A model generated the notes under the pieces. That model ran no database searches. It worked only from the letters and a program-made list of their open reading frames with translations, and had not been told where the DNA came from. From NCBI GenBank assembly GCA_009103225.1, contig RHPI01002438.1, positions 504,637-568,636 of the forward strand: 64,000 bases of DNA, given 5' to 3'. A program made the translations under genes and the position numbers. Shown in pieces: positions 1 to 64,000 of this stretch (positions are counted from its first letter, which is position 1; each line of letters opens with the position of its first letter). The DNA comes from Chlorokybus atmophyticus. Taxonomy: Eukaryota; Plantae; Mesostigma and Chlorokybus algae.

Positions 1-2328
1 AGCTGGTTCAAGACCCAACGGAGTGCAAGCGCGATGAGATTTACACTTTCATGAACGGTACACCTCAAAAGCCGACAGAGCTGGCCAGCAATTACGGTAC
101 AAAGATAAATCCAGTCGTTTGGCTGCCTGCACTTGGCATCTTAGCTGACACTTACACGCATACGCTGTGTTGCCCACAACCAGAGCCTCTTGTTGACGAA
201 GTGCAAGTTGGAGAAAACATTGCCCTTGTTGATGGCACCGTCAACATGGAGGTACATTATGCAATGCTGTTCGCAGCACAGTACCACATGCTAGCGCATC
301 ACATGAAGACATGTGGTCATACAGATTGCATATGCACATGGTTGTGTGCGCACGTGCTGCAAGCATGCATTTAGTGTCACTCCTGCAGGTGATTGAGAAA
401 GGTGATGGTTACGTCAAAGCCAAAGTGACTGGGCCTGGCCCCATCAAGAGCAATCAGGGCATCAATCTGCCTAACACCACCTTGAGTGTGCCCTCGCTCA
501 CTGAGAAGGACATTATGAATGCTGAGTGGGCCTGCAAGCACGAGGTGGACTTCATCTCACTTAGCTTTGTCAGGACTGCGGATGACATCATCCAGCTCAA
601 GAAGTTCATCGCAGACCGGAAGTCACAGGCGTGGGTTATTGCCAAGGTAGGTGTGCACATGCACGCGCACACGTGCGCGCGCGCGCCTGCGCACATATGT
701 GAAGCTGTGCACGCACATTGCATCTTTAGCGCTGCACAACTTGTCATTCATTACTTCTAGATTGAGATGGCAAAGGCGGTAGAAAACTTGGAGGAGATTG
801 TCAAGGCCACCGATGGAATCATGGTGGCTCGCGGCGATCTTGGTGTTGAGATAGACATTGCACGCGTTCCAATCGTGCAGAAGCAGCTTGTCGGGCTGTG
901 CAGACGCTATGCCGTGCCCTGTATTGTTGCCACACAGATGCTCGACTCCATGACACACTCGCGCATTCCCACCCGTGCAGAGGTGAGTTCAAGGCATCAC
1001 ATTCCAGGTCGGTCATGTGGCTGACAAGTTCGGGCCATTATTTACTGAAGGAAAGGAGAAGCGTGTCAACGGCATGCTGTCACGGTCTGACTGCTTGCTC
1101 GGTCAAAATGACAAGTTTTAGCTTGCTGATGATAGGCGACAGATGTTGCTAATGCATGCCTTGATGGCACGGATGCGACCATGTTGTCTGGTGAGAGCGC
1201 GTCTGGTGCGTTTCCCGTGGAGAGTGTGGCGATGATGACACACATCCAGCTGCTTACAGAGCCGCTGCTCAAGGTACGTGAGAGGTGCAGGAGCTGACCG
1301 GCTGGTTGTTGATGTTTGTATAAAGGGATGTTGGCGTGAGGTGTACATGCTGTTGTCAGGAACAAGATCTGCCGCCACTTGTGCTTGGTGTTGGTGGAGT
1401 CAGCAACATCACCGCCGCTTGTGTACACGGTGCATCAAAGATTGCAAGGCAGTTAGGTGAGCTATTTGTATGGAACAGTGTACACAAGAACGTCGAGGGT
1501 GTTGGCTGCGTGCAACGCATGCGACACATAGCACACATGTCATAGCATAGCTGGTAGCTGCATGCTACCAGCTAGCGCAACATACGGCACAGGGCAGTGT
1601 CTCATCGCTGGCTTCCAGCATGTATCTCTCTTTGCACATGATACCACTACAAGTGAAGTGCATAGTGGTTTTTGCAAACAGTACAAACATGCTTTACGCT
1701 GAGATGCCCGTGTACTTCAGATGCCAAGCTCATTGTTGTGGCCACCGCCAGCGGTCATACAGCCATTCTGAAGGCCAAGCAGCACGATTTCATTCCAACC
1801 ATTGTCGTGAGCAAGAACCCTGGAGTCCTCCGCCAGTGCAACCTGTTGTGGGGAGTTGTGCCTCTAGAGGTGACAATACAACACACTACCACCCTGTCAT
1901 CACACAGCAGCAAACACGCATGCGCACTGAACCCAACTTTACCTCAGCAGTTTTTGCTCGAACTCAACAGTGCAGACTTGTCTATCAACTTGAATCTCTA
2001 ACCGGTTGTGGCTCATACGGCTTCGAACAGGGAGCCCCTGCTGATGACCCAGATGCATTGCAAGCGTTCATTGAAAAGTGGGGCCTGGAGGATGGGTGCT
2101 TGCAAAAGGGAGACTCGGTTGTGATGGTCAGCGGCAAAATGGGCTCAGTAAGTGGATATTCAATGCTGATTGTACTGTCAACAGAAGTTAAAGCTATCTG
2201 CACGCAAGGAACTGATGTTGCTGCTCCCCGCGCAGGGTATCCACAACGCGGTGCGCGTGCATGAGGTTGGTTCTGACTAGTTGACAACCGGCGTTATTGA
2301 AGGCCTTCGTGCAACCAGGTGCTGGTAA
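1..2328 (+). CDS. PK: Pyruvate kinase, multi-exon, 5' part outside window; last exon tentative
   Basis: Spliced exons give [54 protein letters not shown]...[27 protein letters not shown] and CNLLWGVVP, the standard PK motifs. GT-AG junctions are at 646/647, 760/761, 982/983, 1135/1136 and 1273/1274. Confidence 0.93.
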
Positions 2329-4339
2329 CCCATGTAACGTGCAACAGCTGTCCACCATCAAAGTGTGTATACATTGTTTTGTATAGGTATAGGTAAAGTT
2401 TTGCGGCTAGCCCAATTATCCCGCAATGTTTCCAACCTTGGCTGTCACTATACCACCGTTGCTGGAAAGTCGTGGTGACTTCTTGTTGTAAGAGAGTGGA
2501 ACACGCTCTACGTTAACGCTTGCTGTACTATTATGTACTCAAATGCCTTGAGTATGCTTTAGCAACCGGCAATGTGGTGACATAGACAAGTGATCAGCAG
2601 TTGTACTTGTAACCCGCTTTTGCACAATTGCATCTTTGATGACTCAGCATGCTTCATGGCAACTGCCAAAGGTCGGTGCACATATGACTAAAGCATAAAG
2701 CATAAAGCAAGTCATAGAAGCTTGGGTATACTTGGCCTATAGCCTATAGCCTATAGGCTTTAGGCCAAGATGCAGGCTCTTGTTAGCTATCCATATTCCG
2801 CCCAGTTTATCCTAATGTGAGGAAAACATATATAACATTGGTCATGGTCAGCCCAAACGACCGGTGTCCACCCCGGCATTGCCGCCACTGCTCCTCTCTT
2901 TATGGCTTGCGCACGCTGAAATGCACAGGCGACTTGCTAGTGGGCCAGGTGCACAAACCCCTCAGATTGCTGCGCATGATGTTCCGACTTTGCACCATGT
3001 CATGATGTAACGCGCACACATGCGCAGAATGTGCGGAAAGTCTTCCCCAAGCATGTCATGCGTCTCCATCGCCATCGGGTAGAGGGAGTCGTCGGGTGGG
3101 TGGCAAATTGTGTGGCATATGAGCGTACACCAGCATTAGTGTTGAGTGCACTATGCATCACCAGTCCCACATCCTATTGTTTGTAAACACACACACCGCG
3201 CCACACACGCACACGCATGCAGCCACTTGCACACAGACACAAACCAGATTAACCCCTCCCCAGCTGTAACCTCATAACAACACTTCAAACCTCATACATA
3301 GAAGGACCATCCATGTGCATTGCACACTGTAACACGTAATGCAACACAGGCAGAAGCAACAACATGCGATGTGGAATCAATGCAAGGAAAGGCTCCCCCC
3401 CATCTACAGCGGCGCAGAACAGAGGAGAGGAGTAGATAAAGATTATCATGTGTGAACGTTGTGTACCTTACAATATTGTGCTACTATATGCATGATATGA
3501 AAAGCTCATGTCAGCACATCATTACGACACACATGTTGTACACTTAATGTTCTTTTTTCTGACAAATGCCGTATGTATGCAATTACGCTTGTCTCTCACA
3601 TGTTCATATTAACATACAATTCATGTACGTGCATTTTTACGCATATGTGTACATGTAACACATTTATAAAGTCTCGTCATGACTTATATATGATTCAAAA
3701 TCACATTTGATTCATGACGAGTTTATAGTAGATTATGCATACATCATGTTGATGTAAAAATATTACGCTCATTGTAGACAAATGTGCTTGAAATCAAATT
3801 GAAGTCGCCGGATTGAACGCTGCAGATGTTGTGATAACATGTGTTTTAAACGTTATGGATAACCTATATATATGTTGTACACTCTTGAAAGGATGATGCT
3901 GAAAGTAATGCACTAATTCTAAAAATGTCAATTTCACACACTATAAATGTAGTGGTATCTACCAACTTCAAGACCCATTGAGAATGTGGAGTCCCCCCCC
4001 TCCCTCCCGTCCCTGCCCTTGTAAAATTGTAAACATGCGCCGCAGATTATTGCTCTCAGAAAGTATGACGTCATCAAGTACGCCGCGGGATACCCAACAC
4101 TGTAGGACCTTCCAGCACAGACGGAAACGCTTGCAGCAGCATTCGTGCGCAGCCTGCACGGCGGCGGCAGCAGCAGCGTCGGCGGCGGCGGCGGGGTGTT
4201 TAAGCCGCAGGCTTCTGGAGTCAGGGACGAAGGCCAGTTGTTGGCCAGTCGTACTGCTGCGGTCGGTTCTTGCCAAAAGGGACGGTATCCGGTGGAGGGC
4301 AGCGCAACCAGGCAACCCGGCAGGCTGGCGGCCGCCGCC

Positions 4340-6809
4340 ATGGAGTACAGGCTGCAGCAGCAGACCCCGGGCCAAGTGTAAGCTGCGGGTGTTGCGCATG
4401 GTTGACGTTTGGTGGTGTGCAGCGCTAAGCCTTGGTGTTGTTTGCTCTTGCGCTTTGCTGCAGCCCTGCCTCGTCGGGGCGTGCATGTGACATAGCTACC
4501 AACATGTTGCTCCGTCCTGGCAAATCTTGTTTGCAATCAATCCAGTTCTCAGTTGCACATGGTCAAGCATAAGGGACTTGAATTTGCTAAGCAGATAGAT
4601 TTGCTGGCTTAGTTGAGTCATAGTTTGTGGTATAGTAGCTTTGCTTCGCTGTGCATGCAGTTGAAGCTGGGTGGCTTGTGCAGACTATGTTGCCTGTGCG
4701 GGACGCCTATTGTTTCAAATCCGGCGAACATGTGCGTGCAGTGCATACGCACGCAGGTGGACATCACAGAGGGCATCAACAAACAGGTAGGTTGATTTGG
4801 TCTGCCTGTATGTGTTGCAGATTTAACCAAAGCAAGCTGTTGGCAAGGTAGTTACGCTGATATTCTGCCTACGTTACATGGCGTGTATTTGGAGTGTTTC
4901 GCCAATCTGCCAACATTTGCCAATTCGCCAAAGTCCTGCTTACTTCTTCGTTCGCCAAGCTGTTGTGGATTTCGCTGTTCCTTACTTGCGCACATCATGT
5001 GTGTGTAGGCTGTTGTGCTCAACTGTCAAGAGTGCAACCGATGGCATACACCACCAAAGGCTTGGCTCAAAGCTGAGCCCGAGAGCAAAGAGCTCCTCAC
5101 CTTGTGCTTGAAGAAGTTGAAAAACCTGAACAAGGTGAGCTACGAGCAGCTTCTCACTCTTGTGCATGTGCATGCTTGCGCATGTTTATGAGTAAAGCGT
5201 CAACTTTGGTACTAAATTGCAGGTCATGGTTGTGCATGTCGTGTTGTGCATGTGTTTGAAATAGTTGTTCTGGTTATCAGGTCAAGCTAGTGGATGCGGG
5301 TTTCATATGGACAGAGCCGCATTCAAAAAGGCTGAAAGTGAAGGTGACAATACAGAAAGAGATATTCAATGGGGCCATTGTACAGCAGGCGTTTGTCGTT
5401 GAGTATGTCGTGCAGAACAACCTGTGTGATATCTGTCAAAAAGCAGCCGCCAACTCGGACCAGTGGGTGGCCGCAGTGCAGGTATCGCCGATATGATGCT
5501 GGCTATGTTGGCCTTGTTGGTGATGCAAAACTGCTGCGTGCAGCAATTTTTCTGTAACGTGCTTCAAAGACATTAATTATGTATCTGTGGTGCAGGTCCG
5601 GCAAAAGGTTGAGCACAAAAGGACATTTCTGTTCTTAGAGCAGATCATTCTGAAGCACGCAGCTGACGCTTTCACGGTCAACATCAAGGAGATGCATGAT
5701 GGCGTGGATTTCTTCTACGCGAACCGCAGCCACGCCATGAAGTTTGTGGAGTTTCTCAACGCTGTTGTGCCGGTCAAATCGCGCCATGACAAGCAGCTCA
5801 TCTCTCACGACTCGCACTCCAACACGTACAACTACAAGTACACCTTTTCTGTTGAGATTGTGCCGGTAAGTGAACATCTTATGTTTGCCCTGTTGGTTGG
5901 CAATTGTGCACTGACTTCTTCTGACTGTGTAGTGTTGTTGACGTGGCATGTTTGTGACAGGTTTGTAAAGACGACTTGGTTTGCCTTTCAGCTAGAGTGT
6001 CGGCGGCGCTGGGTAACATCGGGCAGCTGTTGCTTGTGACAAGGGTGTCGAACGCGCTGCTGGTATTGAACCCGCGCACGCTGCGCACGGCGTATGTCGA
6101 TGCGACTACATACTGGCGTTATCCTTTCCGCCCGCTGATGACGAGCAGGCAACTCATTGAGTACGTCGTGCTGGACATTGAGCCGATGGACACGGTTGTG
6201 ACGGCGGGATCAATGAAGTACGCTCTAGCGGAGGCCACTGTTGCGCGCGCATCGGACTTTGGCGTGAACGACACACAGTTCATCGCCAGGACGCACCTCG
6301 GACACCTGCTGAAGCCTGGCGACCTTGCCATGGGCTATGATGTGGCCGGCATCAACTCCAACGACGAGGAGTTTGAGAAGGTTCTCGCCAAGTCCGCCGG
6401 CGACCTCCCTGACGTTGTCCTTGTCAAAAAGAGCTACGAGGAGAGCCGCAAGAAGAACCGCGGGCGCAGGCGGCGCGCGTGGCGCCTCAAGCGCCTCAAT
6501 GCCGAGCAGGCGGATGTTCCCATGAAGGGCGAGGCCGACAAAGACCAGAACGACTATGAGAAGTTCCTGGAAGAGCTCGAGGAGGATCCGGACATGCGTT
6601 CCAGGATCGCACTGTACAAGGACCCTGAAGCTGTCGCCGCCGCACAGCAGCAGCAGCAGAAACAGCCACAGCAGCAGCCGCCGCCTCAAGCGGATGAGGG
6701 TGATGCTGAGCCCTTGCCTGAGGTGCCCCTGGAAGAGCTTCTGGATGCGATGACGCTGGCTGAGGATGGCGAAGACGATGATGATGATGTTGAGAGCATG
6801 GACACCTGA
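4340..6809 (+). CDS. NMD3: 60S ribosomal export adaptor NMD3, multi-exon
   Basis: ATG 4340 exon MEYRLQQQTPGQ splices in frame to VLCCLCGTPIVSNPANMCVQCIRTQVDITEGI. Later exons give DAGFIWTEPHSKRLKVKVTIQKE, QVRQKVEHKRTFLFLEQIILKH, HDSHSNTYNYKYTFSVEIVP and FLEELEEDPDMRSRIALY. Stop at 6807-6809. Confidence 0.95.
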
Positions 6810-8161
6810 GCAGCGGCAGAAAGAGTTTGATGCTGTTATTGCCGCGTGGTACCATCTCGGTACCTGGGCAATGACTTCGTATAGGGTGGGGCTGCCCGGC
6901 TTGGTCGTCGGCGTGTTGGCGTGCTGTTGCGTGCAACCTCAGCTGGCTGCTTGAGGTGTACCGCAGAGTGCACCACTACTTCGCAACAGAGGTCTGCTCC
7001 TCAGTGCCACACATGTCCTATTGTGGAGGCCGGTGAAGCCACTTGGTGTCATTGAGCACATGTTGTGCTGATGACGAGCTGCCGGAATATTGCCTTTGCC
7101 ATTGGCAAGGAGCTGTACCACTTTGCCCACCATCTGCACGCGGTACCAATGAGCACCGGCTAGCGTTACTGCATCTCTCTTCCTGATTGTCGCAGGCTGG
7201 CTTGCAGGGAGTGTTCAGGATGCCTGGGCTTGAGGATTGTCATGTTTAGCTGCCATCAGAGTTTCTTGGATTGCTGATCAGCATCGTGTGGGTCTCAGGC
7301 CGTAGCAGCTTAGCATACCATGCATTGTGCAGAGATAGTCCATCTCGCTGTCATGGCCGCGTCCTACCTAGTGTCTGACTGATGGCGTCGTCAATTGATT
7401 GAGAGAACAGATGCATTCTACACTGTGTAGTGGCTCGGTAAACCACTGTTTCCACTTTTACCCAATACTCAGCTGCAGAGTAGGTGGAAGTTTACTCTGC
7501 TGATGGCAAGGGTACCTTGCCTGTTAGGGCCTCATTGTGCAATGCTTGTGTTGGTTGGTGACGATGTGCTTGTGAGTCCGCCGGTCACTCAGTTGTGCTG
7601 TGAATAGCATATCATACTGTTGCAACAACATGAAACCACAGAACGAGCAGTGCGCCGCAGCAATAACACATGCTTTCATGATGGATCGTTGCATTGATAG
7701 CATCAACAGCAGCTACAACCAGCAAACCTACGCCAAGCAGCTACAGTTACAGCTACAACTACAAACCAAGTTGATGGTACAATTCCTCGAGAATCCTGTC
7801 AAATGAGCCCGTAATCACACAGGCTGTGCTGCAATGAAAGTAGCCTGCAATTAGCACATGCATACTGTTTCAACATCACAAACCAGCTTCAGCTGCAGGA
7901 GGCACTCACCTCTCCCATCGTTAATGTTGCTTGCAGTTTTTGCATGCGCGTGCTTGCATAATCATTGATCACCTGGGAGCTACCCTGACATTGCTTTTGC
8001 TGCACATAGCCAGAAATAGCATGGGCTTAGGGTTTTTCTTATCGTCACCTGTCGTTAGCAAGGATATCGCATTGCATATGAAAACTGGTAGTCGACCAAC
8101 TGTAATCAAGCATACTGTATCTTGCTATAACTCACATCTTGCAGTCACATTCGCCTTTCTC

Positions 8162-8316
8162 GTTTGACACCTGGCACGCACAGAGCTCATCATCACCCCT
8201 GCCCAGCCATTACGCCCAATCACTTACGGGCACACTTGTTTGACACCTGGCACGCACAGAGCTCATCATCACCCCTGCCCAGCCATCACGCCCACTCACT
8301 TACGGGCACACTTGTT
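8162..8316. repeat. 76-bp tandem duplication (2 copies, 2 mismatches seen)
   Basis: GTTTGACACCTGGCACGCACAGAGCTCATCATCACCCCTGCCCAGCCA... begins at 8162 and again at 8238. Confidence 0.9.
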
Positions 8317-8668
8317 GAAAAAGGGTAGGTGCCGCTCTAGTACTGTACTTACCATGTTGAAGACTCTGATGCGTTGAGTTGGGCTCTTGCTCGTTAGGTT
8401 TGTGCTGTCCACCGCTCGACTCCAAAGTATTGGATTCATGGCTTCCTTCAATGGCTGCTGCATCAAAGGCCTGTTCACTGATTACGTCAGTGTAGACATC
8501 AGCATGATGGCTTGCGCACAAGCCAGTAGAGTTGCACGTATACCCACGCACACGCACATGCTTGTGACAGTATGTAACCTGTGTGATGTGCAGCACTCAG
8601 CGAAGGTCACCTGCTGTGGTTGCAAATGTTGCTCATTGTGAGTGGCTGAGGTGACTACAGTGGCATCG

Positions 8669-11072
8669 CTAATGCCTTGAGAAGGGAAAGACGCACCCGT
8701 CACCCTGCCACTTGTTGTGGTTGATGTTGGCAGCGTCGGTGTAGCGATTGGGACAGTTGTGGTTGCCGCAGAGGTAGCAAAGGGTGGCATCGGACTTGTG
8801 CTTAGTCTGAAACCCAAGCCCCTGTGCGGAAAGTCCTTGAATCGCTCTGTCAAGCTTGGCAGGTGAGGAAGCAGAAGTGCCAACTGAGCCCGAGGCAGGC
8901 TCAGTTGCTGCTGAGGGTGGCGGTGCGCTTTGAAACAGACTTGCAATGGTTAGCGTTGATGCGGGTGTCCTTAACAAAGGTGGATTTGACGTTTTGGTGG
9001 GTGCTGAATTCGTCAAGGGAGGAGTGCTTGGAAAACTGAAACTGAAGCTTTGGGCAACTGTTGAGACTGATGGAGCTATGCTGGGACAAGACGCCGTCGA
9101 TGCGGGAGAAGGGCTGGTGTTGAACCCGAAGGGCTGCGTGCCCTGTAAGGCACTTGACCCAAACTTTGGACTTGGCACTGGTGCGCTGAAAACTGGCATC
9201 GACTGTGGCATAAAAGCAGCAACAGTTGAGCCCGATTTTGATGGAGAAACAGGTATGCCGAACACTGTGGGCGCAGGTGCATGCGAAGGTGTGGCTTTCG
9301 AGGCTGCAACTAAGTCTGCAAGAGTGCTGCTTCCGAACGCTCCAAATCCGTTAGGTGGAGAACTGGTTGGGAGCGGTGCACTAGTGGTTGTGGTTGCATC
9401 AGACACCTTGATAGCTGGATTGGTGGCTAGACCAGCGGGCAGCGTAGTAGTGGTGGATATACTAGGAGTAGTAAAAGTGGCATTGATGGTCGAGGTCTGA
9501 GACGTCGCATCAGGGTCATTAGTAGTGGACATGGTTGCTGGGCTGATGGCAGGTGCAGTAGTACTGATAGTGCTTGAGGTGAGACCGGTAGTGGCAGTAG
9601 TAGGGATGGTGTTGGTGGATGCACTGCCTGATACGGCTGTACCAGTTGGAGCTCGAGGGCCGAACTGGCTAACAGTTGCAGGAGGTGTCGCAGCAGTGTT
9701 GTGTGGTGTTGTCAATATAGTGGTTGTTGCTGATGGTGTTGTTGTAGTGGTTGTGGTTGTTACTGGTGACGATGTGGTAGTAGTGGTCGTGGTGGTACTT
9801 GTAGTCGTTGTTGTTGTGATTGTACCAACGCTGGTAATGGTTGTGGTAGTCGTTGTAGTAGTAGAAACAGGCGCACTTGCAGGAGCATGGGTGGGCAAGG
9901 AGCTGGCGAGGATTACTGGGGTTGGCATAACCGGCTGAATGTTGTTGAACCAAGAGGGCGTTGGTGGAACCTGAAAAATGGGCACTCCAAACACATCTGC
10001 AGCAACCATGCCAGGGCTAACCACACATGTACATGAAACAGCATCTCATCTGATCAACAGCAAACGTACTGCGTGCAGCTTGCCAGTCCTCCCAGCGCAC
10101 TTCCTCAACGGACTTGTTGACGTATTGAGGCATTGCCGAGATGGACACATGTCGCCCCCACGCTGCCTGTGAACCATTATCATACACCTGCAATGAAGTA
10201 TCCACCAGGAATGGTCAGGGATCCCTGCCATACCATTTAAAACTATGATTGTTGGAAGCAACCATGGCACAACAAAAAACAGTGTGTGGCGAGCGTACCC
10301 ATGTCTCTGTGTAAGGCGTTCCACGTGTCCCACTCGGCTGCCAAGTGCTGGCTTGAGCAAAGTTGGTGGCGCCGCAACCTGTGCCAATAGAAAGCGACTT
10401 GGACTATGCATGTGCGTACATGCGTACTGAAACATTCGTTGCACAGGACAGCTGCACGGCAAAGCCTCTGGACTGTAGTGCTGCTGATCTGCTGTAACTG
10501 ACCGACCATACATGCACAAGTGCAACTCACCCTGCTGCATAGATGGCGGAGCGCTAAAGCAGAGCTGAGTGAACTAAAGCTAAACATGGATGTTGTCGCT
10601 GTTGCAGAAAGATTCGGGGTGCTGGCGGGCGTGGCAAATGTTGCCGTCACAGTTTCAATAAGACGGCTCTTGCATGAAGGCAAAGTCATACGTGGCAACC
10701 AGCTGGACCCAATTCACATCTAAATGCGCATAACATAAGACCATAGCAACCACAGTGGCTATGCGCTTGTGTTACCGATCCATAGCACTTTCCTGGGTAC
10801 ACGACAAGCATGAAGCATACGCACTGCATGACACACGCATATCACATTGTTGCCATCAGCATTTGCACGCATTGGTTCTTGCGCATCAAGCCAACTACCT
10901 GGTCGTTGCATGTCAGTACAACAACCAGTTGGTCCGCTACATGCAAACAGTTCAAGAAGTAATGCGGGTGCCACAACGGCCATGGCGCCCAAGCACAGCA
11001 CGAGCACACTTGAACGGCTAGCTCACCACAACTCTGGCCAGCAGGAGCAGGAGGGGGCGCCCAAGAGCTCAT
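8669..11072 (-). CDS. Nucleoporin-like protein: Nup98-type GLEBS motif, long S/T/P-rich sparse-FG region, Cys/His-rich C-terminus
   Basis: Exon ~10180-10070 encodes RHVSISAMPQYVNKSVEEVRWEDWQAA, resembling the Rae1/Gle2-binding GLEBS motif. It splices in phase (acceptor GTTGCTGCAG, exon starting 9996) to a long exon ending at stop 8669. Putative start MSSWAPPP at 11072; intermediate small exons uncertain. Confidence 0.65.
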
Positions 11073-11500
11073 CGCTGCTACCAGCGCAGGCCCTGATCCT
11101 CGACTACTACAACCCTCCACTCTGCCGCCTCCCAATGCACTGGCTGCCCGTTGCTGTAGCTGTCTACACAACGCAGCTTGCTGAGAGCGCAGCGAATGCA
11201 GTTAGGTGGGCAGCTCAACTTAATCCCGGTCACGACTGCGGTTGACGGCGTCAACCCAACGATACGTTTGCAGCGGGAGCCGTTAAACAACAACTCTTGC
11301 GCGAGCGCGACTTTAACTACAGACTGTAGACTGCAGTACAGAAGGTGCGACGGCATTGCTGTGCGCGCAGTTACAACTTCAGTTAAGGCGGACAAAATAA
11401 CCCGGTTGTAACGGCGCCAGGGTAGGGAGGCAAGTTATAGCTATAGTTCTGGCTAGTTTCATCGCCGCCGTCGTCGCCGCCGTCGCCGCGGCTGGCCAGG

Positions 11501-14500
11501 ATGGCGGCACTGGACGAGCATGCGTACCTGGAGGAGGCTCTAGAACGGGTGAGTTGGCTGGGCCTGTTGTTGGCGCGGCTCGCGCTGCGTGGTATGCAAT
11601 GCTTGCACCGGCGAGCCGCCTTAGGGTTAGGGTTTCCTACGCTAGGTTTTGCTGGTCTTGCTGGTAGGTTGACGGTGATTGCTGCCGGCGTGGTGGTTGC
11701 CGAAGACGCTTGTCGCTTGTGGTCTTGGTGTCGTGCCGGCGTTGCCACATTGCAGCTTGTGCAGCTACAGCGGCAGAAATTGTTTTGTCGCGTTAAGCTT
11801 GTCTCCTGTTGCAGGGTGTAACTGATGCCGGGAAAGAAGCCAACGGCAATGGCAAGGAGGCTCGCAATGCTGAGGATGTACAGAAGAGCGATGGCGCCTC
11901 CAAGCGCAGCAAGGAGGGTGAGAGGGAGCATGGGCGCGATCGAGAAGGTCGCGACAGGGAGCGGGACAAAGACAAGGAGAAGGACAGGGATGGACGGCGG
12001 GACAAGGACAAGGACAGGGAGAGGGACGGGCACAAAGATCATCGAGAACGGGATCGTGACCGAGACCGAGATAGGGATAGTAATAGAGATCGCGAGGTGC
12101 GCAGGAGCAGCAGAGATGATAAAAGGGAAGGCAAGGACGATAAGGCTGTGCGTGATGAACGCAGACCTGATCGCGATCGCGACAGAGAGCGGTCCAGGTC
12201 AGACCGCGATCGCCCCAGGGAAGAACGGCATCCCCGCGACGCTAAGTAAGTGCAGCACATGTTAAACTCGCTGCTTAGCTTAGATCACTAGATTGATTGG
12301 TACTGCACTACTTAGGCCGCGATCTCGGTCTCCTTCACGACCGCACCATCGCTCTAGGAGTAGAGAACGCAACAGATCCCGTAGCAAAGAGCGATCGCGA
12401 AAGAGGTATGCGATATTCAAATGTGGTTTTGAAAGTGCTTTCAGATTGGCTTACGTTGCAGTACTTGCCTCTAAATTTGGATTGATGCTGAACATGTGTG
12501 TATAGAGCTGAGGAAGAGGAAAAGGAACGGCTCCTTCGCGAGAGTCAAGATCCAATCCTGATGGCACAGCGCGAGCGAGGTAAGTTATTGCAATCAGGAT
12601 TTGCATTCATGTGTTCTCTATCTAGGCTGCTGTTGTGTGCTTGATTGGTGTGCAATACTTTGACGTGGTGTTGGTGATGTGTGGCAGAACGGGAGATGGA
12701 GGAGTTGGAGCGCATGTGCAAGACTGTGTATGCTTACAATCTCAACACCAAGGCCGATGAGCGGGACCTGTTTGAATTTTTCTCACAAGCGGGCAAAGTC
12801 ATGGATGTATGTTGATAATGCCAGTGGTGCTATTGCATATGTGTCTGGTTGCATCTATGCCTCTTTAAGGGACCGCATGCTCGCAGTCAACCAACTCCGT
12901 CCTGAACAGGTACGCCTGATCATGGACCGGAACTCGCGGCGCTCAAAGGGGTAGGTTCCTCTGGCATCAATAAAGTTGTGGATGGACCTTGCTTCATTAT
13001 GGTTGCTTGGTGAATTTTTGGAGTTTCGGGTCAATGTTGGCTGCTTGCATTGGTGCAATGCTGATAGCCGCTTTCACTCTGCCGCAGGCTGGCTTATATC
13101 GAGTATGCTGAAAAGGAGTCTGTGCCGCTTGCAATTGCACTATCCGGTCAGATGTTCATGAACCAGCCAGTGATGGTGAAACCTTCCGAGGCTGAGAAGA
13201 ATGTGGTCGCTGCCGCTTCAGCGTAAGTCAACAGTTTGGACTGCATGTTGTGCGTGCATGCTGATGGACTTGGAGGCACATTCTTGATGTACGTGTGCTA
13301 CTCATCAGATTATGCTACGTGGAAGTGTATACGCTTTTGGCGGGCTTGATCAGCCACGATGCAGCAGCTTGTGGTGATGGGGATGCACATGAGACTGCGT
13401 GTTATATTAACTCTTGTTTTCTGGGTGCACTGTGATGGTGCTTAGCTTTTACTAACATACACCGGGCTTTACCTCCCTGTTGACCGATGCCAAGGAACTG
13501 ACACGCATGCGATCTGTGCCTTGGCAGGGCCATGCCATCTGGGCTTGGAGCGTTTGGGTTTGCCTCTGGTGGTCCAGTCAAGCTGTTTGTTGGCAATCTG
13601 CACCTCAACCTTACAGAGGCAGATCTGCAAGGTGTCTTCGATCCTTTTGGTACAATTGATTTCATCCAGCTGGCCATTGATAATGACACCAGACGGTCCA
13701 AAGGCTACGCATATGTGCAGTAAGTGCGCCGTCTCCTTTTATGATACACATCCTTCATAAATGTAGGCAAGGAGTTGGTCAACTCGTCAATCGGTTGGCT
13801 GTGTTGCGCAGATACCAGAATGCATCAGATGCTCAGCAAGCCATCCAGCAGTTGAACGGCATGGAGCTTGCAGGGAAGCAGGTGCGTGGCAAGACGCCTA
13901 GGCAATGGCAGTATGCACCTGGCTTGCATCCATGGGGCAGTGCCGCCTAAAGTCAAAAACGGTTCTGGATGAATAGCTGATTGGTTGCGCGTGTGCTGTC
14001 TAACCAGGTGATGTCTGTTGCAGATGAAGGTTGCTGTACACACTGAAACTTCCAACATGAGCGGCATCAATCTTGGCGAGCTTGATGATGATGGTGGGTG
14101 ATCTGCTCATTTGTGTTCATGTTGCATCTTTTGCGCCCTTTGTGTGACAAGGAATCTTGCAGAGGGTGGTGGCCTGGCGCTTAATGCTCAGTCAAGAGCA
14201 GCACTGATGGCCAAGCTCTCTGGCCAAGCAGTTCCCGGGGTCCCAACGCTGCCAGGCGCTCTACCGTCATGGATGCCTGGCGCAATGGTAAGGGAGAACC
14301 TGTGCAAAGTGCATATGCACACCTACGCGCTATTTCTGTGTGGCTGCATGGTGCATTCCTATGCCAATCTGCTCTTATATGTACAGGCTGCCGCTCCTGC
14401 TGCCGCTCGACCGCAACAGCCAGCTACACCTCCTACGGCAACAGCGTCCCCTGTGCCGACGAATTGCATCTTGCTGAAGAACATGTTTGATCCCACGCAG

Positions 14501-15158
14501 TAAGTATTACAGCACTTGTGATAAAATGTGGGTGCCAATTGGGGTGTGCAGCTAGCGTGATGATCCTACACTTTTGGACAGCACCAGTGCAGTGAGTCTT
14601 ACCACACGAGATTTCTGACTAGCTGGTCTACCCCTCATTTGGTGCACACGGAAATTTGCATCAACCTCGGTTACACATACCATTATGGGCGGCTTGACTT
14701 GTAGTAACTGGTTTTGCTGGCATGCTCAGGGAGACCGAGCCAGAGTGGCATCTTGATATTCAAGATGACGTTCGTGACGAGTGTTCCAAGTATGGCAAAG
14801 TGAAGCACTGCTTCGTGGACAAAAACACCCAGGTGCGCTTTCAGTGGTAACATGGCTTCATTCCTATTGCTTCGTCTACTAACTGACGTGATTGTGGTCT
14901 TGTTGCAACTGCCACAGGGCTATGTCTGGATGAAGTTTGAGACAGCGGCCAGCGCTATCCAAGCCAAGCAAGCACTTGATGGCCGCTGGTTTGCAGGGCG
15001 ACAAATAACTGTCGAGTTCCAGGTATTGTCACGCGCTGCGTTCAGTTATGGCTGAACATGCAATAGCTGGAGTCAACCTGTTGCGTGGTTGAAATCTTGA
15101 CTGAGTCATTGTTTTGCAGAACACAACGGCTTACGCGTCCAAGTTTTCGGACTCATAA
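11501..15158 (+). CDS. RBM39: RBM39/CAPER-like splicing factor (RS/RD-rich N-terminus, 2 RRMs, UHM)
   Basis: MAALDEHAYLEEALE start, RD/RS-rich exon, RTVYAYNLN..ADERDLFEFFSQAGKV, RLIMDRNSRRSKG, KLFVGNLHLNLTEADL, GGLALNAQSRAALMAKL, CILLKNMFDP and ALDGRWFAGRQITVEF. TAA at 15156-15158. Confidence 0.93.
11621..11635. promoter_or_regulatory. Telo-box-like motif (TTAGGGTTAGGGTTT) in first intron of RBM39-like gene
   Basis: Matches the plant telo-box TAGGGTTT/AAACCCTA. Similar motifs at 24146 and 34422 lie near other gene starts. Confidence 0.45.
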
Positions 15159-17284
15159 ATCAGGGCTCATCCGTCCAGGGGGGCTGCCATAGCAAACCCC
15201 TGCATACATGGGCCGCAGAACACCAAGCAGTTTCAGCAAGCACTGACACTGGTGCACGTCTGAAGGCTGTCTTTCTGCCTCGGATGTCCAACTGTGTATG
15301 AAGTGTAGATATTGCAGGCATGCACAAGGTAGCCCAGCGTGCTCATCCGGTTTCTGAACTGCAGGGGATGCGGTGCATGTGTTGAGCAGCAGCTATGGTA
15401 ATGACTTGCGGGGTCTTTTGACCACTGCAGTGTCTGTTGCCTATCTGGGTGATTGCGTGTTATGTAGCCGTAACGTATGGTGCTTACTGGTCTCTCACCA
15501 GACTGCCTGTGCTTAGGGTGGAAGCACCTCTCGTTGTGGCGGCCACCACAACCTCTTGGTCAGGTGTCCAGAGTTTGTCTCTCAGTGATCAATCACAACT
15601 GAACCTGGTCTGCATGCCTTGAGGGTACAAGCATGTAGTGTCTGTACTTGCGGGGTGTAAAGATGGAGTGCTGATAAGCCCGCGTGCATGGGGTCATAAG
15701 CATGAGACATGCATGTATGTTCCATTCTCATGTGTTGTTGTGACGTATGAGCATTCTACTGTTAGAGCGCTTGTATGTGAATTTCTGGACGAGGTTGGTG
15801 TGTGTGTAGAACCTATTCTCTGAACACGCAGCAGATTAGGAGTTGACGTGCACAGGAAAGTACTTTGCAATCAACTGTGCTGTCTGCATAGGGTAAATAG
15901 AGGCATGAGCTGCGTGTGGCTTGCACGGTAAATGTCAGCAGGTGCACGCTCTTGTTCCTGAATTTCTTTCTTGTCCACCTCTTGTCCCAACATGCACATA
16001 ACAAGATTGACGTGTAAACTTTGCAGTTCAATTTATTGTGTAGTGTTTATATGTCCGCCAAAAATGAGCAATTGCATTTGCATTGTTAGAGTTTGTCTGA
16101 GGTCTTACCTGCAACAGTGCGTGCACAGTATCCATTCGATGGTCACCTGTCTGACAATGTCAACTCATTGGGACTAATTTGTTGAAGTTGGTCACGTAAC
16201 AGCTGCTAGCACATCACATCAGTTTTGCAATGTGATTGCCATTTGCGTACGGTGCACAGTTGTCAATAACGTCATGCGCAAGGCGAGTCACGCATGCGGC
16301 GCGCACATGCCGTGTACACGCGCCGTCCGTTGTGCGACCGTTCACGTTACGCCAATACTCGTCAGTGACGCCAGCCGTGGCAGGCGAGTCACCTGAGGCG
16401 ACGCAATCAATCGTCATCAAGTTACGGTGTTTCATTCTTTTAGTTCACTGCGAGGTAGGTTGTTGGGTACTGTTCCGAACAAGGAGATTGACTCAAGTTG
16501 AATCACTGACTAGACTTGCACATCACTCAACGTTGGCATTTGCCACGTGCATGCGGTCAGCGGCGGCGGCGGAGCTGTCTTTGTGGGTGTTGCCGGCGTT
16601 GCAGGTGTGCTTGTCTGGCTGCGGCCGCCTGTCGACCAGGCTTCTTTGGAGTGTTGGGCGCTAGCGGGCAGCTGAGAAGCGTACGTTGACGCTGGGGCGG
16701 CATCAATTGGGGTAAGTGCTTAAGTGTGCGTTTTGCTTGCATGAAGCTGTCCTGGCGTTTCTCGGCTGCTGGGCTTTCTTCTAACATCACAAATGCAGTA
16801 GCTTCGGTAGCATGTACGAAACGCACTGCTGCACGCGGTCAACATTCTTTAGCGATTATCAGATGGTAGATTCAGCGCTGCTGTCTTTCCGCGTCTTGCG
16901 TGTTACAGCTGGGCTGACAACAGCGTACATGTCTTCTGCCTCTCAGTCAGGATGGCACTAGCAGCCAAATCTACAGCTTTGGTTAGCTATTGTAGAAACG
17001 GATGCTTGACTTGAATGGCTACACTGTCCATTCATAGCGTTTGGTTTGTCGCAGTCGGCACAAAAGCAGCTAGCTGCTTAATTTATGAACTATCAGCCCT
17101 TACACCTGCATAATCACAATCACGGCATGGTTATCTCTTTTGATTTCAGAAGCTTTTGCTTAGCAGTTTGCCGCACTTTGGTAATCAATTTCCATATGCT
17201 TCAGCTTTGGGCAGTGCGCCACCTGGGAGCTTAGTCAACATACGCTGCTGCCATACCCTTCGCTGTCTTGTGAGAACGACAGTC

Positions 17285-19659
17285 ATGACGCGTGCAGCAG
17301 TAGCGCCCAGCATAAGCTTGGCGCTACTGCTGTGTCTGAGCTTATATGCCAGTCATTGCGCTGCTGCGCTCCCTTTACAAAGGCGCCGGCTTCTCCAGTC
17401 AGGTAGTGTTGGTCTGCCAAATGTGTCAGCAACTGCGGAATCTTCGAGTTGGGTTTGTGTTGACTTCTGTCGTGTAATTGCAAAAACTGTGCAGATTCAT
17501 CCAGCGTGACAGTCGCAGCTTTCTATGATCCTCCTTTCATCAACTTGCTGCCCACCGATCTGGCGGGCACCACCGATAATGGCCAGACTGGAATTGTGGC
17601 ATCAGCTGACCTCCGCGACCACGCCTTGTAAGTGCACTGTTGTTGCACAAGGATTGTGTGCAACCTTCATGCCATTGTCATGTTCAACTTCATTGCTGAC
17701 TGTGTGCATAGGGCGATGCCAAAATTCGGGTATGCTCTGGCCTTGTTTGATCTCGTTGCGCTGCGTTCCAACATGCCCTACCTATTCAACATGACTGGTA
17801 AGTCCTCAATAAACACTCTCAGCTGCTATAGTAAAGTTCATAAATAGAAACTGTTTGCAGTTGGAGTAGTTGACAATGAGTTGTCTGTGTTTGCCAGGTC
17901 AGGGCATGTCGGATGTCTGTCAGTATGTTGGCGAGACGACAAGTGATCTCGTAAGTAGACGCATACGCAATGCAGCGGCGGCGGTTTTCTGTATTGTGTT
18001 TATGCTTATGTGCTCATTGTGCAGCGAGTGGCGCTGGTGCCACTTCCGCGGCTGGCAGATGTTGATTATGTAAACCCCTGCGATCACGACCTTGATCTGA
18101 AGGTAGTGCACCTGCGTTCTTAAGTGAGCTTCATCATGATGTCTATGCACGCACTTGGATGTGAACGCAGATTTGCGAGCATGCTTGCACTGTGCGCTCA
18201 TTGGGGTTGCTATCTAACACCTCTCAAGTGGTAATTCTGCAGAGAATCCCTATGTACGAGTCTGGAATGGTGATGATGGTGCGGTTGGCGTCGTTTGAGG
18301 AGACTCAGGTATGCGCATGTTTATATGTTGGTGGCTTGTATGCAACTTGTAGAGCTGCTGTCATAGGTTGAACGTACCAAAAAGCACACAACAAAATGTT
18401 GCGCTTGTTTGCTGCAGACGTCTCCAGGCGCAGCCTTCTTGCATGCGCTGAAGCAGCCGAGCTCCATCAACGCTATGTGCGTGTTCGTGATCGGTATCAT
18501 CCTATCGGGCCACGTGATGTGGATGCTGGAGCGCAACAGCAACAGCGAGACCTTCCCTAAGCCATACCTTGAGGGCCTGGATGACTCGTGCTGGTGGTCG
18601 GCACAGACGGTTACCACGGTGGGTTATGGAGACAAGGTCCCCATCACCCTTCTCGGCCGCGTGTTTGCGTTCGTGTGGGCCGTGGCGGGCCTCTTCATCA
18701 TCGTGTTCTTCACGGGAACCATCACGTCGGAGATGACGCTCAGTCGCAAGGGTGCCGAGCTGCAGGGGCTGGCGGACATCACGTCGGGTACCAACGTGGG
18801 CGTGATGTCCAACTGGATGGACGCCACGTCCGCCGTCATTGGCGGCATCGGCGCCAACCTCATCGCATGCGGCAGCGGCAACGACATTACGTCTTGCGCG
18901 GACATGCTCAAGAAGAAGCAGGTTCAGGTGGTCATCGGGGACTACCCAACGGTTGTGAACTTCGTGTCCAACACTGTCGGCAATAACGGCGAGTATGACA
19001 TCATTGGAGACGTGTTCAACGAGGGCAATGTGTACGACTACAACATCGTAGTTAACGTCAATGCGCCAGGCGGTGCCGATCTTTACGATAAACTGCTCTC
19101 CACGCTTGAATCTGTTGAAGGAGGCGGCAGCTATGATCGCATCACCTCGCATTATTTTGGGGATGCTCGTCGCAAGGCCCTTGCTGCGCAGCGCACGTCC
19201 ACAGTCCTCAGCCTCAGCTCCCGCGAGAACTCGTACAACTGGTGGCTGATTGTCATCACCCTGTCCGTGTTCTTGTTCTTCATCCTGCTCAACATCTACA
19301 CGTGGGCACGCGAAGCTCAGCGAACAGGCGAAATCCATCTGCCCAGGTGAGAGACACATATGTTCCTTACATCTGTGACATTGATCAGCTTATGGCGCGT
19401 CAATGTATGTCGTGATGCACACGGCACAAGTGTTGTCCGTTAGATTTCGCAGACCAACAGGGTATTGTGTTGCAGACTTGGGCGGTGGATTCTGCGGCGT
19501 CTAGACACCTTCCATGGACGCAAGTGGGTGTTGGAACCCGTGCCCGAGAACATCCCGTTAGAGAGCGCTCGCAGCCGGTTGCGGGGGCCTTCCGATCCGG
19601 ATTCGTGCGCTCCCAATGGGCAGATTGTCAACTCTGCTCCCAGCCATACCTTATTGTAG
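17285..19659 (+). CDS. GluR0-like ligand-gated K+ channel (signal peptide, split S1/S2 binding domain, M1-P(TVGYGD)-M3, extra C-terminal TM)
   Basis: Signal peptide MTRAAVAPSISLALLLCLSLYASHCAAA, several small GT-AG exons, then a large exon with VMWMLERNSNSETFPKPYLEGLDDSCWWSAQTVTTVGYGDKVPITLLGRVFAFVW...FFTGTITSEMT (TTVGYGD at 18613-18633). An S2-like region and TM WWLIVITLSVFLFFILLNIYTW (from 19240) follow. Last exon tentative. Confidence 0.85.
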
Positions 19660-20544
19660 GTTAGTTGCCTTGGAGAGTGAGAGACATTCCTTCACTTGTA
19701 GTGTATTAACCCAACTAGTGGTCCCTTGCTGCTTGTTAGTTGGTGGTTGTGCCGGCACTCACGCAGTCAAAGTGCCTTGTTTTTTTTGTATGCAAGTGCG
19801 GTTGATTGCTGTGTTGTAGGCATGAGTCTTGTGTACACTTGATTATGCTAATGAATCGGTGTGCTTGGGGATATATCACATCATGAGTCTTGCTCGCAGA
19901 TTTGTACATCCAACTGAAAATGTGGCTGAGTTTGCAATCTCATGCAATCTCGTGTAGAGTGCACGGTGATACATCAACAGGAAAGTGATACGTCCGATAG
20001 GGCAGAAGAAGAAAGATAGGGCGGATGCGCTGCTTCCTCATACAGCTGTCACAACTCTCAGCGCCTTGGTGTTGACCGTCTGTGTATACCTTTTGCTGTT
20101 TATATCTTGTGCTGTAAGTAGTAGTGGAGTTTATTAAGTCAGTGGTTGGCCAAAGCATTTCCTGTCTCATGCTGGGTCGACAAGTCTACAAGGCAACTCA
20201 AAAACGGTGTGTACTTGCAGTTGCGTTGCTCTTAGGGTTCATTGTTACTAGTGAGGCATTCCCCTAAGGCCTTTTCCTTCCAACGCTTGCTTGGGTACAG
20301 CAAGCACCTCCGCTGTCTGATTATTGTATGCATGCATAAGTCACACCTTGTCATTGTTGGTGGCATACACATTGCTGCGTCATGCATTCTCAGTTTGTGC
20401 ATGCTGCGACTTTGCATCCCAGTGCATGACCCTGTGCATAACAGAGAAACGAGATCAACGACAACACGAATCCTCAGGGCAACATGAGACAGCGCACACA
20501 TGTGCGTGCGTGCATGCGCGTGTATGTTCAGACAACATTGTGTG

Positions 20545-22958
20545 CTACGGTCGGCGAACCCAAGTACAACTATCTAGTAGTGCCGCAGCTGTCGCGTTCA
20601 GTGCTCTGCATCGGGAGACCACTTCTGCGGTCACAAGATGATACGAACATCAGAGTACGTACACAAGCACACATCCGTTGCACACACTTGCATCCTCGCG
20701 ACTCACACCTTGAAACCTTGCCGTTGCTCCTGGTAGAAACTGGCTGGCTGCTGGCAGTTGTTTCTCGTCCCAACTGTAGCCTGTATGTCAATTACGCACA
20801 TATAAGTGAAGACTATACTGTTTTGTCAGTCAACCAAACAGGACATATACTTGGAGACATGCACACACTCATGCAGACACACACACACATGCACAAACAT
20901 GCATGCACACCCGCGTGAACGCGCACACGCAGACACGCGTAAGCGTGCACATACATGCACGCACCCGTACTCACTTTCACATGCACCCGCGCACGCACAT
21001 GCCCAAGCCCACATACCTTCAAGCCACTTCGCAGGCATTGCAGCGTACACCGCAGCCCCCACCCCACCTGCACATCCAACCCCAATGACTATCACTCACC
21101 ATCACTCTCCCCCCTCCCACCCACCCCCCGCTCCCCCCACCCCCACCCCAACTCACCTCCTCCTCCTCCTTGCACCCCGAAGCACCCCCCGTTGCGCGAC
21201 CGGCTCCGCAGGAGGCTGGATGCGGGGCTGCCGGCCGCGACGAAGTCGGGGAGCTGCAGGGGAGACGGGCTGCTGGAACGAGAGAGGGAGAGGGAGTCGG
21301 TGGAGTATAGGAGGGAAGTGAAGGCTGGGAGATGTGGATAGACACAGTTGTGAGTAGACAAGAAGTAGAGCGTTTCTCAACACGTGCGTGCTGATGTGCA
21401 TGCGTGCGTGCGTGCGTGCGTACACCCGTGCACACGCACGCATACTTGAAAAGTGCGGCATAGTCAGCAATGACTGCCAGTGCGCTCGTGGTAAGGGTGT
21501 GCTTGCACACGCTCGTACACCCGCGTGTGCACGCACACGCACGCACAGGCAGATACAGATACATTGAAGACGTATGTGTATCTGTATCTGCCTTGCAAGC
21601 GGTGACAACAGTCAGCTCTTTACCAAGCTCATCACCTGCTCTGTCGCTCATCTGAGGCTGGTCAGCGTCTCGATCAGAAGGTGTGGGTGCAGCAGTCGAA
21701 GGTGCATACTGTGTTGCAGTGGGTTGTGTTGGAACGGTGGGTGCTGCGGGTGCTGCTGAGGTGCTTGAAGTGAAGCGGAGCCTGCGCACACATGAATTGG
21801 CGCACAGAAGAGTAGAAGCATAAGGGCACACGTGTGCGTGCGTGTGTGTCCACACGCATGTATGCCGCTTGGGAATTAAATGTGAGCTTAGGCAATCGTA
21901 GACTTGTGCAGTAGAACTCGGGCTTTTGATTGGTTGTGCACACTGGTGTATGCACTTATCGTTTGTGCAGGTCATGAGTGCGCATATGCTTTCAAGTGCG
22001 TGCGCGCATTTGTCGGTTGGCACGAGTGTTCACATGCGCGTGTGCGTTTTGGTGCTCAGGTGTGTATGTGTGCACCTCTCTCCATCAAGGTTGCGCAAGC
22101 CCGGCAGCTTCTCCACAATATAGGCTCTGTATCCCCGCACATTGCAAACTGCAGCAGAGAATAATAACCACTCACTCTCTTGCAAAACTTGCAAACACAG
22201 CACACGCTTGTACGAATCAATAAACGCGTTCTCACCTGGGTTCTTCAGCGTGCCGTCAATGTTCTTGAGATACAAACTGCGGAATAGGGGCAGCCCTTGC
22301 TGCACGAAGTATCCATTTAGCAACCCAAAGTTTCATAGCTGATTACAACTCTTGTGTGACCTAACAACAAGTGCGTAACTCTCTACAACTCACAACTCAC
22401 CAGGCAAAGGATCTCCTCGAGACTTGTCACTTGGTTGCCCTGTAAAAGGAGGTGCTCAAGGGACGAAAGGGAGCTCAGCCAGCCTGCATTGTGCATACAA
22501 ACTCAACAGGGAGGTTAATAGTCTTTGCACAGTGTACGCAATGTCACTCAGTGGCTTACCCAACTTCTGCACGCGGTTGCGCGTAAGCACGAGTTTCCTC
22601 AGCTGCGTCAGTCCCTCGAGCCCCTGTCATGTGAAACCCAAACAGAACAGATGTTATTGGAAACGCAACCTACGGAGCAAGCCAACGTGTTTTATTATGT
22701 ATAAAGTCTCTCACCTCGCACCTTTCAATGGCATTGTCAGATAGGTCAAGCTCGACGAGGTTAATGCACCGCGCGAGACACGCCACCTGAGACAAACCTG
22801 CCGTGTAACAAAGCCACAGTCGTAAAGGTAAATTATAGGTTCATGTTGGAGAGCAGGCTGTGACTTGGGTGCGCATCTTCTGAAGTGGATACGTAGTAAC
22901 ACAATGGTACAACAAATCACAAACGTACACAAACACACGCACGCGCACACACAGAGAG

Positions 22959-23032
<74 letters not shown>

Positions 23033-23041
23033 NNNNNNNNN

Positions 23042-23099
<58 letters not shown>

Positions 23100-23224
23100 C
23101 TCTTGGCCACAGGCAGCGTCCCGTGATGACTCACCTCTCCCTGTGATTGCCAGCCTCGACACAGATTCAACATGAAAGGTTCCAGCGGCATTCCTTACAG
23201 CTTCTTCAGTCAAAACAGCCTCAT
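20545..23224 (-). CDS. LRRC61-like leucine-rich repeat protein, multi-exon
   Basis: Exons: MRLFLTEEAVRNAAGTFHVESVSRLAITGR; CINLVELDLSDNAIER; GLEGLTQLRKLVLTRNRVQKL; LSSLEHLLLQGNQVTSLEEILCL; LYLKNIDGTLKNP/VCNVRGYRAYIVEKLPGLRNLDGER (LRR cap); FQEVVSRCRALNATAAALL. The pattern resembles LRRC61 as recalled; 3' end tentative. Confidence 0.7.
22953..23098. repeat. (GA)n microsatellite containing a 9-N gap (23033-23041), intronic
   Basis: Direct reading. Confidence 0.98.
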
Positions 23225-24341
23225 CAGACTGTCAAGCAAGAGAAAGCTTGATCAATCCATCACTAGATAGCGTTGATTGGCCACAAAAAGCTAGCGAATC
23301 CACACCGTCGGCCTCACCTTGTGCGCCAACTCCGGCGGCAGCGGCGAGCGCCTGATAGCTCCACCGTCTAGACTCAGCCGTCTTGCCAGACCAACTTCGA
23401 CCATGTTGTCCCGCACACCGCCGTTGCTGCCGCCGCTCCTCGCAACAAGGAGGACAAGGACAAGGAGAAGGAGGTGCAGTCACGTGATGCACAGCTATTG
23501 TGCGCCGCACAGTCTCTGTGCGCAAAGCGCACAAGCCAGAACGAAACCGGTTTTGCAGCCACTACCGTTGCCTCCTACGTGTAACAGGCTGCCGTTCGAA
23601 TGTTGCGCGGGAAACAGAAGAGTTTGCCAGTCCGTGTCGTATCCAGTGTCGTATCAGCGCGTTTGTGTTGCATGCGGCGCCCACGTAGCGCGCGGCAGGC
23701 GGCTCTACCTGCCACGTTGGCGCACTTCGTACGCAGTTGAGCCCCTTCCGACGCAGATCTTTTATATCGCACGGTCCGCCGTCCGCCACGCTGCAGAGCT
23801 GGCACCTGCGACACACTGAATCCGTATACCATTTACGTCCCCACTGTACTAAGCTCCATGAAAGGCAGCAATTGGTGTCATTGACCACTGTTGTGCGCTA
23901 ATTGCTCCATATTGCATGAACTTGAGATGTGATGTCACGCTTTCTGTAGGTAACCACAGGAGTCGTGCTCATCCTGTCAGCAAGCACGGCTGAAACCCGC
24001 GGCTGAAAAAACCTGAGCGTGCATCCCAACCTTACCGCACGTCACCCGCCGTAACGCACGTTTGAACTGCGCGGGCAGCCGCTGGCTGCAACGTTAACGT
24101 TACGGTAGCCACAGGAAGTTGACTGTGTCATCGGCGAGGAGGGAGTTAGGGTTTCGGGCGGCGGTGTGGGCGGCGGTGTCGGCGGGGTGGTCGCTGGCGT
24201 GTGGTGGACGCTTGTGGAGGTGCTGGAGACGTAGCTGCCTGGTCAGGTTTGGTGGGAGTTGTGTGGCGATTGGCAGCTGGGGCATGGTAGCATGAGACCT
24301 GTGCAAGTGAGGGGGAAGGTGCTGCTAGGCTGGGGAGAGTG

Positions 24342-27300
24342 ATGCTGGCGGTTGCGGGTGTGACGGCGGCGGCGGGAGCTCTGGCGGGGGAAAAGAGGCT
24401 CAGGGTGGCTCGGGATGGGGGAGAGGCCGAGCACCTCGAGGAGGAGGATGCGGAGCAGCAGGCTGGCTCGGAGGATGAGATGATGGGCAGCTGCCCGCGC
24501 TTATCAGATCAGGAGGAGTATGAGGCCATTGATAAGGACCTCGCCTGCCCTATTTGCATGGGCGAGATGCGAGACGCATTCATGACGTCATGCGGCCACA
24601 GCTTCTGCTATGGTTGCATTGTGCAGCATTTGAAATCCCGCTCCAACTGCCCCTGTTGCGCGCAATTTATTTCGCAAGACCATTTGTTCCCAAACTTCTT
24701 GCTCAACAAGGTATTGCATTTTAACATGTGTGATACACTGGAATAGGATGTTGCAAGCTTATACCCACTAAGTCTATGCCTGTTGTGCATTCAATAAGTG
24801 CGGACAAGGTTGCTTTTCGTGGGTGCCAGCAGCATTGTGCACATCCTTCAACTTTGTATGCTGTATGTCTAACAGTTGTTGAAGAAGACAAAACTATCAA
24901 GTGGTGGCTCGAAGGCGCTGTCCCCGGCGCAACAGCTCCGGCACGCCTTGGCCTCAGTGCGTCCTTTATTACAACTGCTGCTGGCCTACCGTGTGCTTTT
25001 GTGGGATGCTTATTCTGTGCCTACTCAGGGATCGGATATCTCTTCCGATGAGATTGAGGCGCTGGTTGGTCTGCTGCAGGAGCGAAGAAAAGTCATGGAG
25101 GTCAGCAAATGGACCCTGAAGTTGTTTGCTTGCTTGCTTGATAGCTTGCTGTGTGCAATGCATGCTGAAAGTGTCCTGAAGTTGCTGTGCTCGTGCTCTT
25201 TCTGCTCCGGTGGCTATATTTGCATGATGTGCATTGTGGACACAGGACGCAGTGGCTTTCTGCATTTGCCAGCATGTTGTGCACAGCTGCACACCTACAT
25301 TGAGTGCACACGAACAGTCTGGTATGCTCGTTGCGCCTGAGCACTTGAGGATGTGTTATCCTGCACACAGTGGTTGTATGCCTTGCTTTCTCTCTTCTCG
25401 AGTTACTAACGATCAGGCTACACAGGCGCAAGATGCTGAGAGCTCCCTTGATTTGGTGATGGACTTCATGCAACGCTCGCGAGCGCACAAAGCGCAGTTG
25501 CTGGCAGAGGTAACACTACATGGATGATTACGAGCACGCTACTAACACATCAGCACAGTCTCCTTACACAACCTAATTGTGTCTGCAGCTGCGCGCTGAT
25601 CTAGACTGCTTAGAGATTGACCTCAGAGCCATTTCTTGCAATCAAGCATCAACCACTGCGCCTGCCACCTCCGATCAGCAGTCTTTTCCACATTCCAGCA
25701 GTCTTGTACAGAGCAACCTGCTTTTTTCAGTCCCTCCCAGCCCAAAAGCATCACAGCCGGTTTCTGGTGTCAGGTGGCCCGGGTCACAGAGCGCTTCCAA
25801 AACAGCTCACAGCAACTGGGGGGCGGTAAGTCCTGTCCTCCAGTCCAGAAAGCACACACCCATACCAGCAATACCAGCTCCTACAAACCGCTCTATGGAC
25901 TCGGCTACTGTAGCAAAGAAGCGGCGAGTATTTTCGCAGTTTGAGGATTTGCAGCAGGCCTACTTGAGGGCCAGACGCAGGCGGCGTGCAGCTGAACCAA
26001 CTGTAGCGAGTAGAGGCGTAGATCAGGGATGGCCTGATGTTGGCGGTGCTGAGCCTGGCAGCTTGGTAGGCCCACATACCACAGTACGCATTGATGCAAG
26101 TGCCGGTGCACCTGCTGCAACAGATGCAACTGGACTAGCAGAGTTCCGGCGGACACTTGCAGCAGTCACGCGGTATGGGCGAATGCAGGTCATGGCAGAG
26201 TTGAGACACAACGACCTCTTTCATTCCAACATTGTGTCGAGTATAGAGTTTGACAAGGATGACGAGCTGTTCGCAACAGCTGGAGTTTCGAAACGGATAA
26301 AGGTGTTTGACTTTGCCTCCCTCGTTGGGGACTGCCAGAGTCAAACCCCCGTCACAGAGATTTCCTGCAGAAGCAAACTCTCATGTCTAAGCTGGAATAA
26401 AGCTGAGAAGACGCACTTAGCAAGCTCTGACTATGAAGGCGTGGTCACACTCTGGGATGTTGCTACCTCACAGGTATGGCGTTCTACTATTATGTGCGCA
26501 TGCCACCATTCTATAGTGAGACAGGATACACATTCAAGATGCACAAAGCTGCTTAGTCCGCTGTACTCTCATAATCCTGGTTGCAAGCACGCTGCGTTAC
26601 TAGGTTCTGATTAGACATGCAGTGCTGTGCAGGTTGCTGATGTGCTGTGGTTTCTGTTGCAGAGTGTCATCGAGTTTGAGGAGCATGAAAAGAGGGTGTG
26701 GAGTGTCGACTTTTCGCGCACGGAACCAAATTTGCTGGTGTCTGGCAGTGATGATGGTAAAGTGAAGGTTTGGTCGGTGAAGCAGGAGAACAGCGTCTTG
26801 AATATTGACACCAAGGCAAACATCTGCTGTGTCAAGTACAACCCAGGCTCTTCGCATCACATAGCTGTGGGTTCTGCTGATCATCACATCCACTCATACG
26901 ACCTTCGCTGCACACGGGAGCCTCTGTATGTGTTTGCTGGTCACCGCAAAGCTGTATCGTATGTGAAGTTCATCAGTAGCACCGAGCTTGCTTCAGCCTC
27001 CACGGATAGCACACTGAGGTTATGGGATGTGCGGGAAAACTACCTGGTAAGTTTTCAACTTGTACTAGCATGTTGCCAAACATGCTAACTGCTGTTGGCC
27101 TGTTTGCTCACAAGTTGGTTGTCATTACAGGTGCGCACGTTGAAAGGCCACACCAATGAGAAGAACTTTGTTGGGTTGGGTGCGAACAGTGACTACATTG
27201 CCTGTGGCAGTGAGACCAACGAGGTCTTTGTGTACTACAAGGCGATGTCCAAGCCAACGTGCACACATCGGTTCCAGTCCAGTTCTGACTCGGATGCGGA

Positions 27301-27415
27301 GGTGGAGGATGACTCGTCACAGTTTATTTCTGCGGTTTGCTGGAAAAGCGACAGCCCCATGATGCTCGCTGCAAACAGCCAGGGCATCATCAAAGTGCTG
27401 TCTTTAGCACCCTAG
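24342..27415 (+). CDS. COP1: E3 ubiquitin ligase COP1 (RING, coiled coil, WD40)
   Basis: RING CPICMGEMRDAFMTSCGHSFCYGCIVQHLKSRSNCPCC; NIVSSIEFDKDDELFATAGVSKRIKVF; EFEEHEKRVWSVDFSRTEP; SASTDSTLRLWDV; GHTNEKNFVGL; C-terminus SQFISAVCWKSDSPMMLAANSQGIIKVL. TAG at 27413-27415. Confidence 0.97.
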
Positions 27416-28789
27416 TTTAGGCATGTTAGCTCGTAGCTGAGGAAAGCCGGGATGTATCATGTAGTGTCTAGTGTTAGCGTGTTGATTGCTGCGCTTAGGT
27501 CAATGATTGAGCTGAATATATTGCTGCATACTGTTCTCTTGAGTGAATATCTTGAGTGACTACATGACGGTTTGCTGGTTGTGCGGCATTCATTGATTGT
27601 CCAAAAATGACAACACATGTGGCCTACACTGTTGGTTGCTATGCACTATGTGCATGCCGCCAGTTGTGCCTAAAATTTTCACACACAAGCATGACATCCA
27701 GCGAATATCCCTTGCGCTGCAGGTGGATTCTTGTTGGGTGGTGGAGTGCATTTGCCTTTGGTCAGGGGCCATGTCACTTGACGGGTTCTAACTAGATAAA
27801 TTTACATTCATACATGTTCACTGCCTGGCAAGGTGCGCACATGCTGCCACCGTACCATACCCCTTATATACAACCAGGGTGTCGGCACACAAGCATTCAA
27901 GCTCAGACCATTGCAACTGATCACCCAGGTCCTCGGTTGCAAACCATACCTTGTGCGCGCAGGTGCTGTTGTCACAACCCCAGCCAGCGCAGTATGCATG
28001 TGGCCGTCGCATTGGTGACATCAAAGCCGAGATTTGATGACTGCATCCTTTTAACACGTGGCAATAGTGTTGGTGAGTACAGAATATGCTGCCAGTAGTG
28101 TGCGGGAGCCGCTGCACGTTATTCGGAGCAAAACAAGTGTTGGAAATGGTTAGGTATGCTGGCAGCACTGACAGCCAACACTTGCATTACAATAATAGAG
28201 GGGTTCCATGACCACCCCCATGCGACATGTACTTGCCATTGGCAACGGAGACCCACGGTGCATTGGGTGAGGACTTCCACAATACGCACCACCTCTGCGC
28301 GAGAAGAGCGGTAATTGGCTGCGGGCTGCCACTGCGCCGGTTAAGCAGCTTCATCACGCTGTTTCAATGTCGTGCGCACTTCAGCGTGCACGGGTGCGGG
28401 CGCTAATGGAGCGAGGTGCAGCGGCACTAGTGGCCATGCCGGGATGGCGCCGTTGACCACGGAGGCGGACGTCACTTTGGCAGCAGCGGGCTGAGGTGAT
28501 ACGCGCAGCACGACGTAGTGATGTGAGGTTGTGTATGTTTGTGCGTGGTGCTAGGTATTATGACAGCGCTCATAGCCAAACCTTGTACAGTTGCCGTAAT
28601 AGAGTTGATGATGAACACTAAAAACACCGTAGTAGCTGCAGCACAACTACTTGGGCACTTTAGTTGAAATATTAGCTTGTGTGTGCACAGGGCACCAGGG
28701 TCGATGTGCCGTGCACGCAATGATAGCGTGACCAGGGTCAGGCTGTGCCCTTTTTTCATAGTGCAGATTACCGTGTGCGTGTGCAGATG

Positions 28790-31700
28790 TTACCTGGGAC
28801 CATGCTTAGAAATCGGTGATAGAAACCCCTGCAGGTGTCTTGAGACCCGCAAGCAAGGCACATTGGTAGAGGTGCAATGTGCACAACTCATATGCACATG
28901 CATCAGGCAGGGCATGATGGCATCTGTTTGCAAACCGTGCACACATCTGCGTGTTGGTCCCCTGCGGCATTATCAGATTGTCCAAGACACTTTACCTATT
29001 GTTCTGGAGCAGGCTGCGTACGCCAATGGATGAGGGTAGCTTGGTGCTACTCTGCTACGGTGATAGCCCTTGCGACGGCGGTTGCGGGTCCATCCATATC
29101 TGCTCCGCTTTGTCTCCTGGCCTGGGTTTCACGACCACAAAGACATACTGAGTTTCTGTGCGAGCAGCGCAACAAAGAAGTTATACCTTTCCGCCATTGG
29201 CTTCTTTGCTCCTGCGTGCAGCACGAACCCTCTCAGCTTGAAGCGTCGAGTCATACTTGCCGCCCATCTGCGGCTGCTGCGGTAATGAACCTCTGCCTGT
29301 AGTAACACATTGCTTGTAATGTTCACGGCTTTCTGCAACAACCGCCTTCAATGCATGCTGCATGTGAGAGCATGCACAATGCAAGCCTCTCTATCGCTGG
29401 CATCATGAAGCAACATTTGATGCTTTTGCAAAGTAACAGTACAGTACCATCATTCAGTGCCGACCGAAGCGCTTCTGCATCCTCAAGCACGTCCATGAGG
29501 TCCTGCTTGAGTGCTGCACATTCGATCTGCTTCTCCCTAGAGCCACACAAAAGATAAGTCAGGTCAAGTCAGGTGGCATGACACATAATGTGCATGAACG
29601 CACCCACCCACGCTTACTCTAACAATTTAAAGGCATTCCCTCACGTACTTGAGAGCAATGTCACAGGCTTCAAGGCGCTCAAGTAAGTACGTGTGCGGTT
29701 GTCGAATGCCCTCCGCACGCCGTTTGGCCACACTCAACTTCTCTTCCATCTGATGATGATGACAAGAGGACTTCTAATGTTGTACTCTTCTGCACTCAGG
29801 ACTGCAAGCTAACTCTGATGCATACTCACCTCTTGGAGGCGCGCATTGCTGGTGTTTAGCTGCTGTGTTACAGCATCGCGCTCCCGCTGTAGCTCGTCTA
29901 ATTGCGCAGCAACCTGACAGACACAGTTCAAGTTCGCACAACAAGCTGTTGCACTGCAGCTCAAAACTCAACTGCACGGTACCTTTTGAGTGTTGTCTTT
30001 GTTGGACTGTTTCCCTACCGCTGCACACAGGATTGGCACACAACATAGCAGTCCGCGGTCAACATGTGTCCAATCCAATGTCAAACCGAACAACAATAAC
30101 CAATGTGTTCACCTTCGTTTGATCTGCCTTCACTGAGCTCGTTGTATAGCTTCCGTGCTGCTTCCAGGGCTCCCTCAAGCTCTGCAACCCTCTTTGATCC
30201 CTCAGCTTCCACCTCCCGACACCTCTCAGTCAAGACAGACACCTACGCAACCACAAAGCGTCAACAACAATAACGACAACAATAAATACAGAAACAACAT
30301 CATTTCATAAGAGAGGTAATGCATCCGTGCCTTTGCTTCGAGGACAGAGCAGCGGGCGTCTGCGGCGCGGCGAGCTTCGGAGCTGTCAGCGAGGAGGGCG
30401 GAGGCGCGGTCGGCCTCGAAGGCGCGGAGCCGCAGCTGCGTGCGGGACTCCGCCATCTCGCTGTCCCACGCCGACTGCGCATCCCGCATCCTGAGAGTAG
30501 CAGCAGAACAACCGTGTCAAGAAACACATCATGCTTGAACAGAAAGTGACCACATTCCCTACTTACCTCGCGAGGATGTCCTCGCGGTCACGCTTGGCCT
30601 CACGCAGTTGAACCGTGAGGGCCTGCGCTTCTATGATGGCGGCGTCCCTCGAGTCCTTGATAATGCTGTTGCAAATGAATGTAGGCAACTTTAGTTCTAG
30701 AATGGAGCACTGTGTGCCAACCAAGTATATGTGGCAATGTAGTAAACACACTGGGGCGTAAGCATCGGGCCAGCAAGAACATGAGTCCTTAAACCCACAA
30801 ACCGTAGCTCGCGCTCAAGGGCCTCCCCGGCCTCCCTCCGAACGCGCTCCAAGTCAGCGGTCGCTGCTTCTCTGATCCTCGCAATCTCGACCTGAGCAAG
30901 AACAGAGCATTCATGACCAACACCATGTCAGCTTCACAATTCATCATCTTCTATGCACTCACGTACGCACGCACACCTCAAGCTTTTGCTCATGGTCAAG
31001 GGCTCTCTCGTCCCTGGCCTTGCCGAAGACCTCTTCGGCAGCCTTGGCAGCGCGCTTGGCATCGGCGGCTTTGATCTTCACGCGCTCTAGCTCGCGCTCG
31101 GTCTGCAAAAGGGACTCCTGCAGCGTCTTCACCTCGCGCCCAAGGTACACCTGGTGTGAAGAATAAGTTCACATGATTGGGGTTGCACCCACACAACATG
31201 TGCGCGCGCACGCACCCACTGTTGGCATCACATTGTGCATGCCTTATCGAGGTGGAGGAGTTCAGCAGCGTGTGTGCGGTCGGCTAGGCGCGTGGCGAGG
31301 CGGTCGCGATCCTCCTGAAGGGCTTTGATCTTGACATCCGCCCCGCCCGCCTCAGCGCTCAGACGCGCGCACTGGGCCTCCAACGCATCCGCCGCCTTCT
31401 TCAACTAGTAAGGATGTGGTGGTCAGAAGCTTGTTTGTTACCTCCACCACCCAACATGATGTTAGCGCTCACCTCATCGTACATTGCGCCCTTGGCGGAG
31501 AGGACCTCCTTCTGCATGATTGTGTCCTCGAGGTCACGCTCCAGGCGCTCCACCCTTGCCTGCATGCATCACCATATGAATAAGGCATTGACACGTGAGC
31601 ATACGTACACGCTGTGTGCATGTGTACCTGCAGCGTGGCGTTGGTGGCAAGGACGTCGCGCGCAGTGGCAGTGGCCTCAGCCGCCTCCCTCTTACCCTCC

Positions 31701-33475
31701 CTTTGCGCCCTTTCCGCCTCCCCCGTGGCCCTCGCCTGCCCCTCCCTGGAGCATGCACATGCACACTTGTATAGAGTGTGTATGCCAATGCATACAACAC
31801 AAGGTGCTGACAATCCTCTCGGCCCCACCTTGCGGCGTCGCGCTCGGCCAGTGCGGTGCGCAGGAGGGCTTCGGTGGCCTTCAGCTCCTCGAAACCGCGG
31901 AGCGCAGCCCAGTCGGCGGGAGAACGATCCCCTGGAGCCAGTGCATTGGCCTCATCATACCTGTCAGCACATGCAAGCAAGCATAAAGCAGAGCCTACAT
32001 GTAATAATGGACCTGTCAGCACTTGTTTGTGTATTGTGTTAACCCAGCATGCGTGATGAATCAGGGCTCACCTTGATTGAGTGCATCTGAGCTCCTGGAT
32101 CTGTTCGATTGCGTTAACGAGTGCTCGCTTGGCGGCCGAGGACGCGCGGCCCTCATCGTGCTGCTGGTCAGCATGACGCGCCTTGAGGTCCGCCAGCTGC
32201 TGGTGTTGCAGGGCGTCGATACGGGCTTGCAACCTGGAGGGGAACGGCTTGCTTGTGTGCATGAACGTCATAACAATGTGTGGCGACTGTAGCGTGCATG
32301 AGCAAAGGGACGCTGCTGGAGTGAACACTCGCGCGTGTGGATGTATAACAGTGACAGCACGATGAAGAGAGGAAGTAATACATGGACGTTTGAGTGACAA
32401 CATAAGCATCAACTGTGACGGGTGCACTCATACAGAGACAATATCAACTGACTCATAGTACAAGAGTATTTGAACTAGCAGTGTTGCCTTGCCTTTGTGT
32501 TTCAAGAACGTGCTGCGACTCCAGCTGCCGCTTCCCACGCGTCAAGGTGGCTAACTGCACGCACATGCAACTCCGGCACGTCAACATTGCATACCACATG
32601 CATACAGGTCCATCCACCTGTCCTGCACAGCACCTGTTCCTGGAGCAGGGCAGTGCGGCGACGGAACTCCTCCGCCAGCTTGCGCGTGGTATCAACCACA
32701 ACAGATTGGCCATTGAACTCACTTGACTCACTCCCTGCACAAGACATATGCACAACACTTCGCTATACTGCATGCGGTTGGGGTTTGGTCCAGTTGTGTA
32801 CGCACGCGAGTCTGATGGTGTGTGAGCCGAGGAAGCCTCATCCTGCTCCCTGTCCTCGCTTCTACCGGCAAGCATGGCGATTGGCTCTTCTGAGGCAGCA
32901 TACTGCAGCATACACGCTCACGTAAGCTTGAGTATATTGATGTTGTTGTTGGGGGTGACCGAAAAGGGGTATAGCAAGTAGTGTATGTGCAATGTTCAAC
33001 CAGGCAACAGCCATGTGCATGCTTGACACTAACACGTACAGCCAGCCTGCAACTGAGAGAGGAGCGGTTGCAAGCATGGTTGTGCATCGCATGTTGACTG
33101 ACCGTTCCTCCTGCTATCTCTACCGTGCATGATTGTGCATGCTTCAGGAAAGACGTGTGTCCACATTGTGGGATGTGGAGTGTATACGCATGGTAAGCAC
33201 ACGATTCTGCTTGCATGCATATAGTACAGAACAACCAACCGCGGTGAAACAGTTATGCCCACTTGAAAGCACGCGCAAAAGGGGGGGGAAGGGGGGGGGA
33301 AGTTATAACGTTATGTATGGTCATGATCTCAGCGTACCTGATCATCGTTATCGCTGCCGTCCTCACCCTCGCCCACACCGAGGTCCTCCTCGTCGTCGTC
33401 AGAGGCGGAGGCGCGCAGGTCGCGCAGCAGCCGCGTCAGCCTCTTCTTCGCACTGCTACCGCCGCCTCCGCTCAT
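28790..33475 (-). CDS. Large multi-exon coiled-coil protein of unknown family; 3' end uncertain
   Basis: ATG 33475 MSGGGGSSAKKRLTRLLRDLRASASDDDEEDL, followed by about 15 GT-AG exons with heptad-like helical sequence (e.g. EVKTLQESLLQTERELERVKIKAADAKRAAKAAEE; LKQDLMDVLEDAEALRSALND). Confidence 0.7.
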
Positions 33476-34950
33476 TCCCTTACCTCTCACTCTGTTTAAA
33501 CAAACACCGCTTGCACCAGCTGTACGCTAGCTTATGTCGCTGTGTTTCAACCCAATATGTGTGACACCGACACTCACCAATTACCAATCACACTTGCAAG
33601 CTGTCTCTTTCGGCATCAAGCTGGTACTGTAATATGTAGTTACGCCTCTCTGTGCTGGCCTTTCAAGCATTGCAAACTGGCAGCGGAGCGGTCACAGAGG
33701 GCAAAACACTCGTACGTCAAAGCTTCAAGAATTCGTGCTGTTTAACAGCGCCTGTGCATTGCGTGGCAGTTGTTTCGGTGCGCATTGCAATTCTGTCACA
33801 TATAAGCTAACTACACTTGCTGTGACATAAACAATGCTTGTAGTTCGTGTCACACTGCAAGCAAGCGAAGCAGTCTGCTTGAAGCAAGTTGTTGCTACAA
33901 GCAGACAGCACAAAGGGCGGGTACAGAAACGCAAATGCGCGCAATTGCTGACATCTCTCGTTACCGCCACGCATCGACGTCAGCCCTCGGATCCGAACTG
34001 CCTAGTTAATCGGACGGTCCCGATGCTCCCGTGCGATCCGTGCAACGGGCAGACTGCGCGATATCGGCGTTATGCGTCGCGTTTAGGGACATCATCCGCG
34101 TGGTTGGTGGAGTCAGCGTTGTTGGCGGTGTGGGCGGCAGCGAGGTGGAGAAGGGAGCTACTCGAAGCTTGTGGCTTGACGCTGTCTTGTACATAGCGTT
34201 TGGGGGATCTGGCGTTGCTGGTGTGTTGGTTTATGGGCTGGAATTGAGCTGGTGGAGGGTGTGTGATGGCCCCGGAGGACGCTGGGGCCGGGGCGGCGGC
34301 TGCGGCGGCGTCAGGAACGAGGTGAACGTTGTTCAGTGTTGTTTTCTGCGCGCTAGTCTGTTTGTGAAACAGGACCGCCAGCATCATCTTCCTTGGATCT
34401 GGTCAGAACGGCCCTGCACGGTTAGGGTTTGCTCGCAGCAGCATGAAGCTGTCCGCACTATCACTTTTGTTGGCGAGATGTGTGACAATTGTGCCTAAGC
34501 TTCAGTCTTGACAGACGCAGTATCCGTTCAGCTGCCGAAATAGCTCGTGGTGTAGGTGTAAAACTTGATCGTACACTGCCCAAGTGCTAGCCACGGCCAG
34601 CGTTCGCTTGCTGCATAGCCCAATTTGCAAGTTGTGTGACTTTCAGCTGTTTCAGTGATTGCTGGCTGGTGGTGGGCAATAAACAGTCGCTCAAGGGCAG
34701 CTATGCTTGGTGGCTTTGGGGTAACTTGCAGTTCATGAAGCAATGTGGTGCAGATCACCGCAGGGTTGTACATTTGTTAGGTAGATGGTAGCAACTTTGC
34801 TACAAACTGAATCAGGTGTTTAGTTGTCAGTCTGCATACTGTTGGGATTGTGGTGAAGTCAACCAAGTCATCAACACTTGGTGTTAGTGGCATTGCCCGT
34901 GAGGTGTCGTGTTGTGCTTGCGAATGCAGTCCTTATGGTGCGTTGTGCAG

Positions 34951-37900
34951 GGCAAACAGGAGAATACAACATACACGCGAGGAGCTCTTGTCGCTAGGAA
35001 AACGGGCAGCTTGCCAGCAGTGTCCACCCGGACTGGACACAAGCATTTTCAAGTAAGTCATGGACCTTGTCACATATGCCTGCCATGAAAGTGTTCCGTA
35101 TGCTGTCCACTTTATCATGCTGGGATGAGCAACACCGTGATTGACAACTGTGGCTGCTGCCGTTGCTACGCGCAGAGAGTTGTCATCACGAGATGCGCAA
35201 GATGTTTGGCTTGGAACTGGGCGAGTGCCTGCCAGGTACGTGCGTGTTGCATAGTGCAGATTAGAGCAGTCCATGTCGCTATTAGGGGAGCGGTCTATTT
35301 GGTCTAGGCGCCCATTCCTCGTTTGTTCCATGGGTCAGTCATTCCCTTTCAGCCCGCTCTCTATATTGTGATGATGACTGAGGCCGATTGAAACGGGCAG
35401 CAGTCGAGGGCTGCTCTCAACTAGTTGAGCTTTGCTTGGGTTGCAAGTCCTGACTATTGTCGTTTTTTTGTTCCGCAGTGAACCCCGTCAGGCGGAAGTT
35501 ATTCCGGCATGGCGACGAAAGGACGTGCCTCGTGAGAATGGAGATGTGGACTCGGTTCTCGCAGGTTACGAGCCACGCTCTTGGGATCGTGAAGCTGGCA
35601 AGGACCGTCCAGTTCTGGGCAGGCCACTCGTCCAAGGGCCGCCGGTTGGCGCACGGGATTTTGACAGCGCAGGCGGCCAAATACGAGTAGCGCAGTTTGG
35701 CAGCCGCAGTTTGTCGAGCAGAGACAGCGGTGAGCAATGCTGGTGATGCCCCTTTTCCTTACTGTACACTTCATCGCTTAAGTGGTATGCTTCATGCACT
35801 TTGCAGTGCAAAGCTATATGCACAAGCTATGTGCATAAGCGTTTGCCAACTCTTAATGGAACTTTATCCATGGTATGTTTGTTGGATGCCAGGAGATTCT
35901 TTGCTGTTCAGCCCTCCAAAGAGCATGCTGTCGTCGTCTCCTGCATCCTTGCGACCACGCTGGGGTCAGGATGAACGGCCAACCATGCGCGCTGTTAACG
36001 GAACCGGTGAATACTCGCCGCCACGAGGGCGTGGAAGGGGAATGCCATTGCGCGCTGAACGCCATTCGGTATGCTCACAATGTAACCATAGACAAGCTGC
36101 GCATGCTCAGTGCTTACGATTGGCCACTGACAGCTGGATGTTCCGCGACGCCCTCGTGTTGATGACGGCCCCGTCGCTTTTGCTGGTAGAGGTGGTCGCC
36201 CGACAATGCCTGGTGCCAGGGTGCCTCGTGATAGTGCGGAACGGGAGTGGGACAGGGATAAGGACCGTTTTGGGCCAAGCAGTTGGGATCAATCACGCGA
36301 GTATGATAGGGACTGGGACCGTGGGGGCTCACACGAGAAGCCAGCATGGAAACCAGAGTGGGACCGTGTTGATGCAGGCTTAGATGGGGCAGCAGAGCAA
36401 TCTGCGCAAAACCGCAAAGGTATTCAAGAGGAAGCTAGAGCTTTAACCAACATCGTGGATGGCAGGCTACAGCTGGGATTGGTTGTTGTCTAACACATCC
36501 TCTCACCAACCTGTTGCACATGGCAGAGGCGTTTGAAGCAGAACTGGCGAGGTATCGAGAACAGGCACACCGTGAACGCAACACAGCATCATCATCAAAG
36601 CCGGACACAGCCAAGCCTGATGATAGAGCAGATGTCAAACAAGCTCAGGCCAGTGCTCCCGTTGAGGTGCGCAAGCCAAATTACATTGACGCATGACCGT
36701 TGCTTACCAACCAGTTGCAGGTGCTGACACTGCTTTTGCAGATCCAGCAGGCAGATACACCTCAGAAACAAAAACAGGAAGATGGTGCTGGCAGTGTCCC
36801 ACAACGTGCTGCCTCGCCGTGGAATGTAGATAAGCTGTTTGACCCGTCGGCAGGTCTTTCTTCACTTCTAGGCATAGGTTCTGGAAGCCCTGCACCAAGC
36901 CAGGTGCGCACAGCATGGATGTTTGCGGAACACGTGTTTAAGCAGGGAAACTGGTTGCTAATTAGCATTGGCGCAGGATGAGACCCGAAGCGCTGACGAA
37001 GTTGACGGGGGCAGCGAAAGTGGACTGTCCAAGTTTGCCCGATGGTTCAAGCAGGATAGTAAGTTGGATTGTGGTGTGAGTTTGCTGGTTGCTACAGTTT
37101 GTCAGGTTGCTGGCCTCTGGCAACCTGCCTGGCGACTTGCACGGACCCCTATGATAGGGTATGACCCTTCTTGTTGCATTGTCAGGTTCAGCAGAGCAGT
37201 CAAGCTCAGCAGCACCTCCTGAAAAGGGCAAGTCAAGGGCATCCCCAGCATTAGAGGTTGCAGTTCCAGCACCCACACAAACTGGACAGTCGCGGCTATT
37301 CGCTCTGTTTCAAAACATGGGAGCCACCAGCGCTTCAGCAACACCTCCAGCCTCCACCACCCCGCCACTACCTGTGGCTGGTGGGAACGTGTTGTCATTG
37401 GATGAGCTGGAACGCTCCCTGTCATCGCAAGCGGACGACAGCCGTGGCAACAAAGCGGGCGCAACACAGCAGCAGTACAGTGAGAGTTTAAGATCGCCTT
37501 CTGGCGGCCTGGCAGAGATGTTTCGCAAGGCGGCGGAAACGCCACCGCCATCACAGGCGGAACAAACAGCCCCGCCAGCTTCATTGCCAGGCGTGCCCGC
37601 AAACTTCAGGACGCTTGATGACATCGAGCGCGACCACTACAAGGAGCAGGACCGCATGCCGGTTGGACCGCCTCAAGCTGCAGGGGCAGCTGCACAGCAT
37701 CTGCTGTCGCTGCTTGCAAGCGCTGGAGCCCGCCAGCAAAGCCCCGCACCTCAGCTCAACCTTCCGCCAGAGCTGACCGGCGCAGCGCCGCTTTCTGCCG
37801 GGCGTGCAGACGAACGCGTTGCTCCTGGCAAGGCAGCGAAAGCACGGGTAGGTTCTGCAGGGGGAAAGGAAGGGCGACCCCAAGCCGCCACGGCCCAGCC

Positions 37901-38840
37901 TAGGAAGGGTTACCCCCAAGGAGGCGACCCGGCATTGTCTGGTGTGGGCTTGGATGCAATGGATGCAAACCTTCTGTCTTCATTTGCTGGCAGCGGACCA
38001 CTGCAAGAGCCACCGCGCGTGCCAAGCAGGCAGAACGAGCGGCCACCGTCACGGTTGACTGCTTACATGGAGCAGCAGTTGCCTGACACGCTCATTCCAG
38101 ATGTATGGCCAGGGAACGGCCGCATGTCCAGTCAGTTTGAGGCGCCGCCGCAGCGAGCTAATGGGCCGCCCCGAGTCTCACCTGCATCGTTCTCAATGGA
38201 TGGGCTTTTCATGCGCGGCAACGAGGTGGTCGACTTTCCTCAGCAGTTCGTGCAGCAAGAGCGCCACAGGCGACGAGCTTCCTTTGACGAGCAGAACCTC
38301 TTCCAGACTGCGGGCTTGCAGGGCTACCAGGCCCCACCTCCAGCTTACGAGGACAAGTTCCAACGTAACAAGTACCCGCAAGATGCTGCTGTACTCAACA
38401 ACCAGTATTCTCACCTCCAGTACCCCAACCCTGCCTATGCACCCTCGGCACAACCTCCTCCCCAGTTCTTTCAAAGCCCCAATGTCCCGCCCATGCGAAG
38501 CGCCAACATGGGCTTCTTCAACGGGCCGGCGCCCCCGCAATACATGCCTCCACAGGCGCAGTACATGCCACCGCCTCCGCCCGTGCACGGCGGGTTCCCC
38601 GGCCAACGCAGCCACCATCAGGGGTTCACGCCTCCACCCTTCGTCCAGCAGCAGCAGCAGGAGCTCGGCTTCAACCCATCCATGCGACAGTTTGGGGTGG
38701 AGAATGCACCGGGCATGGGGCGGCCTCGCCCGGAGTGGTTCGCGGATGGGACGGGACACGGCGGTCCAGCGGGTATGCCGATGCAGATGACGGAAGAGAT
38801 TGAGCGCATGCTGCATGCCGTGCGCCTGCAGCACGGGTAG
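34951..38840 (+). CDS. CBE1/4E-T-like eIF4E-binding protein; true start upstream of 34951 not located
   Basis: Exon RIQHTREELLSLGKRAACQQCPP (variant 4E-binding motif), EYSPPRGRG, SESGLSKFARWF and VLSLDELERSL match motifs recalled from plant CBE1 and metazoan 4E-T. The long P/Q-rich terminal exon ends at 38840. Confidence 0.65.
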
Positions 38841-40616
38841 TGCTTGCAGTGTTTTCACTCTTTGTCTTGCCATGAATGCAGACAGTAGCCACATGCGAGT
38901 GCAGCCTTCATGTAGTGTTGTATGGTAGCTAGCATCAGTACCCAACAGCATCATCGTCACCAGTGGTAGGCGATTTTGTTAGGTTTGTATAGAACTGTAT
39001 GTTTGTAGGTGCAGGTCAGTTATGTCAGGGTGCCCTGTGTAGCGTTGGGCAACAAGCAGTTGAACACAGGAATGACCCACTAACGCAATTCCCTGCTTGG
39101 TAGCAGTAGTTCTTCAGTGTGATTCGGTTTGTTAGGCTTGCAGTGTTTGCAGCCACAGTTGGAGTTGGTGGCCTGAAGTGAAGTTTGTGTGATGTCAGCC
39201 TTGCTGAATGGAGTCCAACTGGTGGGTGTTGCTGATATACATCAAATGCAGGACATGCATGCGCATGCACAACGTGTCCAGTCAGCACGCAGCAACACAT
39301 GCAAGGTGTCGTACAAATGACATCTAGTTGACCACCGGGCTACAACTAGCACACTAATCTACTGCCTCTACCCGGTTAGACATGCAGCAGTCAGTATGCT
39401 TGTGACAGCATCTTTCGCTGGTGGCAGACTGTGCTATAGCGTGTAGTTCTGGGCCTCAAAATTACACAATTTGGTGCGCTGTGTTGATGTCTTTGAGTTA
39501 GTTGCAGCCCACGCAGCTGGGGTCAGGTTGCTGAAGTGTATTTTATTTGCATGACAGTGCTTACACTAAGTGCGCAACCCTGCATGCGTGTATGCCTTGG
39601 CAGTGGCTGTCACTCTGTTGATTGCATAGCTCGCATAGGTTGGATAAAACTGAGCGCGGTTCTTGCCATTAAGTCTTAAACATTGTATAAGAACTGGTAC
39701 GCTAGGTAGGCTGCATGCAAGTGTCACACGCATGTCATGGCAACGTGTCAAGCTCATGCCGCACGCAAGTTCACCGCCCATACTCCATCATAGTTAACCA
39801 CCGGGCTGTCTACCACGCTACCTAGCACACTACCTACCCCGTTAGCCATAGCAGCATGCATGTCAGTCAATCACCTGCATGGGTGCAGTTCACAGCGTCA
39901 GACACGGCGAGCTCAGCGGTTGACACAAGCAGTTAGCAGTGTGCGCATGCAGCATCCCCGCCCCTCCCTCTCTCCCCCCCCTCCCACTCTCCCTCTCCTC
40001 TCCGCCCCTCTCCTCCCCCACATCCTCCCTCTCCGCTGCGTTGGCAGTCGCATGGCGCTGTAACCCTTGGTGCTGCGCACCGAGCAGGGCACTTCTGCCC
40101 CGCCCCTCCTCCCGGCCCTTGTGCAGGGCCCTTCCCCTCGTCTTCAGCGCTCACTGGTCGCTGTCATTCGCACCGCCGGCGGTAGCAGTGCTGCTGCTGC
40201 TGGCAGTTCGGCAGTCTGGTACCGCTGGCAGTTAGGTGCTGCTGGTGGGGCTGGTCTTCTCCTCCGTCCGCACGGCCAAGCCGCCTTACCAGGCAGCCTG
40301 CTCCCCGCGCACTTGATGCTGTTGCTGCGTCTTCAGTGATGGCGCTGTCGTTGCCACGATGCCTGCAGTGTGCAGTGGTGGCATCCTAACATACAGTGCG
40401 TGAAAACAGCAATGCAAAACGGAGCTGCATCCCGGACACACCCGCTGTGGTGGCGGTCGCAAGATGCAGCTTGGCAAGCCATCAGGCGCAAACCATGCAG
40501 CCTGGTTGTGCCATTCAAGCAGCAGTTAGCATGCTATGCAGTACAAGGACAATGCACAACCATCCACATGAGCTGCGCCGTCACAACACATTCATGTGCG
40601 AAAACCACAGCAACTC

Positions 40617-41974
40617 TCAAACGCTCTCAACACCGACATGTAACCGTTCTTCCTGCTGTCCATATTTCCCCCATCCCCTCTCACCACCAGCCTCCCTCCC
40701 ATCCCCCGGATCTAATCTCCTCAACAACTTCCCAATCGGATAGAAGAAGAAGCTGACCGGTAAGTACTTCACGAAGCGGTACCAAGGGCGGTAAGGCAGC
40801 GCGAGGCAGTGCAGGTGGAGGTGAGGGACACTGTACCACGGAGGCGCGTGGAAACCGAAACGCTGAGGGGCGCCGGGGGCGTCGCGGGAGAGGAGGGAAC
40901 GACCCACCTATATGGGATGATATGTTGGGTGTTGGTTAGTGGGTGGTGGGTGGGGGTTGGTGTGTGTAGGCAGCAATGCGCGAAGACGGTGTTAGTGTCG
41001 TGCGTGCTCGTGTAAGAGTAAGAGAGAGAGAATGAGACACCTCGTGCATGCGGCGGGCCAAGGCGAAGTCGGACTCGCTGCGCTTGAGATCGCGGACGTG
41101 ACGGATGTGGGACACCGGAACAACCTGTGTGACAACAACTGTCTCTTCGCTGTGTGTGCGCAAGCACACAGCACATAAGCAGGCAATGTGGTGCGATGCG
41201 GTGACTCGGGCATTGTACCGATGTGTGTGGATGGCAGTGAAGTGTTTTTGTGAACATGATAAATGACACAAACGCGTCATCAACAGCGCTGAATGAATCT
41301 GTTTAGCAGCTGGAGTCGATCAATCCAAACTTGCGCAAGTCAAGTTTCATTAGCTGATGGTTCGCCACTAGCGGGCTTCACTATATCTGATGCAACGTGA
41401 GACAATGACGTCACTGGCATAGACCACCAATAACAACTCTACTATAGAAATGAAGGCATCTCCCAATCCTGGTACTCTGCACAGACTGCTCCACTTATGC
41501 TGTGTGGGTTCATCGCTAGCTCTGCTTCTGGAGAAATTGTTTGAGCGCAGGTACTTTTCTAGCTGCTTACTACTAAACAGTGCTTGTTTAGCTGCTTCAT
41601 CATCAGATAGTAGAGCGCACTCGAGCTTGTATTGTGAAGCCAATCAACACACTACTCAGCATGGTTCCGTGCGTTTTCCACACCTGGTAGTGCTTTCGTG
41701 CGGCCGGCGATCTGTCCTCGAAAGCGACAACCAGCTCGTCCCGGTAGAGCACGCGCGAGGTGAGGCGGCCCACACCCACACCCACACCTACACCCACCCC
41801 CACCCCGCCCCCTTCCACGCCGCCCTCGCCTCCTCCTCCTGCGCTAACCGCTGCGCTCACGATAGCGCAGAAGGGGCAACCCGCCCGCGGCGCTCTCCCA
41901 CCACCGCCGCTGCCGCTGCTGCCGCCGCCGCCCATGGACGTCCACCCGTCCACCCACAAGCAACGGGGCCTCAT
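40617..41974 (-). CDS. HIT-family nucleotide hydrolase, plant HINT4 / animal HINT3-like (3 exons; start at 41974 or 41935)
   Basis: CPFCAIV...VLYRDELVVAFEDRSPAARKHYQ / VVPVSHIRHVRDL / RFGFHAPPWYSVPHLHLHCLALPY (HIT motif HLHLH). Confidence 0.88.
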
Positions 41975-43290
41975 GCACAGGGACGCCTCTCTCCAGGCGG
42001 CGGCGGCGGCGGCGGACGTCGTGGATTGCGTCAGACAGAGGTGTAGTAGCAGTTGATACAAGGCAACACGCTTTCTGCTGCTGTTGATGCGTGGCGTGGA
42101 GGTGAGACTTTGAGCTTGCAGCAACAGCACCCAATGTGGTGGCTAACTACCTCCACCCGGGCATGGTGTGTTGACGGTGTCGCGGTTGTTGGGGAGAATG
42201 CAACTGTATGACGGGCAATGCTGCACGCATTTGGCAGATGTAATGTGTGCAAAAATGCGCATGTGCGTGCGCGCATTCGTGCGCGTGTTTGTGTGTGCGT
42301 GTCTGCCTGCCGTGCACGTGCGTGTGTGCCCACACAACCGTGCGCATGCATGGAAAGCAGGGAAGGGGTGCGTTGAAAACAGAGGCCAGGAGCTGAAGTT
42401 TCGATCCAGACAGCTTCGCGCACACGCACAGCCACACGTACGCACTCGCTATGCTGAGTGCCTCTGTATGTCTTAGCTAGGACTTGCATGATCCTGCATG
42501 TTGTATACTAGAGCGCACATATGCGCGCAAGCGCGAGCAGGCACGCCCACAGCGAATTGCGATGTAGGCTCTCCCAGCCGAGTGCAGCTTCCTTGTTACG
42601 TTGTGATTGGAATGGGTCAGCAACTTGCTGCGTTCACCCGTTCATTGTTGTTGTGGGGATACTGCGTCGCCATTGATATGATAGCGCTGGACATGAGCAA
42701 CATCTGCTTCATGCGCTGACATTGCTAGTCAAGCACTGCTAAACAAGTTTGCCGACGGCCTCAGGCGCAATCAAACCACTGTCCAACGCGCATGCGATCT
42801 CTTACTGCAATGGTAATCAAGCCTTCCCTGTCCAAGCACTCGCTCACTCTGACACAGTGTCTGTTGAACCATCGAACAGTCACTCTCTCTCACCTTGTGT
42901 GTTGCGGTCACTGACGGTCATCAACCATACCAACAACAAAATCGAGAAACATTTCTTAAAGCGGGGCTCAGGTGTGGCAAAGGTGTGGATAACATGGTCT
43001 GTGGGTCAGTCGGCTGAGCCCTTCTACACAAAGGCGGCAACCTTAGAGTTCAAGCTAACTGTGACTGTGCAATACATATGCGCGCACTCGTGTGTGCACG
43101 CGCGCGCGTACATATGCATAGATTCTCCCCCCGTTGTGCAGCGTAATCTAACGGTTGGCAACCTATGCACCAGTATAAAATAGCGGCTCAATTGGGTTAG
43201 AATAACTTTTAACCTCTTAAAGTGGAAGTGGAGTCTTCGAAAAAGAAGCTAGTAGCAACATAAATAATTAGCGATCCGATTTAAAAAAAA

Positions 43291-43364
43291 CGGGAAAAAC
43301 GGGAGTTGAACCCGCGACCCCTGGCGTGACAAGCCAGTACTCTAACCAGCTAAGCTATTTCCCC
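43291..43364 (-). tRNA. trnD: tRNA-Asp(GUC), bacterial/plant-mitochondrial type sequence
   Basis: GGGGAAATAGCTTAGCTGGTTAGAGTACTGGCTTGTCACGCCAGGGGTCGCGGGTTCAACTCCCGTTTTTCCCG folds into a full cloverleaf: 7-bp acceptor GGGGAAA/TTTTCCC, anticodon stem CTGGC/GCCAG with GTC, T-arm GCGGG/CCCGT and discriminator G. It is followed by T8. Confidence 0.92.
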
Positions 43365-43961
43365 TCTAATATACGATAGTCTTGCATATGTATGTGCGTG
43401 CGCACGGGGGGGCGCGCAAATGTGGCGCAGCAGGGTGGCTTGGCAATCCTGGCATAGAAGGTGTGACGGCCATTGTGAGACGTAGGGCGTCTGGCAGAAC
43501 AGTTGTTTTGTTGTTGCGGACATGAGTGAGTACCGAGGGGGAGGGACACCTCAAGACAAGATCCAACAGATGCGCGCGGGAGATAGACGCACGCAGAAAG
43601 GGGAGAAACACAGCCGCAGTTGTCGCAACGGCAAGCCAGCATCCAACTCATCTGCTGCCTCTGTGGCAGAGGCCTTTGAACCTATATACCTATAGTCTGT
43701 GCACGGCACACTTGTGTCATTGTTTGAACAGCTGCTAAAAGGTATGCACCCACGCCGCCGCTGCAGCTAGCATGCATGCAGTCACTGCTATAGGAAAGGA
43801 GCTATGCGAGAGTACGTTAGCCCAACCCTGTACTAGCAAAGCTAGCCCTCTACCGGCAGCAGCTGGTTGGGGCGTGCACTAGCGGGGGCGTGTGTGGGCG
43901 TCCCGTCTTGCCGCCTGTGTGTGTGAGGCGGAGGCAGGCACTGAGGATCGGGGAGGCGTCC

Positions 43962-46900
43962 ATGGCCATCGCGGGTACACACTGTTTTGCAGCCACCCTC
44001 TGGTAGTGGATGTGTCGGCAAAAGTCGTCAGTGGAGTGGGAGGGGGTTAGAAGTTAAATCTGCACGCAGGAGAGTTGAGATGGTCGGTTCTGCTTTGGGT
44101 GTGCATGCATGTGCGTGTGTGTATACACCAACCGAACCGTTCATCCACGTACTGTACCCGGCGCTGCCTCGGGAAGCACTACACTAGCTTCCTGTGTTTG
44201 ACACGTCAAGTTGCAGGCCACATTGAGGATAACGGGGGAGGCGGCGCAGCAGGCGGGAGCTCGCTGGCGCCTGTGGTGTGCAGGCTGAGTCTGCTGCGCA
44301 TACAGCAACCAACCAATCAGAGGGTTGGTGCATGTCAGCTGGACATTTACACATAAGCTATGAGGCAGTAGTAGTTTCGGGGCTGGCCATGCAGGCAACT
44401 CGCAAGGTGCCAAGGCGGCTTCCTGCTGCGTCCAACGCTTTGTTCTGCTGGTTGAGCGTTGTTGTCAAGCAACCTCAGGTGGCAGTATGCTGGTCACCAC
44501 GGTGACTGAAGGTGATCATGGACGGGTTGTTGTCTAGAGGAAAAGCGGTGGTAGTCATGTGCCTTCGTGTGCAAGCCACCAGGTGGTTTTCGACGTTAGT
44601 GGTCAGCTTCTGCATGCGTGCTGAAAAGCTTGATTGCTCTGCCAGTGCTGTGACACAGCGTTGCCACGGCAGTGCGACATGTGGCCGTCAACAAAGATCG
44701 CATTCGGTAGTTGAGCGTGTTGCACCTTCTCGGCCAGAAGGTGCCAGTTGTGCAGTCAAGTCACCTGAACACACCCTTACAACGCTGTAGCTAACCTTGT
44801 TACACGTAGCAAAGTTGCCTTCTCTATGGCTGGTTGCTGGTTGCTCTTTGAGCATCATCCTGTGCAGGCAGTATCCAGCTTGAGCTTGTTGCGGCCACGG
44901 GACTTCTGTGCACATCAAGTACTACGCACCTACACTGCAGACAACTTCAACTGGCAATCCACAGCCTTGGAGGCTACTTTGCCACGATGAAGCTAAAAAC
45001 GGCATTGCAGCTGCTGCAGGAGAGACAAGCCCTCCACATTCAGCTGTGTTTTTCAAGATCTGATGACCGAGCAGCGTGAGCAGATAGCTCATTTTGCAAC
45101 GCAAATGCGCGTGATGCTGTTGGAGAGGCAGCGGGAACATAGCGCGAGACTGGAAGAGCGGCTGCAAGCAATGCATGAGCTGGTGCAGGCATCGACTGAA
45201 CAGGGTGACTGCAATGCTCTGCAGGATGCACACAATTACACGCATTGCAAGAAAAACAAGACGAGCTACAGTGGACTTGGCCACCTCTGACGAGCATTTG
45301 CCGCAGAAATCTGCCACGGAGCAGCAGAAGCACAATGCGCAAAGGCTTGTTACCTAAGCTTGTGCAGAGTGTTATACAGTCTGTACGGGAGGAGGGGGCT
45401 CAAGTGAGCGCACTGCAGGAGCTCTCACAACTGCAGAAGCTCAACAACTTACTGAGAAAAAAGCTGCAAGCAGACCTTGGTGCTCAGTTGACTGACCAGC
45501 TGCAAGGCATGCACGCAAAGCAGGTGCAACTGCAGGTCGTCAAGTTCAGGAGGCTGAAGAAGCCAAAAGAGGATCAATTCGCACTTGATTTGTGAGTTTC
45601 AACCCCTGTTTGCACAATATCAAGGGACTGCTCCGAAGCTGTTTTAATGCACTGATGCCGCAATGCGAGTGCACAGGTCCAAGCAAGACAATTACGCTGA
45701 TGTCATCAAGAAGCTGGCTTACAAGCTGAAGGTGCCTGACTCTTCAATAGGCTCACTGCCTATGACTGCCATTGGCATTCACCCAAGCCCAATCCCATCA
45801 AGTATTGCACAGTGGACACGCTCATGGACTGGCTGGTTAAAGACAACCAGGTGTGTTTGCTCCATACGTCAGGACTAGAGCTGCAAACCATGCCTGTCTC
45901 ACATTACGAATGCAAATGTACGTTGGACCCCACCTCGATGTTGTTGGAATACAGACAATAGACATTCTTTACCATGGAGTGACAGATACCCCGCTACCAG
46001 CACTTGTAAACTGGAAGATCTTGACACTGTTTATCGCAAAAATCGGGAGGTTCGTCTTGCTCTGTATGGGTGTTACTGCATGTTCTTCTCGACCAATAAG
46101 CTCTGTGCACTGATTCCATTATCCAACAGAGGCAAGTGCTGAGCATTCGGACACCCGAGATAAGCACCATGGGTGATATCGTTGCTGAGTTGAAAACAAT
46201 GGTCAGTTGTTCATTACTCCGTGTGCACTGCCCAACTTGCAGGGCGTTGATACCGTACAGAGTGTGTGTCACTTCTTGCATTCTTCATGCTGCGGTTTGC
46301 ACCAGATGGACTCCCAGCCGGACACAGAGTTGAGAATTCCACAGATCTGCTGCGGCCAGATCAACAGGGTCTGGCATGAGTTCTCGCCAGTCTAAAGCTG
46401 TGCCGTGAGGTATCTCTTGTGACGTACTAACCCACCGTTGTAGCAGGTGTTCGCACATCATGAAAGAATTGACCACATGTTTTGGACTTTGCACGCGGAA
46501 GAGGTGTGGGCATGACGGCCTTGATGGACCGTAGTAAGGAATTGATGCATTTGCTGCCAACCATTGTGTGATGGTTGGCATGCGCGCCAGATCCCGGAAG
46601 ATGAGAAAACCATGGGCCCCAATGATAGACTGATTCATGTGTGCCACTTCACCAAGGAGGCGCGTACAGACTTGGTGCGTCAAGTGTGACGCACGCTCAT
46701 TGAGTGGCTTACGGTGCAGTCCTGATGGGTTGTGTCCTTTGTCATGCGCGAGCATGTAGTGTCATGTGCATGATGCCCTCGGGGCTGGCGACATGGATGG
46801 ACCTTGGGGTTTTGGCTCTCATAGCCATTTTACAGGGTTTATGTGTTGGGTTTTCATTGAGAACTCATGTTTGGGTCCTCATGGACGTGAGGGAGGTGTG

Positions 46901-49900
46901 TTCGAGGCGTATCTACAGTCAGATACGGAGCTGACAGCATATCTGGGTCACTATGGTATCTCGCACAGCTGTTTCGGAGTTGTGACTTTGAGAAGCCGTA
47001 ACTTACAGTTGGAGTGGCGGTTTGGCCATGGGTTGGCGTAAAAAGATGCGTTCTGAAGTGTACTTGAAGAGGATGAGCTTGGATAAGCCTTTCCTAACTG
47101 TTTACCGTTACTTATCAACGCCACCATGACTGTTACTATGCTGATGCAGATTGACAGTTAGGGTAGTTGGAGAGTTGGTTGGGCTTGAGCTCAACGGTGG
47201 TATATAAGGCTTTGCTAGCCTGTTTCCTAGTTTGGTTGGATGCAAGTTGGCCTACTGGAGTGCAAGCAACACCTTTGGGAAGAGGTTCTTGGCTGAGCGG
47301 ATGCGTGTGCACATGCTTGCATGTATGGCGTGTGTGCACGTGTTCGTTGCTGTGCGTTGCTGTGCATGAAGGGGTGTGTGTCACTGTTGCGACTTTGATG
47401 CACCGTATGGGCTGCCTTAGCATGTACTTTGAGTGAGGATTGAGTTGGGACTGCTTTACACAAGTGAACGGCTGATTGCAAGTCAAGTTGTGGTCTACTT
47501 GCCTACCTTTTGCAAGGGGACACGCATCTTTCACTTGCATCAAATGAGTTGATTCAGCTTCAACCATGGATAGCACACCGAGATTCAGTGGGAGGCCCGG
47601 CACGGCGGACCTACGCGACTTCATCGACCGCTTCGACTCCGAGATGGTCAAGTGGGAGTATCGGGACAAGTCGGGGTGGGACGAGCACAAAGCCTTCAAG
47701 ATGTTGCCTCTATACCTCAAGGATGAAGCCCTTGGCACGTGGAGAGAGTTCAAGGAGCAGCTGGAGGTGAGGGAGAGGGCGTTGCGGCTCGGCGCACCGG
47801 CTGCGTTTGAAGCGGAGTGGAAGAAGGAGCAGCCCGTGACTGAGTTCAAGGCGCTCTTGAGGAAGACCTACCCACAATCAACACCCGCCAAGGTTCGTGA
47901 GCTGAGTTTCTTCAAGCGCAACGCCGGGGAGACGGCGAGGATGATGTATACGCGCATGCTCAAGCTCTTGACGGACACGGACTACAAGGTGATGACGGAT
48001 CAGACCGCGGCGGTTGTGTACCTTCAACAACTAGAGGCGGACTTGAGGCTGAAGGTGGAGACCATGTTGACCACTCAGTCCGAGTTTGGCACATACACGC
48101 TTGCGGATGTCTTCAAGGTGGCCGAGACGGCAGAAATTCAGCATGAGTACCTCAAGAACATTGACCGACAGCGTCGGGGGTTGAAGTTGCTTGAGATTTC
48201 GGAGGAGAAGAGCTCTTCCAAGCCCGCGGCAACATCGGCGGCAAGCAAGGCAGCTGGTGGGAAGCCAAAGGAGTTCAAGCATGCCAACAACGCGGTTGTG
48301 GAAGGTGTGTCGGGTGCCAAATGCTGGTCGTGTGGAGAGCAAGGCCATATTGCAAGGGATTGTGGGAAAGGCAAGAAGGTGGTGTGCTCTCATTGCAAGA
48401 AGGGTGGGCATGTTGATGCCAAGTGTTGGAGTAAGCATCCAGAGCTGCGTCCACAACAAGGAGCGGCAGTCGGAGCTCACTCGAGTGTGAGAGCGGAGCC
48501 ATCAATGTCGGAGGTGACAAAGGCATTGGCGGCAATGCAATCGGAGTATGCATCGTTGAAGAGCATGCTCGAGCGAGGGAAATGGCCCGAGAGAGGAGCG
48601 GAGGATAAGCCAAGCAGCTCCGGAGGTTACCTCGCGTATAGTGCGCTCTCCGGAGGCACTAAGGTGGCAGCGGTTGCGACGACGAGAGCGTCGGCACGCC
48701 GAAACGCTGCACCAGCTCCCCCGACTAGGATGGTTGAGGAGGAGGCCGCGCCCGTCCGCGAGGAGGGTGTGGATCATGATAGGATGCGGGCACCAGCTGC
48801 ACGCATGCCTATGTCATTTAAGTTGCTGCCAACAACCCCGTTGGAGCAAGAGAGTTCGCGCTCGGAGGGTGCGAAAGTGCAGCCGACTGCTACGGCAACG
48901 GCGCGACATGATGTCGGCGTCGGTGGCGGTGGTGAGCACAAGAGAGTGGGGGAGCTGCTACAGATGTGTGTAAAGCTTCTCGAGGGTGCCAAGATGCTTT
49001 CCCAACAGCCCGCAACTCAAGCCAATGAAGAAAACTTGGAGTTGACGGCGCCGTTGGAGAGCGTTGCGGCGGAGCTGGTCGGGCAGCCGCTTGTTTGCTT
49101 GAAGGACCTTGGAGTCAGCAAGGAACACGTGATGGAGCTGTTGCAAAGTGCTCTAGACACCACTAGGACTGCCTCGACAAAGTCTCATGACCATATGAGC
49201 AAGTCTCATGAAGATATGGTGGCGCAAGCAGGCCGTATGGTTGCGCGCGCGGAGCTGGCGGCGCCCGAGGGGTCCGCGTCGGCGTCGAGTTCTCTCACTC
49301 AGCTTGAAGACAAGCTGGAGGAAGGTGTGGGGAGTGTAGGAGGGATGTTGGCAATGCTTCCCGCCACTCGGCCGGCCTTGAGAGAGAAGATATCGCCGAA
49401 TGTGGCGATGGTGGACAACCGTGGGGGGCACATCAGCCTAGACGGCTTCGTGCCAGATGTTGTCTTGGTGGATACAGGTGCACAACCTGTCATTTTGGGT
49501 GCTAGAGCTGTCAAGGGGATGGGACTCAGCCCCAAGGAGTGGGAGCCATGCCCGGTCATGATCAATACCTCGGCGGGGACCGTAGAGGCCGTGTGCGGCA
49601 TAACGGTGCAGCCGGTGGACATATGCTTGACTGCGGTGGGAGGTGCTACCACGTCCTTCAAGGTTCGATGCCTCATCACGGATGCAAAGGGGTACGATGT
49701 GCTGCTCGGACAAGACTTCTTGTTCCCCGTCGGCGGCGGCGTTGACAATTGGATCGAACAAGGGTTCTTTCGGCCGCGTTGGCGTGTGGGTGGAGGGGAG
49801 AAGGCCTATTTTCCGTTGAGCATCACACAAGGGGGTCTTGAGAGGTCTCCAACCTCTGCATCTGCTGTGTGGGCGTGCTTGAGTCGCCGTTCAGTCAAGG

Positions 49901-52900
49901 GATGGCTTGGTGACAGCACCGACATGTACTATGACCATGTGGAGGAGGGGGAGAGTGTCCTCGCACACATGGAGGAGGGGAGACCTCCGGAGCTGGTCTA
50001 TATGGCGCAAACTCAGTCACAAGAGCTGGAGTTGGCTTCACAACATCGTGCTCAGCGGCAACAAGAGGCTCAAGACAAGGTTAGCCAAGCATGGATGAAG
50101 GATGTGATGGCATTGGAGCCGCCATTGCTGCCCGAGGGTGTGAGAGCTGTTCATCCGCCTATCAACTACAGCACCGTCGAGTGGAAGGTCCCCGAGGAGG
50201 GTGTTGTGATGGTGGAGCTGTTCGGTGGCATTGCAAGTGGGCTTGCGGCCGCGTTGAACGCCGGCATCAAGGTGCGGCGCTATATCTATGTGGACCCTTC
50301 GCCAACGGCGCAACAAGGTGCACAACATCATGTGAGGATGTTGTTGAAGAAGTATCCAGATCTGCTACATGAGGATGCGGTGAAGGGCTTTCAAAGCACA
50401 TGGCCGCAAGACATTTGTTTGATAGGGCCACATCAACTTGCAGCTATCGGCCATGTGCATTTGCTTGTAGCCGGGTGGGAATGCCAAGGGCATTCACGGG
50501 CTGGTCATGGCAAAGGATTGATGGATGCGCGCTCGTCATTGTTTTGGGAGTTAGTGCGCATCATCAACAGGATTCAGCAAGGACAAGAGCAGCCCATGGC
50601 GTACATCGTCGAGAATGTACCAGCTGAAGATGACAAGCGCAAGCGCGTGCGAGAAGACTATCAGCTGGTGAGACATGTGCTAGGCCATGAGCTGGTCATG
50701 GATGCAGCACGGCATGGTTCGCGCGCGCATCGGCTGCGTGTGAAGTGGACAAACCTCGCGCCGGTTGAGTTGCTTCGCACGGTGCAGCAAGAGTACTCTA
50801 GACCGCAAGGTTTGACAGTCAACCAGGTGCTGGAGCATGGGCGCACAGCACAACAGGTCAGCAAGGCTGATCGGCCGCCTCAAGAGGTGGTGAACCAGGT
50901 CGGGCACGACATGGCGGCGCTGCCGACATTGGTGACATACCCAGGCTCTTATGCATTCCGCAAGGGAGGGCCAGGGCTGGTGTGGGACTCACAGAACAGC
51001 AGGTTGGAAGAGCCAACAGCTGGTGAGCGCGAGCGTGCGATGGGGTTCTTGTCCGGTGCGACAGCGGCGCCGGGACTAAGTGAACAACAGCGCCGTGTGC
51101 TGCTAGGACAAGCCATGGACCAGAACAGCATGGTGTGGCTGATGGTTGTCTGCTTGGCGGCACAAGAGTTGGTGGCAAGCATCATGCCGATGCGACAGCA
51201 AGCGCGTCGGGAGCCTGCGCCTCTGTCGAGGGGGTGGGAGCAGGTTGTACATGATGAGGAGAGTAAGGGGGTGTCTTTTTCGCCTGTGACAGCTGCAAGT
51301 GGCAAGAAAGCGGCTGTAGATGGTGCCTTGAAGCAGGAGAAGGCCACCGACCAGACCATGGAGTGGTGTATAGGCGAGCATGTGACACCACATGAGCGTG
51401 AGTGGCTCGAGGCGTTGCTGGCGCGCAAGCGTGACTGCTTCGCCTACTCTACCAAGGAGTTGGGAGTTTGCAACTTCTACACAATGGACATTGAGTTGAC
51501 CTCTCCAGAGCCCATCTTTCGTCGGCAGTATCGGCTGAGCAAGGTGGAGAAGGAGTTTGTGGCAGAAAAGTGTGCTGACTTGTTGGAGGCCGGACTCATT
51601 GAGGAGTCAACCTCGGACTTCGCGGCGGCGACGGTGTTGCCGTTGAAGAAAGATGCACAAGGAAACTGGACCTCGAGAAGGATGTGTGGTGACTATCGGC
51701 CTCTCAATGAGAAGACCAAGGCTGATCGGTACCCCATGCCTATCCCTGAGGCTATCTTTGATGACATCGGTGATGCAAAGGTGTTCTCCATCGTGGACTT
51801 GAGGCAGGGCTTCAACCAGATCGCCATCAAGCCCGAGGATCGTGGCAAGACAGCGTTTTGGGGAGTGGACCAGCTCTACCAATGGAAGGTCATGCCGTTC
51901 GGCTTGAAGAATGCGCCTGTGAAGTTTCAGCGTGTGATGGACCGTGTGCTTCGTGGTCTACCCTTCGCAAGGTGCTACATAGATGACATCTTGGTGTTTA
52001 GCCACACGATGGAGGAGCATCTCGTGCACTTGGAGCGCGTGTTCGAGCGCGTGCGCGAGAGCGGCATGAGGTGTCACCCGGAGAAGTGCTTGTTTGGAGC
52101 TGATCGCATCCCGTATCTCGGCCATGAGATAGTGCCGGATGGCGTCCGTGTGCAGCAAGCAAAGGTGGATGCCTTGGTGCAAGTGCCCGCACCGACGGAC
52201 ATTAGCCGGCTTCGAGCGTTTCTCGGCTTGGCGAACTACTATCGGAGGTTCGTGGAGGGGTATAGCAAGATTGCAAAGCCCTTAAATGAGTTGTTGAAGA
52301 AGGACAAGGCCTGGTGCTGGTCGGAGGAGTGCCAACGTGCCTTTGAGCTTCTCAAGGAGAAGCTATGCACCGCGCCGGTGTTGAGACGGGCGGACTACAA
52401 CCGTCCCTTCATCCTACACACGGATTGGAGCCGTTTGGGCATTGGGGCCGTGTTGTGTCAAAAGGATGATGATGGGAAGGAGTATGTGGTCGCGTATGGC
52501 AGCCGAAGCAACAATAACGCTGAGGCAAACTACAGCTCCTATGAGGGGGAGTGTTTGGCAGTAGTTTGGGCCATAGTTCACTTCAGACCGTTCCTCTATG
52601 GCCGTCCCTTCACACTCATCACCGACCACCAGCCCTTGAAGTGGTTGATGACCAATGACAAGCTCACGGGGAAGCATGCCAGGTGGGCGCTCATACTGCA
52701 AGAGTATGAGTTTGAGATTGAGCACCGAGCTGGTGTTGACAACATGGACGCGGATGGGCTGAGTAGGAACCCAAACCCTTCATCGTTGGATGAGAGTGAG
52801 GCGAGGCATGACTATGGCATGCCCGTGGCTGGGTTTTTGGCCTACCGTGTGGCTTCTTTGCTGGTGTTGGCGGGTTCGGTGGAAGCATGCGCATCCATGC

Positions 52901-55900
52901 GCGCAAACGCAGCTGGAGAGAGCGACAACAATGGTGTAATGCCGCCTTTGGAGGCTGCACCAGCCCCAACGGTCAATGACATTGAAGGGGAGGAAGCCGA
53001 GGCTTCAAAGGACATTTGGAGGGATGAGCAAGTGCTTGCTCACCTCAAAACCGGGCTGTTCCAAGCTGGTTGCAGCACGGCGACGCGAGATCGCGTGTGG
53101 CAACGCGCGCAACGCTATCGATGGGAGGGAAACCACCTTGTGCGCTTGATGCCGGATGGAGGTGTGAGGATTGTGCCTCAACCACATGAGAGGAAGCCGC
53201 TTGTGGAGCTGCTTCATGAGAGGATGGGCCACTTTGGTGTCAAGAGGACACTTGGGCTCGTGCAATCAGCATATTGGTGGGCTGGCATGAAGTCTACCGT
53301 GGCGGAAGTTGTTGCAAGCTGTGTGGAGTGCGACAGAGTGAAGGCAAGCTTCAATGCCAAGCACCCACAGCTGCACCCTCTACCTATTCAAGGACTTTTC
53401 TATCGGTGGAGCCTAGACCTGGCCGGAGATCTACCAGTCAGCAAGAGAGGCAACCGCTACGTGCTCGTGATGATAGAGCACTTCTCCAAGTGGGTCGAGG
53501 TCGTGGCGCTGCCATCGAAGGAGAGCAAGCTTGTGGCTGAGGCTTTCCTTGATCAAGTCCTTAGCAGATTCGGTGCTTGTGCTGAGGTTCTCACTGACCA
53601 AGGCACCGAGTTTCGTGGCCAGTTCGATGACTTGTTGGCGCAAGCCTTTATCGACCATCGAAGGACTTCTCGTGACCATCCTCAAGCCGATGGGCTTGCT
53701 GAGCGAATGGTACAAGTGGTGAAGAAAGGGCTTCGCAAGTACTTTCTCAACCACAACAAGAGAGACTGGGACTTGGCGTTGCCATGGTTGGCAATGGGCT
53801 ATCGCATGACGCGGCAGGCTGCGTTGAGCTCATACAGCCCCTATTTTTTGTTGTATGGGAGAGAGCCCATATTGCCAACATCAATCCGGAGACAGGTTGA
53901 GCAGGAGCTTGACTTGGAGGATCCCAATGTGTGGGAGAAGGAGATGGCAAAGCGTGCGGAGCTGTTCCGGTGTGTGATGCCGATTGCACTTGGCAACTTG
54001 CAAGTGGCACAACACCGCGACACGCTGCGCTATGCCAGGGTGAGGAGTGGCTTCTACAAGCCAAGACTGCAGAAGTTTCAGCCCGGAGACTTTGTCTACC
54101 TGCAGAGAAAGACCAAGGACACGTTGGATACGAGTGCGAGCCGCACCATCCTTCGTGTGAAGAAGCTTCTCAACAACGGTGTGTTGTTGTTAGAGGGAGC
54201 TGATGCCAGGACCACTAAGGAGCACATGAAGAGCTGCGCTCCTTGCCATCTGCCAAACGTGGATGACAGTGTGGATCCGGCTCTGGCAATACCAGATGTG
54301 GGCCACCGTTGTGAGCGGTGTGGCCGAGCGGAAGGCTGGGACACCATGCTGCTGTGCGACAGGTGTGTTGCCGGTTGGCACATGGAGTGCCTTCGTCCAC
54401 CAGTTGAGGAGATCCCTGATGGGACATGGTATTGTCCAGCGTGTACGAGGACTTGAGTAGCGTGTGAGTCAGCTGAAGGCGCACGAGGGCGTTGGCGCTC
54501 AGCTGCAGGGGGTGGTGACACGCATCTTTCATGCGTGTGTCAACTTCATGTGATGAGAGATGGTGCATGAGGCAGCATGACATGGTCTCATGGTGTATAA
54601 TAGCATGCGTACATGCATGGCAAGGAGGTTTACGATGAGTTCGAGTCACGATGCGGGAAGGCACGACAGCTGTCATGCGCGAGCATGTAGTGTCATGTGC
54701 ATGATGCCCTCGGGGCTGGCGACATGGATGGACCTTGGGGTTTTGGCTCTCATAGCCATTTTACAGGGTTTATGTGTTGGGTTTTCATTGGGAACTCATG
54801 TTTGGGTCCTCATGGACGTGAGGGAGGTGTGTTCGAGGCGTATCTACAGTCAGATACGGAGCTGACAGCATATTTGGGTCACTATGGTATCTCGCACAGC
54901 TGTTTCGGAGTTGTGACTTTGAGAAGCCGTAACTTACAGTTGGAGTGGCGGTTTGGCCATGGGTTGGCGTCAAAAGATGCGTCTTGAAGTGTACTTGAAG
55001 AGGATGAGCTTGGATAAGCCTTTCCTAACTGTTTACCGTTACTTATCAACGCCACCATGACTGTTACTATGCTGATGCAGATTGACAGTTAGGGTAGTTG
55101 GAGAGTTGGTTGGGCTTGAGCTCAACGGTGGTATATAAGGCTTTGCTAGCCTGTTTCCTAGTTTGGTTGGATGCAAGTTGGCCTACTGGAGTGCAAGCAA
55201 CACCTTTGGGAAGAGGTTCTTGGCTGAGCGGATGCGTGTGCACATGCTTGCATGTATGGCGTGTGTGCACGTGTTCGTTGCTGTGCGTTGCTGTGCATGA
55301 AGGGGTGTGTGTCACTGTTGCGACTTTGATGCACCGTATGGGCTGCCTTAGCATGTACTTTGAGTGAGGATTGAGTTGGGACTGCTTTACACAAGTGAAC
55401 GGCTGATTGCAAGTCAAGTTGTGGTCTACTTGCCTACCTTTTGCAAGGGGACACGCATCTTTCATGCGTGTGTCAACTTCATGTGATGAGAGATGGTGCA
55501 TGAGGCAGCATGACATGGTCTCATGGTGTATAATAGCATGCGTACATGCATGGCAAGGAGGTTTACGATGAGTTCGAGTCACGATGCGGGAAGGCACGAC
55601 ACCTTCGCAGGCTCTCACTTATGGAGATCTATTCTTGTTGTGTGTTCATAAGAATGAGACAGTGGCGGAAGTCAGAGAACGAGTACAGGCCAAGCTTGGC
55701 GTCCCTGCAAAGGTGTTGCAGGTTTTGTTTGTTGGAAGCCAGTCGCTTTATATTGTTTGCCAGTTGATGTTGTTCACAGGCTTCCGACTTGCACAACTGA
55801 ATAGTGTTGCGCAGTACCAGATGGCCTTCGTCAATTATTACACCTTTGAAGTAGCAGAGTTTGAAAACGATTGTGATCTTGTGGCAGCAAAGTTCCAAGC

Positions 55901-56340
55901 GAGCACCGCCATGTTCATCGTAGGACGGCATCCAACTGCCCTGAAGATACTCTATGGTGTATTAGAGATAGTAGTGCTAGATTAGTAGCATGCATGGTGT
56001 CAAGCACGCAGAGCCATGCATAGCAGCAAACACACAGCACATGCAGTCCCATGCCAAAACTTCATACCATCAACTCATTGTGCTGACATACAGCGTATGC
56101 AACTACCGCAAGACCGGTACAGAGCTCCTGATCACTATCTTGGACTGGAGCACATGGATGTGAGCCGCAAAAGACCACACGCAGACCAGGTGCATTGACA
56201 AGCAGGTTGTCGGTCTTGTGTTTCCCGCAGTAGAGTGAGGCAAGATGGCAGCTTGCTACAAGAGCTACTCAGGGTACTTACATAACCTGACTCTTTGACA
56301 GCAACATACTCAAAAGAAGGCCGCAAAGTTGGGTACCTGA
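43962..56340 (+). CDS. Coiled-coil + USP7/UBP12-13 C-terminal (UBL) domain protein, no MATH or catalytic domain seen; one intron holds the retrotransposon; 5' start tentative
   Basis: Exons SKQDNYADVIKKLAYKL, QTIDILYHGVTDTPLPAL, IRTPEISTMGDIVAELKTMV, ELRIPQ..INR/VFAHHERIDHMFWTLHAEE/IPEDEKTMGPNDRLIHVCHFTKE (ends 46674) continue in frame at 55611 ALTYGDLFLLCVHKNETVAEVRERVQAKL ... HYLGLEHMDVSRKR. This is colinear with the Arabidopsis UBP12 C-terminus as recalled. Confidence 0.75.
46740..47533 (+). repeat. Repeat A, copy 1 (794 bp; 5' terminal repeat containing TATA box)
   Basis: Matches 54671-55464 (offset 7931) with 5 substitutions seen (46860, 46943, 47040, 47052, 47053). Confidence 0.95.
47201..47207 (+). 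promoter_or_regulatory. TATA box (TATATAA) of the retrotransposon repeat
   Basis: TATATAA in both A copies (47201 and 55132), 32-38 nt upstream of the sequence complementary to the PBS. Confidence 0.7.
47533..47544 (+). promoter_or_regulatory. Candidate self-priming primer-binding site
   Basis: ACTTGCATCAAA abuts the end of repeat A and is complementary (11/12, 9 contiguous) to TTGGATGCAAGT at 47236-47247. No TGG tRNA-type PBS is present. Confidence 0.6.
47566..54456 (+). CDS. Gag-Pol polyprotein, 2296 aa: gag, 2 CCHC knuckles, aspartic protease, C5-DNA methyltransferase, RT, RNase H, integrase, PHD
   Basis: CCHC at 48322 and 48385; LVDTGA (D 49471); ELFGGIASG (50221), GWECQGHS (Cys 50482), ENV (50611), HRLRVKWTNL; YIDD (51976); FILHTDWS; HHCC integrase Zn motif; DD35E (53416, 53596, 53701); C4HC3 PHD 54310-54444. 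No stop or frameshift. Confidence 0.97.
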   Translation: MDSTPRFSGRPGTADLRDFIDRFDSEMVKWEYRDKSGWDEHKAFKMLPLYLKDEALGTWREFKEQLEVRERALRLGAPAAFEAEWKKEQPVTEFKALLRKTYPQSTPAKVRELSFFKRNAGETARMMYTRMLKLLTDTDYKVMTDQTAAVVYLQQLEADLRLKVETMLTTQSEFGTYTLADVFKVAETAEIQHEYLKNIDRQRRGLKLLEISEEKSSSKPAATSAASKAAGGKPKEFKHANNAVVEGVSGAKCWSCGEQGHIARDCGKGKKVVCSHCKKGGHVDAKCWSKHPELRPQQGAAVGAHSSVRAEPSMSEVTKALAAMQSEYASLKSMLERGKWPERGAEDKPSSSGGYLAYSALSGGTKVAAVATTRASARRNAAPAPPTRMVEEEAAPVREEGVDHDRMRAPAARMPMSFKLLPTTPLEQESSRSEGAKVQPTATATARHDVGVGGGGEHKRVGELLQMCVKLLEGAKMLSQQPATQANEENLELTAPLESVAAELVGQPLVCLKDLGVSKEHVMELLQSALDTTRTASTKSHDHMSKSHEDMVAQAGRMVARAELAAPEGSASASSSLTQLEDKLEEGVGSVGGMLAMLPATRPALREKISPNVAMVDNRGGHISLDGFVPDVVLVDTGAQPVILGARAVKGMGLSPKEWEPCPVMINTSAGTVEAVCGITVQPVDICLTAVGGATTSFKVRCLITDAKGYDVLLGQDFLFPVGGGVDNWIEQGFFRPRWRVGGGEKAYFPLSITQGGLERSPTSASAVWACLSRRSVKGWLGDSTDMYYDHVEEGESVLAHMEEGRPPELVYMAQTQSQELELASQHRAQRQQEAQDKVSQAWMKDVMALEPPLLPEGVRAVHPPINYSTVEWKVPEEGVVMVELFGGIASGLAAALNAGIKVRRYIYVDPSPTAQQGAQHHVRMLLKKYPDLLHEDAVKGFQSTWPQDICLIGPHQLAAIGHVHLLVAGWECQGHSRAGHGKGLMDARSSLFWELVRIINRIQQGQEQPMAYIVENVPAEDDKRKRVREDYQLVRHVLGHELVMDAARHGSRAHRLRVKWTNLAPVELLRTVQQEYSRPQGLTVNQVLEHGRTAQQVSKADRPPQEVVNQVGHDMAALPTLVTYPGSYAFRKGGPGLVWDSQNSRLEEPTAGERERAMGFLSGATAAPGLSEQQRRVLLGQAMDQNSMVWLMVVCLAAQELVASIMPMRQQARREPAPLSRGWEQVVHDEESKGVSFSPVTAASGKKAAVDGALKQEKATDQTMEWCIGEHVTPHEREWLEALLARKRDCFAYSTKELGVCNFYTMDIELTSPEPIFRRQYRLSKVEKEFVAEKCADLLEAGLIEESTSDFAAATVLPLKKDAQGNWTSRRMCGDYRPLNEKTKADRYPMPIPEAIFDDIGDAKVFSIVDLRQGFNQIAIKPEDRGKTAFWGVDQLYQWKVMPFGLKNAPVKFQRVMDRVLRGLPFARCYIDDILVFSHTMEEHLVHLERVFERVRESGMRCHPEKCLFGADRIPYLGHEIVPDGVRVQQAKVDALVQVPAPTDISRLRAFLGLANYYRRFVEGYSKIAKPLNELLKKDKAWCWSEECQRAFELLKEKLCTAPVLRRADYNRPFILHTDWSRLGIGAVLCQKDDDGKEYVVAYGSRSNNNAEANYSSYEGECLAVVWAIVHFRPFLYGRPFTLITDHQPLKWLMTNDKLTGKHARWALILQEYEFEIEHRAGVDNMDADGLSRNPNPSSLDESEARHDYGMPVAGFLAYRVASLLVLAGSVEACASMRANAAGESDNNGVMPPLEAAPAPTVNDIEGEEAEASKDIWRDEQVLAHLKTGLFQAGCSTATRDRVWQRAQRYRWEGNHLVRLMPDGGVRIVPQPHERKPLVELLHERMGHFGVKRTLGLVQSAYWWAGMKSTVAEVVASCVECDRVKASFNAKHPQLHPLPIQGLFYRWSLDLAGDLPVSKRGNRYVLVMIEHFSKWVEVVALPSKESKLVAEAFLDQVLSRFGACAEVLTDQGTEFRGQFDDLLAQAFIDHRRTSRDHPQADGLAERMVQVVKKGLRKYFLNHNKRDWDLALPWLAMGYRMTRQAALSSYSPYFLLYGREPILPTSIRRQVEQELDLEDPNVWEKEMAKRAELFRCVMPIALGNLQVAQHRDTLRYARVRSGFYKPRLQKFQPGDFVYLQRKTKDTLDTSASRTILRVKKLLNNGVLLLEGADARTTKEHMKSCAPCHLPNVDDSVDPALAIPDVGHRCERCGRAEGWDTMLLCDRCVAGWHMECLRPPVEEIPDGTWYCPACTRT
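54507..54515 (+). promoter_or_regulatory. Polypurine tract candidate (AGGGGGTGG) directly before TG of repeat B
   Basis: Purine-rich run followed immediately by TGACACGC at 54516, 60 nt after the ORF stop. Confidence 0.6.
54517..54668 (+). repeat. Repeat B, copy 1 (152 bp, internal)
   Basis: Identical to 55450-55601 (offset 933). Confidence 0.95.
54671..55464 (+). repeat. Repeat A, copy 2
   Basis: Separated from B copy 1 by the dinucleotide GC (54669-54670); overlaps B copy 2 by 15 bp. Confidence 0.95.
55450..55601 (+). repeat. Repeat B, copy 2 (3' terminus of the element)
   Basis: Identical to 54517-54668; ends GCACGACA and is followed by TSD CCTT. Confidence 0.95.
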
Positions 56341-57107
56341 GAGTCGTTGGCATGCGAGCACAGCTCAGCTTGTTTCTGCATTGGGCGGAATTAGCAAACG
56401 AGCATGGCTCGAACTTTCACTCCGCAAGGTGTGAAGCGTTTCCGCTAACAATGTTGCGCTCGGGATGATACGCGGTGGTCGACTTTGTACATTTGTAGCA
56501 AATCATGTGCAGTATATGAGCTTGACTGTACGAATGTAGGTATGCACTTTGTTGGTGGACCTGATCATGTCGTGTTGCCGATGTGCATGACATGTACGTG
56601 TGCCTCGAGGCCCTGCCACATCTGTTTTTTGTCACCACCTCAGCTGTGGCGGCTTCGTAGCTTGATTGCTGTGGCCTGGATGTTGCTGATCTGTGCTACG
56701 GATAGTTGGTGGATTTGGCTGGTGCTTGTAGGCTGTTGCTGTTAAAGGTTGGGGTGGTAAATGGTCGATTAGCTAATAGGTGGCACTTGAGCTTTGAGCT
56801 CCAAGTCAGTTACCTTGAAGCACTCCAGCCTGTCAATAATGACTTGGAGCTCAAAGCTCAAGGTAACTTCAAGTTTACTGCAAAGCAGCAATGCCAACCT
56901 GCCAATGCCAGTGCCTTCTTTCAGGTTTGCAGGCAAAGTGGGCGTTTTCTATTCAGCAGCAGATCAGTTTTCAGAGCCGAATGCACCTGTCACCTTGAAG
57001 CCAGAGTTGAGAGTCAGTCACATTCCACATGTATCCTTGCGACCCCATCCCAGTGCAAGCATGGAGTGGGACGAGGTCCGTAGGCGACGGATGTCCTGAG
57101 CGCGCTG

Positions 57108-57893
57108 CCAGCATTCGCAACAACAGTGCTGTGACACCGCGAGTATGCAGATCAAGAAGCTACCCACTCTTCCCTGCGTGGACGACTGCAGCTTGCAAGC
57201 TCTAGCAGTCAGTTCTACTGGTGATGGCGCACTAAACAGATAAACATTGACCGAACCTGGCATGCGGCATTTTGTACTTAACCCAAAGCAGTCATAGCTG
57301 TCAGCTAAAAGCTGAGGTCAGACCTTACTGACTGTGCAAGGCATCTGCTCACAGCCATATCAACAGTTATGCGGATGTCACTCTTCCGTGTCACAAGACT
57401 GTGTATCACATGCCCCTCACCAAGATCAATCCGCCAGCAAGTAGAATACCGCTGGCATTGCAAAACTTGTTTGAACTTTTCTTGCCTCTTCAGAAAGGGC
57501 TCAATGGTCTTGTACTCATTGTTCAAGTTGGTCATGTTAACGACAAGATCCTGGCCAGGATTGATGTATCAGTGCCAAGTGATACGCGAGGATCGACTTG
57601 GCTTGAAATCTGCATCAATCCCATACCTGAGGCACGGACATGTGCTGAGGGGTGATTCTTGGTGTCACAAGTTATTGCACTTGACCTTGTTCATGGCACA
57701 GGAGCCGCAGAAGTCCTCCCTGCAGTAAGGAACAGCTGGAGCTCGGTGGCCTGCTTTGGTAACCTGTTTTGTCTTGAAGAATAAGCACCATACCTGCAAG
57801 ATTTGCGCGGCGTCGAGGTAGGGTCTGCCTCAATCTTAATCTTCAATCAACACGTGCAGAATTATGGGGCCGCAGTTGTTGATAGCTCTGCAT
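57108..57893 (-). pseudogene. SDH2: Degenerate, intron-containing succinate dehydrogenase Fe-S subunit (SDH2/SDHB) pseudogene
   Basis: MQSY..NNCGPIILHVLI[+1 frameshift]KIKIEADPTSTPRKSCR / EDFCGSCAMN..CNNL* (TGA 57665-57667) / ITPQHMSV / DLVVNMTNLNNEYKTIEPFLKR / LQSS..ICIL, colinear with SDH2 CGPMVLDALIKIKNE..RRSCREGICGSCAMN..DLVVDMTNFYNQYKSIEPWLKR. Confidence 0.75.
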
Positions 57894-58892
57894 CCCTCTT
57901 TCAAGATTCATCATGTCCTTTGTCTGCGCGGTTAAACGGCAAGTCAGACACAAGAGCAGTAGATGCTGCGCAGCACTGAGTACTGTACTCCCCGGAACCC
58001 ACGCTACTAACAACCCCTGACATGCGGGCCAGCCCCAAGTGCTTGGAATCTGGACTCAACATGTGGTAGAAGATGCAGCATGATGCTGTTTATAACACAT
58101 GTTACTGCTTACCAAGCTGCTTGAGTGGTTGCTTGTATGCTGCAGCTGTCACTCTTCAGGCATGCCCACAGGGTAAACGTTGCCGCGGTCCAACCACAGG
58201 ATGGCTGAGCTGCGGGCAGCGGCAGCCCACAGCTCCGCAGGCAAGCTGCCTCCCGCCCTCTCGCACCAGAAGGAAGTGGCGACGTCACCGTCTTCGTCCT
58301 TGCGTAATTTGCTGTTCAGATACCAGCTGCATGTGCCAGGCAGGGTCAAGTAAAGTTGTGAAGAGCACCCAGCAACAAAGCACTTTGATCAACAAACAAT
58401 GGATTGCTCACTAATTGGTTCACCAATGTGAGTGCAATGCAATACACATCTTGCGCGCACACTATGCGTGAGTGCTCAAGCAAGCGCTGAAATATTGGGA
58501 TTTAAATCTAACAGATGACTTCCCCAACTGCATGCAAGCAATGTACACAGCAACTCTAGGTCTGGAGTTAACGGAGTGAATAAGTGAGCGAGGTGAGTGG
58601 CTTGCTGGATGTATTGATCGATTAATAAGAAAATTATCCAGCTACACTGTATCGGTACCATTAGTGCACACAGACATGAAGTCTCAACAACATGAGATGC
58701 ACTTACAACTTTGTTACCTGAGGCCTTGTATGCCTCCAAGAGTATAGCCCGCAGCCTGGACGACCGCTGCCGGCTGTCGCTCAACGGCCACTTCCTGCTC
58801 CACATCAGTAGCGCTGGCCTGCCGCACATGCATGGTCAAGACTTTCATCCAACACTGTTCGAGCACAGCGGAGGCTTAAGTTGATTGTAGTA

Positions 58893-61800
58893 TCAATAAT
58901 CATCAACATCATGGTGTTGGGGTTTGGTAATAGAGCCATAGTATGGCCTTACCGAAGGCATGATCTCGTTAATCTTGATAGCTAAGAACTCCGCGTCTTC
59001 TGGCCCATTGGTTTTGATAGCAACCATTGTGTCTATTTGCGCTGCCTGCTTGTGAAGGCATCATTGATGTAAGCACGTGTGCAAATCAGTCATGCAGCAG
59101 CTAACAGCGTACAAAGGCAGGCGTGCACTCGCGTGCGTGTGCGTGCGTCAAAGGCAGACATGGAAGCGAGAGCAATGCCACGCACCGCTGTAAATAGATG
59201 TGTCACGAGTGAACTATTGTTCACTTGAAGCTTCATGCCCGTGTACACAGCAGCATCCAGTAACACTTCCCCAACCTGCACAGAGCAACAACCATGGGAT
59301 CAAAGGGGAGCCACACTGGCAATTATTGCGCATGAACCAAGCTGTTTGCAAGACTTCGATGTAAGCATGCAACATCGGTGTGTGGCAGTTTACAAAGCCG
59401 TTGTTTGTTGGCTGGAGAAAGCTTGCCTTGAACTCTGTGCTTGGGCGCAACAAGCTCTCATATGCGCATTGATGCAGTGGAATTGATGGTATGCAACCAC
59501 TGCAAACTCACGTGGTTGTGGAACACGAATCGGGGTCTTTCTTCTGATAGCTCCGTGTCTTCTAGCTTCCGTAGAGACAGCTGGCCCATGCCGCCGATAT
59601 CCTTCCACGCACCATCAACCATGGCGTAGATTCTACACCTGACAGAATGCGTGACCTCCTCCTCGTCCGCGCCGGTCTCATCCACAGATGAAGACGACAG
59701 CTCTGGCTCCTCCTCTTCTTCTGTGGAAGCAGAACACGTGTGACCTCATGCATTGCGCAGCACCTCTTGGTGAAAACATAGGCAGAGACAGCCCTGTCAT
59801 AAACGTGCAACCGGAAAAGGTACTTGTTGTGTACTTGTGTGCATACAACCTGCTGGGTACTTGAGCACGACCAAAAGTTACCACCATGCGCACACGAATA
59901 CCAGTGCATGTACAGACCACAGGCGACAAACCTTGACGGGTGTCTGTTGCAGATGGTGCGTTTATCGGTGCTGCGCCACCTGATGAGTGGACCATGTTAA
60001 CCGCTGTGCCTCCATATACATGCTTACTGCAGTCATGCGCCTCACCATTTACTGACTGCCTGCTGTCGGTAGGTGGTGCAGCAGTGGGTGCATCGCGCTC
60101 GGCTGCGCCAAATAACGTGGCACGCATCTCGCCTGCGAGTCTGAGGTAATGCCTCACGGCAGCGACCCACAACTCGTTGATGTTCTCCCGGGCAATCCAC
60201 CTGGGCATGTTGTACGTAAAGGCTGCTGAGAGACACGCGTTCTAAAGCAGACGCGCAAGCTCTGAGACTGAGTGACTGCAACCAAACTCACGATCGGAAA
60301 TCATTGTTTAACGCCCGGACAGACAACAGCAGCACTGCCTGCCGTTCCGCACTACGTAGAGATGGAGACGGCTGCCCTTCCTCCTCATCTTCTGTGCAAG
60401 TAGAACACGTGTCATGCATTGCAAAGCAACTCCCAATGAGAATAGGCAGAAACAGCTTTGTGGTAAGCGTGCATCTGAGCAAGGTACTTGNNNNNNNNNN
60501 NNNNNNNNNNNNNNNNNNNNNNNNNNNNNNNNNNNNNNNNNNNNNNNNNNNNNNNNNNNNNNNNNNNNNNNNNNNNNNNNNNNNNNNNNNNNNNNNNNNN
60601 NNNNNNNNNNNNNNNNNNNNNNNNNNNNNNNNNNNNNNNNNNNNNNNNNNNNNNNNNNNNNNNNNNNNNNNNNNNNNNNNNNNNNNNNNNNNNNNNNNNN
60701 NNNNNNNNNNNNNNNNNNNNNNNNNNNNNNNNNNNNNNNNNNNNNNNNNNNNNNNNNNNNNNNNNNNNNNNNNNNNNNNNNNNNNNNNNNNNNNNNNNNN
60801 NNNNNNNNNNNNNNNNNNNNNNNNNNNNNNNNNGGGTACATGTGCATGCAACTGCATCAATATTTGAGCAGTACACAAATGAGCCAGGACCACGCCCACA
60901 CGCATACCAACAGGTGTAAACACCAAAGCGTTATGGCGGCCACAAACGCGACTGGCTCACCGTTCCCGTTTACTGACTGATTGCTGTTGGCAGGTGGCGC
61001 AGCAGCGGATGGATCGCGCTCGGCTGCGCCATGCAATGTGGTGAGCGTGTTTGCGTGTCTGAGGTAGTTCCTCGCGCCGGCAATCCACAACTCGTCGGCG
61101 TTTGCAATGGCAACCCACCTGTTCGTATGGTCACTTAAGCTTGCTGAGAGACACAGTCTGCAGGACACACACGCGCACGCGCACGCACGCGCTCGTGCGC
61201 GCGCTGAAACCGAGCACTCACTCTTGGAATTCTGTATTGAGCTTTTGGACAAGCCACTGCAGCAACGCCTGCTGCTCCGGCGTCGCGTGCGTTGGTGTTG
61301 GTTGAGCAGTCTCTGCCATTGCTGGCACACGCAATGGCCCCTGCATGCGCAAAACAGGCAGTGCTGAATTGAGTCTCTAAATGTGTGCCTATGCTACTCA
61401 GTCCACAGATGACTTCTGTTGGGCAGTGCTAAAGCTCAACAGCTTTCAGATGCACCCTTGTAGTGCATGGTTGTACGAATACCAGCCTGAGGAGTGAAGG
61501 CACCAACAGCAAGGCGCTGGGCACTGCTGGACGATCAGTATGCAATACTCGTGTGACTACTGCTTGCACTGCAAAACCACTTCGGCACCAACTGCACCAG
61601 CAGGGTGTCTGTGCTTTGGAGCAAGAGGAGTACAAAGCCTAGACTGCACTAGGTAGTAGGACGTATTGCCGTGCCAGTTGCAGGCCATCAGCTTGACTGG
61701 ACCACGTGCTTGACACATGGGGAGTGGACGTACAAGTGAACTGAACTGTTACCCATCAGCGAACGAGTGGACGAGACACGTAGGCCGCACGAAGTGAACT

Positions 61801-62240
61801 GTGTGAAGACCGACCCGTCCATGCACAACAACTATGCTCACCTTGATGTGAAGACGTTGAAGCTTCAGTGACCGTGGGGATAAGCTGCACACTGGCACTT
61901 GGGGACGCTGCTTGACAACGGCGTTCAGCAAACCGAACACACAGCCTTGAACGCAGCTTGCAACGCCAGCCGCCCAAGACTTGCCCAAGACTGCGCGGTT
62001 GCCTTCACGGCAAGCCTCAGGCTACTGACGCACACCGACAGCTTAGTCGCAAGCTGCCTAGCTTGCGACTAAGCTTCACCGATCCGACCCTCTCGTTGTT
62101 CTGGTCTGCGCAGCAACCTCCACCCTGCCTACAGCAAGCTCTTACCTCCTCCTCCTCCTCCTCCTCCTCTGCCTCCTCTTCTTCTGCCGCCGCCCAGCAG
62201 CCGCCTGCGAGCTGGGGTGCACGCAGCTGAGCGTGCGCAT
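58893..62240 (-). CDS. NUP50-like nucleoporin with C-terminal Ran-binding domain and internally duplicated module; spans an assembly gap; 5' end uncertain
   Basis: RanBD-like ETGADEEEVTHSVRCRIYAMVDGAWKDIGGMGQLSL..RFVFHN / VGEVLLDAAVYTGMK. Upstream exons VRALNNDFRS/RWIARENINELWVAAVRHYL resemble the plant NUP50 ALNxQF..W...ELWEDG..DY motif as recalled. Confidence 0.65.
60491..60833. other. Assembly gap (343 N)
   Basis: Direct reading. Confidence 1.
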
Positions 62241-63910
62241 GATGCCAAGCTGGCACATGCCTACCATGCTTGTCGCTTCACACGAACACACACAGCTGAC
62301 AGGACCAGCGCAAGCTCTAAGCACACGTTGCCGCACCGGACCCGGCGGTGGCAGCATCCGCCGTAACCACTGCAGCCACACCTCCCACACACGCAGCGAC
62401 ACGCCCACACATCACATGATGCGATGTGGGCATTCGTATTTGCCTGTGATGTTAATCACAGACATCACATGCCCGCATGCTGACGAGACGCCGACAGTAT
62501 CGACACTGGACGGAATCTGATGCTGCGTCCCGTCGGCGGTCGGCGCACGCGGCATGTAAGCGTGAGTGGGAACACTTACTTCCCTAGCAGTTCTGGTGCC
62601 GTATGCGTTGCATGGGCATTGACCGTTGTGCCATGTGATGCGCGACTAAGTACTGTGCGCAGTCCGTCCGTGGGTGGAGGCATGACGCTGTGGTAATCTT
62701 GCTTGCCGTGCGCTCATTCAGTAGAGTAGTTCATAGGTGGGATCACGGTCTGATAGGACGTTGTTGTCGTTGTTGTGCGTTTAGCTCTCGCCTATCTCGC
62801 CTATCGGTGGAAGCGGTGTGGCATTGGCGGTTGTGCACTGTGTGCATATCCTCCAGCACCAGTGCTGCTGCTTGGTCCTGCTCTGCCCATTTCCAGTAGT
62901 ATCGCAATAGATTATGCAATACCACCTTTATTCATTCGCGGCGCTTGGAGGTGCAGTGCAGCGCATGTATCCGCCACTGGTGTAATGGATCAGGGTGCGA
63001 GCGTTGCGCTGAGTGTGTGCCTACCTGCTGCACATTGCATGACGGTTTTGCATGCGATTCACACCGCAGCATTGCATGCACGTGACAGCGAACAGCAACA
63101 AGTTCAGAAGCGAACCAACGCTGGGTAAGTGGCAGTACTACTAGTATATACACAACCTACCAGCTACACTACAATAATAACATCAACGTGCCAATTACCA
63201 GCTACAAGGCAAGGCTACACAACACAGGAAGCCAGCTACGAAAAACCCCGCTTTTGAGTCAACTCTACACTTGGGCCCAGCTCTTAAGCTTCTCAACTCA
63301 AAACTGTTTCGCACACGACACATCCATCCAAAGCCATATGCAATGCGTAGTCATCTCTATCTGCATCTCTGTTTATGTATCTGTATATACCTTGCTAGTA
63401 TACGGTGCTTGAGAGATTCGGTTTGGCCCGTTGGCGTTGAAGACGACGCGCAGCTTGGAGGTGCTTGACTTGAGAGCAGGCACGGTGTGTGTGTGTGTGC
63501 GCGCGCGTGCGCGCGTGTAAAAATGAAGTGGCGATTGCAAGAGTGAATGTAAGCTCATGGTGCGTGCGTGCGTGCGTGTGTGTGCGTGTCCATAGACACC
63601 AGTTTGTTTCCAGGACACATGTGTTGATACGTCAAGCTGTTACACACACCTGCAGGTCGTTGCCGGAAGTGTCCACGGTGTTGAGGGCAGCAGCGGCAGC
63701 CCAGGTGCCAGCACTTGAAGGGTTGGACGAGCTCTGTGGTGTTTGAGCAGGGCATTTGAGCAGGGCAGTCAAGTATATAACGCATACATGTGGGGGCACG
63801 CACACGCGCGCGCACACACACACACCTTGTGATATGTAAGGAAGGGAAGGACGTCGGTGACGTACACGCTGGCCTTTGAAGGAGGCAAGGGCAGGACCCT
63901 ATATTAGTGC

Positions 63911-63912
<2 letters not shown>

Positions 63913-64000
<88 letters not shown>
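63913..64000. repeat. (GA)n microsatellite running to window end
   Basis: Direct reading. Confidence 0.98.

Follow-up and report, generated by a model that had tools for sequence, protein, structure and literature searches.

A gypsy-type retrotransposon of Chlorokybus atmophyticus with split, circularly permuted terminal repeats and a DDE integrase

In the textbook scheme, LTR elements are inserted by way of the blunt ends that reverse transcription produces, and split repeats are regarded as the mark of tyrosine-recombinase elements. In a 64-kb stretch of Chlorokybus atmophyticus DNA, the whole of which was analysed (hereafter the window), one element was observed to combine split repeats with a DDE integrase and a 4-bp target-site duplication, raising the question of how such an element is copied and inserted. 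The window supplied one copy of the element from the source genome, and the DNA used for comparison came from one metagenome scan.

Structure and coding capacity of the window copy

The features of the element are listed in Table 1. Its order is A-ORF-B-GC-A-B with CCTT on either side, and its termini are TGTCATG...CACGACA (TGTC...GACA), the conserved integrase end TGTCATG forming the start of A1. The repeats could not be extended beyond any of their four boundaries. The last 15 nt of A are the same as the first 15 nt of B (GACACGCATCTTTCA), and A2 and B2 consequently overlap. Two complete identical LTRs around the interior were absent; the 5' repeat consists of A only, and B precedes the 3' A.B unit. 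These observations bear out a preliminary description of the locus, which had assigned the element to the gypsy type, had noted its DDE integrase, its split repeats and the 4-bp duplication, and had given exact coordinates. No further copies of A, B or the interior were found within the window. The window copy is probably a recent insertion and probably active. Outside the element, a 559-aa ORF at 37161-38840 gave no Pfam match, and no homologue was found.

Table 1. Features of the element, with positions given in the window
Feature	Position	Strand	Remarks
Target-site duplication, left copy	46736..46739	+	CCTT, identical to 55602-55605
A1, 5' terminal repeat, 794 bp	46740..47533	+	5 mismatches vs A2
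TATA box within A1	47199..47209	+	GGTATATAAGG
Predicted mRNA 5' end / self-primer	47239..47247	+	GATGCAAGT; complementary to primer-binding site, 38 nt past TATA box
Primer-binding site at A1 boundary	47533..47541	+	ACTTGCATC
Polyprotein ORF, single and uninterrupted, 2296 aa	47566..54456	+	
Gag zinc knuckle (CCHC)	48319..48363	+	PF00098, aa 252-266
Aspartic protease	49462..49722	+	PF13975 + PF13650, aa 633-719
C5 cytosine DNA methyltransferase, between protease and RT	50410..50640	+	PF00145, E = 6e-9, aa 949-1025; Pfam-matched part, whole domain larger
Reverse transcriptase	51667..52131	+	PF00078, aa 1368-1522
Gypsy-type RNase H	52318..52707	+	PF17917 + PF17919, aa 1585-1714
Integrase, H2C2 zinc domain and DDE core	53182..53682	+	PF17921 + PF00665
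C-terminal PHD finger	54310..54444	+	PF00628
Polypurine tract, one base ahead of B1	54507..54515	+	AGGGGGTGG
B1, internal B copy, 152 bp	54517..54668	+	identical to B2
Near-palindrome CACGACA-GC-TGTCATG across B1, GC spacer and A2	54662..54677		
GC spacer between B1 and A2	54669-54670		exactly 2 nt
A2, second A copy, 794 bp	54671..55464	+	5 mismatches vs A1
A2.B2 joint	55450..55464	+	15 nt common to A end and B start
B2, terminal B copy, 152 bp	55450..55601	+	ends in conserved integrase end CACGACA
Target-site duplication, right copy	55602..55605	+	CCTT

The polyprotein keeps the gypsy-type domain order PR-RT-RNase H-IN, as judged by Pfam profiles. The DD35E triad of the integrase (D1951, D2011 and E2046, with spacings of 60 and 35 residues) was invariant in 16 aligned sequences. 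No tyrosine recombinase (PF00589) was detected in the polyprotein or in the 7 largest other ORFs within the element. The DNA methyltransferase was placed alike in P0001 and P0009, and the PHD finger was found in nearly all members of the clade; in chromoviruses, a chromodomain occupies the position held here by the PHD finger. Both domains, together with the self-priming type of primer-binding site treated below, had been overlooked in the preliminary description.

Recurrence of the split layout among relatives

The nearest polyprotein relatives were 59-62% identical at best, and matches at 57-62% included that of Calypogeia fissa. At least 22 distinct metagenomic relatives, with 34-57% protein identity, share the order, the termini and the 4-bp duplications. 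The order A-ORF-B-A-B was found at 10 complete and approximately 9 partial distinct metagenomic loci and also in L002 and L029, which are closer relatives; the ends TGTCATG...CACGACA are conserved. Duplications of 4 bp were perfect in the window copy, L010, L018, L021, L054 and L062 and matched at 3 of 4 positions in L014, L072 and L075, giving 6-9 of the 11 complete copies overall. It had been considered beforehand that other copies might carry B+A at both ends, which would have made the window copy a one-off rearrangement; the relatives share the split order instead.

With a single copy in the window, a one-off artefact might be suspected, arising from misassembly, from nested or tandem insertion, or from local rearrangement of an ordinary element with an LTR of the form A.B or B-GC-A. 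Its probability is negligible, and the comparative data already refute it: at least 22 independent insertions, all in other assemblies, show the same order and termini, the same spacer length and the duplications. In addition, the ORF is intact, and runs of N occur in the window only at 23033-23041 and 60491-60833, leaving the element and its borders free of assembly gaps. On the evidence of these loci, the split layout is a lineage trait of a green-lineage clade and not a one-off.

Six loci had A-ORF-B only, which fits later recombination between B1 and B2 but could also reflect occasional cutting of both candidate sites. What looked like a B-NN-A junction 5' of the ORF in L077 was rejected as a chance resemblance at the start of A1, no B sequence being present there.

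Priming signals, joint and palindrome

The unit made by reverse transcription was sought in the priming signals. In the relatives, a run of G5-G9 lies immediately 5' of B1 in all copies. The primer-binding site that follows A1 pairs with a site 26-38 nt past the TATA box, and this was seen with three unrelated sequence pairs; in the relatives, the TATA box lies 31-36 nt upstream of the self-primer site. The arrangement of TATA box and self-primer, in other sequences, was present in L002 and in 13 of 19 relatives. Pairing extends over 9 nt in the window copy, 16 nt in L002 and 10-16 nt in the L014 group, for which 0 of 300 shuffles gave such pairing. Since the window copy has only a 9-nt pairing, and another complementarity of 10 nt exists elsewhere in A, the weight of its putative self-primer comes from its position and the parallel in relatives. 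As TGG is lacking after A1, the primer is not the 3' end of a tRNA. Self-priming as in Tf1, from a predicted transcript start, is the mode to which these signals point.

The G-run before B1 and the self-complementary primer-binding site after A1 thus point to B-NN-A, and not the integrated terminal units, as the reverse-transcribed LTR. B1 would be the start of this LTR (the 5' part of U3), and A1 is predicted to contain its R-U5 part as well as the promoter. For both the plus and the minus strand, the priming signals agree here with the preliminary description, which had proposed B+GC+A as the LTR. The TG...CA ends that it ascribed to this unit are a coincidence of the window copy; in relatives, the unit begins with ATACA and ends with CAAT, and the conserved TG...CA ends belong to the integrated element. 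An ordinary A.B LTR with a truncated 5' copy was also considered and rejected: A2 is not preceded by a purine-rich stretch, none of the B copies is followed by a primer site, and such an LTR would not account for the G-run before B1.

The A2.B2 joint corresponds to the right end of the cDNA fused to its left end, in the window copy through the terminal redundancy. In relatives, the joint runs precisely from U5 end to U3 start in approximately 8 copies and carries indels of 1-5 nt in approximately 6. Deletions in L010 and L060 have one edge exactly on the joint, and L062 has a 4-nt microhomology deletion. In L054, B2 begins 137 nt early, behind a pseudo-PPT (GGTGG|ATAC), and in L059 the primer-binding site and approximately 36 nt of leader are carried on A2 ahead of B2. 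The L054 extension showed 81.6% in the divergence comparison, against 82.6-85.4% for the remaining repeats; having diverged as much as these, it dates from the insertion itself. As indels, deletions and extensions are copy-specific, the joint appears to be made afresh at each insertion from cDNA termini. Most of the compared copies are old (82-94% between repeats), and some of the joint variation may postdate insertion.

These joints also bear on a DIRS-like restoration, in which a near full-length transcript would extend from A1 into B2, B1-NN-A2 would template the missing ends in the manner of an internal complementary region, and the integrase would replace the tyrosine recombinase in opening the junction so restored. 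PAT and Ngaro elements have this repeat order, and B1-NN-A2 does replicate the integrated ends exactly, tip to tip. However, this scheme leaves the G-run at the B1 boundary and the self-complementary primer site at the A1 boundary without a role, and it expects A2.B2 to be inherited from the RNA, yet L054 and L059 show insertion-specific extensions from alternative priming sites and deletions have one edge at the joint. With the tyrosine recombinase absent and duplications present as well, it is considered distinctly unlikely.

The near-palindrome is a replica of both integrated ends set tip to tip. CACGACA-NN-TGTCATG, with its 2-nt spacer fixed, was found at 30 metagenomic loci and lies 3' of the ORF every time. 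It is the proposed site of recognition and cleavage by integrase. A non-templated origin of the NN spacer was considered; decay of an ancestral CAGCTG by C-to-T changes fits the spacers (GC, GT, AC and AT) better. The internal B1-NN-A2 copy of the proposed cleavage site is uncut in every element, and its survival is not fully explained by the model presented below.

Cleavage of this site might also take place on a free circle. Ligation of the finished cDNA to a two-LTR circle, opened by integrase at the palindrome and here by chance in the 5' LTR, would fit the topology. The A2.B2 joints, being blunt or having small indels or deletions, resemble two-LTR circle junctions. Moreover, cleavage by retroviral integrases is documented; those of foamy virus and HIV-1 cleave palindromic LTR-LTR junctions, and the cleaved ...CA-NN-TG... 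junction can feed integration (PMC1180852, PMC1905944, PMC4372172). With two identical sites in such a circle, however, the mirror order A.B-NN-A-ORF-B would be expected in approximately half of the insertions, which would remain in the genome as dead copies. Of the loci having a 5' flank, 0 of 19 showed it (binomial probability approximately 2e-6), which argues for an ordered pathway and not the random opening of a free two-LTR circle; we regard the latter as unlikely. The preliminary description had envisaged a two-LTR circle opened in the 5' LTR. The topology holds: circular permutation of the B+GC+A structure gives the integrated copy, in which A2.B2 joins one cDNA end to the other. Its free circle is not supported, as the absence of the mirror order calls for an ordered process behind the choice of the 5' LTR, and none had been supplied.

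Proposed replication cycle and relation to known elements

Layout, termini, duplications, priming signals and joint heterogeneity recur across the clade. We propose, at a probability of roughly 0.55, that in this clade (gag-PR-DNMT-RT-RH-IN-PHD) the integrase uses ends that are circularly permuted with respect to the reverse-transcribed LTR. Transcription would begin at a putative start approximately 35 nt past the TATA box in A1 and stop in A2, at a putative poly(A) site. The first 9-16 nt of the mRNA would fold back on the primer-binding site after A1 and prime the minus strand, as in Tf1, and the G-run ahead of B1 would prime the plus strand, giving a cDNA with B-NN-A LTRs. The ends of this cDNA would not be substrates for the integrase. 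The DDE integrase would act instead on CACGACA-NN-TGTCATG within the LTR, a palindrome resembling an LTR-LTR circle junction. The A end of the cDNA would be joined to the B start, either by a circularising template switch of the plus strand finished last, which the 15-nt terminal redundancy would help in the window copy, or by end joining. Putative cleavage of the palindrome in the 5' LTR and insertion of the ends so formed would then give A-ORF-B-NN-A.B with a 4-bp duplication. We suggest that timing may explain why only the 5' LTR is used: it would be double-stranded first, the plus strand being finished last. As to whether this green algal and bryophyte DDE-integrase clade follows an obligatory route, with fused cDNA termini and the palindrome cut in the first-completed LTR, we see the chances as evenly balanced; the same even odds apply to the part of that reading in which the integrated element differs from the reverse-transcribed one by a fixed circular permutation.

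The order A1-internal-B1-A2-B2, with an internal replica of the end junction, is shared with PAT-like, Ngaro and TOC1/TOC3 elements. These have a tyrosine recombinase and no target-site duplications, whereas the window element lacks a recombinase and carries a DDE integrase and 4-bp duplications, along with a PBS and PPT of LTR type. With the Tf1/sushi group (Tf1, Tj1 and plant Tcn1) it shares a single gag-pol ORF, and its PBS is predicted to pair, as in that group, with the 5' end of its own mRNA and not with a tRNA; Tf1 and Tj1 are self-priming (PMC4600332). Tf1-type elements differ in having two whole LTRs and a chromodomain, in place of permuted LTRs and a PHD finger. In retroviruses, the circle junction belongs to a by-product and its cleavage is a side route; in the window clade, every LTR contains the palindrome as a built-in part, and the route through it appears to be obligatory.

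Our search of the literature for gypsy integrases in elements with split repeats found only PMC5890265 (de Mendoza et al. 2018), in which the legend of Fig. 4c notes DIRS-like repeats and gypsy domains for KnitGypsy-Dnmt3 of Klebsormidium nitens. Like the window element, KnitGypsy-Dnmt3 has a gypsy polyprotein with a C5 DNA methyltransferase and DIRS-like repeats. As K. nitens proteins are among the matches, the two are clearly placed in the same broad clade; the best of these proteins are 43-49% identical to the window RT-IN region, indicating a different family and probably a different host. For KnitGypsy-Dnmt3, PMC5890265 reports neither the termini and duplications nor the priming sites, and it offers no mechanism; the clade is not described in a survey of plant LTR elements (PMC6317226). 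The layout is therefore not new; the words 'possibly undescribed', which the preliminary description had used of the replication route, hold for the mechanism only.

In this clade, a normal DDE integrase and target duplications occur together with a layout that is both split and permuted, and LTR finders expecting two whole LTRs would miss or mis-delimit such elements. Its own cytosine methyltransferase and PHD finger make the clade relevant to the epigenetic conflict between transposon and host. If the proposed cycle is true, an internal palindrome can serve integrase as a regular substrate, fusion of cDNA ends would be a productive step and not a dead end, and a DIRS-like layout can arise without a recombinase. 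The clade would then link LTR elements functionally with DIRS-type elements, and it would be a natural case in which cleavage of an LTR-LTR-type junction by integrase is the main pathway.

Repeat layout and coding capacity

The gypsy retrotransposon at 46740-55601 has the order A-ORF-B-NN-A.B, with NN being a 2-nt spacer. Re-derivation of the repeats gave exactly the positions reported in the preliminary description (see table), and none of the four repeat boundaries could be extended further. The 15 terminal nucleotides of A2 are also the 15 initial nucleotides of B2, B1 and A2 are parted by GC, and CCTT stands on either side of the entire element. No further copies of its repeats or interior were found within the window, and all N runs in the window are distant from it.

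Coordinates of features in the window and in related loci
Feature	Position	Length	Remark
A1	46740-47533	794 bp	differs from A2 at 5 positions
Site in A	47239	9 nt	GATGCAAGT, complementary to primer-binding site
Primer-binding site	47533	9 nt	ACTTGCATC
ORF	47566-54456	2296 aa	single, intact
Methyltransferase	50410-50640		C5 cytosine type
Methyltransferase motif	~50590-50625		ORF residues ~1010-1020
B1	54517-54668	152 bp	identical to B2
Spacer	54669-54670	2 nt	
A2	54671-55464	794 bp	second copy of A
B2	55450-55601	152 bp	identical to B1
Left flank	46590-46665		...GPNDRLIHVCHFTKE
Right flank	55611-55720		...LFLLCVHKNETVAEVRERVQAKLGVP
ORF	37161-38840	559 aa	
Exon-like ORFs	5976-6809, 18409-19350, 25577-26614		
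L002, site in A	A+174	16 nt	
L002, primer-binding site	A+362	16 nt	
L014, spacer	17304-17305	2 nt	
L007, second repeat pair	~13199-13948	155 bp each	595 bp apart

The ORF encodes, in order, a CCHC gag knuckle, aspartic protease, C5 cytosine methyltransferase, RT, gypsy-type RNase H, H2C2+DDE integrase and a C-terminal PHD finger; the methyltransferase and PHD finger had been overlooked previously. Integrase residues D1951, D2011 and E2046 showed no variation among 16 aligned relatives. No tyrosine recombinase match was found in the polyprotein or in the 7 largest alternative ORFs. The methyltransferase lies between protease and RT in this element and in the relative proteins P0001 and P0009, whereas in P0013 and many other clade members (alignment consensus) it lies between RNase H and integrase; there are therefore two methyltransferase insertion positions in one clade. 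Its catalytic motif is GWECQ, compared with the clade consensus GWPCQ, the cysteine being retained and the proline lost.

Both flanks translate to pieces which we take to resemble the C-terminal part of a USP7/UBP12-type deubiquitinase. The element is oriented as these flanks, and the CCTT target is 5 nt 5′ of an apparent intron acceptor (cag/G). Elsewhere, NMD3, ion-channel and WD40 matches of exon-like ORFs confirm the eukaryotic nuclear nature of the window, most of which has a positive GC skew. For the 559-aa ORF, neither Pfam nor a large protein collection (E <= 1e-5) gave any match.

Relatives and census of the layout

Protein searches revealed a large clade with RT-RH-IN-PHD, frequently with a methyltransferase, in hosts including Klebsormidium nitens, Closterium, the liverworts Calypogeia and Riccia, Haematococcus, volvocine algae and Tetraselmis. 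The nearest relatives were at most 59-62% identical, and the family of the window element had no close representation in these searches. The clade is absent from a plant LTR classification (PMC6317226).

Comparative DNA came from one metagenome scan, which gave 80 loci with 34-57% identity. Layouts were determined by self-comparison of the loci and with reference A and B pieces; some loci were one insertion assembled from separate samples and were merged by eye via identical flanks. The order A-ORF-B-A-B was complete at 10 loci and partial at approximately 9 further distinct loci, and 6 loci had A-ORF-B only. The closer relatives L002 and L029 have the 3′ arrangement of the clade. The split layout is a lineage trait. 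Copies with B+A at both ends had been named in the preliminary description as evidence against its reading; the relatives show the split order, and that reading is thus not refuted. Comparison with the relatives rules out that the layout is a misassembly or a one-off rearrangement.

The contig of L029 (9171 bp) assembles as circular, with positions 1-123 identical to 9049-9171, and at the L002 contig ends A2 seems to run back into the leader. Most likely the assembler collapsed identical A1 and A2; alternatively, these may be extrachromosomal circles. L007, L014 and L066 have a second, unrelated pair of direct repeats, which lies about 7.5 kb 3′ of the element and may belong to another split-repeat element.

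The layout is already in print, since the Fig. 4c legend of de Mendoza et al. 2018 (PMC5890265) assigns to the gypsy-Dnmt3 elements of K. nitens a DIRS repeat structure with gypsy domains, as seen here. That paper does not report their termini or duplications, analyse their priming or offer a mechanism. Aside from it, no mention of split repeats with a gypsy integrase was found in the literature searched. TOC1, cited earlier for comparison, is regarded as a non-autonomous DIRS element (PMC9940879).

Priming signals, integrated ends and the A2.B2 joint

A G-run lies immediately 5′ of B1 in all copies (AGGGGGTGG in the window element, G5-G9 in relatives). The A1-boundary sequence lacks TGG and is therefore not complementary to a tRNA 3′ end; it is complementary to a site within A, 26-38 nt 3′ of the TATA box. 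Such pairs were present in the window element, in L002 and in 13 of 19 copies of the group of loci around L014, where the primer-binding site is AATTCTAGAAAAACT, the site varies and the complementarity spans 10-16 nt; in most of these 13 copies, 0 of 300 shuffles attained the observed length. Three unrelated site/primer pairs sharing one geometry amount to covariation. Judging from sequence, this complementarity matches the self-priming known for Tf1 and Tj1 (PMC4600332). With priming signals at the B1 and A1 boundaries, the LTR that they delimit therefore has the form B-NN-A, as proposed in the preliminary description. The TG...CA ends noted for this unit do occur in the window element but are coincidental, the relatives having ATACA...CAAT, and the ends of the unit are probably not the integrase substrate.

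The integrated ends are conserved clade-wide (A start TGTCATGCC..., B end ...ACGTCACGACA). Perfect 4-bp duplications were found in 6 of 11 complete copies, namely the window element (CCTT), L010 (CCAC), L018 (TTTA), L021 (ATGT), L054 (CCAT) and L062 (ATCA); three of four positions were equal in L014, L072 and L075, and there was no match in L056 and L059. The metagenomic copies checked are old, with inter-repeat identity of 82-94%. At 30 loci the B1-NN-A2 junction is CACGACA-NN-TGTCATG, 3′ of the ORF without exception and with a 2-nt spacer throughout. This site copies both integrated ends set tip to tip, as in an LTR-LTR circle junction.

The register of this site and of the outer ends is invariant, in contrast to the A2.B2 joint, at which, in reverse-transcription terms, the U5 end is fused to the U3 start. 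The joint is exact (CAAT/ATACATG) in about 8 copies and off by 1-5 nt in about 6 (L004, L016, L069, L072, L075 and L076). Large deletions have one edge precisely at the joint in L010 (B2 cut to its last 29 bp) and L060 (A2 cut to 72 bp), and a deletion with 4-nt microhomology spans it in L062. The redundancy of 15 nt at the window joint is common to both cDNA ends. In L054, B2 starts 137 nt before the usual G-run, directly 3′ of a look-alike GGTGG/ATAC; this extra stretch and the remaining repeats have diverged to a similar extent (81.6% and 82.6-85.4%, respectively), so that the stretch dates from the insertion itself. Between A2 and B2, L059 has the primer site, approximately 36 nt of leader and 3 filler bases, in that order. 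Both are as expected if the joint fuses the cDNA termini of that cycle, whichever were made; the start of the plus strand would have been aberrant in L054, and that of the minus strand in L059. DIRS-like restoration, with which the element has its topology in common, predicts an inherited joint and gives no role to the precisely placed G-run and primer site, and we consider it quite improbable.

Proposed route of integration

What was observed is the layout, the ends used by integrase, the duplications, the priming signals and how the joint varies; the route suggested is as follows. The cDNA would be B-NN-A-interior-B-NN-A, its termini would become fused, integrase would act on the palindrome in the 5′ LTR, and insertion of the palindrome-derived ends would give A-interior-B-NN-A.B. 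Palindromic LTR-LTR junctions are cleaved by retroviral integrases (PMC1180852, PMC1905944, PMC4372172). A free two-LTR circle opened by integrase is unlikely: it would offer two equivalent sites and yield the mirror order, A.B-A-ORF-B, in about half of insertions, and this order was seen at none of the 19 loci that include 5′ flank, so an ordered process is favoured. As our proposal, not a result, the minus strand would complete the 5′ LTR early, and the plus strand, the last to finish, would only then be able to switch from the A end to the B start, by that time available; in another version, integrase would first engage the site in the 5′ LTR, and joining of the ends would follow.

The A-ORF-B-only relatives (L001, L017, L032, L033, L024/L025 and L057/L058) all have ample 3′ flank, and L032 and L033 retain three of four duplication bases. 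These copies could have arisen by later B1/B2 recombination or, alternatively, by cutting at both palindromes.

The spacer of the palindrome is GC, GT, AC, AT, AA or TC at the 30 loci, between conserved heptamers, of which CACGACA is frequently replaced by CATGACA or CACAACA. Spacers GC, GT, AC and AT may represent decay of an ancestral CAGCTG, and the core palindrome would then have been up to 16 bp. The variation at the junction has the appearance of C-to-T decay at CG and CAG/CTG sites, and this is notable in elements bearing their own cytosine methyltransferase.
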